Shown here piece after piece: positions 1 through 64,000 of a stretch of DNA of 64,000 nucleotides. The stretch comes from Minisyncoccota bacterium. Its GTDB lineage: Bacteria > Patescibacteriota > Minisyncoccia > Phycocordibacterales > UBA2100. The notes under the pieces were generated by a model. That model had not been told where the DNA came from. It was given only the letters and a program-made list of their open reading frames with translations, and did no database searches. How positions within the stretch are numbered: position 1 is the stretch's first letter; each line of letters begins with the position of its first letter. Position numbers and translations under genes: made by a program. The stretch spans positions 27,466-91,465 of the forward strand of contig JAYWCB010000002.1 in the NCBI GenBank assembly GCA_043780835.1, given 5' to 3'.

Positions 1-8
1 TTGAATAT

Positions 9-854
9 ATGAAAAAACTAGCGCTCGTAGGTTTACTCTTTGTATCAGCCATTCCCTTTGTCGCATCGGCATACGTTGATTGCCGCGAAACTGATAAGGG
101 CTGCACTGTTGCGCAATTGGTGGCAATTTCCAGTCAGACGTTTTTGTCAGCAGAAGACAGAATTGCGGCACTTCAGCAAGCCATTACAACGCTGACGAAA
201 CAACGCGAGCTATCGAACGGTCAGTCACCCGATGCACTCAATACAAATACTCCGTCGTGCATCGACCTCTCACATAACATAAACCCCGGATCAAAAGACA
301 GTTACATCTCTCACGGAGACGATGTTTCGGCATTACAGCAGTTTCTAGGTGTTTCGGTCACGGGCTACTACGGCACACTCACGGCAGATGCGGTCGTTCG
401 TTGGCAAAAGGCGCACGGGATGGATTTTGTTACGGCAAAAAGTGGTGTCGGTCCGATGACTCGCGGCAAGATGGCGTGTACGCAAACAGTCGCACGGTGT
501 CCTACCTACGAAAGTAAGCCTGTGATTTCTTCCATTAGTCCCACTTCGGGACCAGTTGGAACGACTATAGAAATTCAAGGATGTAACTTTTTAGGCTTTG
601 AGGGAGACAAAACTGTGTGGTTCACGAACGGTAACGGAGAGAAGGCCATATGGAACGCCCAGTCGGACGAAGCAACACGCACGTCAAACACGACGCTCCG
701 CGTGACCCTCCCTGCAAAAATCTGCCAAGACATGAATTGGTACTCCGGGCTTCCCTGTAAGTCCTATCTAAACATGACCCCTGGTATCTACTCCATCAAT
801 ACGAGGTCGTATGGTGGAGATAGCAATATGATCAACTTTACGGTCACAAATTAA
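9..854 (+). CDS. Secreted protein with a putative peptidoglycan-binding domain (PG_binding_1-like motif DDVSALQQFLGV..GYYG..T..AVVRWQKAHGM) and a C-terminal IPT/TIG-like beta domain
   Basis: N-terminal signal peptide MKKLALVGLLFVSAIPFVASA. PG-binding-like repeat motif. Followed by an intrinsic terminator. Confidence 0.55.
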   Translation: MKKLALVGLLFVSAIPFVASAYVDCRETDKGCTVAQLVAISSQTFLSAEDRIAALQQAITTLTKQRELSNGQSPDALNTNTPSCIDLSHNINPGSKDSYISHGDDVSALQQFLGVSVTGYYGTLTADAVVRWQKAHGMDFVTAKSGVGPMTRGKMACTQTVARCPTYESKPVISSISPTSGPVGTTIEIQGCNFLGFEGDKTVWFTNGNGEKAIWNAQSDEATRTSNTTLRVTLPAKICQDMNWYSGLPCKSYLNMTPGIYSINTRSYGGDSNMINFTVTN

Positions 855-884
855 ACTATTCGCTCCACTACACATCATATGCAA

Positions 885-915
885 AAGCGCCGTCCGTGAC
901 GGCGATTTTTGTTTG
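885..915 (+). terminator. Rho-independent terminator (stem gcgccgtc/gacggcg followed by atttttgtttg)
   Basis: GC hairpin plus T-tract immediately after the stop of the 9-854 CDS. Confidence 0.5.
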
Positions 916-1010
916 TGCAGCTTTTTCAGTACGTCTTTTAGTCATTAGCAGAAATTGTAAAACAGATTCTTTTGCGAACGTCAGTACTGCCAACGATGGT
1001 GGGTGTTCGA

Positions 1011-1862
1011 TTAATGTGTCGATGCCGATATTTCGCGATGAGATTGAGAATCATTTACGATCACAATGATAAGAAGTATCGCTGTGTACGTAAACAACGG
1101 CAACCCGATGAACAGTCCAAAAAATGCTGCCAAAATCGTAACCGGAATACTTGCGAATAGCGCAGACACATACGCCGTTCGGTATGATTCATTCCGTTTA
1201 CGGAGTTTGAAGTACGCAAATACGAGCAGCGCCGGAAAGAAAATGTAGAGCAAGTGGAATACCAGCATGCCGAATCCGCCCAGAATGACCGCGAGCACAA
1301 ACAATATCGCGCCACCAAAAATCGCCACAGGTCGCACGTACGGTTTTATTTTTGACGCAAAGGATACGATGTCTGATTTTGTAAGTGTTGTCGTGCCAGT
1401 CGTTGTTCCGTAGGAGAAAATGCGCTGTTCACCGGAACTCGGCAACGACGCGCTATCGCTGTTTTCCGTAATCGCAAAAGTTCGTTTGAAAAGCACGAGC
1501 GTGTGCGCGTCGCGTAGTGCGGATGGTGTGAATACGTCGTTTCGTGTATCAAATACTGCAAGATTTGCCGGCAGTGATTTGGTGAACGTGTTCGGTATGG
1601 CAAACGGCTCAGGCTGATTTGTGTGGAGCTCACCGTGCGCGAGCGTCAGCTCAAGTGTGTCAGGGTAGAGTGCTGTTGCGGTATCGATGATTTCCGGACG
1701 TGCGTTCAAAAGCACCGCCCATACGGGCGCCATCAGTATAAACACGATGATAAATGCAACGACCGCATAGTATTTTGCGCCTTCACTCCATGAGCGATCA
1801 TGCATGCGGGCGTAAAACTCTGGATCAAACACACACGATCGTATGGTCTTAAATAAAGTCAT
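1011..1862 (-). CDS. Hypothetical polytopic membrane protein
   Basis: Long ORF with several hydrophobic helices (AVVAFIIVFILMAPVWAVLL..., ILFVLAVILGGFGMLVFHLLYIFFPALLVF...). Confidence 0.45.
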   Translation of the reverse strand: MTLFKTIRSCVFDPEFYARMHDRSWSEGAKYYAVVAFIIVFILMAPVWAVLLNARPEIIDTATALYPDTLELTLAHGELHTNQPEPFAIPNTFTKSLPANLAVFDTRNDVFTPSALRDAHTLVLFKRTFAITENSDSASLPSSGEQRIFSYGTTTGTTTLTKSDIVSFASKIKPYVRPVAIFGGAILFVLAVILGGFGMLVFHLLYIFFPALLVFAYFKLRKRNESYRTAYVSALFASIPVTILAAFFGLFIGLPLFTYTAILLIIVIVNDSQSHREISASTH

Positions 1863-1865
1863 GCA

Positions 1866-2558
1866 TTATTTGCGCTCAAACTTTACCTCGGGCATTCCCG
1901 CGGCATACGCGACCACTTGGTACGCTTGGAAAATAAACGTTACATTCTGCGGTGTCACCATAAACGTGGAATAGTTCTCGGGCTTCGCAGACGCGCCGTC
2001 TATAAATACTGAATCGCCATATGCCTGTTTAAGCTGCGCAAGCGATTTGGTAGAGACCTGACCGAGCGATAATCCGGTCAGTGAAAGCGCGCGATCGAGC
2101 GTGATCGTTTCTCCTGATTTCGCATCATAATTGAGTGCAAGTACAATCGGCAATCCGTGCGCGCCGCCTGTATCCTGATAGAGATTGATACGCTCGCTCA
2201 CGATATTGCCACCGCTGTAGTAATCGGCGATTTTTCCAGAAAATTCGTATGGTCGCATCTCGACTTTCGGATCGAATCCGGCGGCGTCTTTTTTGAACGC
2301 ATCAATGGCTTTTTGAACTTCGGCTTCTACATGTGCGTCAACAACGGCGTTATTAAACAGACGATATTCCACGTTGATGGTGTAGCTCGGGGTCTCCTCT
2401 TTAATGAGGTGAACATCACTTCCAGGAGCCGATGTGGTGCCCGTCGTTTCGGGTACTGGTGCCGGAAGCGCTACCATGGCAGGTTTCTGATTCAGTGCAA
2501 AATATATAACGCCACCGAGCGCTGCGATAAAGACAATTGCAACTAGAAGCCGCTTCAT
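1866..2558 (-). CDS. Secreted/anchored protein, DUF3298/DUF4163-like (RsiV/PdaC-type fold), tentative
   Basis: N-terminal TM/signal MKRLLVAIVFIAALGGVIYFAL. Overall composition and motifs resemble DUF3298-family extracytoplasmic proteins. Weak call. Confidence 0.35.
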   Translation of the reverse strand: MKRLLVAIVFIAALGGVIYFALNQKPAMVALPAPVPETTGTTSAPGSDVHLIKEETPSYTINVEYRLFNNAVVDAHVEAEVQKAIDAFKKDAAGFDPKVEMRPYEFSGKIADYYSGGNIVSERINLYQDTGGAHGLPIVLALNYDAKSGETITLDRALSLTGLSLGQVSTKSLAQLKQAYGDSVFIDGASAKPENYSTFMVTPQNVTFIFQAYQVVAYAAGMPEVKFERK

Positions 2559-2578
2559 ACGACTAGCCTAACATATGT

Positions 2579-2610
2579 AAAACCGACCCTCAGAGAGGGT
2601 CGGTTTTACT
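2579..2610. terminator. Bidirectional hairpin terminator (aaaccgaccctc-aga-gagggtcggtttt)
   Basis: Perfect 12-bp stem flanked by A/T tracts, between convergent gene ends. Confidence 0.45.
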
Positions 2611-2624
2611 TTCGAATCAGTACT

Positions 2625-2843
2625 TTATTGGTCAACGCGGCCCGTGTCGCCAACCGGTGCGGACGGAAGTGATACGTTCAGATGTGTCTCATCTGAACCG
2701 GTATTTGGTATGCCTACGTCTCGGCGAGCCCACACAAAGCCGGCCACGATGACAGCGAGAATAACGATAAGCGCAACGATCCAGCCGAGCGCCGTAGAAC
2801 CGTCATCGCGCGTCGGAGAATTTGTAACAATTGTATCTGCCAT
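2625..2843 (-). CDS. Small single-pass membrane protein (hypothetical)
   Basis: 72 aa ORF with central TM helix LGWIVALIVILAVIVAGFVWA. Downstream of dinB on the same strand. Confidence 0.3.
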   Translation of the reverse strand: MADTIVTNSPTRDDGSTALGWIVALIVILAVIVAGFVWARRDVGIPNTGSDETHLNVSLPSAPVGDTGRVDQ

Positions 2844-2932
2844 AATATTTGAGTTAACTGGCTAATGGTGCCCGAGAGCACCAGTGATCAGGCTACTCCA
2901 GAGGCGTGAATTGAAAATGAAGGACTTCATAA

Positions 2933-4258
2933 TCAGTTAACCTCCCCGAGCGATGCAACGCCAAGCCTTCGGCGAGCGGTTTCTCCCCGAAAGAGTTCTC
3001 GATGACGTTGCGGCTTTTCTTCGCGGGCGATCGGTGCGTGGTGTGCAACCTTACTCAATTGCGGCGCCATTGCATGAAAGCTGGATCCGAGGAACACCGC
3101 GTGTTTGCCGTATTTTCCGCAAATCTCATCGAGGCTCGCATACACCGATTTGGCAGCTTCGGTTTTCAAGACAGATCCGAACAGATCAAGCTGCGTATTA
3201 TTAGCATCCTGTAATTTCATAAGCACGATGCCGGTTGCACGATACAGCGTCCCCTTTTTAAAAACTTTCAAGAAATACTCCCGCACCGCCGAAAGAATCT
3301 CGCTCGGGATACACGTGGCATGCGAAAGCTTGATCTCGCATCCGTGATACTTAAATTCCTGTGTCTTCAGAAAAAAGAATATCTCCGTCGTCGCGAGACC
3401 CCAGCGCCGGGCCTTGATGCATGCGTTTTCAACATTCTTGGAAAGCTGTGCCCCCACGAAGCGCGGATCGGACGACGGCGGCGTAAATGTTTTTGTCTTG
3501 CTAATCGATTGATATGATTCCCTTCCTTCAGTATCCAGTTCGTACACCACCTGGCCGTTGAGCTCGTGCCAAATCTCACGATACGGCTTCGCCATATTTT
3601 TTTGAATCCACGCTTCGTCTTTCTTTGCGTACTCGTATGCTGTTTTTACGCCGAGCTGCTGCAGGTACGCAGCGGTATTGGGACCGATCCCCCACACACC
3701 GACGGTGGGGGTTTTGCGAAGAAACGATTCTGCGGCAGATAATGGAATCAGGGTAAGGCCGTGCGGCTTTTTCCATTTTGATCCGACTTTCGCGAGCACC
3801 TTTGTGGGCGCGACGCCGATTGAAAACGAGAGTCCGAGATCGCGCTCGAGCTCATCCTGCAGGCGCGCTGCGATTTTTGCATATGGCATGCGGAGCGTAC
3901 GGCGCAACCCTGTGAGGTCGGCAAAGCACTCATCTATTGAATACTCCTCGACCGTGGGTGTGTACCGGCGCACGATCTCATACATACGATTGGAAAACAG
4001 ACTGTATGTTTCGTAGTCAGACGGCAGAATAATTGCATCGGGACACACCTTTCGCACTTCGTGCAACGCCATGCCCCGCTTCACGCCGCGCGCCTTCGCT
4101 TCGTATGTGCACGCGGATACAATGCCGCGCTCTTTTCCGGTGATTACCGCCTTGCCCCGAAGCGACGGATCTTTTGCGACCTCGCATGCCGCAAAGAAAG
4201 AGTCACCGTCGATGTGGAGGATTGCGCGCGGAAATGATCGTAGTGAGCCCCAGGCCAT
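2933..4258 (-). CDS. dinB: DNA polymerase IV (Y-family translesion polymerase)
   Basis: ILHIDGDSFFAACEV (catalytic DxD, compare E. coli IIHVDMDCFFAAVE), SACTYEAKARGVKRGM, KVLAKVGSKWKKPHG. Likely start at MAWGSL (4258); the ORF extends to 4291. Confidence 0.8.
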   Translation of the reverse strand: MAWGSLRSFPRAILHIDGDSFFAACEVAKDPSLRGKAVITGKERGIVSACTYEAKARGVKRGMALHEVRKVCPDAIILPSDYETYSLFSNRMYEIVRRYTPTVEEYSIDECFADLTGLRRTLRMPYAKIAARLQDELERDLGLSFSIGVAPTKVLAKVGSKWKKPHGLTLIPLSAAESFLRKTPTVGVWGIGPNTAAYLQQLGVKTAYEYAKKDEAWIQKNMAKPYREIWHELNGQVVYELDTEGRESYQSISKTKTFTPPSSDPRFVGAQLSKNVENACIKARRWGLATTEIFFFLKTQEFKYHGCEIKLSHATCIPSEILSAVREYFLKVFKKGTLYRATGIVLMKLQDANNTQLDLFGSVLKTEAAKSVYASLDEICGKYGKHAVFLGSSFHAMAPQLSKVAHHAPIAREEKPQRHRELFRGETARRRLGVASLGEVN

Positions 4259-4263
4259 ACCCC

Positions 4264-4533
4264 TCACACGAAACGACCTGATCGCAGACAATCAGGAATT
4301 CGTCGCTTCAGCGCAGTTTGTGCTCCAGCCGACCTTTTGAGACGATCCTCTCGCTTTTTAGCATCTGTCTGCGATAGGTACGCCTCGTAGTACACGAGTT
4401 TGAGCGGTGCTCTAAACTTCGTTGATTTGTTAAGACCATTATTATGTTCGGATAATCGACGCTTCAAGTTATTGGTATAGCCTGTGTACATATTTTGATC
4501 TTTCAAGCTTTGTAATATATATACGTAGAACAT
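4264..4533 (-). CDS. YhbQ-like (UPF0213) GIY-YIG nuclease family protein
   Basis: FYVYILQS...NMYTGYTNNLKRRLSEHNNG GIY-YIG motif, about 89 aa like E. coli YhbQ. Confidence 0.7.
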   Translation of the reverse strand: MFYVYILQSLKDQNMYTGYTNNLKRRLSEHNNGLNKSTKFRAPLKLVYYEAYLSQTDAKKREDRLKRSAGAQTALKRRIPDCLRSGRFV

Positions 4534-4558
4534 AATAAGGTCGTTTCGTGTGTAGGGG

Positions 4559-6106
4559 TTATTGAATAACCGACTCGCCTTCTATCTCGTGGAGAAAACG
4601 TTTGAACTCCTCGCGTGAGAGCGGGCGGATACGGGAACAATTTGCGGGATCGCGCATGTAACGCGAAAAGATCTTATAACGATCATGATCAAACTCGGGA
4701 ACGGTTGTGCGTGATTCCACATCAATATCCGAGGTCTTGATATCGCCGATGAGACACCAGTTGTCGAGCACAAATGAGTGCCGTTCCAGATCGTCTTTTT
4801 TCTCTTCGATCACGACCGCACCCGGATACGGCCACGCTTTCAACCGTCGGGCGCGAAACGCCGATTCGAAACGTTTGTTGTAACCGTCGCTTTTTTCTTT
4901 CATCTGACAGGCGCCTTTACAGGTACCGATCTGATGCCCAAAGCACGCGCCTTTCCCCAATTCGAGGCCGAGAATTTTTTTGCAGAGCGTGTGCGCAGCG
5001 GCGGCGAGCGAGAGGAATTCCTTTGCCTGCGCGATTGATTTAAAAATGCCGAGTATATCGCGGTATTCGTGCGCACCGATTCCTTCAACGCGCGAGAGCT
5101 CGAGCGAGGCATATGCACCGCACATTGACCGCCGCGCAACCACAATCTCTTTGCGCTTCACCAACATACGGTTATAGCGCGGCATCATCGATTTAATAAG
5201 CGAGGATTCCAAAAGCAGTGCCGACAGTTCACCGGCGGTTTCGCGGGCTTCCACACGCACCACATGCTGACTCATAATCGCTTCTTTCGAAGATGAGTGA
5301 CTGCCGGAGAAATGTGAGAGCACGCGAGTTTTGATGTTGCGACTCTTACCCACATAGAGAGGTACCTGCTCTTCGTCATAAAAGATGTACACCCCCGGAC
5401 TGTCGGGGAGATTACTAATTGTCTGCATATCCAAAAACGGCGGGAGCGTGTGCCGCTGCAAAAGTGTGTCGATTGCTGTTTCGAGCTTCGCCCCATACTT
5501 CTCGTGCGAATACTGCAGAAATTGCCAGAGTACGTGCGCATCATCAAATGCACGGTGCCGATCTGTGCAGGTAAAACTGTAGCGTCTAATCACACTCGAG
5601 AGATCGTGTTTCTTTGCGCGCGGGTAGAGCGCGCGAGAGAGTCGCACGGTGCACACGCACCGCGCATTGAATCGTTTTCCCACACGCTTGAATTCGTTCT
5701 TGATGAATCCATAATCGAACCGTGCGTTATGTGCCACGAATATCGCACCTTCGAGCAATCGCTCGACGGTGTCTGCAATATCTTCGAAGGACGGGGCGGC
5801 ATCGACTTCGCTTTGTTGAATACCCGTGAGTGCGGATATCCACGGTGATATCGCACGACCGCCCGGATTCACGCATGAGCGAAATGTTTCTGTGCATACG
5901 CCGTCTTCGATGCGAAGAATGCCGATTTCGATAACACGGCTGAACGTGGCGCTTGTCCCTGAAGTCTCAACATCGACGATTGCGAATGTTTTGCCCTTTA
6001 GATATTCCATACCTCGTAGCGCGTTGGCACGTACAGATGCGCACGCAAGAGGCGACGAATAAAGGTACTGATACGCGGCGTGAGTGTGATGGAAATTCTC
6101 ATACAA
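4559..6106 (-). CDS. DnaQ-like 3'-5' exonuclease fused to a UvrC/Cho-like GIY-YIG endonuclease domain
   Basis: Exo I motif FAIVDVETSG and Exo III H..DA. Central GIY-YIG GVYIFYDEEQVPLYVGKSRNIKTRVLSHF. Start may be MEYLKG (6010). Confidence 0.7.
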   Translation of the reverse strand: MYENFHHTHAAYQYLYSSPLACASVRANALRGMEYLKGKTFAIVDVETSGTSATFSRVIEIGILRIEDGVCTETFRSCVNPGGRAISPWISALTGIQQSEVDAAPSFEDIADTVERLLEGAIFVAHNARFDYGFIKNEFKRVGKRFNARCVCTVRLSRALYPRAKKHDLSSVIRRYSFTCTDRHRAFDDAHVLWQFLQYSHEKYGAKLETAIDTLLQRHTLPPFLDMQTISNLPDSPGVYIFYDEEQVPLYVGKSRNIKTRVLSHFSGSHSSSKEAIMSQHVVRVEARETAGELSALLLESSLIKSMMPRYNRMLVKRKEIVVARRSMCGAYASLELSRVEGIGAHEYRDILGIFKSIAQAKEFLSLAAAAHTLCKKILGLELGKGACFGHQIGTCKGACQMKEKSDGYNKRFESAFRARRLKAWPYPGAVVIEEKKDDLERHSFVLDNWCLIGDIKTSDIDVESRTTVPEFDHDRYKIFSRYMRDPANCSRIRPLSREEFKRFLHEIEGESVIQ

Positions 6107-6318
6107 GTGGTGATAATTACGAAATTAAATCTTTGTAATATGGGGCACGAGGAACCGGCTAACTTTGCGGGCGACCCGAGGCGATCGCACCTTCCCCCAG
6201 ACTTCTACGTTGGTAATGGTTGGCATCGAGGTAATGAGCGAGGACTCAATGACGTATCGTTGGATGGAAAGCCAGTTGTCTATTTTCTTCATATCGTAAT
6301 GTGGATGGTTGGTGATGA

Positions 6319-6897
6319 TTAGTACTTGCGCACGACTGCCGTAACGACCGCTTCGATCCGAAAGGACTCTTTCGGATAAATGGGTTTGTAACGCTCATTG
6401 GCCGGTTCGAGATATACCTTGTCTCCGTCTTTGCGGTAATACTTCATGGTGTACTCGCCGTCGACACTCGCGATTACAATCTGTCCCGGCTTGTACGATG
6501 CACGGCGCTCTACGATCACCATATCGCCTTCGCGAATTCCCGCATCGATCATGGAGTCGCCTTTTACTTTCAAGATGTAGCTCGATTCTTTGTTCGGCGT
6601 GAGGTATTCGTCGAAACTGAGCACGTCGAGCAATTCTTCTTCGGCCGGAGACGGGAATCCCGCTTCGACAAGTCCGAGGTATTTCAACCCCTGTTCCTCT
6701 TCGAAGTTATGCGGAATCAGATGCCCCGTTTTGTCTTTGCGCACGAGCCCTGCATCGATCATTTGATCGAGTTTGTAATTGACTGCGCTCTTAGTTTTGT
6801 AGCCCCATAGTTTCTGCAATTCCGAAAACGACGGCATGCGCTTGTGTTCGCGATAGAACTTTGCCATTTCGTCTCGGTACGCTGCGAAATCTTCCAT
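6319..6897 (-). CDS. lexA: LexA repressor (S24 peptidase, SOS regulator)
   Basis: N-terminal wHTH (SFSELQKLWGYKTKSAVNYKLDQMIDAGLV), cleavage-site region, S24 motif VKGDSMIDAGIREGDMVIVE. Confidence 0.85.
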   Translation of the reverse strand: MEDFAAYRDEMAKFYREHKRMPSFSELQKLWGYKTKSAVNYKLDQMIDAGLVRKDKTGHLIPHNFEEEQGLKYLGLVEAGFPSPAEEELLDVLSFDEYLTPNKESSYILKVKGDSMIDAGIREGDMVIVERRASYKPGQIVIASVDGEYTMKYYRKDGDKVYLEPANERYKPIYPKESFRIEAVVTAVVRKY

Positions 6898-6912
6898 ACG
6901 TGAATTATATTA

Positions 6913-6924
6913 GAACGATCGTTC
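6913..6924. promoter_or_regulatory. Candidate LexA operator (Cheo/SOS box type), palindrome GAACGATCGTTC
   Basis: Perfect GAAC-N4-GTTC inverted repeat 16-27 nt upstream of the lexA start and upstream of the divergent nuclease gene. Confidence 0.55.
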
Positions 6925-6953
6925 TGACGCAAGCGTGAAGCTGTGGATATCCA

Positions 6954-7565
6954 TTGGGAGTGCATACTGTGCCTATGATTCGCGCACGAAACAGACCACT
7001 TCGTCTTATCATTGCGGTCTTGTTTGTTGTTATTGCAGCGTACGTTGCAAAGGTTCCACTTCCTCAAACAAACCCCACACCCTCTGGGTCGTCTGCAACC
7101 ACTCCGACATCAACAAGTGCCTGGTACCCCATCGTGCGGGTTTCAGACGGAGACACAATCGTAATTAAAAAAGACGGCGCCGATGTACACGTGCGATTGA
7201 TCGGTATTAACACACCCGAAGTAAATGGTCCGTATACAAAAGAACAGTGTTACGGCAAAGCGGCCTCTGCCGAAGCAAAGAAAATTATGGGAGTGGGATC
7301 GGTGCGCATTGAAACGGATCCGTCGCAGGATCTTTACGATCAATACCATCGCCTGCTCGCATACGTGTACGTTCCGGCAAACATTCGCCCAGAAGGAATC
7401 ATGGTGAACGAATATATGGTGCGCGAAGGATTTGCCCGCGAATACACGTACAAGAAACCGTACGCGCACCAAGCGGAGTTCAAAGCCGACGAAGTGACGG
7501 CGAAATCCGAGAACAAAGGATTATGGGCGGCGTGTCCGCCTGCGCAGGCAGGCACGTCTTCATAG
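6954..7565 (+). CDS. Membrane-anchored/secreted thermonuclease (staphylococcal nuclease, SNase-like)
   Basis: DGDTIVI..G..V.VRLIGINTPE, YGKAAS, LLAYVYV, EYMVREGFA. N-terminal TM LRLIIAVLFVVIAAYVA. Confidence 0.75.
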   Translation: MGVHTVPMIRARNRPLRLIIAVLFVVIAAYVAKVPLPQTNPTPSGSSATTPTSTSAWYPIVRVSDGDTIVIKKDGADVHVRLIGINTPEVNGPYTKEQCYGKAASAEAKKIMGVGSVRIETDPSQDLYDQYHRLLAYVYVPANIRPEGIMVNEYMVREGFAREYTYKKPYAHQAEFKADEVTAKSENKGLWAACPPAQAGTSS

Positions 7566-7619
7566 TCGTCTCCACAGCGCACACCGTTTAATAGAGTATT
7601 TCTCTGTATACTTCATCGT

Positions 7620-9071
7620 ATGCAGTGCATCCCGAAATCCGGCACGATATTTTTGTGTGCCACTGCGCTTCTCACATCTTTTTTTTTGTTTAACAAAGTA
7701 AACGCGGACATCGGACCGAACACCACGGGATGCGGATCAGGCAAACACATGTCGACATCCGATGACGTTGCAAAAGGACTACCTGCAAACACATGCGTCG
7801 ACGATTCTATATCGTCCTACTTAAACGGTGGGTGCGGTTCAAACCCGTACGACATGCTGCAATCCGGCGGATTCATAGGAGGCGGCCAAGTTCGCCCTGT
7901 TTCCAGCGGTAGCAGCGGTAGCGCCGACCCTGCACTACGTCAAGGTATTGATCCGGCTCTCGCATGCCGTCTGTTTAAATTTTTTGAAGCGACAAAAGCA
8001 AAGGGCTGCACAGTAAAAATTATCAGCGCATACCGAAGCGCTCAACAACAGGAAGATATGTGCGGTACCGGGCGATCAGGATGTGCCGCCGCCGGCAGAT
8101 CGTGTCATCAGTACGGACTCGCCGTAGATGTTCAGACAAGCTGTATCGGATGGATGCGCGCAGCAGCGCCACAGTTCCAATTGGTTTTTCCCTACTATGG
8201 TCAGCACATTCAATGCGCCGAACATCCTGTCGCTGCATGCTCTACGAATACGAAGCCGTGTAATGGGGGTGTAAAAATCACTCCTGATCTTTCCCGCATT
8301 CCAAATCCCTCGCAAATCCCGGATTCATATTTCGTCCCACCGCCCGCCGCAACAAATCCATTCAGCAGTTCCAACTCGTTCATGCCAAATGCTCCGGTTC
8401 CGCCACCACCTTATTCGCCACAATCGTCAGGATCAAATACATCTTCGTACCCGACGAACACTTCGACAAACTCGTCGGGAATGAATGATATGAACGGTAC
8501 CGCAAACACGATCCCCCTACCAACAGCAACATCGAGTATTTTCACCGTGCCACCACCATATCCCTATTCACTCGGCACATCCTCGAATCCATCTAGTGGA
8601 CCGAGTGCGTATCAAAAGCTCGAGTTGATCGCACGGGACCCAGACGCAAGCAGCTCTTCGCAAAGCACACCGACGTCTGTTTCTGCACCGACACAGCTCA
8701 ACGGAGACCTCAACGACATCCAAAGCGGCTCAACTGATGGAACAAATTCGAGCCTCAATACTGTTGAGGCCAACACAACCGGTGGAACGAACGAAACAAA
8801 TCCTGCCGGCGGCACCATCGCCAAAAATTCTGTCTCGGTAAACCCCATCCATGTAACCGAAACTTTTTCGGGTTCGCAGCCGACTATGGTGCAACCTTCA
8901 CAAGCCGCGACTTCCGGATTGAACGCGGCCGCCAGCAAATCTCTGATTCTTGCACTTCTCACGACGCTTCGCGACTTACTCGTCTCTTACCTTCATTTCC
9001 TGCAATCGCGTTCTACCTACGGATTTCAAGGTTCGTGGCAGGTCCCCGCCGCAAGCGCTACGTACCGCTAA
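7620..9071 (+). CDS. Secreted peptidase M15-like (VanY/D,D-carboxypeptidase superfamily) protein with long Ser/Thr/Pro-rich low-complexity tail
   Basis: Signal peptide. IISAYRSAQQQEDMC ... HQYGLAVDV (M15-like Zn ligand pattern). About 250 aa S/T/P/N-rich C-terminal region. Confidence 0.4.
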   Translation: MQCIPKSGTIFLCATALLTSFFLFNKVNADIGPNTTGCGSGKHMSTSDDVAKGLPANTCVDDSISSYLNGGCGSNPYDMLQSGGFIGGGQVRPVSSGSSGSADPALRQGIDPALACRLFKFFEATKAKGCTVKIISAYRSAQQQEDMCGTGRSGCAAAGRSCHQYGLAVDVQTSCIGWMRAAAPQFQLVFPYYGQHIQCAEHPVAACSTNTKPCNGGVKITPDLSRIPNPSQIPDSYFVPPPAATNPFSSSNSFMPNAPVPPPPYSPQSSGSNTSSYPTNTSTNSSGMNDMNGTANTIPLPTATSSIFTVPPPYPYSLGTSSNPSSGPSAYQKLELIARDPDASSSSQSTPTSVSAPTQLNGDLNDIQSGSTDGTNSSLNTVEANTTGGTNETNPAGGTIAKNSVSVNPIHVTETFSGSQPTMVQPSQAATSGLNAAASKSLILALLTTLRDLLVSYLHFLQSRSTYGFQGSWQVPAASATYR

Positions 9072-9116
9072 ACGCGATTGCCGCAGGGACCTATTTTTGC
9101 TATAGTCCTGCGACCA

Positions 9117-9728
9117 ATGGGCTTTACAAAATACACATCGCAAGCGGAAAAAGAGCGCGTTCGAATGAACGAAGGCATCCGCGCCAAAGAAGTTCGCGTA
9201 CTTGGACCCGAAGGAGAAAACTTCGGGGTTCTTGCCACTGCCGACGCGCTCGCAAAGGCAAAGGAACTCGGTCTCGACCTCATTGAGGTATCCCCCAATG
9301 CGAACCCGCCCGTGTGCAAAATCACCGACTACGGTAAGCACAAATACGATCAAAAGAAGAAGGATAAGGACATTAAGTCAAAAGCCAAGGTAACCGAGAC
9401 AAAGGAAGCGCAGGTCAAAATCGGCACCTCGACCAACGATATGAACATCAAGGCCTCCAAAATCGGAGCCTGGCTACGCGAAGGCCATCGTGTCAAGGTG
9501 GATCTGTTCCTTTGGGGACGCTACAAATACATGGAATTCGACTTCTTAAAGGACCGTTTAGAGCGCTTTCTTGCAATAATCCCAGAATCGTATAAAATCG
9601 CTGACGAGATCAAGAAGAGCCCCAAAGGCCTCTCGGTCGTGCTGGAACGAGATGCTTCAAAAAAGGCGCCTTCCAAACAGGCGCTTAAAACCGAGGTAAT
9701 TCCCGATTCAGACGAGACAGACGCATAA
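9117..9728 (+). CDS. infC: Translation initiation factor IF-3
   Basis: RMNEGIRAKEVRVLGPEGENFGVL...DLIEVSPNANPPVCKITDYGKHKY. Start set at ATG 9117 by alignment to the IF3 N-terminus (the ORF is open from 9078). Has a C-terminal tail. Confidence 0.85.
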   Translation: MGFTKYTSQAEKERVRMNEGIRAKEVRVLGPEGENFGVLATADALAKAKELGLDLIEVSPNANPPVCKITDYGKHKYDQKKKDKDIKSKAKVTETKEAQVKIGTSTNDMNIKASKIGAWLREGHRVKVDLFLWGRYKYMEFDFLKDRLERFLAIIPESYKIADEIKKSPKGLSVVLERDASKKAPSKQALKTEVIPDSDETDA

Positions 9729-9733
9729 ATACC

Positions 9734-9928
9734 ATGAAAACGAACAAGTCATTCACCAAGCGCCTGCGCGTAACCCGCAAGGGTAAAATCATTGCCCGCG
9801 CTCCGGGTAACAACCATTTCAATGCAAAGCGCTCAAGCAATATCCGCCTCCAGAAAGGACGCCCCGTGGATATGAAAATGACCAATGTGCTTCGCTCGCG
9901 CTTCCTCCCAAACACCCCCAACACATAA
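9734..9928 (+). CDS. rpmI: 50S ribosomal protein L35
   Basis: MKTNKSFTKRLRVTRKGKI..R...NHFNAKRS. Confidence 0.9.
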   Translation: MKTNKSFTKRLRVTRKGKIIARAPGNNHFNAKRSSNIRLQKGRPVDMKMTNVLRSRFLPNTPNT

Positions 9929-9931
9929 TAT

Positions 9932-10282
9932 ATGGCACGCGTAAAACGAGGAGTAACGGCCAATAAGCGCCGAAAAAACACCCTTAAGATGGTCAAAGGC
10001 TATCGCTTCGGACGCTCCACCAAGGAGCGCATGGCGAAAGACGCCATCTTCCACGCGGGAACACACGCATTCCGCGACCGAAAGACAAAGAAGCGATTGG
10101 CTCGTAACCTTTTCACACTTCGCATTAATGCCGCAGCTCGAGAAGCTGGTTGGTCGTACTCAAAGTTTATCGGTGCTCTCAAAGCTGCCGGTATCACGAT
10201 CGATCGCAAGGCACTCGCGGGACTTGCCAAGGATCACCCGGAAGCATTCACCCGCTTCGCAGCCACTCTCAAGAAAGACTAA
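9932..10282 (+). CDS. rplT: 50S ribosomal protein L20
   Basis: MARVKRGVTANKRRKNTLKMVKGYRFGRS...FIGALKAAGI. Confidence 0.9.
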   Translation: MARVKRGVTANKRRKNTLKMVKGYRFGRSTKERMAKDAIFHAGTHAFRDRKTKKRLARNLFTLRINAAAREAGWSYSKFIGALKAAGITIDRKALAGLAKDHPEAFTRFAATLKKD

Positions 10283-10287
10283 ACAAA

Positions 10288-10320
10288 AAGCCTCGGGAAA
10301 CCGGGGCTTTTTAGTTTTTG
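10288..10320 (+). terminator. Rho-independent terminator after rplT (cctcggg-aaa-ccggggc, then tttttagttttt)
   Basis: Hairpin with one GU wobble followed by T-tract. Confidence 0.5.
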
Positions 10321-10886
10321 GCTATCTGCCGCTCGAGTAGCCTCAGTCCCTGCAGAATAGAGCGGGCGTCGGAGAGCCCATTGTGAGCACTACCCTGCGG
10401 CTCTACCCCGAAGGCCTTTGTGATGGTGCCCGAGGTGTAAGGAGTCGTGTCGATGCCATGAGAATCGAACAGCTCGCGAACATTGTGAAAGCTTCCCTCA
10501 TAGTCATGTGATATACCGCACAGTCGGCAGTTCTCTTCGATTACAAGGTTGTCGCGACCGAATGCGTACGCGGGGCGCGCACCACACCATGTTTTGAATG
10601 TGTTCCACGCATCGGCAAAATCAACCCCATCGCGATCAACAGTATCCTGTGCGATCTTCGTGAGCTCAATAAAATAATCCGAGAGCGTCGGATTGATACG
10701 AGGGCGCACATACAGATCGAGCGAATCCGTCTCTATAAATCCGGCGGTCTCTACGATAATCGCTCCTATCTCCACGATTTCCCGGTGTTCGTGCGCTCCG
10801 GTCCATTTACGCTCCTGTGAACCCTCCCAGGCAGAGTATTCGGTGTCATACAAAACTATGACGGGTGGCAGATCGAGCTTCATCAA
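10311..10886 (-). CDS. DEDDh-type 3'-5' exonuclease (DnaQ/ExoX/KapD-like)
   Basis: VIVLYDTEYSAW...EIVEIGAIIVE Exo I motif. HNGLSDARS Exo III-like motif. Confidence 0.5.
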   Translation of the reverse strand: MMKLDLPPVIVLYDTEYSAWEGSQERKWTGAHEHREIVEIGAIIVETAGFIETDSLDLYVRPRINPTLSDYFIELTKIAQDTVDRDGVDFADAWNTFKTWCGARPAYAFGRDNLVIEENCRLCGISHDYEGSFHNVRELFDSHGIDTTPYTSGTITKAFGVEPQGSAHNGLSDARSILQGLRLLERQIAKN

Positions 10887-10910
10887 AACAGTGTACTCGA
10901 AATACCGCAG

Positions 10911-12539
10911 CTACATTCCGTTCAGTTCCCGCAGTATTTGCTCCAGAGTTTGCTTAATTTGATCCAGCGCACCTCCGACGGCTGCCGAGTTACCCAGCGG
11001 ATCCCATGCACTGCCCTTCGGTGAACTTGGATCGATGGGTGCACGGACACCGGACATGGTAAACGTTTCGGATTGTACGCGCTCGCTAGCTCCGCCGGCG
11101 TTACGCGACAAAGTTGCTGTATATGTGCCTGCCTTATACCCGTACACAGTGCCCATCGTATAGTTGCTTGCGCAACGATCGGCCGGAACCTTTATAGTCA
11201 TCGACTTGCCGTCCCCGTACGTAAATGTGTATGGGGTTTTTGAGCAATCCTTATCGGTATTGACCCTGAAGTCGAAGTACATAGTCGCGCCGTCCTGCTT
11301 AACTGCTTTAAATCCGTCTTTGTATACTGGCGTGACGACCGGCGCCTTTATTTCATCGGGTCCGCCGCCGTACATCTTTATCGAAAAAGCACCGATCTCC
11401 GCACCTACGGCTTTCATGTATGAGATCTCGCCGCTGTACCCGAATTTACGCGGAGGAACATTCGCAAACGTATCCTGACCGGTCATCGTAAATTTTGTCG
11501 TGCCGTTCAATGAAACTTTAAATGACTCGCTCGGATCGCGTCTTGTAGGCCACGAGGAATCAATAAAGGAGCTGAAATACGCCACATTATTCTCAATACG
11601 ATCAAGCCGGATAATAAACCGTCCGCCCCACACATCGAATTCGTTCCCGACGCCGAGCACGATGGCCCCATCGGACTTATAGTTATCGGCTTTGTAATCG
11701 AGCAGTGCATCCGATGTTCCGTGCACGACAAACGTTTTGTCGCTTTCATCAGCCGCCACCAATACTTGAACCGGGAGCTGGATCTGCTGTGTGGTCATAT
11801 CAATACCCAACGCCTCTGCGGCTGATCGCACTGCCGGCGACGTCGTTGAGCGCTCGCTCTTAAAGATTCTCAGGCGGACTACGTTGTCGCTATCTTTGGC
11901 GTCGGCCATGTCGCGATAGAACGGGAGCGGCAGACTGCCGCCTGACAGGCTTGCACCTGCGAGAGATCCTAGTTCTGTGCCGCTTGAACTGACCACGCCG
12001 ATTTCGATGCGGTAATCCGACGGATTCGCACCCGGCGATAATCCCGTGACCGTGTACGTGATGGTCGTGGTTGATCCCTCGAAAAAATCTTCCCCACCGT
12101 TGGGAGTGAGAATATGGGCTGAAATACCGGAGCTCGCACGCCCATCGACAAAACCCCCGCCCCCCTCCAATGAAAGTGCACGGACAAGCTTGCATTGATA
12201 CAAGTGCAAACGAGTCTCTAAGCCGGTGACTCCGAATTCTTTGGAGGTTGTCTTAAAGCCCTTCGACACCTGAAATGCTTTTAACGCCGTCGAAGTCTTT
12301 GCGCCAAAGTAGCCTGTTGCGGCGTCCTGAGGAAGAAGTGCCTGACTGATCAAATATTTCTGCAATGCGGATACCTCGGCACCTTGCGATCCGATTTTCA
12401 GCGTTTTTGTTACGGTCGGACATGCCACTTGAGTTGACCGCGTCGACGGAGCTCGCAAAGCGAGTGCCGAGCCCGGCAGGACCGCCACGATCAGTAACAG
12501 TGCCGCGATCGTCCGCATGTCGGCCTTATTCATGAACAA
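10911..12539 (-). CDS. Large secreted protein with N-terminal peptidoglycan-binding-like domain
   Basis: Signal peptide MRTIAALLLIVAVLPGSALA. LKIGSQGAEVSALQKYLISQALL....TGYFGAKTSTALKAFQ. Confidence 0.45.
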   Translation of the reverse strand: MFMNKADMRTIAALLLIVAVLPGSALALRAPSTRSTQVACPTVTKTLKIGSQGAEVSALQKYLISQALLPQDAATGYFGAKTSTALKAFQVSKGFKTTSKEFGVTGLETRLHLYQCKLVRALSLEGGGGFVDGRASSGISAHILTPNGGEDFFEGSTTTITYTVTGLSPGANPSDYRIEIGVVSSSGTELGSLAGASLSGGSLPLPFYRDMADAKDSDNVVRLRIFKSERSTTSPAVRSAAEALGIDMTTQQIQLPVQVLVAADESDKTFVVHGTSDALLDYKADNYKSDGAIVLGVGNEFDVWGGRFIIRLDRIENNVAYFSSFIDSSWPTRRDPSESFKVSLNGTTKFTMTGQDTFANVPPRKFGYSGEISYMKAVGAEIGAFSIKMYGGGPDEIKAPVVTPVYKDGFKAVKQDGATMYFDFRVNTDKDCSKTPYTFTYGDGKSMTIKVPADRCASNYTMGTVYGYKAGTYTATLSRNAGGASERVQSETFTMSGVRAPIDPSSPKGSAWDPLGNSAAVGGALDQIKQTLEQILRELNGM

Positions 12540-12552
12540 AGTATAGCAAGGT

Positions 12553-13239
12553 CTATAGGATCACGTCCGCGTTCTTGCCGGTGGCGGACCATCCGTCGTG
12601 GTTGTTGAACACCAAGTTCGTTCCCTCTTTCATCCGCATCACCTTCTCGATCAATGCTTCCACAAGCGCTTTTGGATCAGAATCAAACACAATATTGGTA
12701 TTCGGGCGGTGCGCGGCATCAATAATCAATTCGAGCAATTCATCGGTGTCAGATGAGGAGCGCAGCACACCAATCGGCCTGTGGTCTTCGAATGCAACTG
12801 CAAATTCATTGATGGTACCAATGCGGCCCGGGCCGATGATCATCGCATCCGACGAACGCACGAAAAGCAGATCGCGGCCGGAATAGCCGAATCCGGTATA
12901 CATAACCACATCCATAAAATCGAGCGGAAGCTGGTAGGTGTCCACATGTTCGCGTTCCGTTGCGGCTGGAGAAAATCCAATTGAAAAACCGCACTCGTCC
13001 TTGGCACCCATCGCGGCGTAAAGCGGAAAGCCGGTGGTAGCACCCGTGGTAATGATTGCACCGTGTCGCGCGATCTCGCGTCCGATTTCTTTTGCTTTCT
13101 CAAAGGCATCGAGTCCCGCGTATGTGGTATCCGCTGCACCGGATACACCGATTTTTACAACACCGTATCCGTCGGGCAATCGACAAAAGTTCTGAGGAAC
13201 CGCCGAATGATTCGGATGAATGAGACGTTTATTCATCAT
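12553..13239 (-). CDS. TIGR00725/LOG-like (SLOG) Rossmann-fold protein
   Basis: VKIGVSGAADT...GAIITTGATTGFPLYAAMGAK...MIIGPGRIGTINEF pattern typical of the TIGR00725 family. Confidence 0.55.
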   Translation of the reverse strand: MMNKRLIHPNHSAVPQNFCRLPDGYGVVKIGVSGAADTTYAGLDAFEKAKEIGREIARHGAIITTGATTGFPLYAAMGAKDECGFSIGFSPAATEREHVDTYQLPLDFMDVVMYTGFGYSGRDLLFVRSSDAMIIGPGRIGTINEFAVAFEDHRPIGVLRSSSDTDELLELIIDAAHRPNTNIVFDSDPKALVEALIEKVMRMKEGTNLVFNNHDGWSATGKNADVIL

Positions 13240-13281
13240 CGTGCAATAAGTATAGCACCAGTAAATACGAAATCTGTATAG

Positions 13282-14640
13282 TTAGAACTCGATTTCTTGG
13301 GATTCTGCTTTTTTTGGTACGACGGCCCCGATTCCTAAGAAATCGTTGATGCGCTGCGCCAGAAACAGTGATGCCTTCGTCTCCCCCATTGTCACAAACA
13401 CGCGCTCGAGTGATGCGCCGGCGTTCTCGACGAATTGCATGAGCTGATCGCGATCTGCATGCCCGGAGTATCCGGTGAGGCTCGCAATCTGCGCTTGCAC
13501 CCTAATGGATTCCCCATCGATGTTTACTTTTGGCGCACCGTCCTGCAGACGGCGACCGAGTGTGCCTGGTGCTTGGTACCCGACAAAGAGTACGGTTGCA
13601 TTTTTGTCGCCCAAATAATGCTGCTCATGAGCCCGGATGCGGCCACCGGCAGACATTCCCGCGCCCGCAATAATGACTTTCGGGCTGTCGGCTTTGTGAA
13701 TTGCCATCGATTCCTGTTTGTTTTTTGTGATAGTGAGTCCGGGGAACATAAACAAATCATCTCCTGCCGCGATTTTGGCCGCTGCTTCGTCATTGAGGTA
13801 TTCCGCGTACGTGCGGAATACGGGCGTCACACGGCTTGCGAGCGGTGAATCCAGATACATTGGAATCGGGCGCATTGAGCCGTCATTGATCATGTTATTT
13901 ATTTCGTAGAGCAACACTTGAGTGCGCTCAACGGAAAACGACGGAATCAGGAGCGTGCCTTTACGTACGCGAATGTCTTCGATAAAACTCCGCAGACTCT
14001 CCTTTCGCTCGTCACGCTGTTCGTGCACGCGATCGCCGTACACGCTTTCCATTACCAGATAGTTGGCGCCCTCCGGCGATTCCGTGTCTTTTAAGAGCGG
14101 TTCCGGAGTATTTCCTAAATCGCCGGTAAAAATGATCGTGCGATTGCCGCGTGTGAATTTTACGAGCGCAGAGCCAAGAATATGTCCCGCATCCAGAAAC
14201 TCAACCGCCACATCATGTATATGGAACCGTTCGTGATACGAGTGATTTTTCCACTGCGACATCGTGTGCTCTATATCATCAGCCTCGTACAAAACAGGGA
14301 CACCGTATTTAAGCTCCTCTTCCTGCATGATATGGAGTGCATCCTGAAACATAATCTCCGCAATATCACGCGTTGCGCCGGTGGAATAAATTGCGCCACG
14401 GAATCCGGCTCTCACCAGTTTGGGAATTCGGCCGATATGATCTGCGTGTGCGTGTGTTACGACGAGCGCCTGCACGCTCTGCACGTCGTATGCAAACGGC
14501 TCATGATTTACGTCGTCAGCACTTGCGTGTTCGGCCACACTCCCGCAATCTACAAGTATCTTTGCGCTCCCGGTATCGAGAAGAAAGTTTGCTCCTGTTA
14601 CAGAGCCTGCACCGCCGTGAAAAGTGATGGTTGATTTCAT
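13282..14640 (-). CDS. Beta-CASP metallo-beta-lactamase ribonuclease (RNase J / CPSF-like)
   Basis: ITFHGGAGSVTGANFLLDTG..ILVDCG, VTHAHADHIG MBL motifs. Beta-CASP-like central region. Confidence 0.7.
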   Translation of the reverse strand: MKSTITFHGGAGSVTGANFLLDTGSAKILVDCGSVAEHASADDVNHEPFAYDVQSVQALVVTHAHADHIGRIPKLVRAGFRGAIYSTGATRDIAEIMFQDALHIMQEEELKYGVPVLYEADDIEHTMSQWKNHSYHERFHIHDVAVEFLDAGHILGSALVKFTRGNRTIIFTGDLGNTPEPLLKDTESPEGANYLVMESVYGDRVHEQRDERKESLRSFIEDIRVRKGTLLIPSFSVERTQVLLYEINNMINDGSMRPIPMYLDSPLASRVTPVFRTYAEYLNDEAAAKIAAGDDLFMFPGLTITKNKQESMAIHKADSPKVIIAGAGMSAGGRIRAHEQHYLGDKNATVLFVGYQAPGTLGRRLQDGAPKVNIDGESIRVQAQIASLTGYSGHADRDQLMQFVENAGASLERVFVTMGETKASLFLAQRINDFLGIGAVVPKKAESQEIEF

Positions 14641-15044
14641 ATATGACGTAGCATACTTCCCATTCGAACAGCTGCGTACCCACCAATTACGTCGCAGATG
14701 AGATCTTTTATGGTGTCGGCCTCATAACTCATGTATTTCGATCCCCCGGTACCGATGTGGTATTCCATGATTTCCCAGGCGATGCCAACTGCAAATACTA
14801 TCAGGACAGTACTAAGCGCGGGTTTCGGAATGAGAAACAGTGTCACTACAAATAACGCCGCGAATCCCACGGTGATCCCGCCGATAAAATGTTCGAACGA
14901 ATCCCACCATGCATATGTATCTGAATATGACCGCACGATATCAAAATAAGAAAAGATAACAGCTATGACCGCAAGCGATGCGATAGCGGCGAATAGATAG
15001 CGGCGCTCCATTGGCACGATTGTAACATTTGGAATGTTGACCAT
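14637..15044 (-). CDS. Small polytopic membrane protein, possibly VanZ-like
   Basis: Start set at MVNIPN/MERRY internal Met; the annotated longer ORF would run through a terminator hairpin. C-terminal E..DTIKDLICDVIGGYAAV resembles the VanZ-family motif. Weak. Confidence 0.35.
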   Translation of the reverse strand: MVNIPNVTIVPMERRYLFAAIASLAVIAVIFSYFDIVRSYSDTYAWWDSFEHFIGGITVGFAALFVVTLFLIPKPALSTVLIVFAVGIAWEIMEYHIGTGGSKYMSYEADTIKDLICDVIGGYAAVRMGSMLRHI

Positions 15045-15065
15045 GGCGCAACGCGCGATGAATTC

Positions 15066-15094
15066 CAAACAAAAAACTCCGCTGTGAAGCGGAG
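15066..15094 (-). terminator. Intrinsic terminator on the minus strand (ctccgcttcacagcggag plus UUUUUUGUUUG)
   Basis: Perfect 7-bp stem with loop and 6-T tract when read on the minus strand. Sits at the 3' end of a 200-nt ORF-free GC-rich segment. Confidence 0.45.
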
Positions 15095-15300
15095 CCCTTT
15101 GTTGCGGTAGATACAGTAAAGCCCGGCTCTGAAGCACAGGTGGGAGCCCGCACCGGTTTCGTTTGAAATTCGCTATCATTGGACCACGACTCTCAGCGGA
15201 AGACCGAGTATAGAAGGCCGCCCTAATCTTTACTAAGCAGGTTTTAGTACCTACCGCAAAAAAGAGTATACCCCATCTGTTTTTTTCTTGAATGAGGGGG
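15095..15300 (-). ncRNA. Candidate structured RNA / cis-regulatory leader (class unassigned) ending in the 15066-15094 terminator
   Basis: About 200 nt non-coding, GC-rich with several local stems, located between the stop of the 15301-15621 ORF and the start of the VanZ-like membrane gene. The terminator-just-before-CDS geometry fits a transcription-attenuation riboswitch or sRNA. Confidence 0.25.
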
Positions 15301-15621
15301 CTAGAGATGCTTCTTGAGTTCATAAATGGAGCTATGATACGGATGATTTATTGTGGTCTGAAGCGTATCGCCCTTCACATGGAACATCGCGTGGGGCGAT
15401 GCGCCACCCGGGTGATATTCCGTGGCGTACGCCTTGTCTCCTTTGAGCGCAAAGATCGGCTTCGATGTATCGACGATGCCGTTTTTAATGTCGTATATGT
15501 GTCCTCTATCGCGATCCATCGCCATAATAGGCTTCGCCGTATGAAATCCGCCCACATGACCATACGTTGATTGGTGTAGATATTCCATGCCGCTATTGTA
15601 CACCCGTGATGTAAGCTTCAT
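15301..15621 (-). CDS. Small His-rich hypothetical protein
   Basis: 106-aa ORF (HPGGASPHAMFHVKG...NHPYHSS). Start probably internal, because the annotated start abuts the divergent cax start with zero intergenic space. Confidence 0.25.
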   Translation of the reverse strand: MKLTSRVYNSGMEYLHQSTYGHVGGFHTAKPIMAMDRDRGHIYDIKNGIVDTSKPIFALKGDKAYATEYHPGGASPHAMFHVKGDTLQTTINHPYHSSIYELKKHL

Positions 15622-15623
15622 CC

Positions 15624-16670
15624 ATGCAAAAGATTTTCTTAGGGCTCCTTGTTTTTACGCCGATTACCCTTGTTGCCGAATATACAGGCACTTCACCGCT
15701 TATCGTGTTTTTTCTGAGCGCTATCGCGATTATTCCACTTGCAAAATTTATCGGAGACGCAACGGAGCATTTGGCGGCTCGAACGACACCCGCGCTCGGC
15801 GGGTTTCTGAATGCAACGTTTGGCAACGCAACGGAACTCATCATTGGGATACTCGCGCTTCGAGCGGGGCTCGTAGAAGTCGTACAGGCATCAATTACAG
15901 GTTCCATTATTGGCAACCTACTACTCGTCATTGGACTTTCGATGGTGGCAGGCGGATGGAAACGCGAGCGACAGACATTTAACCGAACAAGCGCCGTTGC
16001 GGCTGGCACAACGCTCCTCGTGTCAGCAATCGCCCTGATTATTCCTGCGGTATTTGTGTATTCATCGCCGGGAATGTCGAGTGCCACCGTAATGAAGCTC
16101 AGCATCTTCGTTTCTCTGATGATGATACTTTCGTACGGTGCAAGCCTCCTTTTTTCTCTGCGCACACACAAACACCTGTTTGATCAGGAAGAGATCGACA
16201 CAACGCATTCCTGGTCACTGTTGCATGGATGCGTCGTACTCACAGTCGCCACAATCGGAGTCGCATTTGTGAGTGAAGCACTGGTATCGTCTATTACTCC
16301 AGTCGTGGAAACTCTCGGATGGACGCAGCTCTTTATCGGCGTGGTATTTATCGCCATTATTGGCAATGCAGCGGAACATTTTTCTGCGGTCACGGTTGCG
16401 ATGAAAAACCGCATGGATCTCTCGCTTCAGATCGGCATGGGTTCGGCGGCGCAAATCGCACTTTTTGTGGCACCGTTCCTCGTACTCGTGAGTCTTTTTT
16501 TCCCTACACGAATGAATCTTGTATTTACACCGTTCGAAGTAGCAGCTGTTGTGCTCTCAATCTTTATCGCGAACTTTGTCGTCTCTGACGGTGAGAGCAC
16601 GTGGTTCGAAGGCGTCCAGCTGCTCGTTGCCTATACCGTTATTGGTGCGGCGTTCTTCTTCCTTCCATAA
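15624..16670 (+). CDS. Ca2+/H+ antiporter (CaCA family, ChaA/YfkE/CAX-like)
   Basis: Two alpha-repeat signature motifs GNATELIIGILA and GNAAEHFSAVTVA. About 11 TM helices. Confidence 0.8.
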   Translation: MQKIFLGLLVFTPITLVAEYTGTSPLIVFFLSAIAIIPLAKFIGDATEHLAARTTPALGGFLNATFGNATELIIGILALRAGLVEVVQASITGSIIGNLLLVIGLSMVAGGWKRERQTFNRTSAVAAGTTLLVSAIALIIPAVFVYSSPGMSSATVMKLSIFVSLMMILSYGASLLFSLRTHKHLFDQEEIDTTHSWSLLHGCVVLTVATIGVAFVSEALVSSITPVVETLGWTQLFIGVVFIAIIGNAAEHFSAVTVAMKNRMDLSLQIGMGSAAQIALFVAPFLVLVSLFFPTRMNLVFTPFEVAAVVLSIFIANFVVSDGESTWFEGVQLLVAYTVIGAAFFFLP

Positions 16671-16702
16671 CAAAAGAGCGCACTAGTGCGCTCTTTTGTT
16701 AT
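16671..16702. terminator. Bidirectional terminator (caaaagagcgcac-tag-tgcgctcttttg)
   Basis: Perfect 13-bp palindromic stem between convergent cax and ndk. Confidence 0.55.
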
Positions 16703-16712
16703 GTAGACTTTG

Positions 16713-17330
16713 TTATTCGAAGATGTTCTCGAGTTCTTTCGCGTAGATCACTGCCTCGTGGGTGACTTTGTAGTCGATTAATTCCTCTTTAGAAAACCAA
16801 TGCGGGATTTCCATATTCGCTTCCGCTACCGATCCGGATCCATGAATAAGATTACGCACTGCGCGATCGTCGTTGTCGGACATGACGTACGAATCAACAA
16901 CGAAATCTCCGCGGATTGTACCTACCTGTGCTCCACGCGGCTCGGTGCCGCCCGTGACTTTGCGCACAAGTTCTACCGCATGCGCACCTTGCCATACCAT
17001 CGCGATGACCGGGCCTGCCGTGAGGTACTTCTTGAGATTCTTGAGAATTTTTGCAGTGATTTCCAATGGGTCATCGGACGGCGGCGTGAGTCCGCGATCC
17101 TTATAGCTCTTAATCGTTTTTTCGCCGGTGACGCGGCGCCACTCCGGATCGAGCGTGTAGTGCCCTTCCACTTGTTCGGCTGTCGGGACCATGAGCTTCA
17201 TGCCCACGAGCTTTAGACCAAGGCGCTCGTAGCGTCCGAGAATCTCTGCAACCAGCGCGCGCTGAATGCCATCGGGTTTAATAATGACGAGCGTTCGCTC
17301 GTGGCTTGGATGCGATGTGGTATTTGTCAT
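16713..17330 (-). CDS. ndk: Nucleoside diphosphate kinase with about 60-aa C-terminal extension
   Basis: ERTLVIIKPDG, NLIHGSGSVAEANMEIPHWF (NDK active-site His region). Confidence 0.8.
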   Translation of the reverse strand: MTNTTSHPSHERTLVIIKPDGIQRALVAEILGRYERLGLKLVGMKLMVPTAEQVEGHYTLDPEWRRVTGEKTIKSYKDRGLTPPSDDPLEITAKILKNLKKYLTAGPVIAMVWQGAHAVELVRKVTGGTEPRGAQVGTIRGDFVVDSYVMSDNDDRAVRNLIHGSGSVAEANMEIPHWFSKEELIDYKVTHEAVIYAKELENIFE

Positions 17331-17359
17331 GGGCGGAAATATAGCACGGAGTGCATTCA

Positions 17360-17746
17360 CTAGCGAGGCAGAACAACAATCTTTTGTTCGCAGGTCTTTT
17401 GTATTCCGTTTGGGCCGAAAAACGTGAACTTATAGATGCGTGACTGCGGCGCATCCATCAGCATTGTCTGTTCACCATTTTCAGAGTAGGCATTCTGCGG
17501 ATCGGTTGAGTATTTTGCATCTGCCCCATATGAACCCCATGCAATAGTAAACGGCTCCCCTACTTTTACTGTTGACTTCGTTGCAGTCACTGCACAATTT
17601 ATTGATGTGTTAGCGAGGATTGCTTCAAGCGCAGCAATACGCGAAAGCAACTGACCGAGCGTCGGTTGAATTCCAAACGAATCCGCAGACGCGAACGCGG
17701 GAGCGAATAACGCGGTTACTATGAATGCGGCGAGGATTTTTTGCAT
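17360..17746 (-). CDS. Small secreted hypothetical protein
   Basis: Signal peptide MQKILAAFIVTALFAPAFASA, then about 100 aa. Confidence 0.35.
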   Translation of the reverse strand: MQKILAAFIVTALFAPAFASADSFGIQPTLGQLLSRIAALEAILANTSINCAVTATKSTVKVGEPFTIAWGSYGADAKYSTDPQNAYSENGEQTMLMDAPQSRIYKFTFFGPNGIQKTCEQKIVVLPR

Positions 17747-17789
17747 GGAGCCAGTATACCCAAACAGTGTGTCCTCGTCTCGGCCTGAT

Positions 17790-20600
17790 TCATCCGATGA
17801 TATTGAGCGGGCCGCGCACGAGAGGCTCAACCGGCGAAAAACCGAATTTACGCCGAATGTCCGCTTCTACTACTTCACGCGGCGTACCATAGCGGGCATA
17901 CGACCGCTCCTTTAATTCATCAATACTGCTGTGGTCGAATTCAGGAAGCTGCAGCGTCTCGATGGTAAAGGGCTTTGCGGGCACGCCATTCACAAGCATC
18001 GCCGCAACCCCGGTCCGATTCGGCAGCTGTTCAAGATCTTTTGCGGTAAACTCCGGCGAAAATTGTTTCTCTAAGAACTCCGCGTCGGTCGTACCGACTC
18101 GCATGGCAATTTTGGTTCCGACGTTGCCTATCACCGCATCGCGGATGTCGTCTTCGAGCTGTGCCATAAACTGATGCGCGACAGTGAGCGACAATTTGTA
18201 TTTGCGCGCTTCGGAGAGAATCGTTGAGATGGAGGGTGTGACAAAGTTCTGGAATTCATCAATATAGAGATAGTGCGGAGGAAGCACGTCTTTCGTGTTG
18301 GCGCGCGAAAACGCGGCCTGGAGAAACTTCGACACAATTACGAGACCGAGCAACGCCGCGTTTTTATCGCCGAGCCGCCCCTTTGAGAGATTCGCAAGAA
18401 ATATTTTCTTGTTGTCCATGATATCGCGGAAGTTGAATGCGGATTTTTCCTGCGCAACGATCGGCCGCATAATGTCGTGACTAAGGAACGCATCGAACTT
18501 GCTGGTAATGTACGGCGCGATTGATTCAAGCCCTGCATCCCCTTCTGCCGCTTCGGCTATTTTGCGCCAAAACTGAATGACAATCGGATTGTTGCACCGT
18601 GAAATCTTGAGATCGCGGAACGCTTTGTCGGCGAACACGCGGGGAATTTCCACAAATGTGCAACCGGTTGCGGGATCCTCCACCACGAGCTGTACCGCAT
18701 TGCGATAATACTGTTCGAACATTGGTCCGAATGCTTCCGGCACATCTGAGTACAACTGCCGAAACACTCCATAGACTTCGTCGATCACAAACGATTTCAT
18801 TTCCGGTTTGGTCGTATCGTATTCGAGCATATTGAGCCCCATGGGCATGGCCGCATGCGCAGGGTCGAAATAAATGATGTCTTTTTTACGATCTTCCGGA
18901 ATCGCCGAAAGAATATTTTCTATATCGCTACCGTGGGGATCAATAAATGCGACTCCTTCGCCGTTCTTGATGTCCTGCAAAATCATATTCGTTATGAATC
19001 CCGTCTTACCGGTGCCAGTTTGCCCGATGATGTAGCAGTGTCGCAAGCGGTCTGCCGGTGCAAAATGAACCGCCGTTTCATCGGCACCGTAGCGGTTCGT
19101 ACCAAGCACGATACCGTCGCCGCCGATTTCGACTGGTGCAGGCGCCTGCTTGCCGTGCGATTTTTTGAGCTCGCGCGAGGTGGTCACACGTTCCGCCGTG
19201 AAGTGGAACATCGCATTTATTTCCGCGAGACAAAGCGGCACCGCAATCGATGCCTCAAACGAGCGGAATGTAAAATCGCGAAGAAAATTTGAAATACCCC
19301 AACTGGAAATCCGTTCGAATATAAAATGATTGCCGCGCGGATTATCGTACTGATTGAGACCGGACATCAGATTGCTCAGCATTTCTTCGGCGCGAGCGGC
19401 GGTATGCGCGGATGCAACAAGCCGCACCGTAACCGGTGCGATTCGTGTGTGCACTTTGCGCGTGAGTTCGTCGAGCGCGATCTGATCAACGGCATGGCGA
19501 TCGCGATGATCGTCTTTTTGCGAATTCGAACTCGAAAAAATATGCTTTCCTAAATCGCGGAATACTTCCCCGACTTCGGTTTCCGGTGCATGTAGTGCTT
19601 CGTTTATCGGAGTTCCCTGCTCAAGCTCACGGATAATTTTCTGGTAGTAGCGATTATAGCGGTCGCCTTCGGAACCGACGACCAATTGCAGTGCCGCACC
19701 TTCGCCGTGCTTTGCAATTTTTGCAAACGCAGCCAGGAGCACATTCATAGGATCGTGTTCGAACATGTCGGGTGTTTTTATAGGAAAGGACGGATGCTTT
19801 GCAAGGGTGCCATAGGCAGCAGCGTGCGAGCCTTCGTAATCGAAAATATTATAGTCACCGCGACTCTCAGAAATCGTCGCGTTGGGAAAAACTGATGAAA
19901 TGAGCCGCTCCGCCAGCGTTTTCTTCTCGCGCGGTACTGCCAGATAGAGCGTTGCGCTTTCGGAGCCCTGAGGCACCGCGATTTCAAGCGAGAAACCTTC
20001 GTGACGCTCGATGAGCGAGAGTAGGCCTGCGTACAACTGTTCAGACGGCGCGAGTAGTTGTTCCAGCTTCGTTGCCGCCTGATCATTTGAACTGTTCTCG
20101 CCGTGTGCTTGTGGACGCACTTCAAAAAGCACGAGGTGTAGTGCCCGCTTCACCTTTTCCGGAACTGATGATCCTTTGTCGGGCAATCCCTCTGCTACGT
20201 AGCGCACCAAGACCCTGTGAAAATCGTCTTCGAGGTGCGGGTTTTTTAGGCGCATTGCCACCGATAACGCATTTCTTATCCCCTGCGTTTCGATGATACT
20301 GATAAGCCCATCCAGCTGCTTGTCGTGCGCCTCCGGTTCGAGCTTCATAATCTGTCGCATGGTTTCATGCTCAGGCATGACTACGGTCTCGTGCAATATC
20401 TGCGCAGCCGGCATATCGGCATACTGCACAATTTCACGCTTTGCAATGCGTTCACTTTCGAATTTACCCGGTTGCAGCGATAACTCGCGCTCTTTTTGCG
20501 CGACCTGTTCACGCAAGTATGCCAATTCTTCTTCGGCAGATTTCAGCTTTTCGGTATTTGCGCGCGGGGTTATCCGTTCGCTGAGTATTCTCGGCTCCAT
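17790..20600 (-). CDS. VirD4/TraG/TrwB-type (type IV coupling protein-like) P-loop ATPase with about 470-aa N-terminal region
   Basis: Walker A IIGQTGTGKTGF followed by VAFIDPHGS (compare TrwB VIVDPNGD). Walker B YLYIDEFQNF. FtsK/HerA/VirD4 superfamily. Confidence 0.55.
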   Translation of the reverse strand: MEPRILSERITPRANTEKLKSAEEELAYLREQVAQKERELSLQPGKFESERIAKREIVQYADMPAAQILHETVVMPEHETMRQIMKLEPEAHDKQLDGLISIIETQGIRNALSVAMRLKNPHLEDDFHRVLVRYVAEGLPDKGSSVPEKVKRALHLVLFEVRPQAHGENSSNDQAATKLEQLLAPSEQLYAGLLSLIERHEGFSLEIAVPQGSESATLYLAVPREKKTLAERLISSVFPNATISESRGDYNIFDYEGSHAAAYGTLAKHPSFPIKTPDMFEHDPMNVLLAAFAKIAKHGEGAALQLVVGSEGDRYNRYYQKIIRELEQGTPINEALHAPETEVGEVFRDLGKHIFSSSNSQKDDHRDRHAVDQIALDELTRKVHTRIAPVTVRLVASAHTAARAEEMLSNLMSGLNQYDNPRGNHFIFERISSWGISNFLRDFTFRSFEASIAVPLCLAEINAMFHFTAERVTTSRELKKSHGKQAPAPVEIGGDGIVLGTNRYGADETAVHFAPADRLRHCYIIGQTGTGKTGFITNMILQDIKNGEGVAFIDPHGSDIENILSAIPEDRKKDIIYFDPAHAAMPMGLNMLEYDTTKPEMKSFVIDEVYGVFRQLYSDVPEAFGPMFEQYYRNAVQLVVEDPATGCTFVEIPRVFADKAFRDLKISRCNNPIVIQFWRKIAEAAEGDAGLESIAPYITSKFDAFLSHDIMRPIVAQEKSAFNFRDIMDNKKIFLANLSKGRLGDKNAALLGLVIVSKFLQAAFSRANTKDVLPPHYLYIDEFQNFVTPSISTILSEARKYKLSLTVAHQFMAQLEDDIRDAVIGNVGTKIAMRVGTTDAEFLEKQFSPEFTAKDLEQLPNRTGVAAMLVNGVPAKPFTIETLQLPEFDHSSIDELKERSYARYGTPREVVEADIRRKFGFSPVEPLVRGPLNIIG

Positions 20601-20629
20601 TCAAAAAGTATACCCTGTGAAATGTGACG

Positions 20630-21949
20630 CTAGTACTTGGGCATATTGCGGACATCTTTTAATCCAGGTTGGATCGACTTCATACCGATATCGCGTCGCA
20701 CATACGCTCCTTCAAACGCTATAGTATCAATTGCTATATACGCGAGTTCGAGCGCTCTATCAATCGGAGAACCCGTGGCTGAAACAGACAGTACCCGCCC
20801 ACCCGCCGTTTTAAGCGTATCAGCCTGCACCGTTCCTGCATGAAACACAACGACATTTTCAATGCGCTCTGCCTCTTTAACACCGGTGATTGTGTAGCCT
20901 GTTTTAAAGTCGTCGGGATATCCTGCAGACGCGAGCACAATGGTTACAGACCCCTCGGTGCCCCAGCGCGGCACGTGTGTGCCGATTCCACCGTCGACAC
21001 ATTCGTCCAGTAGGTCGAGTAAGTCGGACTCAAGCAATCGCATAAACGCCTGGCACTCGGGGTCGCCGAAGCGAGCGTTCAATTCGATGACTTTGGGTCC
21101 TTTTTCAGTAATCATAATGCCGGGAAACAGAACTCCCTGAAACGGCATGCCGCGATTCCCAAGGGCAAGAATGAGGGGCTTGATGATGGTGTTTTCAATC
21201 GCAACCATTGTTTCTGCGGTAACCCACGGTACCGGTGCAATCACACCCATGCCGCCGGTGTTTTTCCCTGTGTCACCATCACCGACACGTTTGTGATCTT
21301 GCGCCGATGGAAAGAGTGCGTAATTTACTCCATCGGTCATGGCATGTATAGAAATTTCCGCTCCGATCAAGAATTCTTCAATTATCACTTGCGTGCCCGC
21401 GTCACCATGTATTTTCCGCACCATAATATCGTCGATTGCAGTCTGGACCTGTTCCATCGTTTCGCAAATATAGACACCTTTGCCGCCGGCGAGTCCGTTG
21501 GCTTTTACTACGAGCGGCACATGAGAGGCTTTTGCGTATGCATGAGCTTCCGTTGCATCAAAAAATGAGCGAAACGCAGCAGTGGGTATGCGCGCCTCTT
21601 GCATGAGCTTCTTTGCAAATACCTTGGAGCTTTCAATCTGGGCTGCGGCTTTTGACGGACCAAAAATACGCAATCCCGATCGTTTAAACTGATCAACAAT
21701 GCCGTGTGCGAGCGGCTCATCGGGCCCGACCACGGTCAGGCCAATGTTTTTTGTCGAAGCAAACTTCGCGAGATCCGGAATATTGTCTGCGCGAATATCC
21801 ACATTTACACAAAATGTTTCAGTACCTGCATTGCCCGGGGCGACGTAGATTGTGCCAACACGATTCGATTGGGAAAGCTTCCACGCGAGCGCGTGCTCGC
21901 GTGCCCCGCTTCCCACGATCAAAATGTCTGTCTTTCCCGCGTCTGCCAT
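20630..21949 (-). CDS. purD: Phosphoribosylamine--glycine ligase
   Basis: ILIVGSGAREHALAWKL, ATP-grasp core, GGMG, about 430 aa. Confidence 0.9.
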   Translation of the reverse strand: MADAGKTDILIVGSGAREHALAWKLSQSNRVGTIYVAPGNAGTETFCVNVDIRADNIPDLAKFASTKNIGLTVVGPDEPLAHGIVDQFKRSGLRIFGPSKAAAQIESSKVFAKKLMQEARIPTAAFRSFFDATEAHAYAKASHVPLVVKANGLAGGKGVYICETMEQVQTAIDDIMVRKIHGDAGTQVIIEEFLIGAEISIHAMTDGVNYALFPSAQDHKRVGDGDTGKNTGGMGVIAPVPWVTAETMVAIENTIIKPLILALGNRGMPFQGVLFPGIMITEKGPKVIELNARFGDPECQAFMRLLESDLLDLLDECVDGGIGTHVPRWGTEGSVTIVLASAGYPDDFKTGYTITGVKEAERIENVVVFHAGTVQADTLKTAGGRVLSVSATGSPIDRALELAYIAIDTIAFEGAYVRRDIGMKSIQPGLKDVRNMPKY

Positions 21950-21958
21950 ACCGACAAA

Positions 21959-22546
21959 CTATACACCGTCGGACTGATGCGGATACCGTCTCTTTAAAAT
22001 AATAACGAGCGCCATTACCCCGTTAATGACAACGAGATACACGGGAAATGCGTATGCAATAAATGAAGGTGGAGCCACAATAAAACTTGCAATAACGCTG
22101 AGCCCTGCAGCAACGTACGCGAACGCCGTTTCTGTCTCGGGATCGGTCCATGATTTAAACAAGGTCGGCAATGCCGCGAAGGCATCAGCAATGATGGCAA
22201 ATATTATTGCAATAACAGGCTCTCGCGTTACTGCCCACAGTATAAGTGCGAGCACAGAAAACGCGCCGCAGGCATAGTCGAATTTTTCAAGCTTCCAGTA
22301 AGCGTTTGAGTTCCAAAATGATGCTGCAAATACGAGCAAGGGACAAAGGCCCGTCATCAGCACTGGAACTACCGCCCATGACACGCCCCCATAGAATGCC
22401 GCTACCGCTCCAATAAGTGGAGCTATAGACCATAAAAACCACGTCACCCGATTCGGTTTGGTACTTCCTCGAAGTGTATCCCGAATGTAGGTATAGGTCC
22501 CAGCAAAATTGATAAGCACGCCGAGGATAACGACGGCTTGGACCAT
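21959..22546 (-). CDS. Hypothetical 6-TM membrane protein
   Basis: Hydrophobic ORF immediately downstream of map. Confidence 0.4.
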   Translation of the reverse strand: MVQAVVILGVLINFAGTYTYIRDTLRGSTKPNRVTWFLWSIAPLIGAVAAFYGGVSWAVVPVLMTGLCPLLVFAASFWNSNAYWKLEKFDYACGAFSVLALILWAVTREPVIAIIFAIIADAFAALPTLFKSWTDPETETAFAYVAAGLSVIASFIVAPPSFIAYAFPVYLVVINGVMALVIILKRRYPHQSDGV

Positions 22547-22548
22547 AG

Positions 22549-23319
22549 TTATTCTTTAGTCAAAATTTCCGGGCCATCGGCAGTGATCATGACGGTGTGT
22601 TCACTGTGCGCACTATGGGAGCCGTCTTTTGTGCGGTATGAATGTCCGTCATCATCTACAACAAGTACACCTGAACCAAGTGTAAACATCGGCTCGATTG
22701 CAATCACGAGACCTTCCACGAGTTCGTCACCGCTTCCCGGTGCGCCGAAGTTCGGTACATACGGCTCTTCATGCACTTTTGTGCCGACGCCGTGACCGGA
22801 AAGGTTCTTCGGGTAGCCGAAGCCGTTTTTCTTGGCGAAGCGCTCCACTGCATAGCCGATATCCCCTGTCATCTTTCCCATCTGCGCTTGCTCAATGCCG
22901 AGCAAGAGCGCTTCGTGTGTGCCGCGTACGAGGCGAAGATCTTCCGGATTATGCTTCGTCCCAGCAATGACCGTTGCTGCGTGATCGGTGAAAAGTCCGC
23001 GATGTTTGATGCCGAAATCGATACAGACCACGTCACCCTCTTCGATGAGCATATTGTTTACCGCTGCCGGCGAATGCACGATTACATCGTTGACCGATAC
23101 GCAGAGCGCTGACGGATACGGATGTTCATCTTTCTTTCCCTTGTAGCCCAGAAACGCCGGTTCGTCTCCGTCTTTGGCGACCATCTCGCGAGCAACTTTC
23201 TCGAGCTCAGCGGACGTGACTCCCGGTTTGACCATTTCAGAGATAATGCGCACGTGTCGCGCGAGACGGCGACCGCCTTCGCGCAGGATTTCAATTTGCT
23301 CTTGTGTAGTTGCAATCAT
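22549..23319 (-). CDS. map: Methionine aminopeptidase type I
   Basis: GDVVCIDFG...HRGLFTDHAATV, HGVG, EPMFTLG metal-ligand motifs. Confidence 0.9.
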   Translation of the reverse strand: MIATTQEQIEILREGGRRLARHVRIISEMVKPGVTSAELEKVAREMVAKDGDEPAFLGYKGKKDEHPYPSALCVSVNDVIVHSPAAVNNMLIEEGDVVCIDFGIKHRGLFTDHAATVIAGTKHNPEDLRLVRGTHEALLLGIEQAQMGKMTGDIGYAVERFAKKNGFGYPKNLSGHGVGTKVHEEPYVPNFGAPGSGDELVEGLVIAIEPMFTLGSGVLVVDDDGHSYRTKDGSHSAHSEHTVMITADGPEILTKE

Positions 23320-23909
23320 ACAAGCTTGAGCGAAGCGACGATATTATTGTGAATAGTTTCCACTTCGGGTTCGCCGTCGATCTCGTGCACGGTCCAGCCC
23401 AGTGTACCCAATTCATTTATCGCAGGAACCACATGTTCCTCGTACCACGAAAACCGTGCTGCAATAAGTTCGTCACGCGCATCGTCGGCGCGACCCCGTG
23501 CAACTAATCGCGCTTTGGCGCTCGCCGGTGTGAGCGTGAGCACAACGACCTGCAGATTCGTGCGATCGAATAGCTGCATCATGTCGTTTACGGCGCGGGA
23601 TTGATCCGGGCGACGGCAGGTTCCGTCAAGAATCAAATTCTCAGTACCGCTGAAAGTCTTGTTCAGCATTTCTGTCAGCATAAATATCGGCATGAACGAC
23701 GGCACCAACCCTCCCGCAGAAACGATCTCCCCAGTTTTTGCTGCGAGCGGCGTGCCGCTCTGCATAAACGTGCGCAAGAGACTACCCATTTCGGGGCGCA
23801 CGACAGCACGCTCCGTATCATGCTCAGTAAGATATTTTTCCAATAAGTCACACTGTGTCCCCTTACCCGATCCCGAGATGCCAAAAAATACGACAGAGAG
23901 GGGTTCCAT
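23316..23909 (-). CDS. adk: Adenylate kinase (short type)
   Basis: VVFFGISGSGKGTQ P-loop, ILDGTCRR (LDGFPR-like), RADD region. Confidence 0.8.
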   Translation of the reverse strand: MEPLSVVFFGISGSGKGTQCDLLEKYLTEHDTERAVVRPEMGSLLRTFMQSGTPLAAKTGEIVSAGGLVPSFMPIFMLTEMLNKTFSGTENLILDGTCRRPDQSRAVNDMMQLFDRTNLQVVVLTLTPASAKARLVARGRADDARDELIAARFSWYEEHVVPAINELGTLGWTVHEIDGEPEVETIHNNIVASLKLV

Positions 23910-24044
23910 ACCCCTACACACGAAACGGCATCGTGCTACCCGCACACTCCGTTACATTAGCGCTCGTAAAAGCCGAATCTTTCAGATGATTTGCATTCAT
24001 ACCAATATTTGAATATTTATGCCGCTTCGTGTGTCGGGGCATAA

Positions 24045-24623
24045 TTATTCAAGAGTATAGCCCTGTTTCTTTAAAATATCGACAACAGATTCAACAGCAT
24101 GATCGAGTTGTCCTTGTGCATTAATGACCGTGAAATCGTACTCTTTTACATCTTCTTCCATTTCTCGTTTTCCGATTGCCAGACGCTCCATAACCTCGGC
24201 GTCATCCATATCGGGATTGCGCGAGCGTATGCGATATTCCAACACTTCCGGAGAATCAGGTATTACGAATATGATGACCGCCCCGTAGAGTTCTTTCAGT
24301 CGTCTCGCGCCAATAATATCCAAATGCGCGAGTACAATTTTGCCCTGACCGAGCTTTGTATCAATATCGGGTTTATAGACACCGTAATGGGTTCCGAGAC
24401 CTTTTACATCGCGATGTTCCAGAATGTCACCGTTTTCGAGCGCCACCATAAACTGCTCGGTTGAAAGAAAATGGTAATCGATTCCGTCTTGTTCCCCGTT
24501 GCGGGGCTGGCGCGTTGTCGCGGTTACCAGACGCGCGCACATAGGATACCGCTCGACGAGCTGATCGAGAATCGAATTCTTTCCCCCGCCCGACGGCCCG
24601 GCGATGACCGCAACGTTCTTCAT
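24045..24623 (-). CDS. gmk: Guanylate kinase
   Basis: IAGPSGGGKNSI, VTATTRQPRNGEQDGIDYHFL, YGV. Confidence 0.8.
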   Translation of the reverse strand: MKNVAVIAGPSGGGKNSILDQLVERYPMCARLVTATTRQPRNGEQDGIDYHFLSTEQFMVALENGDILEHRDVKGLGTHYGVYKPDIDTKLGQGKIVLAHLDIIGARRLKELYGAVIIFVIPDSPEVLEYRIRSRNPDMDDAEVMERLAIGKREMEEDVKEYDFTVINAQGQLDHAVESVVDILKKQGYTLE

Positions 24624-24694
24624 GTCGAGACAGTATCACAAATCAAACAAAAAACCCCACACACGTGGGGTTTTTTGTGGTTTGTGAGCGAGTC

Positions 24695-25969
24695 TTAGTA
24701 CTCGCGAATTGATGTTTGGGCGTCGATCTTTTTAACAAGGTCGAGGACGACCGAGACTGCGATCAAGAGTGCAGTACCACCGATCGAAACTGCCGTAATG
24801 CCCGTGATCGCCTGCAAAGCGATCGGAGCAACCGCAAGCACACCAAGGAAGAGCGCCCCTACCAATGTGATGCGCGTGATGATGTTGCCCAAGTAGTCTG
24901 CTGTCGTGTTGCCTGGACGAACGCCTGGAATGAACGCACCGTTTTTCTGCAAGTTTTTAGCAATCTGGTGCGGCTCGAATGTGATTGCCGTATAGAAGTA
25001 CGTGAACATAACCACAAAGAAGAAGTAGAGCCCTCCGTAAATCCATTGATTCGCGAGACCGGTTACAACTGCGTGTGCTGCATTTGCAATCCACGCGATG
25101 TGCACACGCGCAAGGAAGGTCGCGATCATCTGCGGAAACAAGAGGAACGAAAGCGCAAAGATAATCGGAATCACACCGGCCTGATTTACCCGAAGTGGCA
25201 AGTACGTGGATACCCCGCCCATCACTTTCATCCCCCGCACGCGGCGCGCGTAGGTCACCGGAATGGGGCGTTCCGCTTCAGTGATGTATACAACTCCCGC
25301 CATGATCGCAATGCCGGCAGCCAAGAAGCCGAGGTACGCGGGCGCCTGCGACGCATCAAATGCGAAGAGTGTTTGCGAGATGTTGGCCGGAATGCGCGAC
25401 ACGATACCCGCAAAGATGATGAGCGATACACCGTTTCCGACGCCGAATTCAGAAATGAGTTCACCGATCCACATCAAGAGGATAGATCCTGCGGCGATAA
25501 CGGTGACGTTGGTAACGAGACCGATAAGCGAAAGTGAGGGCACAATGCCGTTTTGCTGCAGCAACAAGAGAAACGCAAACGCCTGGATAAATGCGAGCGG
25601 AATAGCGAGGTAGCGGGAATACTGTGAGAACCGCTGACGACCGGCGTCTCCCTCTTCCTGATACATCTCTTTCAAGCGAGGAATGAGGATTGTCATGAGC
25701 TGCATCACGATTGATGCCGTGATGTACGGACCGACGCCGAGCATGACGATAGAGAGATTCGAAAATCCGCCACCCGAGAAAATATTTAACAGACCAAAGA
25801 ATTGGTTATTCGAAAGGAAGGCCTCGAGCTGTTGTGCGTCGATGCCCGGAACCGGAATAGCCGCCAAGAAGCGGAATACCACAAGTGCACCGAGGACGAA
25901 AAGGATGCGGCTTCGCAACCCCTCGTCTTCGAACACAAGTTTTGTTTTTCGAAGGAAGGATTCAAACAT
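24695..25969 (-). CDS. secY: Preprotein translocase subunit SecY
   Basis: RILFVLGALVVFRFLAAIPVPGID, 10 TM helices, about 420 aa. Confidence 0.9.
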   Translation of the reverse strand: MFESFLRKTKLVFEDEGLRSRILFVLGALVVFRFLAAIPVPGIDAQQLEAFLSNNQFFGLLNIFSGGGFSNLSIVMLGVGPYITASIVMQLMTILIPRLKEMYQEEGDAGRQRFSQYSRYLAIPLAFIQAFAFLLLLQQNGIVPSLSLIGLVTNVTVIAAGSILLMWIGELISEFGVGNGVSLIIFAGIVSRIPANISQTLFAFDASQAPAYLGFLAAGIAIMAGVVYITEAERPIPVTYARRVRGMKVMGGVSTYLPLRVNQAGVIPIIFALSFLLFPQMIATFLARVHIAWIANAAHAVVTGLANQWIYGGLYFFFVVMFTYFYTAITFEPHQIAKNLQKNGAFIPGVRPGNTTADYLGNIITRITLVGALFLGVLAVAPIALQAITGITAVSIGGTALLIAVSVVLDLVKKIDAQTSIREY

Positions 25970-25975
25970 AGAATG

Positions 25976-26416
25976 TTATTTAACCGCAACGGTGCCGCCC
26001 GCTTTCTCGACTACCGCTTTCGCGGAGCCGGTTACACGGACGCCCGTAAATGAATACTTTTTGGAGGTTTCGCCGGCAACGATGGTAACCGGCTGGCTCT
26101 TGCGAGCGAGACCCAAGTCCACAATCATCTGCTTTGTGACGTTTCCTGCCGCAAAGATCGCATCGATCTTCGTGAGTGAGATAGCGCGCGCATCCTGACC
26201 GGGAATGACGGTGCGTCCGCGGTTTTTACCGTATCCGCGACGCTTCGGAAGCTTTTTGATGATATCGCGCATTTCTGGGCGCACCTTGTGACCCGCACGT
26301 GCGGTCTGTCCCTTACCACCGCGACCTGACTGCTTGCCACGGGTAGAACCCTGGCCACGTCCGACGCGTCGGTATGGTCGCTTTCCTGATCGTTTGAGTT
26401 CGTTGAGCGTTGCCAT
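25976..26416 (-). CDS. rplO: 50S ribosomal protein L15
   Basis: LNELKRSGKRPYRRVGRGQGSTRGKQSGRGGKGQ. Confidence 0.9.
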   Translation of the reverse strand: MATLNELKRSGKRPYRRVGRGQGSTRGKQSGRGGKGQTARAGHKVRPEMRDIIKKLPKRRGYGKNRGRTVIPGQDARAISLTKIDAIFAAGNVTKQMIVDLGLARKSQPVTIVAGETSKKYSFTGVRVTGSAKAVVEKAGGTVAVK

Positions 26417-26417
26417 A

Positions 26418-27029
26418 TTATTTTGTTGAGACGGATGCGAGTGCCTGTAGTGCTGCGCGTGCGTTGTTGATCGGATTCTTTGAGCGCGAGAGCAATTTTG
26501 CAGTCACGTCTGATACTCCTGCCATTTCAAGGACGGAGCGCACCGATGAACCTGCAACCAGGCCGCGGCCCGGAGATGGTCGAATTTCTACCACCGATGC
26601 ACAAAACTTTGCTTCGACGTTGTGCTTAATGGATCGGTTTTTGGTGAGATTGAGTGTAATCATGTGGCGCTTTGCATGGCGAGTCGCCTTTTCGATTGCG
26701 AGTTGTGTGTCTGCAGCTTTGCCTACACCCACTCCCACGCGGCCCTTCTTGTCGCCAATAACGATTGCAACAGAGAAATTGAAACGACGACCTCCTGCCA
26801 TCACACGGGCAACGCGGCGAATCCCGATCATCTTCTGGGCAAACTCACTGCGCTCGCGTTCCGGACGATTTCCTCCACGTCGTGGACCACGTTGACCGGG
26901 ACCGCCGCGGCGATCACGATTTTCGCGACCCTGGGAACGAGCCGGCCGTTCTGCAACAGCTGCAGGCGCTGCACCCTCTGCGGGCGCTGCCTGTGTCGCA
27001 TCCATATTCTGTTGTGTTTCGTCAGCCAT
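26418..27029 (-). CDS. rpsE: 30S ribosomal protein S5 (N-terminal extension)
   Basis: RRFNFSVAIVIGDKKGRVGVGVGKAADTQLAIEKA...LEMAGVSDV. Directly abuts rplO; no L30 gene between. Confidence 0.9.
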   Translation of the reverse strand: MADETQQNMDATQAAPAEGAAPAAVAERPARSQGRENRDRRGGPGQRGPRRGGNRPERERSEFAQKMIGIRRVARVMAGGRRFNFSVAIVIGDKKGRVGVGVGKAADTQLAIEKATRHAKRHMITLNLTKNRSIKHNVEAKFCASVVEIRPSPGRGLVAGSSVRSVLEMAGVSDVTAKLLSRSKNPINNARAALQALASVSTK

Positions 27030-27038
27030 AGTAAATGT

Positions 27039-27383
27039 TTAAAATTCTAATCCTGCGCCCCGTGCGGCGTCTGCAAATGCTTTAATAGTTCCGACATACT
27101 GGAAGCCGCCGCGATCAAACACGACCGCCTTGATTCCCTTCTCAACGGCGATCTTTGCAATCGCTACCGCAGCCTGTTCAGCGCGCTCGCGCGGAGTCTT
27201 TCCCTTTTCGTTTGCCGATGATGCTGCGGCGAGCGTAACCCCCTTGTCGTCATCGATAATCTGCGCAGTAAGACGCGTGTTGGACTTGTAAATCGAAAGA
27301 CGCGGACGGGATTCCGTGCCGGAAACACCTGCGCGTACGCGTCGGTGTCGTCGTTCTCGTTGTTCTCGTTTAGTGAGTGCCAT
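27039..27383 (-). CDS. rplR: 50S ribosomal protein L18
   Basis: [34 protein letters not shown]. Confidence 0.9.
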
Positions 27384-27391
27384 ACAAATAT

Positions 27392-27928
27392 TTATCCAGC
27401 TACCTTCTTACCTTGTTTCATGCGCACGACTTCGCCTTCGTATCGAATGCCCTTGCCCTTGTACGGCTCCGGCTTTTTGATTGCGCGAACCGATGCGGCA
27501 AACTGACCGACCGATTCTTTATCTGCGCCCGATACGGAGATAATGTTCTTTTCTACCAATACTGCGACTCCGTGCGGAATTGCAACCAAAACTGGATGCG
27601 AAAAGCCGAGTGCCATTTTGAGATTGGTTCCCTGCATTTCTGCTTTATAGCCGATGCCTTCGATCTGAAGCTTTTTGATGAACGGCGTGTTGACCCCCGA
27701 GATCATGTTGCGCACGTGTGCGGCATAGGTTCCCCACAATGCCTTTGCGAGGCGTGAGTTGTTGGCCGGGTTCACGGTCACATTTTGGCCGTCGATTGTA
27801 ACGGTAACTGCCGGATGGACCATTTTTGTGAGCGTGCCGCCCTTGCCTTTGACGATCAATTCCATCGAAACAACCGAGACTTCGGTGCCCGCAGGGATGA
27901 TTATTTCTTTTTTGCCGACTCGTGACAT
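27392..27928 (-). CDS. rplF: 50S ribosomal protein L6
   Basis: [19 protein letters not shown]...GIGYKAE. Start set at MSRVGKK. Confidence 0.9.
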
Positions 27929-27947
27929 ACAAATATAAATACGATGA

Positions 27948-28343
27948 TTACCAAATCTGGAAAAGCGCTTCGCCGCCGATGTTTTCTTTGCGCGCCTCCT
28001 TATCAGTCTTAATGCCTTTCGGAGTTGAGAGAATGAGTGAGCCGTGTCCGTAACGCACGCGCACGATTTCGCCCGCACGCTTGTATACACGTCGGCCCGG
28101 CTTTGAAATGCGCTTTACGCCCTGGATGATGTGCGTGCCCTCTGAATCGTATTTCAAGGTAACGTCGAGTGTCTTCTTGACCTTCTTACCCTTCTTTTCG
28201 ATTGCTGCGATGTACCCCGCCTCCTTGAGCTTCTCAGCGATTGCAGCCTTGAATGTGGAGTACGGCAAAGATACGACTGCGTGCTTAACAGCGCCGGCGT
28301 TGGTGAGGCGTGTGATGAAATCTGCTACGGGATCTGTGACCAT
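27948..28343 (-). CDS. rpsH: 30S ribosomal protein S8
   Basis: MVTDPVADFITRLTNA...GEALFQIW. Confidence 0.9.
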   Translation of the reverse strand: MVTDPVADFITRLTNAGAVKHAVVSLPYSTFKAAIAEKLKEAGYIAAIEKKGKKVKKTLDVTLKYDSEGTHIIQGVKRISKPGRRVYKRAGEIVRVRYGHGSLILSTPKGIKTDKEARKENIGGEALFQIW

Positions 28344-28344
28344 A

Positions 28345-28530
28345 TTACCAAGATGACTTTTTAACTCCGGGGATATTTCCTTCGAGCGCTTCTTCACGGA
28401 AGCAGATGCGGCAGAGGTTGAAGTCACGCATAAACCCGCGCGGACGTCCGCACTTGAAACAGCGACGTACTGTGCGCGAAGAAAACTTCGGGACGCGGTT
28501 TGCCTTTGCGATCATTGATTTCTTTGCCAT
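28345..28530 (-). CDS. rpsZ: 30S ribosomal protein S14 type Z (zinc-binding)
   Basis: [46 protein letters not shown]. Confidence 0.9.
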
Positions 28531-28779
28531 GTAATTTGTTTATCCCGCACTTTTTTAATTGGGCGGGGGCCGTGAAGGAAAGCGTGGGAGGCCTGCACCC
28601 TGCCTTGCGGCCTGGGTTATGGACACTCCGCGGCGTAGGTCCTAGATTCTTGCGATATACCTGAAAAGTTCAGGAATCAGGCCAAAAAACGGACCTCCTG
28701 CGAGGCCTGCAAAATATACTCGAAAGGTACAGTGAAGTCAAACGGTGACTATTTCATTTATTGACCCGCTGGAGAGATC

Positions 28780-29169
28780 GTGTATCGTTTCAAAAGCGAA
28801 GCATGGAGAACTCCGATGACCGCTGCATTTTCTGACGTAAAAGTAGAACTATCATTCACTATCCCGAAAATGGGAAATGGTCGTCGCGTATTCGTTATTC
28901 CAAACAACGAGGGGCGGCGGCATAAAATTCTCCCAGGATTCGGCACCTATCTTGGTGACGCGAGTCTCGGAAGAATTCTCAATTTGGGTCGACCTGACCT
29001 GATTCGTACGCTCACGCCGAAATTCCGCATGCAGTCTGGCAAAGTTGTGTATGGGATTGAATGCGCATGGACGACGACTCTGCTGTTTCAATCTCCCAGC
29101 AACATCATTGTGCAGTTCGGTGTCGACGACGCTACACTTGAACTCTGCAAAAGACACGGTCTTTTTTAA
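28780..29169 (+). CDS. Hypothetical protein (island 1)
   Basis: GTG/ATG start with GGAGAG upstream. Followed by a strong terminator. Confidence 0.35.
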   Translation: MYRFKSEAWRTPMTAAFSDVKVELSFTIPKMGNGRRVFVIPNNEGRRHKILPGFGTYLGDASLGRILNLGRPDLIRTLTPKFRMQSGKVVYGIECAWTTTLLFQSPSNIIVQFGVDDATLELCKRHGLF

Positions 29170-29183
29170 ATAGCTGGAACGAA

Positions 29184-29210
29184 CGGCCGCGCAATTGCGC
29201 GGCCGTTTTT
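29184..29210 (+). terminator. Rho-independent terminator (cggccgcgc-aatt-gcgcggccg ttttt)
   Basis: Perfect 9-bp GC stem plus T-tract. Confidence 0.55.
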
Positions 29211-29330
29211 ATACTAGTTTCTGCAGCTAGACAGAAAAGTGGGCGTTTCCAGTCACGCTATTCCCCTAACTTGCATATAGTTGGGCTACATGGTTCTGTG
29301 GGTGCAGGATCATTGAAAAGGAGAATATGC

Positions 29331-29918
29331 ATGACGGTGCAGACCAACGATGCGGACTTCGCGGATATTCTCGGGCAGCTTACACAGCGTATTGCAAACG
29401 TAGATGCGTCGAACTTCGTACCACCATCCCGTCAACCGAGCACACGCGACATCATCCTCGGTCCTGCAACAGATCACATCAAGACCTTGAGGACAGCACG
29501 AGCAAAACTCAAGCAGGAGATTGAGTCGATGAGACAGAATATCATTACACTCATCGACAAGATCCAGGCGATGCTTCCGGACACCGTCGCGTCCCTCGCA
29601 GACTACAGCGTGTGGGAAGAACATAATCCTTCAGGAAAAAAGATAGTGGAGGAGCTTTATCGCTTGGACGCTTTAGGTCAGCCGATGCGCGCGATTGAGA
29701 AGATGATGACCGTCCTTCTTAATGCGGAGGTCGCTCGGGCTTATCCTGAGATCTACAAGAAGCGCAACGACGACAAGATCCCTCGCATTAACTCAAACTG
29801 GGATGTGGTGTTTGTTGATCCCCCACACTACACAGGCATCAGCATCGCGGACGGGATAGTTTTTCCGAGTTTACGAACGCTGATGACACAAGAGTCCTCG
29901 GGTATGCACAAGCATTAG
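29331..29918 (+). CDS. Hypothetical protein (island 1)
   Basis: AAAGGAG RBS 7 nt upstream of ATG 29331. Followed by a terminator. Confidence 0.4.
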   Translation: MTVQTNDADFADILGQLTQRIANVDASNFVPPSRQPSTRDIILGPATDHIKTLRTARAKLKQEIESMRQNIITLIDKIQAMLPDTVASLADYSVWEEHNPSGKKIVEELYRLDALGQPMRAIEKMMTVLLNAEVARAYPEIYKKRNDDKIPRINSNWDVVFVDPPHYTGISIADGIVFPSLRTLMTQESSGMHKH

Positions 29919-29947
29919 TCTGTGTTCTAAACGAACGACTGATGCAA

Positions 29948-29975
29948 AAAGGGCCGCTACATGCGGCCCTTTTTC
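29948..29975 (+). terminator. Rho-independent terminator (aaagggccgc-taca-tgcggcccttttt)
   Basis: Perfect stem plus T-tract. Confidence 0.55.
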
Positions 29976-30024
29976 ATATTTTTTTGGGAGTTGGTCGAGA
30001 ATACGTGGCTCTTCGGATCGTGTT

Positions 30025-30567
30025 TTATAAATCGATATACATGTGGTGTGAGTCGACGAGTTCCCCCTGATGACGGGTTCCCTTTGGGAGCATGCCGAAC
30101 TCAACGAATCCGAGCTTTTCGTACAGCGATTTTGCGAGACTGTTCGGAGCCTTCACGGTGAGAATAATCTTTTGCAATCCTTCTAGCTTTTTTGCCTCAT
30201 CAATTGTTGTTTCCATCAGCAATCGGCCAAACCCTTGTCCGCGTGATGCCGCATCAACTCCGAGCCCGAGCTTTGCGATATGACTTTCAGTTTTATCCTG
30301 CATCTCGATATTGCAAAGCCCATGAACCTCGCCATTAACGATAAGAAATAATGCTGCAGCCTTTCCTACCTCGACTTTCTCGATCAGCTTCGTAATAAAC
30401 TTCTGCTCTTCCTCGAGCGTTACCTCTTCTCCCTGCACACGCACAAACGTGCGTTCTTTAGAAAGACGATTGATGTATCTCCACGCACTTTCAACATCTG
30501 CAATTTCCGGATACCGAATGGTATACGGTGTACCATTTTTAGTCGTTCCTTCAGTAACTATTCTCAT
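30025..30567 (-). CDS. GNAT family N-acetyltransferase
   Basis: Acetyl-CoA binding motif RGQGFGRLLM, GNAT beta-alpha core. Start set at MRIVTEG. Confidence 0.7.
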   Translation of the reverse strand: MRIVTEGTTKNGTPYTIRYPEIADVESAWRYINRLSKERTFVRVQGEEVTLEEEQKFITKLIEKVEVGKAAALFLIVNGEVHGLCNIEMQDKTESHIAKLGLGVDAASRGQGFGRLLMETTIDEAKKLEGLQKIILTVKAPNSLAKSLYEKLGFVEFGMLPKGTRHQGELVDSHHMYIDL

Positions 30568-30607
30568 AGGATGAGTGTACGCTCGCACATGCTCGCTGAC
30601 GAGCGAC

Positions 30608-30904
30608 TTATTCTTCAATGTCGGCGTAGATGACAACCCCACATCCGTCATCGAGTGCGGTGTTCAAAGCTATTTCCAACGGATCGGTCGTTTCAAGTTT
30701 TGGCATCGCATCAGGGAGTGTGCCCATTTTCTCTATTGAGAGTATCCAAAAGGCATCAAACATCGCCGTATCGATTTTCTTTATCGCATCTTCCTCATTA
30801 AGGGCTTTTACAAAAATCATCGCACCGTGCTTTTCACCCGTGTTGTACCGCGCATTCCCCTGCGCAGCTGTCGCGATACCGGTGGCTATATGAATGACGT
30901 CCAT
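30608..30904 (-). CDS. Small hypothetical protein between the MTase and GNAT genes
   Basis: 98-aa ORF from MDVIHIATG. The upstream part of the annotated ORF overlaps the MTase and was rejected. Confidence 0.3.
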   Translation of the reverse strand: MDVIHIATGIATAAQGNARYNTGEKHGAMIFVKALNEEDAIKKIDTAMFDAFWILSIEKMGTLPDAMPKLETTDPLEIALNTALDDGCGVVIYADIEE

Positions 30905-30911
30905 AGATTGG

Positions 30912-31694
30912 TTATACCAGCTTCTGTAGGTACATCGAGAAGGTACGGCGTTTCCAGGCACGCTCCTCGCCGATTTTTCCGCGATTGATGTGCTTATGGG
31001 ATTTCTGGATCTTGTGGATCTCGAAGTACGGCTCAAAAAATTCACGGGCCTCGTCCTCGGTCCACACGTGCTCATGCACGCCGATCTTCGGGTGAATATA
31101 TCCTCCGGGTTCATCCGACGGATGATCTTTGAGCAGGCGCGCACTGTGCAGGTCTTCATCCGCAAGGAATGATTTGAAAAACAGCCATCCGCCCGGTTTG
31201 AGCACTCGCACGATTTCTGCGAGGAGTTTCTCACGCTCCTCTTTATGCAAGAAATGCGACGCCATCATATCGAGCACAAACGTGGTTGAGTTGTCGGCAT
31301 CCGGCAAGGGTTCCGTCATGGAGCGCACTGCAAATTCGAGCGGTAAGTCTTCGGCGTTTTTGATGGCTTCTTTGATTGCGACTTCTGATATGTCGTAACC
31401 CACGCCGCGCATGCCAAAATTATTCGACATGTAGATAATGTTGCGCCCGTTGCCGGTGCCGATATCGATCACTTTTACGATCGGATTCAGGTATTTACGA
31501 CCGAAGTCACGCTCCATCCAGCGGATGAACTTTTCAAGATCTTCTGACACATTCATAGAGAGCGCGAGGTGTTCGCTCGTTTGGTATTCCTTATTCCAGA
31601 ATTCCTTATGCTTGCCGGTCCCCTGCTTGAGAAGGGTCGTTTGCCCCGGTTTTATCTTTTTTACTTTTCGTACCATAGTCTGTATTTTCCCCAC
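30912..31694 (-). CDS. Class I SAM-dependent methyltransferase
   Basis: Motif I VIDIGTGNGRN, motif post-I GYDIS, VLKPGGWLFF. Confidence 0.7.
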   Translation of the reverse strand: MGKIQTMVRKVKKIKPGQTTLLKQGTGKHKEFWNKEYQTSEHLALSMNVSEDLEKFIRWMERDFGRKYLNPIVKVIDIGTGNGRNIIYMSNNFGMRGVGYDISEVAIKEAIKNAEDLPLEFAVRSMTEPLPDADNSTTFVLDMMASHFLHKEEREKLLAEIVRVLKPGGWLFFKSFLADEDLHSARLLKDHPSDEPGGYIHPKIGVHEHVWTEDEAREFFEPYFEIHKIQKSHKHINRGKIGEERAWKRRTFSMYLQKLV

Positions 31695-31730
31695 AATACC
31701 TTACCCCACTCTTCTATGCACCCTTCCGTA

Positions 31731-31764
31731 TCCCTATCTGTACGCGATAGCGTATATTTAGGGA
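31731..31764. promoter_or_regulatory. Operator-like repeat copy A (tccctatctgTACGCGATAGCGTAtatttaggga), palindromic core TACGC-GATA-GCGTA
   Basis: Immediately upstream of the PaaX-like gene start (31766). A near-identical copy sits at 32384-32413. Confidence 0.4.
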
Positions 31765-31765
31765 T

Positions 31766-32347
31766 ATGAGAAATATCGAGGAGAAAGGGAGAAAGCGAAG
31801 AAGAAAAGAAAATATTCAGAACGCCCTCCTTTCGATTGTCACCGTCGCTGGAACTCTAGCCGTTGCAACAGTGGCACCGAATATATTCCAAGCACTTCCT
31901 CATATCGTCGGCAAGGATCGCTATAGACTCGCATTCAAAAGTAAGACGGCGATCGATCGGTTGATCATAAAGAAGTATCTTCGTCGCGTTCGTAAAAACG
32001 GATCAGTGTTTTTGGAGTTAACCAACGAGGGCCGCCAACATCTACTTGTGGAAGAAGCGCGAGTAAGCTCTCCCGCGTCAAAAAAGAGAAAGCGATGGGA
32101 CGGTCGATATCGGCTTGTTATGTTCGATATACCAGAAAAGCGAAAAACTACGCGCGATCGCCTACGAATGCTCATGAACGAATTTGGCTTTATGCGATTA
32201 CAAAACAGCGTGTGGGTTTCTCCGTACGATTGTGAGGAACTGATTGCACTCGTAAAGGCGGAGCTCCGAATCGGGTCGGCAATTCTGTACGCTCTTGTCG
32301 ACCAGATCGAGGGCGAACGAAGAATTAAGGATCATTTTGGACTGTAA
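31766..32347 (+). CDS. PaaX-like transcriptional regulator-like protein (wHTH-like N-terminus plus Cas2/VapD-like ferredoxin-fold C-terminal domain)
   Basis: C-terminal YRLVMFDIPEKRKTTRDRLRMLMNEFGFMRLQNSVWVS strongly resembles the Cas2 N-terminal beta1-alpha1-beta2 region (...YDV..KRR.R..K....YG.RVQNSVFEC). N-terminal region is basic/HTH-like. Confidence 0.45.
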   Translation: MRNIEEKGRKRRRKENIQNALLSIVTVAGTLAVATVAPNIFQALPHIVGKDRYRLAFKSKTAIDRLIIKKYLRRVRKNGSVFLELTNEGRQHLLVEEARVSSPASKKRKRWDGRYRLVMFDIPEKRKTTRDRLRMLMNEFGFMRLQNSVWVSPYDCEELIALVKAELRIGSAILYALVDQIEGERRIKDHFGL

Positions 32348-32383
32348 TATACCGCCACAAACAAATATATGTCGTTTAATAAA

Positions 32384-32413
32384 TCCCTATTTCTACGCGA
32401 TAGCGTAATTATA
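32384..32413. promoter_or_regulatory. Operator-like repeat copy B (tccctatttcTACGCGATAGCGTAattatagaga)
   Basis: Second copy of the palindromic motif, upstream of small gene 32501-32788. Confidence 0.4.
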
Positions 32414-32500
32414 GAGACATGACTGTAGTGAGGTAGTGAGATAGCGGATAAATCATACGTCTGGTACCGTACCACAGGATCATCACCGAAGGAGACTCTT

Positions 32501-32788
32501 ATGTTGGCTATTCGCATTATTGCGATGCCTCCTGGCTTCGCGCCCGAAGAAATACGTAGATCTTGGATTGGCGTTACCATTCCGCTCGCGACAGACGAAG
32601 AGATTGCAGTAGATCCGCCATCGGGCTTCGGATTCGGCAACCTGAACATGGACGGACATCTTGTCCTTCTAGACAAGGCTCTGGCTGCTTTGGATGCTGC
32701 TCAACAGAATGAGGCTTTCATATTCTGGGAACAATTCCTAATGGGCAGATATCTTCGTTTCAGCAAGGACGTGTGCGAACTGGTTTAA
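32501..32788 (+). CDS. Small hypothetical protein (island 1)
   Basis: GGAGA RBS 6 nt upstream. Terminator follows. Confidence 0.4.
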   Translation: MLAIRIIAMPPGFAPEEIRRSWIGVTIPLATDEEIAVDPPSGFGFGNLNMDGHLVLLDKALAALDAAQQNEAFIFWEQFLMGRYLRFSKDVCELV

Positions 32789-32804
32789 GTTCGTTCCAAT
32801 ATCA

Positions 32805-32832
32805 AAATGGCCGCTTTGCAGCGGCCATTTTT
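32805..32832. terminator. Bidirectional terminator (aaatggccgc-tttgca-gcggccattttt) between the island and rplE
   Basis: Perfect 10-bp stem with flanking A/T tracts. Confidence 0.55.
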
Positions 32833-32837
32833 GTTTG

Positions 32838-33368
32838 TTATTTCTGGAGCGGGACACCGAGATGTCGTAAAAATGCTTCTGCCTCTTTTTTGTTTTTTGC
32901 AGTCGTTGTAACCGTGACTGCGAGACCGAACACATCTTTTGCGTCTTCGTCGGATGTCTCCGGGAAGACGGTGTGTTCCTTGAAGCCGATGGTGATATTT
33001 CCCATCTCATCGATTGCAGAGACCTTGATACCACGGAAGTCTTTCACACGCGGGAGTACGATATTGACGAGTTTGTCGAAGAACGAAACCATTCGAGCAC
33101 CGCGCATCGTGATCTGGTAGCCAGAGAGATCACCAACACGAGTCTTGAAGTTCGCAATTGATTTCGTGGTGAGGCGCTTGGCGGGAGCCTGACCGGTAAT
33201 TTTGGTCAGACGATCAACGATGACCTCGAGCTTCTTTTTGTCTTTGACGGAGCCTACGCCGCACGAAACGATGAGCTTACTCAGCGTCGGGGTCTGCATG
33301 ACATTTTTGTATCCGAACTCAGCCTTGAGGGCTGCGTGGGTATTCTTCTGAATAGTGTGTGCGTCCAT
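32838..33368 (-). CDS. rplE: 50S ribosomal protein L5
   Basis: PTLSKLIVSCGVGS...FRGI...GNITIGFKEH. Confidence 0.9.
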   Translation of the reverse strand: MDAHTIQKNTHAALKAEFGYKNVMQTPTLSKLIVSCGVGSVKDKKKLEVIVDRLTKITGQAPAKRLTTKSIANFKTRVGDLSGYQITMRGARMVSFFDKLVNIVLPRVKDFRGIKVSAIDEMGNITIGFKEHTVFPETSDEDAKDVFGLAVTVTTTAKNKKEAEAFLRHLGVPLQK

Positions 33369-33369
33369 A

Positions 33370-33681
33370 TTATTTGATGGCCTGACCGCTCTTTACAGCG
33401 ATGCGGCTACGAACTCCTTTTTCGTCTCGCTTGATTGAAATACGTGATGGCTTTCCGGTTTTCACGTCTACGATCATTACATTCGATACATGGATCGGCA
33501 TCGGTTTATTGATGATCTGGCCGCTTCGGGAAGCCTGTGTTCGCTTCTTGTGACGCTTGCCCATGTTCACGCCGTCGATGATGATCTTATCGATCTTCGT
33601 GAATACCTGTGTGATTGCGCCGGTTGCGCCTTTTGCCTTGCCCGCAATCACCATTACTTTGTCTCCTTTTTTGAGTTTCAT
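33370..33681 (-). CDS. rplX: 50S ribosomal protein L24
   Basis: MKLKKGDKVMVIAGKAKGATGAI (KOW motif). Start set at MKLKKGD. Confidence 0.85.
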   Translation of the reverse strand: MKLKKGDKVMVIAGKAKGATGAITQVFTKIDKIIIDGVNMGKRHKKRTQASRSGQIINKPMPIHVSNVMIVDVKTGKPSRISIKRDEKGVRSRIAVKSGQAIK

Positions 33682-33685
33682 ATAA

Positions 33686-34057
33686 TTACAAAATTTCCGG
33701 TGCAAGTGATGCGATCTTCTGATAGCCGCGTTCAATGACTTCGCGCGGAATCGGTCCGAATACACGGTTTGCCTTTGGCTCCTTCTTATCCTTTTCCACG
33801 AGCACCACAGCGTTTTCGTCGAAGCGGATGTATGAACCGTCCTTGCGGCGGAATGCCTTTTTCTGGCGTACGACAACTGCGCGGTGCACATCCTTCTTCT
33901 TTACAGACTTACGAGGCTGCGCAGTTTGGATGGAGAGGACGACCTCGTCGCCGATTTCGGCATAGCGCTTTTTGGATCCGCCAAGAATTTTGAACACACG
34001 CCCGATCTGTCCGCCGGAGTTGTCTGCAATTTTTACGAGTGATCGATCCTGCAACAT
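33686..34057 (-). CDS. rplN: 50S ribosomal protein L14
   Basis: MLQDRSLVKIADNSGG... Confidence 0.9.
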   Translation of the reverse strand: MLQDRSLVKIADNSGGQIGRVFKILGGSKKRYAEIGDEVVLSIQTAQPRKSVKKKDVHRAVVVRQKKAFRRKDGSYIRFDENAVVLVEKDKKEPKANRVFGPIPREVIERGYQKIASLAPEIL

Positions 34058-34063
34058 ATATAT

Positions 34064-34333
34064 TTATTTTGTTTCGACTGCGGCACTATCGGATGAAACG
34101 ATGATGAAGCGCTTGAGCTTTGAAATTGGTCGTGTCTCCTTGATGGTCACTTTTGCACCAACGACTGCGGTATTACCCGGATTGTGGACGAGAAACTTCT
34201 TTGAAAGACGCATGTACTTCTTGTATTTCGGATGCTTCACGTAGCGTTCCACCTGAACGGTCACCGTGTCTTTCATCGCCGCTTTTACAACGACGCCGTC
34301 AAATGTCTTTCCTGTTGTGATTTTAGCTTCCAT
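34064..34333 (-). CDS. rpsQ: 30S ribosomal protein S17
   Basis: GVVVKAAMKDTVTVQVERYVKHPKYKKY. Confidence 0.9.
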   Translation of the reverse strand: MEAKITTGKTFDGVVVKAAMKDTVTVQVERYVKHPKYKKYMRLSKKFLVHNPGNTAVVGAKVTIKETRPISKLKRFIIVSSDSAAVETK

Positions 34334-34339
34334 ACAATC

Positions 34340-34531
34340 TTACTTTTGGCCTACCTTACGCGAATTCATCTCTGTAAGCAACCGAGCGATCTCTTTGCGG
34401 AGTCCGCGACCCTCGCGCACGTTGCGTGTGCGGGTTCCAGCCTCACCGAATCGGAACGTGCGAAGTGCCTCGCGCTTTGTTGCGATCTCCTTCTGCAGGT
34501 CTTCCATGTTCCATGATTTAAGTTCAGCCAT
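34340..34531 (-). CDS. rpmC: 50S ribosomal protein L29
   Basis: MAELKSWNMEDLQKEIATKREALRTFRF. Confidence 0.85.
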   Translation of the reverse strand: MAELKSWNMEDLQKEIATKREALRTFRFGEAGTRTRNVREGRGLRKEIARLLTEMNSRKVGQK

Positions 34532-34542
34532 ACAATTTATGA

Positions 34543-34965
34543 TTACGCTCGTGCGACAATGCGGACTTTTACGGGAAGTTTTGTGCCTGCCTTGCGAAGT
34601 GCTTCGCGTGCCATAGCCTCGGTTGCTCCGTCGACTTCGAACAGGATGCGTCCCGGACGAACATCAAACACGTAGCCTGCCAAATCACCTTTACCGGATC
34701 CCATGCGTACTTCTGCAGGCTTTTTGGTGAACGGTCGGTCCGGGAAAATGCGCACCCAGATCTTTGCGCTCTTCCCTGCTGCGCGCGAGAGCGCACGACG
34801 AGCTGCTTCGATCTGATTCGCAGTCACTCGGTGCTGGCTCATGGCCTTGAGGCCGAATGATCCGAAGGCTACGGTGATGCCGCGGGTGTCGGGAGCAACA
34901 CGACGATCGCCTCGTCGGCGGCCGTTCTGCCACTTTCGGTGTTTAACTTTTTTTGGTGCCAACAT
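34543..34965 (-). CDS. rplP: 50S ribosomal protein L16
   Basis: MLAPKKVKHRKWQNGRRRG... Confidence 0.9.
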   Translation of the reverse strand: MLAPKKVKHRKWQNGRRRGDRRVAPDTRGITVAFGSFGLKAMSQHRVTANQIEAARRALSRAAGKSAKIWVRIFPDRPFTKKPAEVRMGSGKGDLAGYVFDVRPGRILFEVDGATEAMAREALRKAGTKLPVKVRIVARA

Positions 34966-34971
34966 ACAAAT

Positions 34972-35646
34972 TTATTGATCCTTCTTGTCGAAGATGTCGC
35001 CGCGATAGATCCATACCTTCACACCGATAACGCCGTATGGGAGATATGCCTTTTCTTTCGCAAAATCGATGTCTGCGCGAAGCGTCTGCAACGGCACACG
35101 ACCGCGTTTGATCTCTTCGGAGCGAGACATTTCTGCCCCTCCCAATCGGCCGGAGATGCCGATGCGCACACCCTGTACGTCACGGTTTGCCATCACCTTC
35201 TCTACCGTCTGCTTGAGCACGCGGCGGAACGTTTGGCGCTTCTCGAGACCTTCTGCAACCATGTAGGCAACAACCGGAGCCTGCGACTCAGGAGAACGCA
35301 CTTCTTCGATGTCGAGCTTGACCAACGATCGTCCTTTTGGAGCACCTTTTACCGTGCCGACAACCTTCTCGATTTCTTTGACGAGTTTCTGGCTACCTTC
35401 GCCGCCGCGGCCGATGACGAGTCCCGGTCGTGAGGTTTTCACGAGGATGCGGATAACGGTCTGTGCGCGTTCGATTTCAACTGACGTCACGAACATACCG
35501 CGAAGGCGCTTCGTAAGGAATCGGCGGATAGTCGTGTCGATCATCACGTTGGTGCGGTACTCGAGCGGTGACTTCGCAAACCAGCGCGACTTCCAATCGC
35601 GGATGATGCCGAGGCGATGTGCGTATGGATGTACTGTATGTGTCAT
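34972..35646 (-). CDS. rpsC: 30S ribosomal protein S3
   Basis: HPYAHRLGIIRDWKSRWFA, KH domain GLVIGRGGEG. Confidence 0.9.
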   Translation of the reverse strand: MTHTVHPYAHRLGIIRDWKSRWFAKSPLEYRTNVMIDTTIRRFLTKRLRGMFVTSVEIERAQTVIRILVKTSRPGLVIGRGGEGSQKLVKEIEKVVGTVKGAPKGRSLVKLDIEEVRSPESQAPVVAYMVAEGLEKRQTFRRVLKQTVEKVMANRDVQGVRIGISGRLGGAEMSRSEEIKRGRVPLQTLRADIDFAKEKAYLPYGVIGVKVWIYRGDIFDKKDQ

Positions 35647-35649
35647 AAA

Positions 35650-36111
35650 TTATTCGGATTTTGATTCGCTCTTTGGTGCTTTCTTTGCGGTCTTTTTTGC
35701 GACAACTTTCTTCGCAGCCTTCGGCTTAGCCTCTTCTGCTACGTCTGCCGTCTTTTTCGACTTTGCGGGTACCGCAGGTGTCGCGCTGTTAGAACCGAGC
35801 TCGAGCGTTACGATGGAAAAAGTCTTTGCATAGCGCGCCGCGCGACCACGTGCCTTCGGCATAAAGCGGCGCATGACCTGACCTTTGTTCACCGCTATAG
35901 CCTTTACAAAAAGACTCTCCACATCGGCGCCGTTATTTTGCACCGCATTCGAGACAGCGGAATTAAGGAGCTTCAACATAACCGGAGAAGACTTTTTTGG
36001 GAGAAACGACAATGCCTGACGCGCTGCCGGAATCGACTTGCCGCGAATTAAATCCGCAACGAGGCGTACTTTGCGTGGTGATTGTTTGTAGTTTGTGAGC
36101 AGCGCCTTCAT
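35650..36111 (-). CDS. rplV: 50S ribosomal protein L22 (Lys/Ala-rich C-terminal tail)
   Basis: SPRKVRLVADLIRGKSIPAARQALSFLPKKSSPVMLKLLNSAVSNAVQN. Confidence 0.9.
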   Translation of the reverse strand: MKALLTNYKQSPRKVRLVADLIRGKSIPAARQALSFLPKKSSPVMLKLLNSAVSNAVQNNGADVESLFVKAIAVNKGQVMRRFMPKARGRAARYAKTFSIVTLELGSNSATPAVPAKSKKTADVAEEAKPKAAKKVVAKKTAKKAPKSESKSE

Positions 36112-36120
36112 AAAAATCTA

Positions 36121-36459
36121 TTATTTCTTCGCTGCGGTAGTTGCTGCTTTTGCGGCTTGTGCGGTCTGGATCTCCTGCTGCTTAGCAGCCATTTCAGCCT
36201 CCTTTTGCATCTTACCGCCGTGTCGAACGAAGCGCGTAGTTGGTGCAAATTCGCCGAGCTTGTGGCCTACCATGTCTTCAGAAACGAACACCGCATCGAA
36301 GTTCTTTCCCGTGTGGACTGCGAATGTGTAGCCGACGAATTCAGGAGCGATCGAGCTTGCGCGCGCCCACGTCTTAATAGAGCCGTCATTCGGCTTGCGA
36401 TTAGACACCTTTTTGAGGAGTTTCTCGTCTACGTAAGGTCCTTTTTTTGCGCTTCGCAT
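36121..36459 (-). CDS. rpsS: 30S ribosomal protein S19 (C-terminal extension)
   Basis: [17 protein letters not shown]...[23 protein letters not shown]. Confidence 0.9.
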
Positions 36460-36633
36460 AGTATTATTTGTTCGGTCAATTGAAAACCCGCGTTTGGCGG
36501 GAGTTCGTGCAATTTATACGAAGTACCCTCTAATGTCAACTATTTTCAAGCTAAATTAGAGGTCGTGTTGCAGAGTTGCGGATATGTGGCATAGTAATCG
36601 CCGGAAAACGTCCGCAAACAATGGAGTTAAGCC

Positions 36634-36957
36634 ATGAAATACGTGCTCGCGCTGGATATTCGTGTCATGAATCCCGATGACCCAAAACTGGAATGTGCGC
36701 TCAGATGTTGGAATGGACCGCTTATCCCGGCGGGAGCCGGCGTATTCATTGATTGCGGTTTATCTGAGGGCTACATGACAACCGTAGTCGGCCACAATAC
36801 GATGCTCAAGCCGAGCCAAATCCACGAGGAACATATAGAGATCAATCTCGAGTTCACAGCAGAGGCGCTCGGAGAAATCCCCTCTCGCGATCGTACGTGG
36901 GCCGAAGCACAAGTCGCCTACCTCCTTGGTGAGGGCGGATGGAAGCTGCTTAGTTAA
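36634..36957 (+). CDS. Hypothetical protein (island 2)
   Basis: 107-aa ORF with GGAG RBS, opposite strand to the flanking r-protein genes. Confidence 0.35.
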   Translation: MKYVLALDIRVMNPDDPKLECALRCWNGPLIPAGAGVFIDCGLSEGYMTTVVGHNTMLKPSQIHEEHIEINLEFTAEALGEIPSRDRTWAEAQVAYLLGEGGWKLLS

Positions 36958-37096
36958 CAGGACTAAAGCAATTCTATTTAAAAAAACCCGGATGCTGTGA
37001 AAAGGACCGTGTGAAAAGGACCGTCCTTTTCAGAGCTCTGCATGCGAACCATGGAAAAGGCTCATTGAATAAGCCTCATCGTTCATTGCGATATTC

Positions 37097-37130
37097 AAAA
37101 GGCCCGGATCACTCCGGGCCTTTTTGTTTT
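37097..37130. terminator. Bidirectional terminator (aaaaggcccgga-tcact-ccgggcctttttgtttt)
   Basis: Perfect 8-bp GC stem with T-tract, between 36634-36957(+) and the hydrolase(-). Confidence 0.55.
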
Positions 37131-37134
37131 CAAA

Positions 37135-37803
37135 TCAGTCCGTCTGAAGAAAATGACGGACGGCGTGAAGAAATTCCCCTTTCTTATCCCGAAACACAAA
37201 GTGTCCTCTGTGCGGTATGACCACACACTGTGCATTTGGAATACGCGTAGCCATGTGTTTCCCGTAGTGTGCCGGCGCGAGCGCGTCTGCGCTCGCATAC
37301 ACAAACAGAACGCTACTGCGTATCTTCGAAAAAAGACTACTGTCTCCTCGAGTGTGAGCGGCAAGATAACGCTTACGATGGAATATGTGCGCCAACGCGA
37401 TGCATGCGAAGCGAAACAGAGAGTGCTCGCCGATAGGGCCCATCGATATGAGCACGATTTTCTTGATGGGAAATCGTGACGCATACGTCAGTGCAATTCG
37501 TGCGCCAAAGGAGTGTCCGATGATTGCACACGGCGCCACCTGGAGCGTTACCGCAAATTTGTTTACAAAATCCGCGTACGTTTCCACCGTCCACGCTGCT
37601 TGTGGAGTATCGCTCTCTCCGAACCCGGGAAGATCGAGTATATAGAGGGTGAAATGCTCTCCAAGCACTGATGCAGAGCTGCTCCAGGTTTTTCCGGCCT
37701 GAGCCCAACCATGCAAAAGAATAACTGCGGGACCGGAACCAATCTGCTCGTACGCGCATACTACGCCGTCTACTTCGACCGTACCGCGAGTCATACATCG
37801 CAT
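37135..37803 (-). CDS. Alpha/beta-fold hydrolase
   Basis: VILLHGWAQAGKTW, nucleophile elbow IIGHSFGARIAL, C-terminal His region. Confidence 0.7.
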   Translation of the reverse strand: MRCMTRGTVEVDGVVCAYEQIGSGPAVILLHGWAQAGKTWSSSASVLGEHFTLYILDLPGFGESDTPQAAWTVETYADFVNKFAVTLQVAPCAIIGHSFGARIALTYASRFPIKKIVLISMGPIGEHSLFRFACIALAHIFHRKRYLAAHTRGDSSLFSKIRSSVLFVYASADALAPAHYGKHMATRIPNAQCVVIPHRGHFVFRDKKGEFLHAVRHFLQTD

Positions 37804-37867
37804 CGTATCTTGTCATCTCACAAACAAAAACACTGCCATGCGGCAGTGTTTTTGTTTTGAATCTGTT

Positions 37868-38710
37868 TTACTTGCGCTTGCCAACCTTTCGGCGGGTGAC
37901 CACGAAGACGTTTGAGTACTTCTTTGGTGAGCGAGTCTTTTGACCCTTGCCTGATGGCTTGCCCCACATGGTGCGCTGACGTCGGTGACCGCGACCCTGC
38001 TTTCCTTCTCCGCCGCCGTGTGGGTGATCTACCGGGTTCATGACCGTTCCGCGAACCGTTGGGCGGATGCCCATCCATCGGGAGCGACCTGCTTTACCAA
38101 TGACCACGAGGCGATGTTCGTCATTTGAGACTTCTCCAATGCATGCCCATGCGGTTGAGATCACGCGACGTACTTCGGTTGATGGCATTTTGAGGTGTGT
38201 GTAGCCTGCATCTTGCGCAACCACTTCTGCGTAGTTACCTGCTGAGCGTGCGATTGCGGCTTTCATACCCGGTTGAATCGACACGTTGTACACGAATGTG
38301 CCGACCGGCATTTTACCTAACGGGAGACGATTGCCCGGTTTGAGCGGTGCGGTTTCAGAGACGATGAACACGTCGTCGACTTTTACCGACTTCGGCAAAA
38401 CTACGTATCGCTTTTCGCCGTCACGATAGACCGCGAGACCGATGAACGCAGAGCGGTTCGGATCGTATTCAATGGTCTTGATCGTCGCCTCGATGTTCTG
38501 TTTGTCGAAAACGAAGTCCACATTGCGGTACTTGCGCTTGTGACCGCCGCCATGATGACGAGTCGTGATGCGACCGAATGAGTTTCGGCCACCGGTTGAG
38601 CGCTTTCCCTTCAAAAGCGACTTTGTCGGCTTGTGACCGGAAAGTACTTTATTGTATTCAATGCGCGTCATGCCGCGCGTTCCTGGTGTGACTGGTTTAA
38701 GGTGTTTCAT
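37868..38710 (-). CDS. rplB: 50S ribosomal protein L2
   Basis: MKHLKPVTPGTRGMT...GRNSFGRITTRHHGGGHKRKYR. Confidence 0.9.
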   Translation of the reverse strand: MKHLKPVTPGTRGMTRIEYNKVLSGHKPTKSLLKGKRSTGGRNSFGRITTRHHGGGHKRKYRNVDFVFDKQNIEATIKTIEYDPNRSAFIGLAVYRDGEKRYVVLPKSVKVDDVFIVSETAPLKPGNRLPLGKMPVGTFVYNVSIQPGMKAAIARSAGNYAEVVAQDAGYTHLKMPSTEVRRVISTAWACIGEVSNDEHRLVVIGKAGRSRWMGIRPTVRGTVMNPVDHPHGGGEGKQGRGHRRQRTMWGKPSGKGQKTRSPKKYSNVFVVTRRKVGKRK

Positions 38711-38715
38711 ATAGT

Positions 38716-39078
38716 TTAGAACGTGATCGTATCGCTCGACTTGAGATAGACGTATGCTTTTTTGCCACCGCCCTTCATACCGGACTTTCCGGTGCGTGCA
38801 TGCCGAACTGACTTCATTGGAACCGTAACCATGCGAACGCTTCGCGGAGTTACCTTGTAAAGCTGGTAGACCGCACGGATCACGTCGCGCTTCGTGGCGC
38901 GGGTTGCAACATCGAAGGTATACACCTTTGCGTCTGCATGCATCGTCGCCTTTTCGGTGATGCGGGCATGCATCAACACGTGCGAGAGATCGCGTTGACC
39001 TGCTGAAACAGATTCAGTTGCTTTAACGGGTGCATCCGCTTTCTTAGCTGCTTTTTTCTTAGTTGAGAAGAGTGCCAT
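38716..39078 (-). CDS. rplW: 50S ribosomal protein L23 (N-terminal extension)
   Basis: VLMHARITEKATMHADAKVYTFDVATRATKRDVIRAVYQLYKV. Confidence 0.85.
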   Translation of the reverse strand: MALFSTKKKAAKKADAPVKATESVSAGQRDLSHVLMHARITEKATMHADAKVYTFDVATRATKRDVIRAVYQLYKVTPRSVRMVTVPMKSVRHARTGKSGMKGGGKKAYVYLKSSDTITF

Positions 39079-39087
39079 ACGCGATTA

Positions 39088-39804
39088 TTATTTTTCTGAT
39101 GTGTCAGAGGTATCTGCCTTGTTCTTTTTTGCACCGCTCTTGCTTCCGCGTTTTGCGATTGCAGGAACGGAAAGATCAGGGTTTTCGATGACGATGTACT
39201 TATATTTGAGCACATTGACCGGATTTAAGTTCGAAACCTGTTCAAACGTAACGGAGCCGATGTTGCGGAAGCTTTTTTCTGCAGCCTCGGATTTTACCGG
39301 CGTCGCAATGAGGGCGAGGTTGTGCTTTTTTGTGCCCAACAGTTTTTCAAACCCTTTTACACTCGCAAGTGCGATGAGTACCTTCTTTGCGTCTGCAGTT
39401 TTCGGTGCTGAGAAGCCGAACGAGTCCACAAACAGGAGTTCTCCGTCGCGCATTTTGCGTGAGAGTGCTACGAAAAGTGCCTTTGCACGCATCTTCTTCG
39501 GGATTTCGCGAGAATAGACCTTTTCGTTGCGCGGACCGTGAGTTACACCGCCGCCTTTCCAGATTGGAGAGCGAGTGGAACCGTGACGGGCGCGACCAGT
39601 ACCCTTCTGAGCCCACGGCTTTTTGCCACCGCCGCGTACCTCACCACGGGTCTTGGTGTGCGCAACATTCGTGCGGGCGTTTGCCTGCATCGATATAACC
39701 ACCTGGTGAATCAGTGCATCGTTCCACGGAAGATCAAATACGTTCTCCGGGAGCTCAACGTTGCCCGCCTTCTTTCCTTTGATATCAAAAATGTCTGTTT
39801 TCAT
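39088..39804 (-). CDS. rplD: 50S ribosomal protein L4 (C-terminal extension)
   Basis: GGGKKPWAQKGTGRARHGSTRSPIWKGGGVTHGP. Start set at MKTDIF. Confidence 0.85.
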   Translation of the reverse strand: MKTDIFDIKGKKAGNVELPENVFDLPWNDALIHQVVISMQANARTNVAHTKTRGEVRGGGKKPWAQKGTGRARHGSTRSPIWKGGGVTHGPRNEKVYSREIPKKMRAKALFVALSRKMRDGELLFVDSFGFSAPKTADAKKVLIALASVKGFEKLLGTKKHNLALIATPVKSEAAEKSFRNIGSVTFEQVSNLNPVNVLKYKYIVIENPDLSVPAIAKRGSKSGAKKNKADTSDTSEK

Positions 39805-39808
39805 AGTG

Positions 39809-40426
39809 TTATGCGCGGATTTCCACGAGTGTTCCCGGTCGGCCAGGAACGGCACCGGAGATAAGAATTTGATTGTTTTCTGCGTCTACCTGCAATACGC
39901 GGAGATTTGAGACTGTAACACGGTCACCGCCCATGCGACCAGCCATGCGCATGCCTTTGACTACACGACCGCCAGCGCGACCGCCGCCGCCGATAGATCC
40001 AGGAGCACGCTCCTTATTTTTCTGACCGTGCGATCGCGGTCCACCCGAGAATCCGTGTCGCTTCACGACTCCTTGAAAGCCCTTACCTTTTGAGATTGCG
40101 GATACTTCCACAACGTCGCCGGGAACAAAAATAGAAAGGTCGATGGTGTCGCCGCGCTTCATTTCACCCGCAAGCATCCGATGTTCACGAATATATCGTG
40201 CATTTGGAAGGTCCTTCAAGTGACCGAGCATTGCTTTACCGAGATTTTTTGGAGCACGTGTACCCATACCCACCTGAACTGCATCGTATCCGTCTTTCTC
40301 CTTTCCCTTTATCTGGGTAACAGTGAGCGGTCCGGCATTAATAACTGTTGCAGCATGCACGACACCCTTCTCGTCGAAGATTTGTGTCATTTTGCCCTTC
40401 GTTCCGAGCATGAATTTGCCTGCCAT
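39809..40426 (-). CDS. rplC: 50S ribosomal protein L3
   Basis: MAGKFMLGTKGKMTQIFDEKGVVHAATVI...GKGFQGVVKRHGFSGGPRSHG. Start set at MAGKF. No rpsJ upstream. Confidence 0.9.
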   Translation of the reverse strand: MAGKFMLGTKGKMTQIFDEKGVVHAATVINAGPLTVTQIKGKEKDGYDAVQVGMGTRAPKNLGKAMLGHLKDLPNARYIREHRMLAGEMKRGDTIDLSIFVPGDVVEVSAISKGKGFQGVVKRHGFSGGPRSHGQKNKERAPGSIGGGGRAGGRVVKGMRMAGRMGGDRVTVSNLRVLQVDAENNQILISGAVPGRPGTLVEIRA

Positions 40427-40592
40427 AATTATTGTGTATTTTGCAAAAAAATTGACCCGCCATAAGCGAGCCGTATCTTCGAAATCGAAGATGATGAGTC
40501 GCCAGTGGTCCCCGACCGGTATGCCGGAGGGACATGGGTGGAGGCAGTATACGGAACTGTCGGGAATTTGCAAATTCCTCACCGAACGAGGA

Positions 40593-41027
40593 TCAGGCGT
40601 GCGTATGAATGGATTCGATGGTGGGATGAATGCCGTGTTTGTGGTGACGATGCAACATCATACTAATGAACAGTATGAGCAGTGCCGAAGTCACACCGAG
40701 TCCGATCGGTATGGTGAAGTCGTTGCCTCCAAACCCGAAAATGGCATTGATTGAGCACAGGAAATCGCAATCAAGCGGTTTTGATCCGTTCGATTTTGCT
40801 TCCGCGGGTCGCCACGTGATGTCGGCTGCAGTAACTCCCTGTTGGGAAGCAGCTTGTGCGAGCGACGCAACCATCGCGTCTACCTGTGCCGCAGGGATGG
40901 ATGACGAGCGTGGATCTTTTAAAATTTCGGCACGAATCGCTTGGGATAGTCCGGTAGATTGCGCACCTGCAGCAAACGGGAGCGCGAGTGCAAGCGTGAG
41001 AATAGTTGCAACGAATGACGCTTTCAT
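40593..41027 (-). CDS. Secreted protein with His-rich C-terminal TM segment (hypothetical)
   Basis: Signal peptide MKASFVATILTLALALPFAAGA. C-terminus ALLILFISMMLHRHHKHGIHP. Confidence 0.35.
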   Translation of the reverse strand: MKASFVATILTLALALPFAAGAQSTGLSQAIRAEILKDPRSSSIPAAQVDAMVASLAQAASQQGVTAADITWRPAEAKSNGSKPLDCDFLCSINAIFGFGGNDFTIPIGLGVTSALLILFISMMLHRHHKHGIHPTIESIHTHA

Positions 41028-41095
41028 ATGAATACAATCAGTATACAGGAGTGTTCGGCGGTCGATTGCATTGATGCGCTTATAGTGTGGATGAA

Positions 41096-41908
41096 TCATT
41101 TCTTACCGATTGCCACCTCAATTTTTGCAAGATTCGACGCGACCGCCGCCTTGAATGCGGCCATACCCGCTGGAGCGGCAGCATATCCGTTGCCCGAATA
41201 CGCGCGTACAAATTGATCTTCAGTAAGTACACTGACCGCTTTTTCGGCGCGACGTGCCCACGTTTCTGCCTCTGTGAATGATTGGGTTTCATACAGCGCG
41301 ACCGCATATTCATTCATGAGCCACGGATTTTCCGGAAATTGCTGCATACCATCTACGAGCATATGCAACGCGCGATCAACGTGACCGCCTTTCAACATGA
41401 CCCATGCATAGTCGTTCATCGCAGACCAATTGAGCGACCCGTGAGGATTTAATCTAAGAAACGTAAGGAAATCACGACCCGCAGCGTCGTATTGTCCCGA
41501 AAATCCGTACGCAAGCGCGCGGATATAAAACGGCTTGTCGAAAGCTTCGCCCTGCAACGCGATTTCTTCATCAGCATAGACCCGTGCCTTTACAAGCTCA
41601 TTACGTAAGAACGCGATGCGTGCCAATTGGTAGTGAGCGCGCGGATACACAGGATCAATGTGCACGGTTTTAGAAAAGAAATATTCAGCGCGCATAAGAT
41701 CCTGGTGATCCGTTGCATCCATGAACTTCATGCCGTAACGAAATCCCCGCTCCCCACTCGGAAATCGCGAGAACGCGATCTTATCGCAGGCATACTCCAT
41801 TTCCCACCGCATTGTGTGCATATGTCCGGATGTTATACCGAACGCTATTATGGCCAGCGAGAGGCCTACTACAGCAGCGAGTTTATACGCCCGTCGTTCA
41901 CGTATCAT
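41096..41908 (-). CDS. N-terminally anchored TPR-repeat protein (paralog of 52035-52817 and 52834-53637)
   Basis: N-terminal TM, TPR-like repeats, conserved ...PENPWLMNEYAVALYE... block shared with the two paralogs. Confidence 0.5.
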   Translation of the reverse strand: MIRERRAYKLAAVVGLSLAIIAFGITSGHMHTMRWEMEYACDKIAFSRFPSGERGFRYGMKFMDATDHQDLMRAEYFFSKTVHIDPVYPRAHYQLARIAFLRNELVKARVYADEEIALQGEAFDKPFYIRALAYGFSGQYDAAGRDFLTFLRLNPHGSLNWSAMNDYAWVMLKGGHVDRALHMLVDGMQQFPENPWLMNEYAVALYETQSFTEAETWARRAEKAVSVLTEDQFVRAYSGNGYAAAPAGMAAFKAAVASNLAKIEVAIGKK

Positions 41909-41911
41909 GTG

Positions 41912-42370
41912 TTACCGCGGTGACGAACCTTGTACGATGGGCAGGTTCTCGACAATCCATTCGTTGGTCCCGCCACCGATGCGTCTCAAATTCAGATACC
42001 CGTGATGCTCGAGATAACCGTAGCCAACACCGGATTCACGTCCGCCTGCACAAATCAGCACGATCGTCTTTCCTTTTTTTGGAAACTGGGAATACCCATC
42101 AAAAAAGCGCGGAAGCGGTACATTGACCGCGCCGAGTGCATGCCCTTTTTCGTATTCGCTTCCTGATCGCACGTCAACAAACATGTACGAATCGGGATGT
42201 GCGAGAAAAGCAGCCTGAAATTCCGTGGGCGAAATATCTTTCGTAGCCGGTTCAATGATATGCAGATTCTGAAGCGGCGTAAGATAGATAATGAGCACAC
42301 TAGCAACAACGCCAATGATAAGAAAAAAGATTGCGATTAACGAAATACGCATATAAGAAAAGTATAGCAA
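41912..42370 (-). CDS. Membrane-anchored rhodanese-domain protein (sulfurtransferase-like); paralog of 53669-54196
   Basis: N-terminal TM. Rhodanese core FVDVRSGSEYEKGHALGAVNVP...IVLICAGGRES (active-site Cys loop CAGGRES). Confidence 0.7.
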   Translation of the reverse strand: MLYFSYMRISLIAIFFLIIGVVASVLIIYLTPLQNLHIIEPATKDISPTEFQAAFLAHPDSYMFVDVRSGSEYEKGHALGAVNVPLPRFFDGYSQFPKKGKTIVLICAGGRESGVGYGYLEHHGYLNLRRIGGGTNEWIVENLPIVQGSSPR

Positions 42371-43045
42371 CTATTTTAAAGTGTCGACGCGATGTATGAG
42401 CGACTGAATATAGTCAATCGCTACGCGCGTGCCGTTCCCCCTATTCCCCTGCACAAGAATGGACTTCCCCGCTCCTTCAATTACAACACCCGGCGTTGCA
42501 TCAACCCCCGCACCTTTGCCCTCAGCAATGTCGTCGTCCACAATCTTTTTCGCAACACCACTTGCAACACAGGTTCGCACGGGGGCGACTGCAATTCCGA
42601 CGGCTTCTGCTGCCGCATATCCCGCATTATCCGACTGCGACGTCGCAACAGGTTGATCAACTTTGAATAAGCGCGATACGTATTTCCAATATGTTTCTTC
42701 CCCATCAATACGCGCGATGCACTCTGCGATCTGCGCTTTCAAATATGCACCAGTATGTTCTTCGCGTGGAAAATTTTTATATATCACAACGATGCCGCCC
42801 CCATATGCAGCGTGAAGTTTTCCATAAGATCTTTCGTGAAAGTCCTTGCAGTGTGGACACTCGTAATCTGTAAATATCGTCAGTGTAATCGGCGCAGCGA
42901 GATTTCCTATCACATGCCGGGCTGCGGTGTGGACTGCCGATTGTGACTCTTGTCTACCGGTGTACACGGTCGTGAACACCAATACCGCAGTGATGACGAC
43001 TCCGATGACCGCTATCAGTGCAGTAATAAAGCGCACCGGTTTCAT
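42371..43045 (-). CDS. Membrane-anchored DsbA-like thiol:disulfide oxidoreductase; paralog of 54201-54899
   Basis: N-terminal TM. Thioredoxin CPHC active site in FTDYECPHCKDFHE. Confidence 0.7.
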   Translation of the reverse strand: MKPVRFITALIAVIGVVITAVLVFTTVYTGRQESQSAVHTAARHVIGNLAAPITLTIFTDYECPHCKDFHERSYGKLHAAYGGGIVVIYKNFPREEHTGAYLKAQIAECIARIDGEETYWKYVSRLFKVDQPVATSQSDNAGYAAAEAVGIAVAPVRTCVASGVAKKIVDDDIAEGKGAGVDATPGVVIEGAGKSILVQGNRGNGTRVAIDYIQSLIHRVDTLK

Positions 43046-43047
43046 GC

Positions 43048-44211
43048 TTATCGATTTGATCCAGTGAAGTCACGAGTCTGCCACCCAAGACGAATAAGCA
43101 ATTTCTTGAAGTTGGGATCTTTTGCCGCGAGCGCTACGAGATAGCGTTTTTTTCCTCGCGCGTCGTCTTTTTCACGCGCAAAATAACGGAACGCACTTGA
43201 ATGTTCATACGCATTGGATGCATACATCGGTGAAAGAATCTTCCTGATGTCAGCAGCGCGCTTTTCTCCGTACACTTGATTCAAAAAGCGTGCATATTGG
43301 AAGCGCGCCAGTCCGTCGTCAGGAGTACCCTTTACAACGGCGTACGAGGCAAGCACTTGAGAGAAGATATGTTCCGTTTTTTCTGGCGTACTTTCACCGA
43401 TCACCGCGAGACTACGCTCTATAGATGCGCGAAGTAACAGAGTCGGCGGTACGAGGTTTGCCGTATTGGGGTCGTCTTTCGAACGCGCGAGATTATGTTC
43501 CGCCGCATCAATACGACGGCGCAATTCTGTCAGGTATTCTTTTTGTTCGGCATCAGAAAGCTTCTGGTCTTTGCCGGTAAATGAGCGTTCAAGTTTGGTT
43601 GCATACCAATCGGCAACATACAGTTCTGAAAATGCGAGCGGATAGAAGTCTGAGGCGTATGCAAAGAGTTCGCGCTGTGTAAGCGACAGATCTTTCGGAT
43701 GGTAGAATGTTGCGAACGGAGGCTGGGAAAATATCTGATCCTCGAACACATTTCCAAATTCCTGCCAAAATCGGCCGATAGTCTGTATCGCGTATGCGCG
43801 CACAATGGGAGTGGCTTGACCGTCGCGTGCAATATTCATGTACAAATCAATTGCACCACCCACATTGCCGCGATCATACTCCGCGAGTCCGATTTTATAT
43901 CGTATTTGATCTTTTTGTTCTTTATCAGGCGCAGTGCCGATTGCCGATTGATAGAGCGCGATTGCGCTCGTTGCATTACCGAGCCGGCGCTGGTTTTCTG
44001 CATCTGCAAATGAGCCATTCCCTTGCATGAGATGCATGTAGGGGTCATTGGTACTGGTGTATTTGCTTTTGCTCGGAAAAATCCCACTCAAAGGAATCCC
44101 CATAAGAGTGAGCACAAGAAAAACCACAACGATAATCGCAAGGATTGCTCCGAGCGCATTTCGAATCGGGTGTTTTCGTACGGTGGTTTCGGGTTTCATG
44201 TATTGAATCAT
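43048..44211 (-). CDS. N-terminally anchored helical-repeat (TPR-like) protein; paralog of 54907-56031
   Basis: N-terminal TM. Shared block IRYKIGLAEYDRGNVGGAIDLYMNIA vs IRFKIALATEESGDFANAIAQYKSIA. Confidence 0.4.
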   Translation of the reverse strand: MIQYMKPETTVRKHPIRNALGAILAIIVVVFLVLTLMGIPLSGIFPSKSKYTSTNDPYMHLMQGNGSFADAENQRRLGNATSAIALYQSAIGTAPDKEQKDQIRYKIGLAEYDRGNVGGAIDLYMNIARDGQATPIVRAYAIQTIGRFWQEFGNVFEDQIFSQPPFATFYHPKDLSLTQRELFAYASDFYPLAFSELYVADWYATKLERSFTGKDQKLSDAEQKEYLTELRRRIDAAEHNLARSKDDPNTANLVPPTLLLRASIERSLAVIGESTPEKTEHIFSQVLASYAVVKGTPDDGLARFQYARFLNQVYGEKRAADIRKILSPMYASNAYEHSSAFRYFAREKDDARGKKRYLVALAAKDPNFKKLLIRLGWQTRDFTGSNR

Positions 44212-44492
44212 CCATCATCTGCGTCACCTGATCCACCTGCATCGCCTCCACAATCATCATCGTCGCCACCGGTTGACACATCGACCACTATCGCCTCTGC
44301 ATGAGCAACGGGCACATCGAGGTGAACTCTATCTGCTATCAAAGCGTGCTCGGGATCGTGAATGGATGTGTGAGGACTGATTGCAAAAAAAAGACCGAGA
44401 AAACTGAAAAAGATTCCGCTCGCCCACGAGACTTGTTTGATCAGACGTTTTGCGCGGCGCTCGATGAATACCATGCATTCATCATATCTCAA
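44208..44492 (-). CDS. Small membrane-anchored peptide with Gly/Asp/Cys-rich C-terminal tail; paralog of 56035-56310
   Basis: Basic N-terminus, TM helix ASGIFFSFLGLFFAISP, conserved VAHAEAIVVDVS, tail TGGDDDDCGGDAGGSGDADDG. First gene of the minus-strand operon. Confidence 0.4.
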   Translation of the reverse strand: MRYDECMVFIERRAKRLIKQVSWASGIFFSFLGLFFAISPHTSIHDPEHALIADRVHLDVPVAHAEAIVVDVSTGGDDDDCGGDAGGSGDADDG

Positions 44493-45930
44493 TTACATGA
44501 AGGAATGGGCACCTGCTGGGGAAAAGGTTTTTCAAGCGAAGACTATCGGCCTGATATACACTACTGCCATGTTTCGTTTCAGGCGCATCGGCGAGTACTA
44601 CAAACGCCTCTTTTCAGTTTCTGAAATTGAAACGACACCGGTGCTGCAATGGATGTGCGGTGTCACACTCCTCTTCTTTTACGCCACCTTCACGCGCTGG
44701 ATTTACAGCGATGAAGCCACGATTGATGCGGTGAATCGCGGCGCCGCATACTGCTGGCCGTATTTTCAAAGCTGTCACGCTCTCTTTTTCCTGCATAGCT
44801 TACCTTACAGCTACGTGCAGATGACCTTTTACATGGGACTGCTTGTCAGTATGTGCGCAACCGTGTACGCAATGTGGAAAAAACGGTGGGCGCTGGTACA
44901 CGCACTCCTCTCGATACTTTTTGCATGGAAGCTGTGGGTGATGTTTGTGCTTTCATACGAGATTTCGGGCAATTACGACTACTACCACGTGTTCCTCACC
45001 TTTTTACTCCTTGTGGTGCCGCATAAAGAGTATTTCCTCAAACTATGCTTCGTGGTTCTCTATTTCCTTTCCGTTACAACAAAATTTCATCAAACGTGGA
45101 TCCTGGGCAGCTACTTTACGTCGCTCCATACCGGTACGCCTCTTTTTCCTGATGCGGTTGCGCCCCTGCTCACCAATACCGTGATCTTTATGCAGGTTAT
45201 CGGCAGTTGGTTTTTAATCAGCAGGAACTGGCCGCTACAACGCCTCTCGCTTACATACTTCACGATATTCCATTTGTATTCGGGGATTCTCGTGCGCTAC
45301 CTCTATCCCTCGATCGCACTTACCGCACTCCTCGTATTGTTTGGGCCCCTCTATCGGTACACGCCACCGCCGCGATCCTTACTCAAAGCGCTGCCGGGAG
45401 CACTGCTCATTCTTACGCAGTTCGCATTTCAGATGCCTGCTCATTTCATAGTCGGTGATCAGAAACTGACGCTCGAGGGTAATAAGTACGGCATGTACAT
45501 GTTCGAAGCGAATCATCAATGTATCGGGCATATGAAATATATTGAGCGACGCGACGGTCCGGTTGCGGAAACGTTTTCTCAGATTCCACCCGGTACACAA
45601 TGTCCGGGAGGGTCGTGTGTGACGAAGCGCCACACATACGCAGACGGAGCGTACACTGTGCGCGAAGAAACATGGGAGTCAGCCGTCGCTTGGAACCGCT
45701 GCGATCCCTATTTGTTCTGGCAGCGGACTCGTCGATTTTGTGAGTTGCCGCGGGCGGTACGGGTCGATATGCAGTTCGACCACTCAATAGACGGCGGGCC
45801 ATTTTATCGCATTATCGATGAGCGAGATATTTGCGGCCTCACCTATCATCCGTTCGTGCACAATAATTGGATTCTGCTTCCACCCGACGCAAAGATCGTC
45901 GGCTATCCCGTCCAAAATATCTTGCGATAA
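44437..45930 (+). CDS. Large polytopic membrane protein with Cys-containing C-terminal soluble domain (possibly HTTM/vitamin-K-carboxylase-like). Start uncertain (maybe 44572).
   Basis: About 8-10 TM helices, then conserved C-domain (ANHQC...QFDHSIDGGPFYRI.DE..IC.L.Y). Paralogous to the next gene. Confidence 0.4.
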   Translation: MIRRFARRSMNTMHSSYLNYMKEWAPAGEKVFQAKTIGLIYTTAMFRFRRIGEYYKRLFSVSEIETTPVLQWMCGVTLLFFYATFTRWIYSDEATIDAVNRGAAYCWPYFQSCHALFFLHSLPYSYVQMTFYMGLLVSMCATVYAMWKKRWALVHALLSILFAWKLWVMFVLSYEISGNYDYYHVFLTFLLLVVPHKEYFLKLCFVVLYFLSVTTKFHQTWILGSYFTSLHTGTPLFPDAVAPLLTNTVIFMQVIGSWFLISRNWPLQRLSLTYFTIFHLYSGILVRYLYPSIALTALLVLFGPLYRYTPPPRSLLKALPGALLILTQFAFQMPAHFIVGDQKLTLEGNKYGMYMFEANHQCIGHMKYIERRDGPVAETFSQIPPGTQCPGGSCVTKRHTYADGAYTVREETWESAVAWNRCDPYLFWQRTRRFCELPRAVRVDMQFDHSIDGGPFYRIIDERDICGLTYHPFVHNNWILLPPDAKIVGYPVQNILR

Positions 45931-45933
45931 GCT

Positions 45934-47760
45934 ATGCCTACAACGTCACCAACATTTATTGTATTAACAGAGCTTGTAGGACACGCTCCCGCGTCTCTCA
46001 ATCAAATACAGGCTGTGATTGCACCGCATGTGCATTCCCTGACGGTAACGTGGCTCGCGCTGTGGTGTACAGCGCTTGTCTTTGCAATCCGAGCACTCAT
46101 CAACAAAATCCGATTTCCGGAACTCGATGTGCCGAGTACGACTCCATCGATTTCATTCGAGCTACCACCGATACTCACTCGCATACGCGTCCTGTACAGA
46201 CGATTATTCTCTGTTTCTGAAATTGAGCATTCGCTCGTACTCAGATGGCTCTATGGGGCGATGCTGTTCGGATTCTTTACCTCGTTTGGAAATTGGATAC
46301 TTGATTCGTCGATCACCGCAGAAACTGCTTCGAAAGGTGCGCAGATCTGCTGGACGTATTTTCCGCAGTGTGGTCAGTGGTATGTGCTGCATACCCTGCC
46401 CTACGGATACTCATATACGAGTGTATACATGGTGCTGTACGCCGTCATGCTTGCCTGCGTTTTTGCGATGTGGAAGAAATCGTGGACGTCTGCGCATGCA
46501 TTGATGATGATCCTCTTTGTGTGGAAAGTGCTTGTGATGTTCGTGCTCACCGCTTCTATTCAGGGTGGCCCGAACTACCACCATGTACTGATCACCTTCG
46601 TGCTCTTATTTCTCCCGTATAAGGAGTTTTTCGCGCGCGTGTCGTTTGTCGTCATGTATTTCTTGTCGGCAGTCATCAAGCTTGATGAATCGTGGATACT
46701 GGGCGAATATTTTACATCGCTTCAGTCCGGACTGCCCGTGTTCGGAAACACACTTGCGCCCATCTTTACCAACGCGGTCATCGGCATGCAGATCATTTTG
46801 GGATGGTTTTTGCTCAGTGGAAGAAGTCGCATCCAAAAAACGGCGCTCGTGTGCTTTAGCGTGTTCCATATCTATGCAGGTATTTTTGTCGGGTACACGT
46901 ATCCCATACTCGCGCTCTCCATGCTGTGGATTCTGTTTGGACCACTGTTTCACGTAAGTACAATCCCGCTTAACCGTCGTTCGGTGGCAGGATGGATAAC
47001 ACTCATCGCGCTTTTTGCATTTCATGCACCGGCACATCTCATAGAAGGCGATCAGCGAATGACACAAGAAGGAAGTCGCTTCGGATTGAATTTATTTGAC
47101 GCGAATCATCAGTGTGCGAGTACCCTCTCGATCTACGCTACATCGAGTACACCTGTGCGCGATACGCAATGGTCCGCAAAACCGCGGCAAACCTGTGGTG
47201 ATTATATTTGTCTCACCACCACGATTACGCACGAAGCCGACGACATGGTTGTAACGCGCGAACGGTGGGAATCTCCCGTATCGTGGCAACGGTGTCGCGT
47301 ATCTACGTTTTGGTCAATTGCAAAACAACAGCATTGCAGCGATCCGGGTGTGCTTCGCGTGCAGATGCAATTTGATCACTCAATTGACGGTGGACCGTTT
47401 TACCGCATCGTAGACGAGCAGAATATTTGCACACTTTCATATCAGACATTTAGCCACAACGGCTGGATAAAAATGCCACCAGAAGCACCCATCGTCGGAT
47501 ATCCGGTCAAAAATGTTTTCCGCTACCAGCGTCAAAGCGGCAGCGCGTTCAATGAACGTGCCCCTCAAATTTCTACGTCTTCAGATATCATCGCGCTCAA
47601 CGAACTCGTGGGTAACGATCGGATACAGCGCACCAGTCTCCAGAGCGCGGTTGCGCCATACTTTCCGGTGCTCGTGTTCTTCTGGCGCGTTATCTGGACA
47701 ATGATGTGTGCACTCGTGATCAGTCGCGTGTGGTTTGCATATCAGCGAACCAAAAAATAA
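45934..47760 (+). CDS. Paralog of 44437-45930: large polytopic membrane protein (HTTM-like?) with extra C-terminal TM
   Basis: Colinear similarity, e.g. RLFSVSEIE, HVLITFVLLFLPYKEFF, QFDHSIDGGPFYRIVDE. Confidence 0.4.
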   Translation: MPTTSPTFIVLTELVGHAPASLNQIQAVIAPHVHSLTVTWLALWCTALVFAIRALINKIRFPELDVPSTTPSISFELPPILTRIRVLYRRLFSVSEIEHSLVLRWLYGAMLFGFFTSFGNWILDSSITAETASKGAQICWTYFPQCGQWYVLHTLPYGYSYTSVYMVLYAVMLACVFAMWKKSWTSAHALMMILFVWKVLVMFVLTASIQGGPNYHHVLITFVLLFLPYKEFFARVSFVVMYFLSAVIKLDESWILGEYFTSLQSGLPVFGNTLAPIFTNAVIGMQIILGWFLLSGRSRIQKTALVCFSVFHIYAGIFVGYTYPILALSMLWILFGPLFHVSTIPLNRRSVAGWITLIALFAFHAPAHLIEGDQRMTQEGSRFGLNLFDANHQCASTLSIYATSSTPVRDTQWSAKPRQTCGDYICLTTTITHEADDMVVTRERWESPVSWQRCRVSTFWSIAKQQHCSDPGVLRVQMQFDHSIDGGPFYRIVDEQNICTLSYQTFSHNGWIKMPPEAPIVGYPVKNVFRYQRQSGSAFNERAPQISTSSDIIALNELVGNDRIQRTSLQSAVAPYFPVLVFFWRVIWTMMCALVISRVWFAYQRTKK

Positions 47761-47782
47761 AAACCCGGGCGAACCCGGGTTT
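47761..47782. terminator. Hairpin terminator (aaacccgggc-gaa-cccgggttt), strong on the minus strand (followed by TTATTTTTT)
   Basis: Perfect stem between the convergent 45934-47760(+) and 47801-48028(-) genes. Confidence 0.45.
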
Positions 47783-47800
47783 CTAAAACCGTCATTTCAA

Positions 47801-48028
47801 TTACGCGCAGCTTCGTTCACGGCCGCCGCCGTGACCCTTCATACTGCATGAGCCGACGACCTTCTGTACGCCGGACGGGCACGAGCCGCTTTTCACGTAG
47901 ATAACTTGCTTGCAATTGAGCTCACCCGCCGCTGGCTCTGCGCCGAGGGGATTGCTGCGGCTTTGCGCCTGAGCGGCACCGGCGATCAGCGCAACGAACG
48001 TACACGCGAGTATGGTCGAACGAATCAT
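47801..48028 (-). CDS. Small secreted Cys-rich peptide (75 aa precursor)
   Basis: Signal peptide MIRSTILACTFVALIAGAAQA. Mature region with 5 Cys. Strong SD AGGGAGG 6 nt upstream. Paralog-like to 60303-60551 (shared AQSR after signal). Confidence 0.45.
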   Translation of the reverse strand: MIRSTILACTFVALIAGAAQAQSRSNPLGAEPAAGELNCKQVIYVKSGSCPSGVQKVVGSCSMKGHGGGRERSCA

Positions 48029-48145
48029 TGATTCCTCCCTTGATGAGGCTGCCGGTCGTGTGACAGCTGGCGATTTTATACCACATGCTGGCTAAATTGC
48101 AATCTGCTCAATGACCCGATCTCAGCACAGCGGTATACTCTCACC

Positions 48146-49891
48146 ATGTCGCTACTCGCTGCTCGTGATCGTATTAAACGTGCAATCGAAACACGCGCAT
48201 ATGTAGATGTCAGACAAGGTACGATCGTTCAAAGAAACAAACAGGTGAAGACTGAAGGGTGGCTTATCGATATTCGTTCAATACTACTCGATTCTGATGT
48301 ACTCTCTGACATAGCGGAAGTATTTTGGGACTCGTTTCGAGAAATGAACGATGTGCAGATCGGCGGCATTGAAACTGCCGCTATCCCGCTCATTACCTCG
48401 CTTGTTACACATGCAAAGACGTATGCACAGCGCGAACACACATCGGGATTTTATATACGCAAATCACGAAAGAAAGACGGGCTTCTTAAAATGATCGAAG
48501 GAACACTCGTACCGGATGTGCCAGTGATACTCGTAGATGATCTCATCAATAGCGGACAAAGCCTGATTCGTCAGGTTGAAGTTTTACGCGATCACGGCAC
48601 AGCGGTGCACGCGGTGTGGACCCTTGTGCGATTCCGGGATCCTGAATTCTATACGTATTTTTCAGAGCGGAATATTCCAATATATTCGCTATTCACGCTC
48701 AACGATTTTCACGATTCACTTGGCCTGAGCAATCGGACAAGTGGTGCGCTCGACGAGCGATACGCGCCGTTTCGCGTGCTATGGCGGTACGGCTCGCCAC
48801 GCCCGAGTTACCAACACGTGGTTCCAAAATCTGATCCCGTAATCGACGAGCAGCTACTGTTTATTGGATCTGACACCGGTCACATGCGTGCCTTGCGCCA
48901 AAAAGACGGTGGTATCGCGTGGGAGTTTAAAACCGGCACACACGCACACGGCAAAGGTATTTTTTCTACACCAGCGCTCCACAATGGAGTTCTCTATTTC
49001 GGATCGTATGACGGCAATGTATACGCCCTCGATGCAATGACGGGTCGCACGAAATGGACCTATTGGGATGCGGACTGGGTCGGTTCATCGCCCACTCTTG
49101 CACCCGATCTCGGGATACTCTTTATTGGATTGGAATTCGGATTATGGAGAAAACGCGGCGGCATTGCCGCACTCGATATGCGTACCGGAAAGACGGCGTG
49201 GGAACATATAATGCCGTGCTATACGCACTCATCTCCACTGTATATTCCAAAACACGCGCAGGTCGTTATTGGAAGCAATGACGGCGCAGTGTATTTGTAC
49301 AACGCATCCACCGGCACGCTTCTGTGGAAATATGAAAAAGCCGCCCTCACCGCACGCGAGCTCGAAACGGGATTCGGTGAGCGCGACATCAAAGAATCAT
49401 TTGCCTACGACGCAGCGCGCGACATCATTCTGTTTGGCGCCATGGACGGCACGCTGACCGCGCTCGAGCGCTCAACAGGGAGAGCGCTGCGGTCATTCCA
49501 GGCAGAATTCGGCATCTATTCAACCCCCATTATTCACGGTGATACCGTTATTTTTAGCTCTCTCGATAAACATCTGTATTGCCTCAATATTGATACTTTA
49601 GAATTGAAATGGAGGTGGTACGCAGGTGCTCGTCTATTTGCCACGCCAGTTATCATGGGCGGCATGATATATATCGGTGCCAATACCGGGAGATTAACCG
49701 TACTCGACGCTGAATCAGGCCTCGCTCGCACTTATTTCACCGTAAGCGAACGAATCACAAATAGGATTGCATTCAACCCGATCACGCGACATCTTTTTCT
49801 CACAACGTTTGCCAACGAGGTGTACTGCCTTGAGCAACCACCATCAATGGCAGATATTACGAACCTGCCGGCTCGTACCACTGTGGAATAA
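48146..49891 (+). CDS. Orotate-PRTase-like (type I PRTase) domain fused to a PQQ-repeat beta-propeller; paralog of 58610-60253
   Basis: PRPP-binding loop PVILVDDLINSGQSL, PyrE-like IRKSRKKDGLLKMIEG. Then repeated DGNVYALDAMTGRTKW / DGAVYLYNASTGTLLW / DGTLTALERSTGRAL propeller blades. Confidence 0.55.
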   Translation: MSLLAARDRIKRAIETRAYVDVRQGTIVQRNKQVKTEGWLIDIRSILLDSDVLSDIAEVFWDSFREMNDVQIGGIETAAIPLITSLVTHAKTYAQREHTSGFYIRKSRKKDGLLKMIEGTLVPDVPVILVDDLINSGQSLIRQVEVLRDHGTAVHAVWTLVRFRDPEFYTYFSERNIPIYSLFTLNDFHDSLGLSNRTSGALDERYAPFRVLWRYGSPRPSYQHVVPKSDPVIDEQLLFIGSDTGHMRALRQKDGGIAWEFKTGTHAHGKGIFSTPALHNGVLYFGSYDGNVYALDAMTGRTKWTYWDADWVGSSPTLAPDLGILFIGLEFGLWRKRGGIAALDMRTGKTAWEHIMPCYTHSSPLYIPKHAQVVIGSNDGAVYLYNASTGTLLWKYEKAALTARELETGFGERDIKESFAYDAARDIILFGAMDGTLTALERSTGRALRSFQAEFGIYSTPIIHGDTVIFSSLDKHLYCLNIDTLELKWRWYAGARLFATPVIMGGMIYIGANTGRLTVLDAESGLARTYFTVSERITNRIAFNPITRHLFLTTFANEVYCLEQPPSMADITNLPARTTVE

Positions 49892-50726
49892 CATTCACGG
49901 TTCTAGTTTCGGTAATTGTGGTAGGTGTAGCACCGGCTTTTGAATGGCAGAAGAGTGTGTAATCGGTGCGACTCGTGATCGGACTGGTGACTTTCCCTGA
50001 AGGACCCGAGCCTGAAGAAATTCCTGACGTATCCCACGAACCGGTACGACTCCCTGCGGTGCCGTCGCCGTTTGTGCCATGCACCGTGCAGTCACGTACA
50101 TTTGTTACGTTCCAGTAGACGCGTGATGGATCTCCTGAACGTACGAGTGACGGCCGGACTTCGAGATGCCCTGAGGCACTGAATCCTTGCGTCGTGGTAA
50201 ATCCTATAAATTGTGGTGATTGTGGTGGTAGACACGCATTGCCTTGTGCGGTGTACCCGACCGGACATGCTGGACATGCCCCCAATCTGTCGGGCAGGGA
50301 TCCATCCCAACAGGTTGATGCGTACGTGCTTTCGTATGAGCTTTCTGCGGGACCGGAGGCTTGAGAAGGTCCGGAGGCTTGAGAAGGTCCGGAGGCTTGA
50401 GGTGGAGGATATGCGGCTTCGTAGTAACTCGTAACAGGACCGGAGTCTTGTGGTGGCGGATATGAGGCTTGGTAGTAGCTTTGGTAGTACGCCTGATAGT
50501 ACGCCTGATAGTACGCTTCGTAGTAGTCTACGACAGATCCGCCAGATGCGGGCACAACTTGTAAACCCGATGGCGTGGTATCAGTGAAGCGAGCCTCGGC
50601 TGAAACTGCAACATGATGATTCGACACCCCATTCAAGAGAAAATATGCAATTGCAAAAATTGCCGCCGCAAATAATCCATACCGCAGAAAACGGAATACG
50701 GGGCGCCGATGCGTGTGATGAACCAT
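49857..50726 (-). CDS. Anchored Tyr/Gln/Ser-rich repetitive surface protein
   Basis: N-terminal TM. YYQAYYQAYYQSYYQASY and (GPSQAS)n repeats encoded by DNA tandem repeats. Confidence 0.4.
   Translation of the reverse strand: MVHHTHRRPVFRFLRYGLFAAAIFAIAYFLLNGVSNHHVAVSAEARFTDTTPSGLQVVPASGGSVVDYYEAYYQAYYQAYYQSYYQASYPPPQDSGPVTSYYEAAYPPPQASGPSQASGPSQASGPAESSYESTYASTCWDGSLPDRLGACPACPVGYTAQGNACLPPQSPQFIGFTTTQGFSASGHLEVRPSLVRSGDPSRVYWNVTNVRDCTVHGTNGDGTAGSRTGSWDTSGISSGSGPSGKVTSPITSRTDYTLFCHSKAGATPTTITETRTVNVIPQWYEPAGS
50353..50404. repeat. 18-bp tandem repeat (ccggaggcttgagaaggt) x about 2.8 inside CDS
   Basis: Direct perfect repeats encoding GPSQAS units. Confidence 0.55.
50467..50530. repeat. 12-bp tandem repeat (gcctgatagtac and variants) x about 5 inside CDS
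   Basis: Direct repeats encoding AYYQ units. Confidence 0.5.
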
Positions 50727-50747
50727 ACGTACTACAATTGTACTTCA

Positions 50748-52004
50748 TCAATGCGTCTCTAGAGGAGCGGCTGTGTATAGCGAAGCCCGTCTACCAAGAC
50801 AGACATCGGAATATTTTTTATCAAGCGAGCCGCATCGTTGCGCACGCACAGATGCATCCGGGATGTATATCGAAATACTAGTGGCTAAATCGTTAAAACA
50901 AAAATCCTTTGAACCGTCATCAGCAAGCGTACTGCAAAAACGGAGCGATAATTTCGGATCGGCATCCCCTCCCCAAAAAAAATAGGAGAGTGCATACGAT
51001 TCGCACGCATACGCATCTTCACGTGCTTGAACCAGGTGACACAGACTTTCAACGCGTCGCAACTGCTCATCGGAAAATACACCCTGATCCAGTTTTCGGA
51101 TGTCTTTTTCCCCGACGACACTTACGAAATCTTTTCCAAAACCACCGATACATGAACTGCGGTCCGATCCAAACGGAAGTGCAGTACACGCGCGCATTGC
51201 ATCAGCAAACTTAGACGTGTCTTTCGTACGGAAATCAGATCCTACTGCCGCCAAAAGATGCGGAGTGATGTACACATAACATCGTGCCTTTGCACTCTGC
51301 GGAATAAGCCGCGTCGAGCATGGCGCGAGTGGATCTGAGGCGGTGAAATACGTGGCGTTTGCCTTTTTCCATAGCTCTCGGTCATGGCCGCCCCCGCCCA
51401 CTAATTCCATTATGGATCCTCCGATACACTCCTGCGATTGCATATATTTCCATTCAGCCGTACCGGTTTTCGAACAAAAGCTGATTGTCTTTTCCAAGGA
51501 ATACCCATAATAGGCAAGTACACCATGACCAAGCCCGTGGTAACACATGCCATATGCGCTTTTCCCGCCCGGTGCTTTTTTACATGCAGTGTCGATCATG
51601 GCGCGCACGTCGTCTCCGTCACCGAATTCCTGCAGCGTATCGACGACAATCGAATGTGAGCAACCATTTCTGAATTCCTGCGTGCAGATTGACATGCCGT
51701 CGATTCCCTTCTGTGCATAGAGTTTATGTCCGATTGCATGTGCAACGAGATGAATATCTGTATTCGGCGGAATTACCGCATACCGAAGCACACCGAATGC
51801 GTATTCGGCACCTTTTTTATCGGCAATGTCTTCGAATCGTTTTACGAGCACATCAAATGTCGGATTATCCGCCGCAATAGTCTTTACTTCCGCATATGTT
51901 GCCTCACCGTCGGCCACGTGTACCTTTGACTCTTTTAGATATGCCCCAGCGGCACCCGCGAGCAGTACGAGCAATACAACTATCAGATGTTTCGTCGAAG
52001 TCAT
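50748..52004 (-). CDS. Large secreted Cys-rich hypothetical protein
   Basis: Signal/TM MTSTKHLIVVLLVLLAGAAGA. About 18 Cys. Confidence 0.4.
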   Translation of the reverse strand: MTSTKHLIVVLLVLLAGAAGAYLKESKVHVADGEATYAEVKTIAADNPTFDVLVKRFEDIADKKGAEYAFGVLRYAVIPPNTDIHLVAHAIGHKLYAQKGIDGMSICTQEFRNGCSHSIVVDTLQEFGDGDDVRAMIDTACKKAPGGKSAYGMCYHGLGHGVLAYYGYSLEKTISFCSKTGTAEWKYMQSQECIGGSIMELVGGGGHDRELWKKANATYFTASDPLAPCSTRLIPQSAKARCYVYITPHLLAAVGSDFRTKDTSKFADAMRACTALPFGSDRSSCIGGFGKDFVSVVGEKDIRKLDQGVFSDEQLRRVESLCHLVQAREDAYACESYALSYFFWGGDADPKLSLRFCSTLADDGSKDFCFNDLATSISIYIPDASVRAQRCGSLDKKYSDVCLGRRASLYTAAPLETH

Positions 52005-52034
52005 ACGTGTGAGTATAGATGATACGTAACAGTA

Positions 52035-52817
52035 TTATTCACGAATCCCCTTTGCTGTGGCTGCTGATTCTATTTTCTGTAGATTTTGATGTGCTGCGTT
52101 TCGTAACGTTTCAAGGCCGGTTTCTGCCGCATCCGGAGCATTTCCGGGATATGCTGCGTGCCACTGTGCAGGTGTAATACCATCAACCGCCGCTGTTGCA
52201 CGCCGTGCCGCAACAAGCGCTTCGCGCAGTTTTCCTTGTTCAAAAAAGATCGTAGCGCGCACGCTCAGAAGCCATGGATTGTCTGGATACCGACTAAGTC
52301 CCGCGTCGACTACGATAAGCGCTTCGTCCAGCTTTCCTGTTTTGATCAAAACCCAGGCATAGTCTGTTCGGCCTTCCCAACCACCGGGATTCAGCTCCAC
52401 ATACGTTTTGTAATCTCGGGCGGCAGCATTGTAATCATTGAGATACCCCTCTATAAGACCGCGTAGATAGTACGCACTTGAACGAGATGTGTGGGTGTTA
52501 TTTTGGATTTCAATATTTACTTCTGCAAGTGCTTCGTGATACTCGCCGTTCAAAAAATGAATCCGCGCCAATTGATGGTGCACGAGCGGATATTGTGGAT
52601 CCAGGTGCGCCGCCCGTGAAAAGAAATATGCAGCTTCCGCTAAATCATATTCTGACTCATTCGGTCGGTCGATATGCTGCAGGCCGTATGTATAGGCGAG
52701 CTCTGCGCGCGGATGAAGTTTGAGATGCAGTCGTTCCCGTATGGCTCCGGGATCAATAAGAAATAGTCCGATAATAAATACAGCGGCTACAGTACATGAA
52801 ACGAGGGAGCGAGTCAT
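52035..52817 (-). CDS. N-terminally anchored TPR-repeat protein (paralog of 41096-41908)
   Basis: TM plus TPR; shared YPDNPWLLSVRATIFFEQGK block. Start trimmed to MTRSLV. Confidence 0.5.
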   Translation of the reverse strand: MTRSLVSCTVAAVFIIGLFLIDPGAIRERLHLKLHPRAELAYTYGLQHIDRPNESEYDLAEAAYFFSRAAHLDPQYPLVHHQLARIHFLNGEYHEALAEVNIEIQNNTHTSRSSAYYLRGLIEGYLNDYNAAARDYKTYVELNPGGWEGRTDYAWVLIKTGKLDEALIVVDAGLSRYPDNPWLLSVRATIFFEQGKLREALVAARRATAAVDGITPAQWHAAYPGNAPDAAETGLETLRNAAHQNLQKIESAATAKGIRE

Positions 52818-52833
52818 GAGCGCATTGTACTGT

Positions 52834-53637
52834 TTAGCGCGTACTAGATGTCGCGTTCTTTTGTATAGCCGCATGGATAAGCTTGATATTTCCCGCTATT
52901 GCTTCGCGCAGTTTTTCTATACCCTTTGCACCCATAGAAGGGTCGTTGCCTGGATTTACTTTGGCCCAATCATCTGGTTCAAGCAGTTGCGCCGCTTTGG
53001 CGGCTGATTCTGCAACGGCACGTGATTCATCGTAACGACCCATCTCATAGAGCGCCGTCGCTTTACTGTTCAGCAGCCATGCGTTTCCCGGTGTATATGC
53101 CAAGCCGGTGTCGAGCGCGACAAGCGCCTCCGTAAATTTATGCTCCTTCAGTAATATCCATGCGTAATCGTTGAATCCCGGCCAATTGTGCGACCCGCCT
53201 TTTAAGTATGTTTCGTAATCAGCCTGCGCCTCGGGATATTTGCCGAGGAATCCGTACGTAAGAGCGCGTACATAATACGAACTCGGTCTGGAATCAGGGT
53301 GGAGGTTTATTTGCAGTGTAATTTCGGCTAGCGCGGCATTGAGCATCCCTATGATGAACGACGTTCTCGCGAGCTCATGATATGCCATCGGATAGTTCGG
53401 ATCGAGTGCGACGGTTTTTAAATAGTACTGTCGCGCTCGACGAACATCGTATGCGCGATTCGGGACGGGTCCAAAATGATGCTCGGCAATTTCAAAAGCG
53501 TGTGCCGCCGTCGGTGAATGCATAAACGACACGTCTTCGTACGTATTTAAGATTTTTGTGCGCAAGGGCATTCGAAATGCGATCGCAAATACGACAGCAC
53601 ATAAAGACACAACAAGCATCATCTGTCGCGTGACCAT
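52834..53637 (-). CDS. N-terminally anchored TPR-repeat protein (third paralog)
   Basis: TM plus TPR; TPGNAWLLNSKATALYEMGR block. Start trimmed to MVTRQM. Confidence 0.5.
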   Translation of the reverse strand: MVTRQMMLVVSLCAVVFAIAFRMPLRTKILNTYEDVSFMHSPTAAHAFEIAEHHFGPVPNRAYDVRRARQYYLKTVALDPNYPMAYHELARTSFIIGMLNAALAEITLQINLHPDSRPSSYYVRALTYGFLGKYPEAQADYETYLKGGSHNWPGFNDYAWILLKEHKFTEALVALDTGLAYTPGNAWLLNSKATALYEMGRYDESRAVAESAAKAAQLLEPDDWAKVNPGNDPSMGAKGIEKLREAIAGNIKLIHAAIQKNATSSTR

Positions 53638-53668
53638 GACGCAAGTATACTGCGGTTCCCTCGCGGTG

Positions 53669-54196
53669 TTACTGATGCTCATCGACACCGGAAAATCCAT
53701 GTGGAATGTTATTTCCTTCTATCGGCAGTCCTTCGAGTGACCAATTTTCGAGCCCTCCTTTGATGCGAATAAGATTGAGAAAGCCCCAATTTTCCAAATA
53801 TCCATACGCGATTCCGGCAAGCCTGCCGCTCGTGCAAATCAGCGCAATCTTTTTACCGTGCTTCGGCAAGGTAAAATGTTCATCAATGAGATTTTCAATC
53901 GGTATATTTATCGCGCCAACTGCGTGGGCGGAATTGTAGACAGTCGTCGATCGCACATCGATCAACATATACTGATCGCGGTGCTGAGAATAATCAGCAT
54001 AAAACTCCTTCGGATCGATATCGTTTGATATCGGGGCGATCAGTGTGAGGTGTTTGAGTGGCGTCAGATAGATGAGCAGTATCGTCACAACAATGACGCC
54101 GATGAGTGATGCAATAAACATGAAGCGATCATCGAAAAGACTTACAGAGCCGTCTGCCTCTGCTTTTGCTCGATTCGAAAAATATCGTTTTAACAT
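53669..54196 (-). CDS. Membrane-anchored rhodanese-domain protein (paralog of 41912-42370)
   Basis: LIDVRSTTVYNSAHAVGAINIP...IALICTSGRLAG (Cys loop CTSGRLA). Confidence 0.7.
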   Translation of the reverse strand: MLKRYFSNRAKAEADGSVSLFDDRFMFIASLIGVIVVTILLIYLTPLKHLTLIAPISNDIDPKEFYADYSQHRDQYMLIDVRSTTVYNSAHAVGAINIPIENLIDEHFTLPKHGKKIALICTSGRLAGIAYGYLENWGFLNLIRIKGGLENWSLEGLPIEGNNIPHGFSGVDEHQ

Positions 54197-54200
54197 AAAA

Positions 54201-54899
54201 TTATTTTTTCCCTAAGAGATAGCTGATACTCGTCGCAATCTGCGAACGGTAATCCCCTTTTATGATGATACTGCGTCCTGCGGATTTCAAAACAATAGAC
54301 GGTGTTACGTCGAGTCCGGCAATTGCACCTTGGACCATGTCACGCCTTACCCGATCGGCGGGAGTTTGATTTTTTACACATTGATCGAATGACGCCGGAT
54401 TGACCCCGACGTTCACTGCGAAACGCGTGAGCGTCACCGGATCGACTGGTCCCTCGAGCCGAGGAGAGCTGTAGACATCTGTTACGAAGGTATCAAATGC
54501 CGCCGCGCCACGATCATTAAATACGCACTCGGCGGCAATCGCCTCACCATACGCACCCGTGTGCTTTGGCAGCGGCAGATGACGAAATGCGATCAATAAT
54601 GTATTGGCGAACTCTTTCTGCAATGCGGGGAGAGTCTGCAAATAGAGATGTTTGCAATACGGACAATCAAGATCCGAATACACAATCATTTGAACCGGAG
54701 CTTTCAAATCACCGGAATATATATGATCGTCTGCGGCCACACCAATAACCGCAAGCGGTGATTGATCATCAACGGTCCGGACCTGTTCGAGCGCACGCTT
54801 ATTATGCAAAACAGCCAGTAGAATAAATACACCGATACCGACCGCAGAAATTACTAAGATTAGAATTTTCGAATCACGTTTGATTTTGGAACTTCGCAT
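54201..54899 (-). CDS. Membrane-anchored DsbA-like thiol:disulfide oxidoreductase (paralog of 42371-43045)
   Basis: CPYC active site in YSDLDCPYCKHLY. Confidence 0.7.
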   Translation of the reverse strand: MRSSKIKRDSKILILVISAVGIGVFILLAVLHNKRALEQVRTVDDQSPLAVIGVAADDHIYSGDLKAPVQMIVYSDLDCPYCKHLYLQTLPALQKEFANTLLIAFRHLPLPKHTGAYGEAIAAECVFNDRGAAAFDTFVTDVYSSPRLEGPVDPVTLTRFAVNVGVNPASFDQCVKNQTPADRVRRDMVQGAIAGLDVTPSIVLKSAGRSIIIKGDYRSQIATSISYLLGKK

Positions 54900-54906
54900 G
54901 GAACCG

Positions 54907-56031
54907 TTACTGTGCGAAGTCGCTTGGCTGCCAGCCGAGCGATATCAGATACGCCTTGAATGAAGGTGCAATATCGGCAATTTTAATCAGTGCCATATGA
55001 TTATATTGCGCCTGATTGTTTCTTCGAACACTTCTGAAGAAGCCTTCGACTGATTGAACATACGTATTTTTAACACCCGTCACAGGTTTGAGCGTGGACA
55101 CGGTAGATATAATTTCGTCCGCTCGCGATTCGCCATAGAACGTCGCGAGTGCAGCCGCGTATAAATAGCGCGGGTAGCTGTCCTGCCCCGGTACGGTGGC
55201 GGCAGTAGCTGAAAGGCTGAGCGCGTCTCGGAAAGGCGCAATCACGTCCTCAATCTTTGCAACACCTGCAGTCGCAAGTTTACGCTCCACAATTCCTTCT
55301 CTTGTGAGGGCATCTATAAGCGGACCGGTTTCGTTTGCATCTTTGCGCATGCGATCAAGCTCGGGTTGCGCCTGCGATTGTAGTTCTTTAATTTTCGCGA
55401 TGTCTGCAATGCCTGCGGGACTGGTACTTGCGTTGTGTAATGTTTTTGATAGGTCCGTCGCATACCAATCCGCTTGACGCATAAGAGAAGGAGCGAGCAG
55501 GTAGAGCGAAGAAGCGTACTCATTCAAGCGTCTGAGCGCCATTTCGGTATCGACACCTTGCGCCATCTCTGCGTAGGGTGAATCTTTGAAAATCTCATCG
55601 CTCACCTCAGGATGGGAATAATTATATGTGTAGTAGAACGATGCGAGCTGTTGCACGGCATACGCTCTTATTTGCTTGAAATATCGCTCATTTGAAGCGA
55701 TTGATTTATATTGAGCTATAGCGTTGGCAAAATCCCCGCTCTCCTCAGTCGCGAGCGCAATTTTAAACCGAATTTGTGCTTCTGCTTGCGGATCAGAAGC
55801 ATTGGCAAGAGATGCCTGAAGTGCCTGCTTTGCCTCATCATACTGGCCTGCTTTCATGAGAGTCATCGCGTGAGAAAACGACTGATCTTCTTGGGTCAGT
55901 ACTTTATACGGCGTGCGAGATGCATCGTATTGATTTTGAGATCTTACGGCGGCAAACCAATACACCAAAAGTGCAACCGCGATAACGAAGAGGACGCCGA
56001 GTGCGAGTGATATATCTTTTCGTAGATTCAT
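54907..56031 (-). CDS. N-terminally anchored helical-repeat (TPR-like) protein (paralog of 43048-44211)
   Basis: TM plus helical repeats. Confidence 0.4.
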   Translation of the reverse strand: MNLRKDISLALGVLFVIAVALLVYWFAAVRSQNQYDASRTPYKVLTQEDQSFSHAMTLMKAGQYDEAKQALQASLANASDPQAEAQIRFKIALATEESGDFANAIAQYKSIASNERYFKQIRAYAVQQLASFYYTYNYSHPEVSDEIFKDSPYAEMAQGVDTEMALRRLNEYASSLYLLAPSLMRQADWYATDLSKTLHNASTSPAGIADIAKIKELQSQAQPELDRMRKDANETGPLIDALTREGIVERKLATAGVAKIEDVIAPFRDALSLSATAATVPGQDSYPRYLYAAALATFYGESRADEIISTVSTLKPVTGVKNTYVQSVEGFFRSVRRNNQAQYNHMALIKIADIAPSFKAYLISLGWQPSDFAQ

Positions 56032-56034
56032 ACA

Positions 56035-56310
56035 TTAGCCGCAACTACCGCCACTACCACCACTATCACATCCGGATCCACTGTCACTTCCTCCGGCGCT
56101 TCCGGCTCCGGAGTCAACCACTTCTGCGTGAACAGTTCCTGCGCCCAACACAGTGTCGCTCAAATGAGCAGATGATTTTGGCGAAGCCGTATAAAAGAGT
56201 ACGGTAAAAAATCCCACGGCTATGATGGAAGCTGCGGTTATCTTTCGGTAGTATCTGGAAAACGTCGAAATACCTTGTACGAGAAATGCCATATACGTAT
56301 TATTCCACAA
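56035..56310 (-). CDS. Small anchored peptide with Gly/Ser/Cys-rich C-terminal tail (candidate RiPP/TOMM-type precursor)
   Basis: TM AASIIAVGFFTVLFYTASP, conserved TVHAEVVDS, tail GAGSAGGSDSGSGCDSGGSGGSCG. Divergent from the YcaO-SagB genes. Confidence 0.45.
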   Translation of the reverse strand: MWNNTYMAFLVQGISTFSRYYRKITAASIIAVGFFTVLFYTASPKSSAHLSDTVLGAGTVHAEVVDSGAGSAGGSDSGSGCDSGGSGGSCG

Positions 56311-56399
56311 AAAGACGAATTGCTATGCAACCTGCTTCCAATTTGGGGATAATAGCTATTTCTTTGCTCAACAAAGACTGACTTGATATTATATCCTGG

Positions 56400-57839
56400 A
56401 TGATTCTTGATGCTGAGCTGTTTACTGTAGTCAAGAATGCCCACAATACGGACAGTTCTCAAAGTCCGATCGCGCGGTTTATTGCCTACATTGAAAAAAA
56501 ACTCGGCGTTGTTGTAGCGTACGATAAACACGACCTGCCCTATGGAAGGACAGATCTTTCGCAACAATTTACACTTGCTGCAAAACTTGAACACGCCGGT
56601 ATCCTTCGCACGTTCGGTCCAATCATTCCATTGGCGGACGAACCGCAAATGCGCTTATGGGGAACCCGCGACACGACCGATCAACACGCCGGTGGCGCAA
56701 CAATGAATGACGACGCGGCGGCATTGACCGCAGCGCTTGCAGAGGGTTTGGAGCGCTCAATTTGGAGAACGAAAAACGATTATTTTGACGGTGCTATCCG
56801 TGCGACAGTCGGAGAAATTGCGATCAAAGGCAGGTACATCGCCCCAAAATCCTTTGCAAGTTTCTCTGAGGAGCAGCGGGAAGGAAACTCACAACTACGC
56901 CTGCCTCCGGAAGCAACGTACACATGGATTAAGGGTAAATCATTGGTATCAAACGAAGCAACCTATGTGCCTGCTCAGACCGTGAGCGGTAATCGCGCCT
57001 GGCTTACCGATCCGTACAGTGAACCACGAATCCGTATACCGATTACCATCGGTCTCGCCACGTGGCCTACACGATCGGGTGCGCAACTCGCCGGCGCACT
57101 GGAAGTGATCGAACGAGAGGCGTATATGATTATGTGGCTCAACCAGCTCACGCTTCCCCACATTCGCTTGGAAGATTTACAAGCAAAGTACCCCGAACTT
57201 GAATCGGTATTATCTGACTGTAAACGATATCGCATCAAGCCGCACGTGATACCCATGCTTACCGATGCACCTGTGCATGCGGTCAGTGTCATTTTAGAGG
57301 ACATGTCGGGCAACGCACCCCGTTTTATTATCGGGTTAAAAGCCCATCGGTCGTTTGCGCTTGCGGTCGAAAAAGCCATTACCGAAGCCCTTCGTGGACG
57401 AGCATTTTGCCGAAGAGATTTTCTTCCCAAGGGCGACTGGGACACCTCGCGATCCGTAGACACCGTTGGTCATTATGAGCGACTCTATTATTGGAGCCAT
57501 CCGCAAAACGCGCGCAAATTGGAATTTCTGGTGAGCGGCGCGGAAATAGCCGTGCCGGAAACAACATGGGAAAATTTGTCGATCGAGGAACATCTCAAAA
57601 TGGTTACCGCATGGTGCGCGACGAATCAATTCGATTGCATTTCGGTATCATTGAGCACTAAAAAAAACAATCCCACGTCTTGGTACATTGAAATGGTGGT
57701 TATCCCGCAACTGCAACATACGTATCTCGACGAAAAACTCCGTCAACTCGGTGGAACGCGCCGCTTAGAGGTACCGAAACTGTTCGGCTATTCACCACGA
57801 CCCGCACCATACCTTGACGACCCTCATCCGTACGCATGA
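56400..57839 (+). CDS. YcaO-domain protein (ATP-dependent peptide-backbone-activating enzyme; cyclodehydratase/thioamidase family)
   Basis: GGATMNDDAAALTAALAEGLERSIW matches the YcaO ATP-binding region (G.G......A..SAL.EA.ER, ExxER). About 480 aa, typical size. Confidence 0.6.
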   Translation: MILDAELFTVVKNAHNTDSSQSPIARFIAYIEKKLGVVVAYDKHDLPYGRTDLSQQFTLAAKLEHAGILRTFGPIIPLADEPQMRLWGTRDTTDQHAGGATMNDDAAALTAALAEGLERSIWRTKNDYFDGAIRATVGEIAIKGRYIAPKSFASFSEEQREGNSQLRLPPEATYTWIKGKSLVSNEATYVPAQTVSGNRAWLTDPYSEPRIRIPITIGLATWPTRSGAQLAGALEVIEREAYMIMWLNQLTLPHIRLEDLQAKYPELESVLSDCKRYRIKPHVIPMLTDAPVHAVSVILEDMSGNAPRFIIGLKAHRSFALAVEKAITEALRGRAFCRRDFLPKGDWDTSRSVDTVGHYERLYYWSHPQNARKLEFLVSGAEIAVPETTWENLSIEEHLKMVTAWCATNQFDCISVSLSTKKNNPTSWYIEMVVIPQLQHTYLDEKLRQLGGTRRLEVPKLFGYSPRPAPYLDDPHPYA

Positions 57840-58596
57840 GCATATGACGATTTTTCTTTCACATCTGCATACTGCTTTACGCGCAACGCGATTCACCCGC
57901 CGAGGCGCGACGCGTCGACCTGAAGACGTGCCGCAAGGCACACATAAAGAATACAGTCGTATGGAACGTATTTCACTGCCGGAACCCGTGGTATTGGATA
58001 TTTCTCTACCCGAAGCGCTCTCCCGCCGTGTTTCATCACTGAATCAGGGTGGGGATACGCCGCTTTCGCTGCAGGATATTGGCACCGTATTTGGACTTGC
58101 GCTCAGACAGCACGCCGATTCGAATCACAGAAATTATCCGTCCGGTGGCGCACTCTATCCGATTGAAACGTATTTGATTGCAACATCACTGGAAGGTGCG
58201 GCTCCCGGGGTGTACCACTATCACCCCTCTGCACATGCACTTGAATACTTATGGGAACTCGAGCCGAATTTTGATATCACCCGACTCGTTCAGAAACCGG
58301 AGTTTCTCTTACCTTCCGCACTGATCGTGTTCACGAGTGTATGGCGTCGATCATCCGCAAAATACGGCGATTTCACGTACGGACTTTCATTACTCGAGGC
58401 AGGCCACATGTCGGAAAACGTGCTTCTCGTCTCAAGTGCACTCAAGCTCCAGGTGCGCCCCATGGCAGGATTCGACGACCAGCGAACGAATGATCTTTTG
58501 GACCTTGACCCTGATCTCGAGCAAGCGGTGCACTCTATTACGCTTTCGAAAGGCGCGCATGTGCAGACTCGCGCCCGTATGGATGCAGACGAATGA
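57814..58596 (+). CDS. SagB/McbC-type FMN-dependent dehydrogenase (nitroreductase fold)
   Basis: Hallmark NYPSGGALYPIETY (PSAGALYP-type motif). Size about 250 aa. Start may be the second Met at 57844 to avoid overlap with ycaO. Confidence 0.6.
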   Translation: MTTLIRTHEHMTIFLSHLHTALRATRFTRRGATRRPEDVPQGTHKEYSRMERISLPEPVVLDISLPEALSRRVSSLNQGGDTPLSLQDIGTVFGLALRQHADSNHRNYPSGGALYPIETYLIATSLEGAAPGVYHYHPSAHALEYLWELEPNFDITRLVQKPEFLLPSALIVFTSVWRRSSAKYGDFTYGLSLLEAGHMSENVLLVSSALKLQVRPMAGFDDQRTNDLLDLDPDLEQAVHSITLSKGAHVQTRARMDADE

Positions 58597-58609
58597 GCAA
58601 TGCTCGTGT

Positions 58610-60253
58610 ATGACCGCACAAGAAAAATTATTTCATCATGCAATCGCTGCCGGGGCTTTTATCCGCTCAAACGCGATAACTCCCATCATTCGATCCGAGC
58701 ATACCGGTGATCGGGATGAGTGGATATTTGATTTCAGAGCAATCATGCTGCAACCGACATGGCTTGCCTGCTACGCTGAACTATTCTGGGAACGATTCGC
58801 GACTCAGTACCCGTTTCAAGTGGGAGGACTTGAAACGGCATCAATCGCACTTATTACTGCAATCGTGATGAAAGGAATTGAGCGAGGCACACCAGTAAAT
58901 GGGTTTTATGTGCGAAAGTCGCGAAAACGACAGGGACTTATGAAACAAGTGGAGGGCACGCTGACCGATGATCCGATCGTACTCGTTGACGACCTCATAA
59001 ATTCGGGACAATCCTTCCTTCGACAACTTGAGATCCTCGAAAGTCTGGGGAAAACCGTTCGGGACGTGTTCGTAATCCTCGCGTTCCGCGACGATGCGAC
59101 CTATCACTTTTTAAACGATCGTGGTGTTCGTTTTTCAAAACTGTTTACGGTTGCTGATTTCGATATTCCACTCCTCAAGGAAACACCGGATGTCCCGGAT
59201 GATGCATTTGTTGAACATTGGTTGTATGCGCCGCAGCACATGAGTCACTATAATGTGGTACAAAAATCAGCTCCCATCCTGTTCGAAAACCTCATTCTGT
59301 ACGGCGGCGACGATGGTATCTTTCGAGCACTCGATAGCGAACATGGAACCGTCGTATGGAATTTTAAAGTAGGACGACATCCGGATGGAAAAGGAATATT
59401 GTCCTCGCCGTGCATATACAACGGCACGGTATTTTTTGGCGCGTATGACGGTAACGTATACGCGCTCAATGCGCGCAGCGGTACGCAACAATGGCAATAC
59501 GACCACGCAGATTGGATCGGTTCATCTCCTGCGGTAGCAGGAAAATTTGGAGTCATATGTATCGGTCTTGAATTCGGATTGTTCAGAAAGAGAGGCGGCA
59601 TCGCCGCGATCGATATTGCGACCGGTGTCGAACGGTGGAACGCACCACATGCAGCCCTTACCCACGGTTCGCCACTCTACATCGAATCAGAAGACATCGT
59701 CGTCATTGGCGATAATGACGGTGTCGTATACGCATATCGTGCTTCTGACGGTGAACTGTTGTGGCGAACACCGTGCGATAGTGACATCAAGACGACTCCT
59801 GCATATGACGCAAAACGTAAACAGATACTGTGCGGCACGATCAAAGGAACTCTCTATGCATTGTCCGTACACAACGGTTCTCCGATGCGCGCGTTTTCGA
59901 CTGCGGGATTTTATTCGATACCGCTCGTGATTGATGATGTGGCCTACGTTGCATCGCTCGACAAGCACCTGTACGCCCTCGATCTCGTCAGTTGGAAGCC
60001 GCGATGGGAGTTTCGCACCAATGGCCGCATTTTTGCATCGCCTCGCCTCTTCGACGATTCGGTATGGATCGGCTCCAACGACGGCAGACTCTACGAGATC
60101 GATCCGAAGACAGGCACGCTCATTCGTTTTTTCCAAACGACCGAAAGAATTTTGAACGCGGTCGAGTATGACGCATCGTCAAAAAAGATATATATTCCGA
60201 CATCATCGAACGGCATGTACTGCATATCTAAAAAGATGGGTGCGGATGCATAA
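58610..60253 (+). CDS. Orotate-PRTase-like domain fused to PQQ-repeat beta-propeller (paralog of 48146-49891)
   Basis: PIVLVDDLINSGQSF, FYVRKSRKRQGLMKQVEG, DGNVYALNARSGTQQW propeller blades. Start trimmed to MTAQEK after the SagB stop. Confidence 0.55.
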   Translation: MTAQEKLFHHAIAAGAFIRSNAITPIIRSEHTGDRDEWIFDFRAIMLQPTWLACYAELFWERFATQYPFQVGGLETASIALITAIVMKGIERGTPVNGFYVRKSRKRQGLMKQVEGTLTDDPIVLVDDLINSGQSFLRQLEILESLGKTVRDVFVILAFRDDATYHFLNDRGVRFSKLFTVADFDIPLLKETPDVPDDAFVEHWLYAPQHMSHYNVVQKSAPILFENLILYGGDDGIFRALDSEHGTVVWNFKVGRHPDGKGILSSPCIYNGTVFFGAYDGNVYALNARSGTQQWQYDHADWIGSSPAVAGKFGVICIGLEFGLFRKRGGIAAIDIATGVERWNAPHAALTHGSPLYIESEDIVVIGDNDGVVYAYRASDGELLWRTPCDSDIKTTPAYDAKRKQILCGTIKGTLYALSVHNGSPMRAFSTAGFYSIPLVIDDVAYVASLDKHLYALDLVSWKPRWEFRTNGRIFASPRLFDDSVWIGSNDGRLYEIDPKTGTLIRFFQTTERILNAVEYDASSKKIYIPTSSNGMYCISKKMGADA

Positions 60254-60282
60254 AAAGGCCGGCATCAATTGCCGGCCTTTTG
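60253..60282. terminator. Bidirectional terminator (aaaaggccggc-atcaatt-gccggcctttt)
   Basis: Perfect 9-bp stem flanked by A/T tracts between convergent genes. Confidence 0.55.
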
Positions 60283-60302
60283 CGAAGAACTGAACGAAAA
60301 GA

Positions 60303-60551
60303 CTATTTCATCTTGCCGGAGGATGTGCTCATGCTCTTCCACTGTTCGGATCGTGCGTTCGGTTGGTCGTTCACGAACTCTTTCGACGGCGTACAACTGG
60401 ACGAACAGGAAACGGCGCCTGGCATGTACTTGCTACACCACGCGACGCACGTAATTTTTCCTGCCGGACGGGATTGTGCGAGCGCCTCGCTCAGCGAGCC
60501 ACTGACTACCAGCAATGCCATGAGGGCAGATTTAGTAAGTAATTTCTGCAT
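60303..60551 (-). CDS. Small secreted Cys-rich peptide (82 aa precursor)
   Basis: Signal peptide MQKLLTKSALMALLVVSGSLSEALA. CVAWCSKYMPGAVSCSSSC. Strong SD AAGGAGG 6 nt upstream. Confidence 0.45.
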   Translation of the reverse strand: MQKLLTKSALMALLVVSGSLSEALAQSRPAGKITCVAWCSKYMPGAVSCSSSCTPSKEFVNDQPNARSEQWKSMSTSSGKMK

Positions 60552-60670
60552 CGCATCCTCCTTGAAGGTGATGTATCGCTTGATGCACTTTCTCAACCAC
60601 CAAAGTATTCTATAACTTAGAATCCTCCCGACGTCAATGGGTCTATTTATTCGGGGCGGGGCGATAATGA

Positions 60671-61216
60671 TTGCGCGGTATGCGATCTCGCTTCGATCAA
60701 TTTTCTTTCACAGCCGGTGTTTGTGTTGCGCTCCTTGTTCTCTGTTTCGGTGCTTGGTTTGGAATAGGAAAAATATTTTTTGCAATCGTGTTTGATCCAT
60801 CACTTCCGGCGCTCTCGCGTGTATCGTTTGCGAGATCACTCCTTTTTGGAGCGTTCACTGATAAACCCCTCGTGGAGTTGGCGTATCTTGTGAGCGTTGC
60901 AGTTCTTATCGGGGTGAATGCCACACTCACGAGCACCTACATTCGAACCTATCGCAAACTGGAAACATCATATGGCATATCGAGCGGTCTGCTTGGCCTT
61001 GTCTCCGCTGTGCTCGGTTTTGGGTGCGCCGCATGCGGCTCCCTCGGTGCAGGATGGGCACTGGCGTCTGTCGGTGCCGGTAGCCTTATCGCGGCACTTC
61101 CCTTTGGCGGCATTGAGTTACGCGTGAGTGCCCTCGCACTTCTTGCACTATCATCATATTTTATGATCCGCGAGCTTCGCCGCGCGCAGTCATATATGAA
61201 ATCATCGAAATCGTGA
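60671..61216 (+). CDS. Hypothetical polytopic membrane protein
   Basis: 4-5 hydrophobic helices. Confidence 0.4.
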   Translation: MRGMRSRFDQFSFTAGVCVALLVLCFGAWFGIGKIFFAIVFDPSLPALSRVSFARSLLFGAFTDKPLVELAYLVSVAVLIGVNATLTSTYIRTYRKLETSYGISSGLLGLVSAVLGFGCAACGSLGAGWALASVGAGSLIAALPFGGIELRVSALALLALSSYFMIRELRRAQSYMKSSKS

Positions 61217-61241
61217 CGAGCGTATTTGCTATGATAGCCAC

Positions 61242-61898
61242 ATGCAGCTCTACAGTGCCTTGCTCGATAGAAAGAGTAACGCTGTATTAATTGCCAGTAC
61301 CCACATATCCGCAATCGTTTTTTTGAATAAACACGTACCGGATACGGTTCACTGGCCGCTCGTACAAAGTCCAAATCATGAGCAGTCGTTTCCGCTTCAT
61401 GGCCTCGTGCCTGAACAGTATCCCAACTGGCACTGGGATGAAAAAGCCCGATTGTTCAGTCAGACTACCCCGCATGACGTTGCAGAAGCGCTCAGGGAGC
61501 GCGCGCAACTTACGGCAGCAAAATTCGGCGCGATTTCGAAAGTTATGTTTAATATCAATGCAGCGAGATACCAGAACCGGTCGGGAATAGAATTTCAAGA
61601 AACAGTTTATCTATTGAAGCGATTACAAGCCGAGGGATTCATCGCATCAAATTACGACGAGTCTCGCGCATCTGAATTTCCTCTTGTGGTGCAGTACGCG
61701 GATTTCTCGGGTTGTACCCTGCGCACAGCGGCGGACGACATTCGCTTTAAAGCGCGCTTGTACGAAGACCTGCTCGCAAAAAGCGAAATTCTACGCATGA
61801 AATATTTTCAGTTGATCGGCGATGCTGCCGAATCAGCGCTTCCGGAAATTTTAGGGGAATTTTATCGAGACTGCTACGAAAACGCACTCGTCGCATAA
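61242..61898 (+). CDS. Hypothetical protein
   Basis: ORF only. Confidence 0.3.
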   Translation: MQLYSALLDRKSNAVLIASTHISAIVFLNKHVPDTVHWPLVQSPNHEQSFPLHGLVPEQYPNWHWDEKARLFSQTTPHDVAEALRERAQLTAAKFGAISKVMFNINAARYQNRSGIEFQETVYLLKRLQAEGFIASNYDESRASEFPLVVQYADFSGCTLRTAADDIRFKARLYEDLLAKSEILRMKYFQLIGDAAESALPEILGEFYRDCYENALVA

Positions 61899-61908
61899 GT
61901 ACATACGC

Positions 61909-62994
61909 ATGAACAATCTTCTGTATTTCAACGCAGGCGTCACTGCACACTCACCTCTCCCCGGCATGAAAATGCTTTCGGGGCTCGCAAAGATTTTTAA
62001 AACGCGAGTAACGTTCGTGGATCGCAGCAATACCATCGCATCTCCGCTGCGAACTCAATCACTCTTTCCCCTTCCAGTCATGCGCACTTTTTCAAAGACG
62101 TACGAAAACATATGTGATGAACGTGCTGTTGAATTACTGACCACGGCAACCAAGCGCGGCTGCAAAATATATGTATCGTGGTCGGGCGGTATTGATTCCA
62201 CCACAGCGCTCGTTTCACTGCTGAAGCACGCAACCGTGGAACAAAGAAAATCGATTGTGGTACTCCTTACAGAGGACTCGATATTTGAAAATCCGGTATT
62301 TTATCGAGAGCATATACGAGGGCACCTTGCGCGGGAGTCGTCAATGCTGCTCCCGTATCTCGTCGGGGATGATCATATTTTCGTGAGCGGAGAACTCAAT
62401 GACCAATTGTTCGGTGCTGAAACAACAAATGGATTGATTAAACGATTCGGGCCGCACGCACCGCACAAAGCGTATGACAGAGATATGCTGCACACCTATT
62501 TTTTGGAAAAGAGCGGGGATGAAACTCTCACGACATTTTATCTGAATTTGTTCGAACGCATGCGGGACAATGCTCCGATTGATGTGGTCTCGAATCACGA
62601 TATGATTTGGTGGTTCAGTTTTGCCGTTAAATGGCAATCGGTGTACTACAGAGCGGTTTCATACGCCAGCACGCACAGCCTTCCGAAGATTTCGGCGGCA
62701 TATTTACATGAATCATTTACCCCGTTCTTTAATACGGAGGACTTCCAACTCTGGAGCATGCTCAACCCCGATAAAAAAATCGGTGATGGGTGGCACACCT
62801 ATAAATGGCCCGCGAAAGACATTATCTACAAATTTACCAAAGACGAACACTATCGCGATACCAAACTAAAATCAGGGTCGCTATCACTCGTGACGCTTCG
62901 CATGCACTCATATCGTTTTATTGACGACGACATGTGTTTTTCAGATACGATCAATCTCGACGATTACCACAATCCCATCAATGACTTCGTTTAA
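61909..62994 (+). CDS. PP-loop (SGGxDS) ATP-pyrophosphatase family protein (QueC/AsnB-C-terminal-like adenylating enzyme)
   Basis: KIYVSWSGGIDSTTALVSL PP-loop motif. Confidence 0.5.
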   Translation: MNNLLYFNAGVTAHSPLPGMKMLSGLAKIFKTRVTFVDRSNTIASPLRTQSLFPLPVMRTFSKTYENICDERAVELLTTATKRGCKIYVSWSGGIDSTTALVSLLKHATVEQRKSIVVLLTEDSIFENPVFYREHIRGHLARESSMLLPYLVGDDHIFVSGELNDQLFGAETTNGLIKRFGPHAPHKAYDRDMLHTYFLEKSGDETLTTFYLNLFERMRDNAPIDVVSNHDMIWWFSFAVKWQSVYYRAVSYASTHSLPKISAAYLHESFTPFFNTEDFQLWSMLNPDKKIGDGWHTYKWPAKDIIYKFTKDEHYRDTKLKSGSLSLVTLRMHSYRFIDDDMCFSDTINLDDYHNPINDFV

Positions 62995-63553
62995 TTATCT
63001 GACCCGTAGCTCGCTTGATACAAGCGATTACGCACGATATGGGATCTTCGATTTCAGGCTGATACCTTATCACGTCGATAGGTTCGTCAAACGGTTCAAA
63101 CTCTTGCACAGTATGCTCACGCTGACGAAGCGCACGCTCGAATAAAGGGCCGGAATTCGATCCGACACTCTCAGCAATGCGCTCTTGGATAGCACCTTCG
63201 TCTGAGTCGAGCCAAATCGTAACAACATTCGAAAAATGGCGTCTTGCCGCAGTGATTAAATGTTCACGTGGAAGTCGTCGATGTAATAGATGCTCAACGA
63301 TGACACCATCGTACATTTTCGACAACAGCGGAAAATCCCTTACGATCTTCTCCAGCCGCTGCACACGGAGTGCGTCTGTAATGATGACCGGATCGGTATG
63401 TATCACAGTTGATGAGCGCTCGAAACGGGATGGCACAACAGATCCATTTCGGGCAGTGTCGTGCCAAAAGAAGCCTGTAGCATCAGAAAAAGCCCGTGCG
63501 AGCTGGCGTTTACCGCTCCCCTGAAGACCGCCGAGAAGGATAAGCATAGTCAA
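62978..63553 (-). CDS. P-loop kinase-like protein with atypical Walker A (GGLQGSGKR)
   Basis: MLILLGGLQGSGKRQLA, about 190 aa like small-molecule/polynucleotide kinase folds. Confidence 0.35.
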   Translation of the reverse strand: MTMLILLGGLQGSGKRQLARAFSDATGFFWHDTARNGSVVPSRFERSSTVIHTDPVIITDALRVQRLEKIVRDFPLLSKMYDGVIVEHLLHRRLPREHLITAARRHFSNVVTIWLDSDEGAIQERIAESVGSNSGPLFERALRQREHTVQEFEPFDEPIDVIRYQPEIEDPISCVIACIKRATGQIIKRSH

Positions 63554-63664
63554 ATTGTCTCGTATCGATCCGCGAGATGCAACCGAAATTGACCGCGCGT
63601 ACGACCACTCGTATAGTGTGCCGCGGGACGAACAGAATGTTTGTCATTATGTGGAGAATCTGAA

Positions 63665-64000
63665 TGTCTGCTTTCCGCAATACGCTTCGCGTTACCGCGC
63701 TTACACTGCCGCTTGCAACCGCACATATTGGATTAGCGGCGGAACACTATCCCGCGCGACGCGTAACAGTGATCGCTCCGTTTCCGGCAGGTGCCTCGGC
63801 TGACGCTGCGGCACGTATTGTGTTGCAGCGAATGACCGAGCTGCTCGGGCAACCGTTCATCGTCGAAAACAGAAAGGGAGCACTTGGAGAAATCGGCGTG
63901 CGCGAAATGCTTAAAGCGTCCGCGGACGGGTACACGCTCTGCTTCTGCAACGACGGAGGTGCCATTACCGTCCCAGCCGCATACGCTGCTGCCGGTAAGA
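63665..64000 (+). CDS. TctC/Bug-family periplasmic solute-binding protein (tripartite tricarboxylate transporter receptor), 5' partial (runs off window)
   Basis: Own translation: MSAFRNTLRVTALTLPLATAHIGLAAEHYPARRVTVIAPFPAGASADAAARIVLQRMTELLGQPFIVENRKGALGEIGVREMLKASADGYTL matches the Bug-family N-terminus (R..VIAPF.AGG..D..AR.......LGQ..VVENR.GA.G.IG...V..A.PDGYTL). GGAGAA RBS. Confidence 0.5.

Follow-up and report, generated by a model that had tools for sequence, protein, structure and literature searches.

The window analysed here, a 64-kb stretch of DNA from a Paceibacteria (Parcubacteria, candidate phyla radiation [CPR]) bacterium, contains a compact gene cluster in which lexA heads a series of genes on one strand, spaced no more than 26 nt apart: two small open reading frames (ORFs), an exonuclease fusion gene, a gene for a GIY-YIG protein, and dinB. 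An SNase-like thermonuclease gene diverges from the other side of the lexA promoter. As judged from its sequence, the cluster is an SOS (DNA-damage) operon of an ordinary kind that represses itself, in a tiny uncultured Parcubacteria bacterium. The gene names in the first-pass annotation agree with the domains and the LexA score obtained from Pfam and NCBIfam, but the single small ORF that it placed between lexA and the exonuclease fusion is actually two ORFs, both conserved.

The lexA gene (6319 to 6897, minus strand) encodes a 192-aa protein for which Pfam, NCBIfam, and a structure model indicate a winged helix-turn-helix (HTH) N-terminal domain and an S24 self-cleaving domain (Pfam Peptidase_S24, 9.4e-29). 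The protein scores 118.1 bits against TIGR00498, marginally passing the cutoff of 110.95. Residues A79-G80, S115, and K152 are invariant across 19 homologues and align with A84-G85, S119, and K156 of E. coli LexA, and the phmmer alignment runs from residue 20, equivalent to E. coli residue 24, to cover E. coli residues 24 to 197. A Pfam search did not detect LexA_DNA_bind in the N-terminal domain; the predicted fold of this domain comprises helices at residues 4 to 18, 24 to 31, and 36 to 48 and a hairpin at residues 52 to 62 (pLDDT about 70 to 80), and the best full-length structural matches of the model are LexA structures 3k2z and 3jso. We also observed that the C-terminal domain is unusually UmuD-like.

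Both small ORFs were recognized by conservation. Small ORF A (6125 to 6292, minus strand; 55 aa, beginning MKKIDNWLSIQRYV) is kept in about 17 relatives, with indels in frame, and a Pfam search placed it in no family. Small ORF B (5998 to 6102, minus strand; 34 aa, ending in PTRYEVWNI), which had no significant Pfam match, runs 13 nt past the exonuclease start and is conserved even where the exonuclease gene is absent (loci L005, L024, L043, and L044). The exonuclease fusion (4559 to 6010, minus strand; 483 aa), identified from Pfam and homologues, joins a DEDD (DnaQ-like) exonuclease (RNase_T, 1.1e-29) to a Cho/UvrC-N-like GIY-YIG domain (GIY-YIG, 1.3e-7); its open frame reaches TTG 6106, and homologues make ATG 6010 the most likely start. 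The order of the two domains is that of E. coli Cho and the Actinobacteria DEDD-exonuclease/Cho fusions (PRK07883 group, PRK10545), but unlike those proteins it scores far under the curated cutoffs (246 versus 495 and 175 versus 367, on the PRK07883 and Cho models NF005906 and NF007833). Its two Pfam domains give it the architecture of the Cho-type fusions, but on these scores it is not a curated member of the group. E. coli cho is SOS regulated. Several relatives carry the exonuclease half alone.

The stand-alone GIY-YIG protein (4264 to 4533, minus strand; 89 aa; Pfam GIY-YIG, 3.5e-17) is encoded by a gene that also lies between lexA and dinB in loci L023 and L027. The last gene of the series, dinB (2933 to 4258, minus strand), is assigned to a DinB-type Y-family DNA polymerase by Pfam (IMS, 2.7e-46; IMS_C, 1.9e-13), NCBIfam, and synteny; its open frame reaches TTG 4291, and its most likely start is ATG 4258, with GAGGGG ahead of it. 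Among NCBIfam models the polymerase best matches DinB, at 241.6 bits (cutoff, 371), while UmuC gives 145 bits, and its steric-gate motif reads DSFFAACE.

From lexA through dinB, the successive gaps are 26, 22, −13, 25, and 5 nt. There is no second GAAC-N4-GTTC box upstream of the repair genes, the sole near-match in the cassette (4699 to 4710) being intragenic with one mismatch, and in a generic scan neither promoter-like nor terminator-like matches rose above shuffled expectation. The earlier proposal that lexA and the nuclease and polymerase genes form one autoregulated transcript is supported by this co-oriented, tightly packed arrangement without a second box. Among 80 related loci, dinB lies downstream of lexA in 78, frequently with overlapping stop and start codons. 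We infer co-transcription of lexA through dinB from these sequence features and their conservation, and the comparison indicates that what the lineage shares as a core is lexA-dinB, the genes between them being variable inserts. No signatures of uvrA, uvrB, uvrD/pcrA, ruvB, or recN occur in the 64-kb window, and recA was found neither in the window nor in the fetched loci.

The lexA promoter has a −35 hexamer, TTGCGT (6927 to 6932, minus strand), read from the sequence, and a −10 hexamer, TATAAT (6904 to 6909, minus strand), read from the sequence and from relatives. The predicted LexA operator GAACGATCGTTC (6913 to 6924, not assigned to a strand) sits between them, within the 17-nt spacer, and is enclosed in the extended palindrome AGAACGATCGTTCT (6912 to 6925). 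In relatives, the −35 element TTGAC(A/T/G) begins 8 to 9 nt ahead of the box, TATACT or TATAAT lies 2 to 4 nt past the box in most cases, and the first ATG follows the box by 14 to 16 nt in 60 of 78 loci. The lexA start of the window is preceded by the box, as the first-pass annotation had it, at a spacing of 15 nt rather than the 16 given there. Because the lexA ATG is only 6 nt downstream of the −10, the lexA transcript is probably leaderless. The promoter did not appear in the generic scan output because its −35 matches TTGACA at only three of six bases.

The perfect palindrome described earlier is present and is the sole exact GAAC-N4-GTTC copy in the window, and the view that it serves the lexA promoter as a LexA operator is supported by position and by conservation among relatives. 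Comparison with related CPR genomes, an idea already put forward with the palindrome, was strongly positive: an exact box precedes lexA at a nearly always identical offset in 72 of 80 related Paceibacteria/Kaiserbacteria loci with L015 included (before that locus was added, 70 of 79 relatives had one within 200 nt upstream), and most loci without an exact box show a near-match of one or two mismatches at the unchanged position. The operator arms are conserved, the inner four bases vary, and the flanking bases drift. Two operator flavours can be distinguished among relatives, TA-GAACG..CGTTC-TA and GGT-GAAC....GTTC-ACC. LexA residues 37 and 41 separate them perfectly, and residues 33, 40, and 42 nearly so; all of these residues are in or adjoin the predicted recognition helix, although their co-variation with the operator could stem from two clades instead of co-evolution.

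Within the window alone, the palindrome might pass for a chance occurrence or a site for an unrelated regulator, given that one exact site was observed versus 1.25 expected (at least one occurred in 66 of 100 shuffles) and that one-mismatch sites are not enriched (29 versus 30.7 expected). A single site in the window is no more than chance, and its significance rests on position and conservation. Across 849 kb, 81 exact boxes were found versus about 13 expected, and 72 of the 81 are at lexA promoters. The comparative data contradict the chance or unrelated-regulator reading, which we regard as extremely improbable: the box keeps its place within the promoter in 72 of 80 relatives while flanks and inner bases drift, a second lexA paralogue in locus L063 has its own copy, and the box equals a known LexA motif (PMC4951493). 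A further suggestion was that the same operator also controls the divergent gene, which would make the secreted thermonuclease an SOS-induced, DNA-scavenging enzyme. This gene (6963 to 7565, plus strand, including its own −10; Pfam SNase, 2.4e-22) encodes an SNase-like protein with an N-terminal hydrophobic anchor and does stand back to back with lexA both in the window and in the nearest relatives (L001, L003, and L004), the two start codons being separated by 58 to 79 nt. RNA polymerases at the two promoters would have overlapping footprints, which makes some indirect interference conceivable. Homologues favour ATG 6975 over TTG 6954 as the SNase start, which widens the divergent spacer from the 56 bp reported earlier to 77 bp, and since its −10 (CATACT, 6963 to 6968) lies six nt ahead of that ATG, the centre of the box is about 57 nt upstream of the SNase start. 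Between the end of the box and this −10 are 39 nt, which leaves the box outside the SNase core promoter. The design of −10, 6 nt, and ATG is conserved in L001, L003, L004, L016, and L051 whatever the box distance; the SNase ATG lies at different distances from the box across relatives (42, 63, 88, 112, 121, and 207 nt) while the spacing between box and lexA is fixed; and in 14 loci where the SNase gene is not linked to lexA, the 250 nt upstream of it contain no box with up to one mismatch. LexA control of the thermonuclease is thus unsupported and in our judgment very unlikely, and the SNase gene probably lies outside the LexA unit.

A different question is whether the repressor is the global SOS regulator. 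The protein might instead be a polymerase accessory of the UmuD kind that has gained a DNA-binding domain of the LexA type, much as in Acinetobacter UmuDAb. It would then act not as a global SOS repressor but locally, regulating its own translesion operon of umuDC-like form, with the cleaved C-terminal fragment possibly modulating the co-expressed polymerase. The C-terminal domain opens directly past the cleavage site with AGFPSPA, which we take to be a UmuD hallmark, and it is 40 to 41% identical to solved UmuD′ structures versus 36 to 39% to LexA C-terminal domains. Against the UmuD model NF007621 the protein scores 107.9 bits and its relatives 104 to 109, which for this protein is a near miss of the cutoff of 110, while the LexA proteins of E. 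coli and B. subtilis reach 85 and 71; on TIGR00498, the candidate and its relatives reach only 113 to 118 bits versus 290 for E. coli LexA and 298 for B. subtilis LexA. In 78 of 80 loci its gene is placed directly upstream of a Y-family polymerase gene, as in umuDC. Neither the window nor the relatives' 12-kb flanks, which represent a small fraction of the genome, contain a further exact box except at the second lexA paralogue. UmuD, however, is short, lacks a DNA-binding domain, and has a UmuC-type partner, whereas the protein here has a full 70-aa LexA-type winged-HTH domain, passes the LexA equivalog cutoff, and is paired with a polymerase that is DinB-like rather than UmuC-like by score (242 versus 145 bits) and by steric gate. 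As cited in PMC7739468, a published study by Sanchez-Osuna et al. (2017) regards the LexA of Patescibacteria as an SOS regulator. We consider the accessory-protein explanation unlikely, and a LexA-type repressor of this bacterium very probably represses its own operon.

The lexA promoter contains one further element, a DnaA-box-like 9-mer, ATATCCACA (consensus TTATCCACA), found by motif search at 6942 to 6950 on the minus strand, 9 nt upstream of the lexA −35. The element fits TTATNCACA, and its position is conserved: a match with at most one mismatch is present in 33 of 79 loci, with a modal position of −26 from the LexA box, and de novo k-mer counting recovers the same motif, the top k-mers all being fragments of GTTATCCACAGG. 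Elsewhere in the window and the fetched loci, the 9-mer is neither enriched nor clustered. In E. coli, DnaA and LexA co-regulate uvrB, recN, and dinJ (PMC6015884; review PMC8203912), likewise with DnaA-box-like 9-mers in LexA-controlled promoters. Unlike in those promoters, the element here is a single box at a fixed spot upstream of the −35, in the promoter of lexA itself and in a CPR lineage.

Comparison with known systems places most of these features on familiar ground. Jara et al. reportedly described, in 2003, lexA-dinB operons of Geobacter sulfurreducens in which lexA regulates itself and shares a transcript with a DinB polymerase gene; that system resembles the present one in both respects but is not known to have nuclease or small-ORF inserts. 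The Geobacter LexA motif, GGTT-N10-AACC, differs and is longer (PMC8565304). GAAC-N4-GTTC is the canonical LexA motif of Firmicutes and Actinobacteria, known as the Cheo/SOS box of B. subtilis DinR and M. tuberculosis LexA, and variants of it occur in Chloroflexi and Cyanobacteria (PMC4951493). The arrangement is less unusual than had been suggested. By sequence, the operator matches this motif in its inverted arms and 4-bp spacer and overlaps the lexA core promoter as it does in those phyla, and the repressor has the same two-domain form, Ala-Gly cleavage site, and Ser/Lys dyad. The differences are the marginal match to the LexA model, the apparently leaderless transcript, the CPR host, and the flanks of the box, which here follow one of the two flavours given above and not the cGAAC...GTTCg type. 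With umuDC and Acinetobacter UmuDAb the system shares an S24 self-cleaving protein, an AGFPSPA-type N terminus of the cleaved fragment, and a position directly upstream of a Y-family polymerase, and UmuDAb, whose type targets palindromes (PMC8565304), also has an extra N-terminal region and acts as a repressor; unlike in these systems, a true LexA-type winged HTH forms the N-terminal domain here, and the polymerase resembles DinB rather than UmuC. An SOS network in Patescibacteria, the same superphylum with the same regulator, is the subject of Sanchez-Osuna, Barbe, and Erill (Environ Microbiol 2017;19:3465), at least as that study is cited in PMC7739468 and PMC8565304.

Under the mechanism we propose, a LexA dimer would bind GAAC-N4-GTTC in the 17-nt spacer between −35 and −10 and block RNA polymerase. 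On DNA damage, RecA would stimulate self-cleavage of LexA at A79-G80 by the S115/K152 dyad, removing the DNA-binding domain and opening the promoter. The product would be a single polycistronic, probably leaderless mRNA encoding LexA, two small conserved proteins, the exonuclease/Cho-like fusion (presumably a proofreading-type exonuclease joined to a Cho-like incision nuclease), the small GIY-YIG nuclease, and the DinB translesion polymerase.

A bolder reading, which we offer as speculation and hold to be unlikely, is that the Paceibacteria lexA-dinB promoter integrates two replication-stress signals, LexA through GAAC-N4-GTTC and DnaA through TTATCCACA about 45 to 53 nt upstream of the start. 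The repressor would then be a LexA/UmuD hybrid whose UmuD′-like cleaved C-terminal fragment modulates the DinB made from the same leaderless mRNA, and this one operon might constitute most or even all of the SOS response in these minimal genomes.

The palindrome GAACGATCGTTC, which the first-pass annotation had placed at 6913-6924, does lie there and is the sole exact GAAC-N4-GTTC within the 64-kb window. Counts made in the window alone are uninformative. One exact box was seen against a mean of 1.25 by chance (at least one occurred in 66 of 100 shuffles), and one-mismatch boxes in the window were not in excess either (29 versus 30.7 expected). The case for a LexA operator rests on the position of the box and on other genomes.

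LexA homologues number in the thousands, the nearest of them named Paceibacteria, Kaiserbacteria, or Parcubacteria. Our comparison set comprised 80 genomic loci of relatives (L001 to L080), the encoded proteins being 59 to 96% identical to the window LexA. The comparison with LexA boxes of related CPR genomes that had been proposed as a check bore the operator out: of 79 testable loci, 70 carry an exact GAAC-N4-GTTC in the 200 nt upstream of lexA, and adding L015 makes it 72 of 80. Most loci without it hold a form with one or two mismatches at the same position (for example, GTAC half-sites in L023, L027, L047, and L066; GAGC-N4-GCTC in L018). The window and loci together (849 kb) contain 81 exact boxes, where about 13 would be expected, and 72 of these are at lexA promoters. 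The arms of the box are conserved among relatives, unlike the four bases between them and the sequence around the box; conserved arms around a drifting interior are the pattern of a protein-binding site. The Firmicutes and Actinobacteria have GAAC-N4-GTTC as their canonical LexA motif, variants of which occur in the Chloroflexi and Cyanobacteria (PMC4951493), and the window's operator is this same motif. The DNA-damage network of the Patescibacteria was the subject of an earlier study by Sanchez-Osuna, Barbe, and Erill (2017), as cited in PMC7739468 and PMC8565304.

The box is embedded in a compact promoter, which on the lexA strand of the window reads ATATCCACA - 9 nt - TTGCGT - ca - GAACGATCGTTC - taa - TATAAT - tcacgt - ATG, with the box occupying the whole 17-nt stretch from −35 to −10. 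In relatives, the −35 element is TTGAC(A/T/G), beginning 8 to 9 nt ahead of the box, and the −10 element is TATACT, 2 to 4 nt past it. The distance from box to first ATG is 14 to 16 nt in 60 of 78 distinct lexA upstream regions, and the ATG tracks the promoter even where the length of the protein N terminus differs. With only 6 nt from −10 to ATG, there is no space for a leader, and the lexA mRNA is therefore most likely leaderless. A generic promoter and terminator scan missed the window lexA promoter because its −35 matches only three of six bases; promoter-like and terminator-like sites were no more frequent there than expected, and the scan helps little either way.

The same design recurs through the window. 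In 16 ORFs of 60 aa or more, a −10 lies 5 to 7 nt ahead of the ATG, versus 0.8 in shuffles, and most of these 16, with their −10-like hexamers of the TATACT type, match predicted gene starts, among them 6897(−), 6975(+), 7620(+), 12533(−), 17330(−), 20600(−), 31766(+), 48146(+), 52004(−), and 53637(−). Operons in this genome seem often to begin in this way, which suggests that leaderless mRNAs are common here. Elsewhere in the window, 40593-44492 and 52035-56310 (minus strand) are paralogous clusters of membrane-anchored-looking proteins, 27 to 49% identical gene by gene.

The first-pass annotation had further read the box as shared with a divergent secreted thermonuclease (SNase) gene, which would place that gene under LexA control. 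The SNase gene (a staphylococcal-nuclease homologue on the plus strand, with its ATG at 6975 in agreement with homologue N termini) has its own −10, CATACT at 6963-6968, followed by 6 nt, and this design of −10, 6 nt, and ATG is also present in L001, L003, L004, L016, and L051. The end of the window box is 39 nt from the SNase −10. Across relatives, the box lies 42 to 207 nt from the SNase ATG but at a constant distance from lexA. Moreover, at the 14 loci where the SNase gene is more than 300 nt from lexA, no box with one mismatch or fewer was found in the 250 nt upstream of it. These comparisons assign the predicted operator to lexA and give no support to LexA control shared with the SNase gene; the tempting idea of an SOS-induced secreted nuclease should be dropped.

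A search for a wider regulon returned little. We found no signatures of RecA, DnaA, UvrA, UvrB, UvrD/PcrA, RuvB, or RecN in the window, and none of RecA or DnaA in the 80 loci. A metagenome scan for TAGAACGNNCGTTCTA gave 120 loci, of which only 9 have a lexA-like gene downstream and 2 have dinB; the remainder are unrelated (judged by eye, with N termini resembling those of transposases, TetR, RuvC, and PgpA). The scan yielded no regulon, only extra lexA-dinB examples from other lineages. The distant lexA-like genes on metagenome contigs L088, L115, L124, L126, L147, L179, and L189 (47 to 60% identical) use the promoter design TTGACA-TAGAACG..CGTTCTA-(−10), and dinB follows in L088, L115, and L124. 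Two others, L179 and L189, have a PgpA-like gene as the divergent neighbor of lexA.

The lexA gene (6897..6319, minus strand) encodes 192 aa, and its product passes the LexA equivalog model narrowly (118.1 versus a cutoff of 110.95). Its alignment to E. coli LexA spans residues 20 to 190, and the cleavage site A79-G80 and the dyad S115/K152 are invariant among 19 homologues. In the structure model (mean pLDDT of 67), the first 62 residues form three helices and a hairpin, and the best full-length structural matches are LexA structures 3k2z and 3jso. The operators come in two flavors, TA-GAACG..CGTTC-TA (33 loci, the window among them) and GGT-GAAC....GTTC-ACC (44 loci). Among L001 to L080, the LexA columns that best separate them are 37, 41, 33, 40, 23, and 42, which sit in or beside the predicted recognition helix, and, with residues 23 to 43 set against the operator flanks, the flavors are split perfectly by residue 37 (S/G with TA-GAACG, N with GGT-GAAC) and residue 41 (Y and K, respectively). 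This fits coevolution of the putative recognition helix and the operator, although the split could also stem simply from descent in two clades.

The C-terminal domain (residues 79 to 192) opens with AGFPSPA and is unusually UmuD-like. The window LexA, P0064, and P0104 score 104 to 109 bits on the UmuD model, where the LexA proteins of E. coli and B. subtilis reach 71 to 85, and only 113 to 118 bits on the LexA model, where canonical LexA reaches about 290. Together with the umuDC-like gene order, this would allow a hybrid LexA/UmuD role for the repressor.

The promoter holds a second candidate site. The 9-mer ATATCCACA at 6942-6950 (minus strand) matches the DnaA-box consensus TTATCCACA (PMC8203912). 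Such 9-mers lie 8 to 10 nt upstream of the lexA −35, often followed by GG, with a modal position of −26 from the box; 33 of 79 loci have a match to TTATCCACA at no more than one mismatch, and 54 do when two are allowed. When k-mers between −50 and −11 were counted without a preset motif, only fragments of GTTATCCACAGG emerged, and 11 of the 18 exact TTATCCACA copies are at lexA promoters. We rejected the reading of TTATCCACA as a general promoter element, since there is no overall enrichment (169 matches versus 134 to 168 expected) and none elsewhere in the loci or window. The DnaA-like 9-mer, as a predicted site, is specific to the lexA promoter in these genomes, and none was found at the seven distant lexA-like genes on metagenome contigs. 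Given that E. coli uvrB, recN, and dinJ are jointly regulated by DnaA and LexA (PMC6015884), a DnaA input at the lexA promoter via this predicted box is plausible. In L036, the 9-mer is inverted. Paralogous lexA pairs lie close together in L062 (11-565 and 6001-6555) and L063 (6001-6555 and 8172-8723); the second copy in L063 has one further exact GAAC-N4-GTTC upstream, at 7906, and an exact TTATCCACA at 7870.

Downstream of lexA, all on the minus strand, are small ORF A (6292..6125, MKKIDTWLDIQRY..., 55 aa, and 51 to 68 aa in about 17 relatives), small ORF B (6102..5998; 30 to 39 aa among relatives), an exonuclease/Cho-like gene (from ATG 6010, MEYLKGK; an RNase_T/DEDD exonuclease domain, then a Cho-like GIY-YIG region), a GIY-YIG protein gene (4533..4264, 89 aa), and the Y-family polymerase gene dinB (4258 to 2933, IMS and IMS_C domains). 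To the single small ORF noted earlier, the comparison adds a second conserved one: ORF B ends in ...PTRYEVWNI (...PTRYEVWNV among relatives), is present in much the same loci as ORF A, shares 13 nt with the beginning of the exonuclease gene, and is kept where the exonuclease is absent. Neither small ORF has a Pfam family. The longest ORFs begin at TTG 6106 (exonuclease, 4559-6106), TTG 4291 (dinB, 2933-4291), and TTG 6954 (SNase, 6954-7565); these starts are probably wrong and were rejected for ATG 6010, 4258, and 6975, respectively, on the basis of homologue N termini and Shine-Dalgarno-like sequences. For dinB, ATG 4258, preceded by GAGGGG, is the most likely start.

Successive gaps from lexA to dinB are 26, 22, −13, 25, and 5 nt. 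Of the 80 loci, 78 have a polymerase gene downstream of lexA, and the stop and start codons often overlap. The slot between the two genes may be empty or may hold the two small ORFs, an exonuclease (by itself or fused to Cho), a small GIY-YIG gene, another small ORF (YQLASFERVLRR), or a PemK/MazF-like toxin. The toxin or ..YQLASFERVLRR.. ORF occupies the slot in L021 (6570-6956), L033, L038, L045 (6566-7033), L080, L029, L046, L053 to L055, and L059. The junction looks like a gene-insertion hotspot. Because the polymerase is so constant and the intervening genes vary, the conserved unit is lexA-dinB, of which the window holds one of the richer versions. Tight gaps and the box at lexA in 72 of 80 loci uphold the autoregulated cassette of the first-pass annotation; co-transcription from lexA to dinB is itself something we infer.

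In sum, the evidence supports both the box and the autoregulated cassette well; they are real and of a known kind. Side observations that may be of greater interest than the box are the DnaA-like 9-mer, the resemblance of the C-terminal domain to UmuD, the pair of conserved small ORFs, and the leaderless design. The clean operator model, with its two flavors and matching recognition-helix changes, is of use in annotating SOS genes in uncultured Parcubacteria. Many independent genomes indicate that a CPR lineage with reduced genomes has retained a LexA switch of the classical self-repressed kind, with an operator of the Firmicutes/Actinobacteria type, and ties it almost invariably to a translesion polymerase.

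Follow-up and report, generated by a model that had tools for sequence, protein, structure and literature searches.

The genes for ribosomal proteins L5 and S14 (rplE and rpsZ) lie 4307 bp apart in the 64,000-nucleotide stretch of Minisyncoccota bacterium DNA analysed here (hereafter the window), which raises the question of how a ribosomal cluster came to be interrupted at this point. The initial annotation had noted this break in the spc-type gene order, and our analysis agrees: rplE (32838-33368, minus strand; an ORF whose identical Logan counterpart matches Pfam Ribosomal_L5; 95% identical to that of the related locus L001) is the final ribosomal gene of an upstream unit, rpsS...rplE, and rpsZ (28345-28530, minus strand), coding for a zinc-ribbon S14 of 61 aa with 85-98% identity across Kaiserbacteria loci, heads the downstream unit rpsZ-rpsH-rplF-rplR-rpsE-rplO-secY-gmk-adk-map. 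The interval between them (28531-32837) holds seven ORFs on both strands, a gene set taken from Pfam matches and gene calls on a Logan contig, together with the three terminator hairpins that had been proposed. The first (32804-32831, 12-bp stem, A run 5' and T run 3') lies between the convergent rplE and a 95-aa ORF and has an equivalent in the same position in L001; the second (29946-29974, 12-bp stem with seven GC pairs) separates the convergent genes for a GNAT acetyltransferase and a 195-aa protein, and both are read as bidirectional because they are flanked by an A run and a T run. The third (29184-29210, plus strand), found by direct reading 3' of a 117-aa ORF, is a perfect palindrome of 20 nt with T5 after it (GGCCGCGC-AATT-GCGCGGCC+TTTTT). 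The predicted severing of rpsZ-secY from the upstream genes was likewise recovered, by a terminator, and a new promoter anticipated within 28531-28780 was located as TTGACT-17-TATATT (28713-28741, minus strand), which scores 10/12 and is the top-scoring site of the region. Promoters, transcription start sites and terminators are throughout predictions from the sequence.

Comparison with 49 related Kaiserbacteria/Paceibacteria loci located the expansion at two of the 22 junctions of the ribosomal cluster, rplE|rpsZ (more than 300 bp in 28 of 41 loci, up to 8 kb, with three loci above 10 kb) and rplB|rpsS (more than 300 bp in 22 of 37), both spanning anything between a few bp and over 8 kb among relatives. 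The remaining junctions have medians of at most 40 bp, except rplC|rplD, whose median of 187 bp is an artefact of wrongly placing the start of the rplC query. The rpsZ promoter lay between 9 and 3540 bp from rplE in another 47 metagenome contigs. Set against the initial annotation, the synteny comparison cuts both ways: rplE adjoins rpsZ in the non-CPR loci retrieved with the same query (Flavobacteriia, Nitrospira, Nitrosospira), but relatives share gap content, the very observation that had been named as speaking against an insertion. A singular event gives way to a recurrent hot spot, and a rare and recent accessory-island acquisition is not what the related genomes point to, with their conserved gap content (a methyltransferase, the 195-aa family and a methyltransferase-GNAT pair); the alternative then offered, a lineage-specific regulatory rearrangement, fits the data. 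As a likely explanation we favour a re-segmentation of the S10-spc cluster throughout the lineage, with insulated boundaries that would serve as permissive hot spots, where genes come and go.

According to this model the cluster would break up into separate units of transcription at rplB|rpsS and rplE|rpsZ, and DNA arriving 3' of one unit but 5' of the promoter of the next would leave ribosomal-protein expression undisturbed, so that the boundaries would behave as permissive pockets. Here the bidirectional terminator is predicted to close the rplE unit, with rpsZ-secY starting from its own promoter. At both boundaries a conserved promoter of the sigma-70 type leads immediately into a 5' hairpin and a U tract; at the second one (36477-36539, minus strand) the rpsS promoter TTGACA-17-TAAATT is followed by the hairpin CCCGC-N5-GCGGG and then UUUUCAAUUG, a module detected by a strict script in 23 of 47 loci. 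The adjoining variable pocket (36460-37867) holds an alpha/beta hydrolase gene (37135-37803, minus strand) and a 107-aa ORF (36634-36957, plus strand), neither with a homologue in the other fetched loci. Insertions in ribosomal clusters normally fall between operons, and those analysed previously either separate two operons (rpoBC|str, str|S10) or interrupt rpoBC itself (rplL|rsmC) (PMC8046335). As in those cases, a few unrelated genes stand here between transcription units of the cluster, but the boundaries lie inside the E. coli S10 and spc operons, carry conserved promoter-hairpin modules and recur throughout one CPR lineage. Integration hot spots and genomic islands are similar in their fixed position, invariant flanking genes and variable cargo, which in some relatives includes toxin-antitoxin toxins and a Cas1, alongside SecDF, glycosyltransferases and helicases in other genomes; they differ in that no integrase, att repeats or tRNA accompany the present site, where the cargo consists mostly of ordinary cellular genes and its content is partly conserved vertically.

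The gap appears to have filled in layers. An old core would comprise the class I SAM-dependent methyltransferase (MT; 30912-31676, minus strand, 254 aa, with an alternative GTG start at 31694), usually the next gene 3' of rplE, with which it was probably once co-transcribed, and the 195-aa coiled-coil protein divergent from rpsZ. The MT, 53-87% identical across relatives, is found in the gap, oriented like the operon, at 12 loci fetched from genomes or assemblies and at another 15 from metagenomes, mostly directly 3' of rplE on the same strand and 44-150 bp away; it is the oldest resident of the gap, and the strong conservation of its position suggests selection for that position instead of mere tolerance. 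The 195-aa protein (29331-29918, plus strand) belongs to a small, fast-evolving coiled-coil family with homologues in the rplE-rpsZ gap of L002, L085, L086, L087 and L088, which counts 12 representatives among 1.8 billion proteins and adjoins rpsZ in all five contexts checked. Its AF2 model (pLDDT 83) consists of two long helices and a small sheet, and a comparison with the PDB returned nothing better than E = 0.7. A second layer, common to several relatives, would be the GNAT gene (30025-30567, minus strand; 180 aa from M29, longest ORF to 30651; Pfam Acetyltransf_1/3), whose product is 67% identical to that of L001 and 52% to that of L086, and which stands next to the MT also in L001, L002, L086 and L087. 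MT, a 98-aa ORF and GNAT are predicted to form a small operon.

A different reason for this residency, compatible with the boundary model, would be function: the MT, perhaps together with the GNAT, may modify tRNA, rRNA or ribosomal proteins, and the core genes may have stayed in the cluster for the sake of co-expression, the pocket being a functional extension of the operon. In keeping with this, the MT matches some ribosomal proteins in conservation (81-87% where L5 shows 82-95%), lies close to rplE in the same orientation, resembles ribosomal genes in GC3, has termini rich in Lys/Arg and finds its top PHROG match in a 'tRNA methyltransferase', while the top NCBIfam match of the GNAT is rimI. 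All family matches are nevertheless far under the curated cutoffs (46 bits against 86 for rimI), PDB sequence and profile searches of the MT put small-molecule methyltransferases first (phosphoethanolamine MT, YtkW, TehB), with METTL6 not among the best 60 of 71 matches, and the nearest PDB entries to the GNAT are 2ge3 and SpeG. Moreover, many short-gap Kaiserbacteria have no MT at the site, and in the present genome a terminator and two opposite-strand genes uncouple it from rplE. We hence regard a functional reason as possible but somewhat doubtful.

One of these opposite-strand genes, divergent from the MT, encodes a PaaX_M/Cas2-like protein of 193 aa (31766-32347, plus strand; PF20803, 66 bits) that is likely a DNA-binding regulator. 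Together with duplicated operator-like elements it would form a third layer, now separating the MT from rplE. The gene, shared like the GNAT at genus level, occurs between rplE and MT in L001 and three metagenome contigs, and elsewhere in the genome in L090-L092; its family, of at least 183 clusters, mostly Kaiserbacteria, is often named 'Cas2'. An operator/promoter-like element, ATCCCTA-N8-CGCGATAGCG-TATATT-TAGGGAT-ATG (31730-31769, plus strand), ends in its start codon, and in L090 both arms of the outer inverted repeat have changed together (ATCCCCA/TGGGGAT). A second copy of about 40 nt (32383-32422, plus strand) is 83% identical as a direct repeat, a two-copy layout also seen in L001 and L090. 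With PaaX the protein shares the central Cas2-like domain and a palindromic operator-like element overlapping its own promoter; it differs in being about 100 aa shorter, in its hydrophobic N-terminal segment and in scoring far under the PaaX equivalog cutoff (TIGR02277, 39 bits against 264). As for CRISPR Cas2, it falls in a Kaiserbacteria-wide family routinely mislabelled with that name, and the window contains no paa genes, cas1 or CRISPR array.

At rplE|rpsZ the conserved module comprises the rpsZ promoter and its leader. TTGAC and TATAnT are invariant in an alignment of 22 sequences, the promoter was recovered by regular expression in all 24 related loci searched, DNA similarity to L001 restarts at 28718, inside the -10 box, and the promoter-plus-hairpin motif had rpsZ downstream in 55 of 56 testable metagenome contigs. 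The structured leader (28531-28708, minus strand) is about 175 nt long and has four helices, with a 5' hairpin and U tract at 28684-28707 followed by helices P2, P3 and P4, the last flanked by invariant UAA and UGC, and a CUCCU-like element close to its 3' end. In a structure-blind alignment 85% of cells were paired, as compared to 38-60% when the partners were slid, and double changes occurred in 22 of 32 pairs, counts that hold on a further alignment, and covariation appears in held-out sequences too; P1 (5' AGGGG with 3' CUCCU) and an alternative local 5' hairpin showed one-sided changes only. Each of 26 loci, including five held out of training, gave a single match to a covariance model, and the match always lay upstream of rpsZ. 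Read-through from upstream would probably be stopped by the promoter-proximal hairpin and U tract, which in L004 is the sole terminator-like element after rplE-MT. Transcripts initiated at the promoter would carry the same hairpin at their extreme 5' end, and there the U tract would pair with a downstream AAGAA element to form P2. The hairpin and U tract lie wholly within the promoter-initiated transcript and could terminate that transcript too.

We propose the leader as a candidate for a new RNA regulating ribosomal proteins, most likely one that mediates feedback control by an encoded ribosomal protein. In E. coli, S8 exerts feedback on spc at an operator that overlaps the rplE start (PMC3616713, PMC4176348), an element restricted to Gammaproteobacteria. 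Here too a structured mRNA element precedes genes including rpsH, and it would allow feedback control of S14-S8-L6-L18-S5-L15, but it stands upstream of rpsZ instead of at rplE, comprises about 175 nt and four helices, and its invariant 5'-UAA and 5'-UGC have no simple mapping on the S8 core ((G597-C643)-U641 triple, A642, A595-(A596-U644) triple). Like the known r-leaders (Eckert and Weinberg, 2020, PMC7247131; Rfam) it covaries, lies consistently 5' of a ribosomal-protein operon and is confined to one lineage; unlike those in Rfam, it matched no Rfam 15 family even at E of 5 or less. No leader from Patescibacteria was found in PMC7247131, where S14 is mentioned once, within the discussion of L31, or in literature searches. 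The 5' region might instead bind no ribosomal protein and be both a structural insulator and an mRNA stabiliser, or else a metabolite-sensing riboswitch. None of the ribosomal-protein binding sites compared fits the leader, nor was rRNA mimicry found in it; the analogous rpsS module is merely a hairpin, a U-rich tract and CAAUUG; and rpsZ and rpsS lack a Shine-Dalgarno sequence, present in five of the seven genes of the gap, so that the U/A-rich stretches could be ribosome-loading sites. Such a role is less likely, given that 130-180 nt of structure, four helices and invariant internal-loop UAA/UGC exceed the needs of a stabiliser, and that structured leaders consistently found 5' of ribosomal-protein operons are generally read as binding an encoded protein (PMC7247131).

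Far less probable is a single, recently transferred island or mobile element within an otherwise intact spc operon. Strong terminators do enclose genes on both strands, GC is slightly low (0.482 vs. 0.506 for the window), and for three ORFs none of the fetched loci has a homologue: the 95-aa ORF (32501-32788, plus strand, with an AAGGAG Shine-Dalgarno; no Pfam, NCBIfam or PHROG match), the 98-aa ORF between MT and GNAT (30608-30904, minus strand) and the 117-aa ORF divergent from rpsZ (28816-29169, plus strand), the latter two being Logan gene calls with no family match in profile searches. These species-specific ORFs would make up a fourth layer and, with the PaaX_M-like gene between rplE and MT, are plausibly recent arrivals; at the position of the 98-aa ORF, L087 has an LMWPc phosphatase and L001 nothing. 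However, MT, GNAT, the 195-aa family and the PaaX_M-like gene reside in the same gap of other species, the tetranucleotide profile is less than 1.5 sd from the window mean, and no integrase, transposase, flanking repeats, tRNA, compositional anomaly or phage or plasmid similarity was found for the 4.3-kb region. Even where the gap measures only about 180 bp, promoter and leader of rpsZ are conserved, which makes the split older than its cargo. Synteny thus largely refutes the single recent island.

Mis-assembly, with chimeric junctions joining unrelated contigs, can hardly be entertained: 32 nt (29192-29223) are unbridged in the independent Logan assembly (run SRR23617225), but they fall where the internal terminator forms its perfect palindrome, and a k-mer graph assembly may plausibly break there; both outer junctions are continuous and 100% identical in Logan contigs (29224-42911 for rplE, 27446-29191 for rpsZ), and single contigs in L001, L085, L086 and L087 show rplE-...-MT-GNAT-(195-aa family)-rpsZ, a synteny that backs the join. 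The relatives compared are mostly labelled Candidatus Kaiserbacteria or Paceibacterota (Patescibacteria/CPR), and the two closest genomes carry the label 'Saccharibacteria'.

The seven-ORF gap between rplE and rpsZ to which the initial annotation had drawn attention was borne out by ORF prediction, family assignments and the gene calls of an independent assembly. The ribosomal cluster lies on the minus strand and falls into three units: rplC-rplD-rplW-rplB, followed by a gap of 1.4 kb; rpsS-rplV-rpsC-rplP-rpmC-rpsQ-rplN-rplX-rplE, followed by a gap of 4.3 kb (28531-32837); and rpsZ-rpsH-rplF-rplR-rpsE-rplO-secY-gmk-adk-map. The larger gap holds ORFs of 95 aa (+), 98 aa (-), 117 aa (+) and 195 aa (29331-29918, +), a PaaX_M/Cas2-like gene (31766-32347, +), a class I SAM-dependent methyltransferase (MT; 30912-31676, -) and a GNAT acetyltransferase (30025-30567, -). 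The three terminator hairpins and the promoter upstream of rpsZ foreseen in the initial annotation were also found, the top promoter-like site of the region being, on the strand of rpsZ, TTGACT-17-TATATT (28741-28713), and ORFs, hairpins and promoter-like site together confirm that first observation. The cluster lacks the usual str/S10 start and alpha-operon continuation, since tblastn with E. coli queries found no homologue of rpsJ (S10), rpmD (L30), rpmJ (L36) or infA in the window, the ORF before rplC encodes a hypothetical protein of 168 aa, and non-ribosomal genes come after map.

A chimeric join in the window is very unlikely. The Logan assembly of run SRR23617225 yielded contigs 100% identical to the window at 16674-27475, at 27446-29191, spanning rpsZ, its leader and the 117-aa ORF, and at 29224-42911, which takes in the 195-aa ORF, rplE and the genes as far as rplC; a different assembler therefore reproduced both outer junctions, where the initial annotation had seen the risk of a mis-assembly. 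In four relatives (L001, L085, L086, L087), rplE and rpsZ stand on one contig and flank homologous genes. The 32 nt left unbridged between the Logan contigs, which stop at 29191 and resume at 29224, lie inside a perfect palindromic terminator within the gap (20-nt palindrome, 29184-29210), and the break could reflect either an effect of the palindrome on k-mer graph assembly or strain differences at this site.

The nearest relatives by L5 are metagenome-assembled genomes, most of which bear the label Candidatus Kaiserbacteria, Paceibacterota or Parcubacteria; 'Saccharibacteria' is the label of the top two (L001, 95%; L002, 82%), and L001 represents another species, as its DNA identity to the window is only 77-81%. 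When 22 consecutive gene junctions were surveyed across 49 related loci, the rplE-rpsZ junction (41 loci) had a median length of 1014 bp, exceeding 300 bp in 28 loci and 1 kb in 21, with a maximum of 8 kb and three more loci above 10 kb, and the rplB-rpsS junction (37 loci) had a median of 582 bp, exceeding 300 bp in 22 loci and 1 kb in 11, with a maximum of 6.2 kb. The remaining junctions had medians of at most 40 bp and no more than three outliers each, with the sole exception of rplC-rplD, whose median of 187 bp is an artefact of a mis-set rplC query start. A metagenome scan for the promoter-plus-hairpin motif described below returned 47 contigs that also carried rplE, at 9-3540 bp from the promoter, and in the non-CPR genomes fetched with the same query rplE adjoins rpsZ. 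The rplE-rpsZ junction is a lineage-wide hot spot and not a one-off. Its cargo, surveyed in relatives as 104 gap ORFs with the 25 most frequent families listed, is heterogeneous, with MT (7 loci), PemK/MazF and YafQ/RelE toxins, a Cas1, SecDF, fatty-acid hydroxylase, DUF2177, peptidoglycan-binding proteins, glycosyltransferases, PIF1/Dda helicases and ParB-like proteins. The Cas1 gene (E = 7e-67) lies inside the rplE-rpsZ gap of one relative (one of L007, L046 and L029), and the toxins are in the gaps of others.

An integrative mobile element or genomic island was rejected as an explanation of the gap. Searches against Pfam, NCBIfam and PHROGs found no integrase, recombinase or transposase among the seven ORFs, nor was an integrase or transposase present among the 25 families listed for relatives; no pair of direct (att) or terminal inverted repeats brackets 28531-32837, and the 64-kb window contains no tRNA or tmRNA. 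Composition is not atypical (GC 0.482 in the gap vs 0.506 for the window, tetranucleotide deviation of at most 1.5 sd), and phage and plasmid collections gave zero blastn matches. Nor is the region present or absent as one block, MT, GNAT and the 195-aa family being kept in place while three ORFs are species-specific. The feature is real, and of the interpretation initially put forward the part that stands is a lineage-specific rearrangement of operon structure; a single recent accessory island does not fit content that is layered and partly conserved in place, at a junction longer than 300 bp in 28 of 41 related loci.

The layers can be read from the individual genes. MT was found at 81-87% identity in L001, L002, L086 and L087 and at 53-66% in seven further loci (L004, L005, L012, L013, L024, L045, L085), always within the rplE-rpsZ gap and always in the direction of the operon; in L093, which stands for a population found in no fewer than 24 contigs, it starts 44 bp past rplE, and it occupies the gap of 15 further metagenome contigs. 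Its family comprises more than 1000 clusters, and its GC3 (0.63) is like that of the ribosomal genes. Small-molecule methyltransferases came out on top in sequence and profile searches; the best PHROG match was a 'tRNA methyltransferase', and the protein has basic termini and no cysteine. Taken with the position of the gene, these observations give a modest hint of an RNA substrate. A METTL6/Trm140-type tRNA m3C methyltransferase was considered as one candidate identity, the 60 best of 71 PDB matches not including METTL6. GNAT comes after MT in L001, L002, L086 and L087. An arsenic or metalloid detoxification role was considered because of matches of MT to ArsM/TehB, of an LMWPc protein in L087 to ArsC and of GNAT to ArsN, and was rejected, as all scores were far under cutoffs and MT has zero cysteines; ArsM catalysis relies on conserved cysteines. 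Assignment of GNAT as a RimI/RimJ/RimL ribosomal-protein acetyltransferase was likewise rejected, its score for rimI TIGR01575 being under the equivalog cutoff (46.5 vs 86.4 bits); it is nearest to 2ge3 and SpeG, under which RimI structures ranked with E values of only about 1e-5.

The 195-aa ORF belongs to a small, fast-diverging family with 12 representatives among 1.8 billion proteins: a word-indexed search returned the query only, and a full HMMER search 11 distant relatives. In all five contexts inspected (L002, L085, L086, L087, L088) the family sits beside rpsZ, divergent from it and next to MT or GNAT, and in L085 its promoter and that of rpsZ stand back-to-back at a distance of 70 nt. 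The AlphaFold model (pLDDT 83) consists of two long helices and a small sheet and had no significant match in a fold search of the PDB; weak coiled-coil look-alikes, SMC, UvsY and DksA among them, were discarded. On this evidence the gap has long housed both MT and the 195-aa protein. The PaaX_M/Cas2-like gene is widespread in Kaiserbacteria (at least 183 clusters, usually mislabelled Cas2) and sits elsewhere in some genomes; the window, L001 and three metagenome contigs have it between rplE and MT. Its block is a later arrival, which uncoupled MT from rplE. The protein does not match the PaaX repressor at full length, scoring 39.3 bits against the TIGR02277 cutoff of 264.55, and only the PaaX_M domain passed (66 vs 24 bits); a CRISPR Cas2 identity found no support, the domain match being marginal (PF09827, 27.6 vs 23.8; TIGR01573, 35.6 vs 24.5), with no CRISPR array in the window and no cas1 in the gap region itself. 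Two copies of an element of about 40 nt, ATCCCTA-N8-(C)GCTATAGC-like-TAwAwT-TAGGGAT-ATG, flank the gene in the window (31730-31769 and 32383-32422), in L001 (10903-10935 and 11544-11576) and in L090 (~4960-5000 and ~5600-5640); the outer inverted repeat co-varies across species, and a different small ORF follows the second copy in each. Possible readings of the element are an operator for autoregulation, driving a variable gene downstream as well, and a remnant of a duplication. None of the fetched loci has a homologue of the 95-, 98- or 117-aa ORF, so that these three are either recent or evolving very fast.

What is shared at the boundary is a compact module. TTGAC(T/A)-17-TATAnT lies upstream of rpsZ in the window and in 24 of 24 related loci searched, followed 6 nt past the -10 box by a conserved hairpin, GCCUCGUAGGGGGC, and a U tract, the window version being GGCCUCGCAGGAGGUCC+U6 at 28707-28684. 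Over most of the gap the window and L001 are no longer similar in DNA, and similarity comes back at 28718, inside the -10 box; in genomes with an rplE-rpsZ spacer of only ~180-290 bp the spacer is essentially the promoter-hairpin module, and in L015 the -35 box begins 2 nt past the rplE stop codon. An analogous module precedes rpsS (36539-36477 in the window), with TTGACA-17-TAnAnT, a 5' hairpin CCCGC-N4-5-GCGGG showing compensatory variants, and then UUUUCAAUUG. GC-rich hairpins with a U tract, predicted to be terminators, occur at 32804-32831, 29946-29974, 29184-29210 and 28684-28707. Past rplE-MT, L004 has nothing resembling a terminator other than the hairpin and U tract downstream of the rpsZ -10 box, from which we infer that the boundary hairpins may block read-through from upstream; in RNA initiated at the promoter, the same hairpin would lie at the extreme 5' end. 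The rplB-rpsS pocket (36460-37867) contains an alpha/beta hydrolase gene (37135-37803, -) and a 107-aa ORF (36634-36957, +), neither with a homologue in related loci.

Between the promoter and the rpsZ start codon lie 130-180 nt (28708-28531 in the window). From a structure-blind MAFFT alignment of 21 sequences, a vote over individual minimum-free-energy folds gave four helices: P1, pairing a 5' AGGGG with a 3' CUCCU-like element; P2, pairing the U tract with AAGAA...GG and enclosing a variable hairpin; P3; and P4, capped by a GNRA-type loop and flanked by invariant UAA and UGC. Pairing was kept in 85% of cells, vs 38-60% with slid partners, both sides had changed in 22 of 32 pairs, and none of 500 shuffles reached the observed values. 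Covariation lies in P2, P3 and P4 and holds with held-out sequences; P1 and an alternative local 5' hairpin show one-sided (G-C/G-U) changes only, so that P1 is unsupported by covariation. In 26 loci, of which five lay outside its training set, a covariance model gave a single significant hit per locus, immediately upstream of rpsZ in all but L009 (~430 nt between), the sole extra match (16 bits, E = 0.15) falling within L045, and rpsZ was downstream in 55 of 56 metagenome contigs with the promoter-hairpin motif. The element thus combines a steady 5' UTR position before a ribosomal-protein operon with a conserved, covarying secondary structure, as r-leaders do. Rfam gave no match over the whole window at the gathering threshold and, at E ≤ 5 over 28300-33000, only sub-threshold matches on terminator hairpins; the leader is not among the published ribosomal-leader sets that were examined. 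No Shine-Dalgarno sequence precedes rpsZ or rpsS, nor the 98-aa ORF and GNAT; one is present for five of the seven genes in the gap.

The leader would most likely serve feedback, with one of the proteins encoded in the downstream unit acting on it; E. coli S8 is the obvious precedent. The E. coli-type S8 operator overlaps the rplE translation start; the leader stands upstream of rpsZ, with rplE in another unit, and so is not placed as an operator of that type. The comparison with rRNA sites covered that of S8: mapped by hand onto the features listed in PMC4176348, the conserved loop gave no simple match and no convincing register.

The S10-spc cluster is a textbook case of conserved bacterial gene order, and for metagenome-assembled genomes it serves as a marker of contiguity and phylogeny. 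In a large lineage of the CPR it is split, reproducibly, at two positions that are non-canonical and have a promoter of their own, which affects the use of ribosomal-protein blocks in binning and marker concatenation and alters the expected regulation of CPR ribosome synthesis. Tentatively, and with somewhat less than even confidence in the whole, we propose that the Kaiserbacteria super-operon has been re-segmented into three units, that the promoter-plus-hairpin/U-tract modules insulate the boundaries and thereby make them 'safe-harbour' hot spots for gene gain, that the rpsZ leader of ~175 nt represents an undescribed class of ribosomal-protein-responsive RNA, and that MT, highly conserved and the last gene of the S19-L5 unit, modifies tRNA or rRNA as an enzyme specific to the lineage. 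The rearrangement brings with it a candidate new regulatory RNA, of which the covariance model confirmed at least 26 examples in genome loci and whose promoter-hairpin motif occurs in 96 metagenome stretches, and two conserved, uncharacterised proteins, MT and the coiled-coil 195-aa family; since both keep a fixed place next to ribosomal genes, they are testable candidates for roles in translation. It would also provide a natural example of very small genomes gaining genes without disturbing essential operons. In Gammaproteobacteria and Bacilli, insertions typically fall between the operons of the cluster, so that these are no longer concatenated, and the changed gene order often does not persist (Brandis, 2021; PMC8046335). 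The logic is the same here, with genes placed between units; in contrast to those cases, the boundaries lie inside the E. coli S10 and spc operons, the events recur across the CPR lineage, and the boundaries are marked by promoter-hairpin modules that are conserved, together with a structured leader that is new. A literature search on split ribosomal operons in CPR/Parcubacteria or on CPR r-leaders found nothing relevant.

Further features were seen elsewhere in the window. A guanylate-kinase-family gene (24045-24623) lies between secY and adk, where L086 has two tandem copies of this family and L087 an extra 385-aa ORF; secY-gmk is a minor variable junction, longer than 300 bp in 3 of 19 loci. 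S5 (26418-27029) has a low-complexity N-terminal extension of ~50 aa, and L22 (35650-36111) and S19 (36121-36459) have C-terminal tails rich in Lys/Ala. Finally, 41096-44211 and 52035-56031 are two collinear paralogous blocks of 4-5 genes for predicted membrane or secreted proteins, with 27-49% pairwise identity and a divergent ORF of ~480-500 aa after each.

Follow-up and report, generated by a model that had tools for sequence, protein, structure and literature searches.

A two-domain PaaX-like regulator of Patescibacteria with a Cas2-like domain and a predicted operator on either side of its gene

INTRODUCTION

The closest described counterpart of the protein reported here is PaaX, which represses its own promoter by steric hindrance, binds long-spaced inverted repeats (its operator is TGATTC-N27-GAATCA), and carries a C-terminal effector domain that binds phenylacetyl-CoA (PMC9493321). 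In PaaX of E. coli W (8A39; TIGR02277/COG3327), an N-terminal winged helix is followed by a Cas2-like domain (PF20803), and the Cas2-like relationship of this middle domain is already described in Pfam. The same two N-terminal domains are found in Rv0674 (3KFW) and in the Jannaschia protein 3L09, both of which are PaaX-like and of unknown role. Cas2 itself (TIGR01573, PF09827; 3EXC from S. solfataricus) is a stand-alone protein of ca. 90 to 100 residues that is encoded beside cas1 and a CRISPR array; its ferredoxin-like β-α-β-β-α-β domain has an Asp in strand 1 and a Q-x-S motif.

Regulators of the PadR and MarR families dimerize via helices, have no Cas2-like domain, and typically bind half-sites that lie much closer together. 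Paired distant operators that act through cooperative binding or looping are familiar from lambda CI (OL and OR, which flank cI), LacI (O1 and O3), and GalR (OE and OI). To our knowledge, gene regulation in bacteria of the Candidate Phyla Radiation (CPR) is almost unstudied.

Here, we describe a short PaaX-like protein encoded in a 64-kb stretch of patescibacterial DNA (the whole of which is referred to below as the window), together with two copies of a nested palindrome that we regard as its operators. The locus was compared with a set of ca. 90 related Patescibacteria loci.

RESULTS

The regulator and its fold

The gene and the parts of its product are as follows.

31766..32347, plus strand: short PaaX-like regulator gene (193 aa)
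Regulator residues 5-16: basic N-terminal tail
Regulator residues ~17-105: winged helix
Regulator residues ~109-193: Cas2-like ferredoxin-fold domain

The best Pfam match of the ORF is PF20803, the "PaaX central Cas2-like domain" (PaaX_M; E = 2.6e-18, residues 109-176), with a score of 66.3 bits versus a cut-off of 24 bits, and the protein ends ca. 17 residues past this Cas2-like domain. A further match, PF09827 (CRISPR_Cas2; E = 3.3e-6), reaches ca. 28 bits versus 66 for PaaX_M. Pfam gave no match to PaaX_C (PF08223) at E ≤ 1, and no ligand-binding domain is evident in the protein. Among NCBIfam models, cas2 (TIGR01573) passes its cut-off (35.6 versus 24.5 bits), and PaaX (TIGR02277), at 39.3 bits, falls far under its equivalog cut-off of 264.55. 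The regulator is a winged helix joined to a Cas2-like domain, that is, a PaaX core without the C-terminal effector domain. It is ca. 110 residues shorter than PaaX (193 residues versus 305 in the solved chain) and has no inducer-binding helical domain; Rv0674 and 3L09, at 234 to 250 residues, are likewise longer than the regulator and carry a C-terminal domain.

The first-pass annotation of this DNA had recognized a PaaX-like protein with a Cas2-like fold at its C terminus. The C-terminal sequence quoted there is indeed that of this ORF. The first part of the reading holds, and the alignment to Cas2 is correct in that the strand-1 Asp and the Q-x-S motif line up with those of Cas2. The second needs rewording: the fold is indeed C-terminal in this short protein, but its counterpart is the central domain of PaaX, and the true PaaX_C is absent.

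An AlphaFold model built on an alignment of 28 homologues (mean pLDDT, 76) places three helices and a beta wing ahead of a β-α-β-β-α-β domain; by 10-residue blocks, pLDDT is 83 to 92 in the C-terminal domain and a moderate ca. 51 to 82 in the N-terminal half. When this model was searched against the PDB with Foldseek, E. coli PaaX (8A39) ranked first (E = 9e-5 over 181 columns), with the PaaX-like Rv0674 and 3L09 second and fourth, and the first true Cas2 (5ZYF) appeared at rank 39; the suspected structural likeness is thus present, and PaaX leads it. A full-length sequence profile found its best match among solved structures in Rv0674 (E = 0.013). The best match of a profile of the C-terminal domain among PDB sequences was the Sulfolobus Cas2 3EXC, a weak one (E = 0.12), in which D121 of the regulator aligns with the strand-1 Asp (YDV) of Cas2; the Q-x-S motif is also common to both. 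In retaining this Asp the regulator differs from PaaX, as well as from Rv0674 (IVTS in place of FDIP). D121 is invariant in the family alignment of the Cas2-like domain, as are many further polar residues.

Residues 20-45 of the regulator are hydrophobic, and simple scales call a membrane helix there. An N-terminal membrane anchor is nevertheless unlikely, as the first ca. 100 residues superpose on the winged helices of PadR, MarR, and PaaX proteins, with moderate model confidence in this region.

Spread and naming of the family

A word-indexed search returned 183 full-length homologues, uniformly ca. 190 residues long. Those with an organism name all come from Kaiserbacteria, Paceibacteria, or other Patescibacteria, and many of the 183 carry the name "CRISPR-associated endonuclease Cas2." An exhaustive profile search gave 326, 2493, and 5390 clusters (50% identity) at E ≤ 1e-30, 1e-10, and 1e-3, respectively, the weakest of which are probably in part other PaaX- or Cas2-like proteins. 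GTDB species representatives contain at least 578 confirmed family loci. Genomes carry several paralogues (JAUSGQ01, for example, has four contigs with one each), and the paralogues inside one genome are distantly related, each being 39 to 58% identical to the query. The 2.9 million viral contigs of IMG/VR hold no relatives of the family, and we have therefore set aside a phage or mobile origin.

Neither the window nor 944 kb of DNA surrounding 90 family loci contains a CRISPR-like array, in agreement with the original view that the gene is not part of an adaptation module; the window scan also found no tRNA gene and no second family member. Hundreds of Patescibacteria proteins are named Cas2 because their TIGR01573 score exceeds the cut-off of that model, and these public names are false positives.

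Neighboring genes

The genes around the regulator and the terminator that closes the region are listed here.

30025..30651, minus strand: GNAT acetyltransferase gene, downstream of the methyltransferase gene
30912..31676, minus strand: class I SAM methyltransferase gene (Pfam Methyltransf_25/11), divergent from the regulator
32501..32788, plus strand: ORF95 (95 aa), with a good Shine-Dalgarno site (GAAGGAG) at 32488-32494
32804..32831, both strands: bidirectional intrinsic terminator common to the ORF95 transcript (plus) and rplE (minus)

On the plus strand, the terminator combines a 12-bp stem and a T tract; its minus-strand version is shorter. rplE is the end of an S10-to-L5 ribosomal protein operon that converges on the regulator gene, which sits within a variable island splitting an otherwise conserved S10-spc ribosomal protein cluster. 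These neighbors (methyltransferase, GNAT, and ribosomal protein genes) are not those of PaaX, and no paa genes occur among the neighboring genes examined. The missing effector domain, the lack of paa genes in this neighborhood, and the score far under the TIGR02277 cut-off together argue that the regulator is not a PaaX equivalog; from its sequence, it appears to resemble PaaX in how it works without being either PaaX or Cas2.

Six loci (the window, L001, L096, L095, L094, and L004) form an orthologue group whose regulators share 73 to 100% protein identity. The methyltransferase gene is paired with the regulator in all of these and is therefore a conserved partner; the GNAT gene is present in L001, L094, and L096 and missing from L004 and L095. 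The methyltransferase start (ATG at 31676-31674) was chosen by comparison with 254-residue orthologues. Two promoter-like blocks of the methyltransferase gene are conserved, one at 31693-31698 (reverse complement TATTGT) and one at 31715-31720 (reverse complement TGCATA). Both fall just outside operator 1 (see below), so that control of the methyltransferase gene by the regulator is no more than possible. Because the regulator gene splits the ribosomal cluster, we also asked whether operator 1 might control the half of the ribosomal operon that lies downstream; this was rejected for the window genome, in which plus-strand ORFs (28780-29918) intervene between the GNAT gene and rpsN.

Two nested palindromes and a predicted leaderless promoter

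The regulator gene is bracketed by the following elements.

31731..31764, no strand assigned: operator 1, nested palindrome TCCCTA-tctg-TACGC-GATA-GCGTA-tatt-TAGGGA, 0 mismatches
31753..31758, plus strand: -10-like box TATATT, 7 nt before A31766, overlapping the right half of operator 1
32384..32417, no strand assigned: operator 2, the same nested palindrome (TCCCTA...TAGAGA), 1 mismatch
32419..32436, plus strand: ATG in register with the regulator start at the 3' edge of a 40-nt repeat, opening a 5-codon ORF (MTVVR, then stop)

Operator 1 occupies the divergent region that separates the methyltransferase gene from the regulator gene, and operator 2 follows in direct orientation. The palindrome had first been described as a 30-bp motif with a 5-4-5 center; the core is present at both sites, as stated, but the full motif is larger, a 34-nt nested palindrome of the form TCCCTA-N4-TACGC-GATA-GCGTA-N4-TAGGGA. 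This motif occurs twice in the 64 kb versus 0 expected and is absent from every shuffle. The core 14-mer TACGCGATAGCGTA is found exactly only at 31741-31754 and 32394-32407 within the window; allowing up to 2 mismatches raises the count to 5 versus 0.45 expected, which 0 of 100 shuffles reach. No third copy of the motif, exact or degenerate, is present in the window. Five matches to CCCTATNNNTANGCGATAGCGT in JGI metagenomes were discounted as chance, since none adjoins a family member and none resembles the full palindrome.

The similarity between the two sites extends to a 40-nt direct repeat (31730-31769 and 32383-32422, 83% identical) that takes in the ATG. At copy 2, the -10 equivalent is degenerate (TAATTA/AATTAT) and has no TAnnnT pattern, and the ATG region there might conceivably act as a promoter.

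Among 81 non-redundant family genes, 73 have a TAnnnT box 5 to 8 nt (nearly always 6 to 7 nt) ahead of the start codon, compared with 20% of control ORFs, and just 6 have a Shine-Dalgarno-like 4-mer. A TAnnnT box this near the start codon, combined with the near absence of Shine-Dalgarno sites, suggests that the family genes are probably leaderless and that the operator lies over both the -10 box and the transcription start. For the regulator in the window, we infer that transcription begins at or close to 31766 and yields a leaderless mRNA. An operator in this position points to autorepression.

A palindrome at the promoter throughout the family

Start codons were re-derived for 89 matches and the upstream DNA was aligned. 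Nearly all members have a palindrome of 36 to 44 nt directly upstream of the gene. Where a clade shares at least 50% identity with the query, the right arm of the palindrome touches or takes in the ATG (CATATTCC...GGAATATG); where the relationship is more remote, the palindrome lies ca. 20 to 25 nt farther upstream. The outer arms vary by clade with complementarity kept (ATTCCCTA/TAGGGAAT, ATTGGCTA/TAGCCAAT, and ATCAAAAG/CTTTTGAT), and each core belongs to one of a few types (CGCTATAGCG, GCCATGGC, ACGACCGT, and CCGGTCGG). Operator type varies in step with the recognition-helix and wing sequences across the family, and paralogues of the same genome have mostly different operators, with few cross-matches.

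Within the orthologue group, operator 1 forms the conserved block of the upstream footprint, in which flanking DNA is unconserved. The arms of both copies change together from genome to genome: TCCCTA/TAGGGA becomes TTCCTA/TAGGAA at both sites in L094, and in L004 both sites have TTCCAAAT/ATTTGGAA in its place. Autoregulation, as first proposed from the two copies in the window, is well supported by this comparative evidence (the family-wide promoter palindrome, its geometry, and the joint change of the arms).

The second operator and the gene that follows it

Copy 2 had been placed upstream of the next small gene and taken as a sign that this gene is regulated together with the regulator, such that one regulator would serve two promoters and a two-gene regulon. 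The position is correct in that copy 2 precedes ORF95 (which starts at 32501) by ca. 80 nt; it is equally a site that starts 36 nt past the stop codon of the regulator, and it is this second relationship that is conserved. Of the 50 loci whose upstream palindrome measures at least 26 nt, 33 have a second copy of their clade-specific palindrome 0 to 200 nt past the stop codon, usually in direct orientation and, in roughly two thirds of the 33, within 30 nt of the stop; the other 17 have no detectable second copy. Counting only ORFs of at least 100 aa, because greedy calling of small neighboring ORFs is noisy, we found the next ORF after copy 2 to be convergent in 20 of the 33 loci and co-directional in 10; the other 3 loci contain no such ORF. 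In ca. 8 of the convergent cases that ORF ends just 40 to 80 nt from copy 2, an arrangement that speaks against a promoter for the next gene, whereas several of the co-directional ORFs begin 14 to 70 nt from it, as co-regulation would predict. Loci L012 and L014 have a third palindrome copy ca. 3.3 kb away; in L014, this copy precedes a UDP-glucose-dehydrogenase-like gene by 60 nt.

The six orthologues give the same picture. Copy 2 is the sole conserved block downstream of the stop codon, and DNA past it cannot be aligned: the window has ORF95, L001 has an unrelated 60-aa ORF, and L095 has no ORF there, rplE ending 135 nt past the regulator. ORF95 has no match in Pfam or NCBIfam, and a search of 5.8 billion clusters found one homologue only (61% identity), on a contig that has neither the regulator nor the motif. 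The 82-nt leader of ORF95 folds no better than shuffled sequences (z = +0.94); with this unremarkable fold and no Rfam match at any gathering score, we rejected an sRNA, riboswitch, or structured leader past copy 2.

Co-regulation of the small gene draws on the 40-nt repeat of the window, in which the -10-like box and ATG stay in register, and on the good Shine-Dalgarno site and own terminator of ORF95. Set against these are the absence of a TAnnnT pattern at the copy 2 box, the attachment of copy 2 to the stop codon, the prevalence of convergent neighbors, and the persistence of the site where the small ORF is replaced or lost. On balance we think it doubtful, if possible, that co-regulation is the reason for which copy 2 exists. 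The retention of the copy past the stop codon whatever gene comes next, and the absence or replacement of ORF95 in relatives, instead lead us to conclude that operator 2 belongs to the regulator gene and that ORF95 is lineage-specific cargo downstream of it. Operator 2 may still control ORF95 in the window genome, but such control would be incidental to the conserved feature.

Palindromes as probable DNA sites rather than hairpins or cassette ends

A further explanation is that the palindromes are hairpins (a 3' terminator or stabilizing stem-loop), or the ends of a REP/RAYT- or IS200-like cassette, at which the Cas2-like domain with its conserved Asp would cut or join DNA. As RNA, copy 1 would fold at -25.6 kcal/mol. 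Copy 2 of the window folds more weakly (-9.9 kcal/mol), lacks a U tract, and is not called by a terminator scan. Across the family, the symmetry is bipartite: positions ±2-4 and ±11-20 are 80 to 100% complementary and positions ±5-10 only 38 to 66%, so that a 6-nt asymmetric stretch interrupts the symmetry on each side. Mismatches within the palindromes comprise 44 G·T, 61 A·C, and 122 others, with no wobble excess. Bipartite symmetry without a G·T excess argues for a DNA site read by protein, not an RNA hairpin.

Other features lend these explanations some support: the gene stands between two palindrome copies in genomic contexts that are very different across lineages, it interrupts a ribosomal protein cluster inside a variable island, and D121 is both invariant and aligned with the active-site Asp of Cas2. 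However, two copies in 64 kb do not make a dispersed repeat; the paralogues of one genome have diverged, and most of them differ in palindrome, in contrast to active mobile elements; orthologues down to 73% identity keep the gene stably at its location; relatives are missing from the 2.9 million viral contigs; and the alignment has no HUH or tyrosine-transposase pattern and no invariant His-x-His. We consider the hairpin and cassette explanations improbable. NCBI and JGI list many homologues as Cas2, but to read the regulator as a true Cas2 from a CRISPR adaptation module is almost certainly wrong: a TIGR01573 score above the cut-off and the names given to many homologues are outweighed by a length twice that of Cas2, the N-terminal winged helix, the PaaX_M score of 66 versus 28 bits, the fold ranking (PaaX at the top, Cas2 at rank 39), the array-free surroundings, and the several paralogues per genome.

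DISCUSSION

We think it likely that the regulator is a dimeric autorepressor, with operator 1 lying over its leaderless promoter and operator 2 serving as a second site. The Cas2-like domain would form the core of the dimer, as in PaaX, and the dimer would bind the nested palindrome of 34 bp, with its two winged helices on the outer arms (TCCCTA/TAGGGA), the centers of which are ca. 28 bp apart. Contact with the GC-rich inner core would fall to some other region of the protein, perhaps its basic N-terminal tail or the dimer of Cas2-like domains. Protein bound at operator 1 would exclude RNA polymerase from the -10 box and leaderless start, resulting in self-repression. Operator 2, some 650 bp away, would most likely raise local occupancy by cooperativity or through a loop. 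Alternatively, it may act as a roadblock to transcription entering or leaving the regulator gene; a possible partner in this is the convergent S10-to-L5 operon, which is presumably highly transcribed. In the window, operator 2 also overlaps a weak promoter-like sequence before ORF95, which it may throttle.

As with PaaX, the predicted site consists of inverted repeats of 6 bp with a long spacer between them (TCCCTA-N22-TAGGGA here, TGATTC-N27-GAATCA in PaaX) and lies over the gene's own promoter, which in our case means a -10 box and start predicted from sequence alone. Unlike the PaaX operator, the operator in the window contains an additional GC-rich inner palindrome; the regulator mRNA is also predicted to be leaderless, and there is a second operator past the stop codon. 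The family differs from Cas2 in that its domain is fused to a DNA-binding domain within a 193-residue protein and in being multi-copy, each copy with its own palindrome. The resemblance to lambda CI, LacI, and GalR is confined to mechanism, in that two cognate sites a few hundred base pairs apart enclose a repressor gene or promoter. There is no homology to these proteins, operator spacing here follows gene length, and looping is put forward as a proposal.

Some observations sit less comfortably with a dimeric autorepressor. The N-terminal half of the model is of moderate confidence and includes the hydrophobic stretch, the protein has no evident ligand-binding domain, and 17 of 50 loci show no second copy. 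Copy 2 shows no sign of being a stronger auxiliary site, its symmetry not being above that of copy 1 (mean symmetry, 0.76 versus 0.80; p = 0.15). In addition, D121 and the other invariant polar residues are not obviously needed for pure dimerization. One speculative possibility, to which we give little credence, is that the family members, besides being repressors, are a CPR-wide class of fusions of a winged helix and a Cas2 nuclease that retain the catalytic Asp of Cas2 and cut, nick, or recombine the palindromes flanking their own genes. If this were true, the operator-gene-operator unit would be a site-specific DNA-processing or cassette-exchange module, the hypervariable DNA past copy 2 and the island in the ribosomal cluster would be products of that activity, and the family would bridge Cas2/VapD-type nucleases and PaaX-type regulators in evolution.

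In the literature that we searched, no paper links PaaX with Cas2 or with CPR lineages. A short, CPR-specific two-domain family and its systematic mislabeling as Cas2 seem to be undescribed there, as do clade-specific nested operators in predicted leaderless promoters that are accompanied by a conserved second operator past the stop codon. The autorepressor proposed here is unusual on both counts, pairing a leaderless promoter placed inside an operator with a second operator past the stop codon, and a ligand-less PaaX core with a retained Cas2 Asp. As these proteins appear to be regulators, censuses of CRISPR systems in the Candidate Phyla Radiation that count Cas2 would be inflated by them. 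Because genomes carry several paralogues, and each of these has an operator to itself, the family would offer ready-made orthogonal regulator-operator pairs, and because the private operators are easy to recognize, regulons may be predicted from sequence alone.

A variable island within a ribosomal protein cluster

In the window and in the five other loci of its orthologue group in Patescibacteria (L001, L004, L094, L095, and L096), an island of variable content (window 28531-32837) interrupts the ribosomal protein S10-spc cluster between rplE (L5) and rpsN (S14). The island's constant genes across these six loci are the methyltransferase gene and the gene for the PaaX-like regulator; the GNAT gene is present or missing depending on the locus, as are plus-strand ORFs of about 129-215 aa that have no family match. 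The variable members include the following.

Window 28780-29169, plus strand: island ORF, no family match
Window 29271-29918, plus strand: island ORF, no family match
L095 298-1455: protein of 385 aa, Shedu SduA_C domain

A clean bidirectional terminator (window 32804-32831) is common to the transcript of the 95-aa ORF downstream of the regulator and to the ribosomal operon at its rplE end. At this site, Rfam returned nothing but sub-threshold sRNA look-alikes (STnc50 and ar35). In L001, the 85% identical relative, the region 3′ of the second palindrome copy (10643-10700) contains 10 consecutive G residues. An ORF of roughly 55-60 codons, not called but read by eye, starts there at an ATG in register with the 40-nt direct repeat. 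This may reflect an assembly artefact or a tract prone to slippage. Elsewhere in the window lie two short tandem repeats, at 50353-50401 (18-nt unit, 2.7 copies, 100% identity) and 50467-50525 (12-nt unit, 4.9 copies), which bear no relation to the regulator or its operator.

Regulator N terminus

In residues 1-45 of the regulator (window 31766-31900), the poly-basic tail KGRKRRRKEN precedes a conserved and very hydrophobic stretch, NALLSIVTVAGTLAVATVAPNIF. By our own estimate from the sequence, this stretch has a Kyte-Doolittle value of about 1.8 over 19 residues, enough to be taken for a membrane helix. Fold matches assign it to helices 1-2 of the winged helix, although model confidence there is only about 51-67.

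Promoter-like blocks and translation starts

All six orthologues keep two short blocks outside the operator, CAATACC and TATGCAC, 16 nt apart (window 31683-31721).

Window 31715-31721: TATGCAC block, upstream of the family gene

The reverse complement of CAATACC contains TATTGT and that of TATGCAC gives TGCATA; by their position on the minus strand they would be the −10 and −35 elements of the divergent methyltransferase gene. Family members that share no more than 48% identity with the query form a subfamily (L081, L051, L038, L046, L033, and others) in which TTATCCACA or TTATCAACA, identical to the DnaA-box consensus, lies within the left arm of the palindrome. In closer clades, a block resembling TATCCACA/TATGCACA precedes the ATG by about 45-55 nt, with TATGCAC at 31715-31721 in the window. 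This block may reflect a promoter element, a second protein, or DnaA.

A control set of 520 ORFs, each 200 aa or longer, came from the Patescibacteria family loci, the first ATG being taken as a crude estimate of the start. A TAnnnT box precedes that ATG by 5-8 nt in 20% of them, and an SD-like 4-mer is present in only about 9%, a hint that these genomes may contain many leaderless genes.

Third copies of the palindrome

Two family loci carry a third copy of the clade-specific palindrome, each about 3.3 kb from the regulator.

L012 2539-2578: third palindrome copy
L014 2768-2803: third palindrome copy

The L014 copy lies between the gene for a 787-aa Ig-domain protein and a UDP-glucose/GDP-mannose dehydrogenase-like gene, and a convergent GT4 glycosyltransferase gene stands on the other side. 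This setting suggests that the targets of the L014 paralogue belong to the cell envelope.
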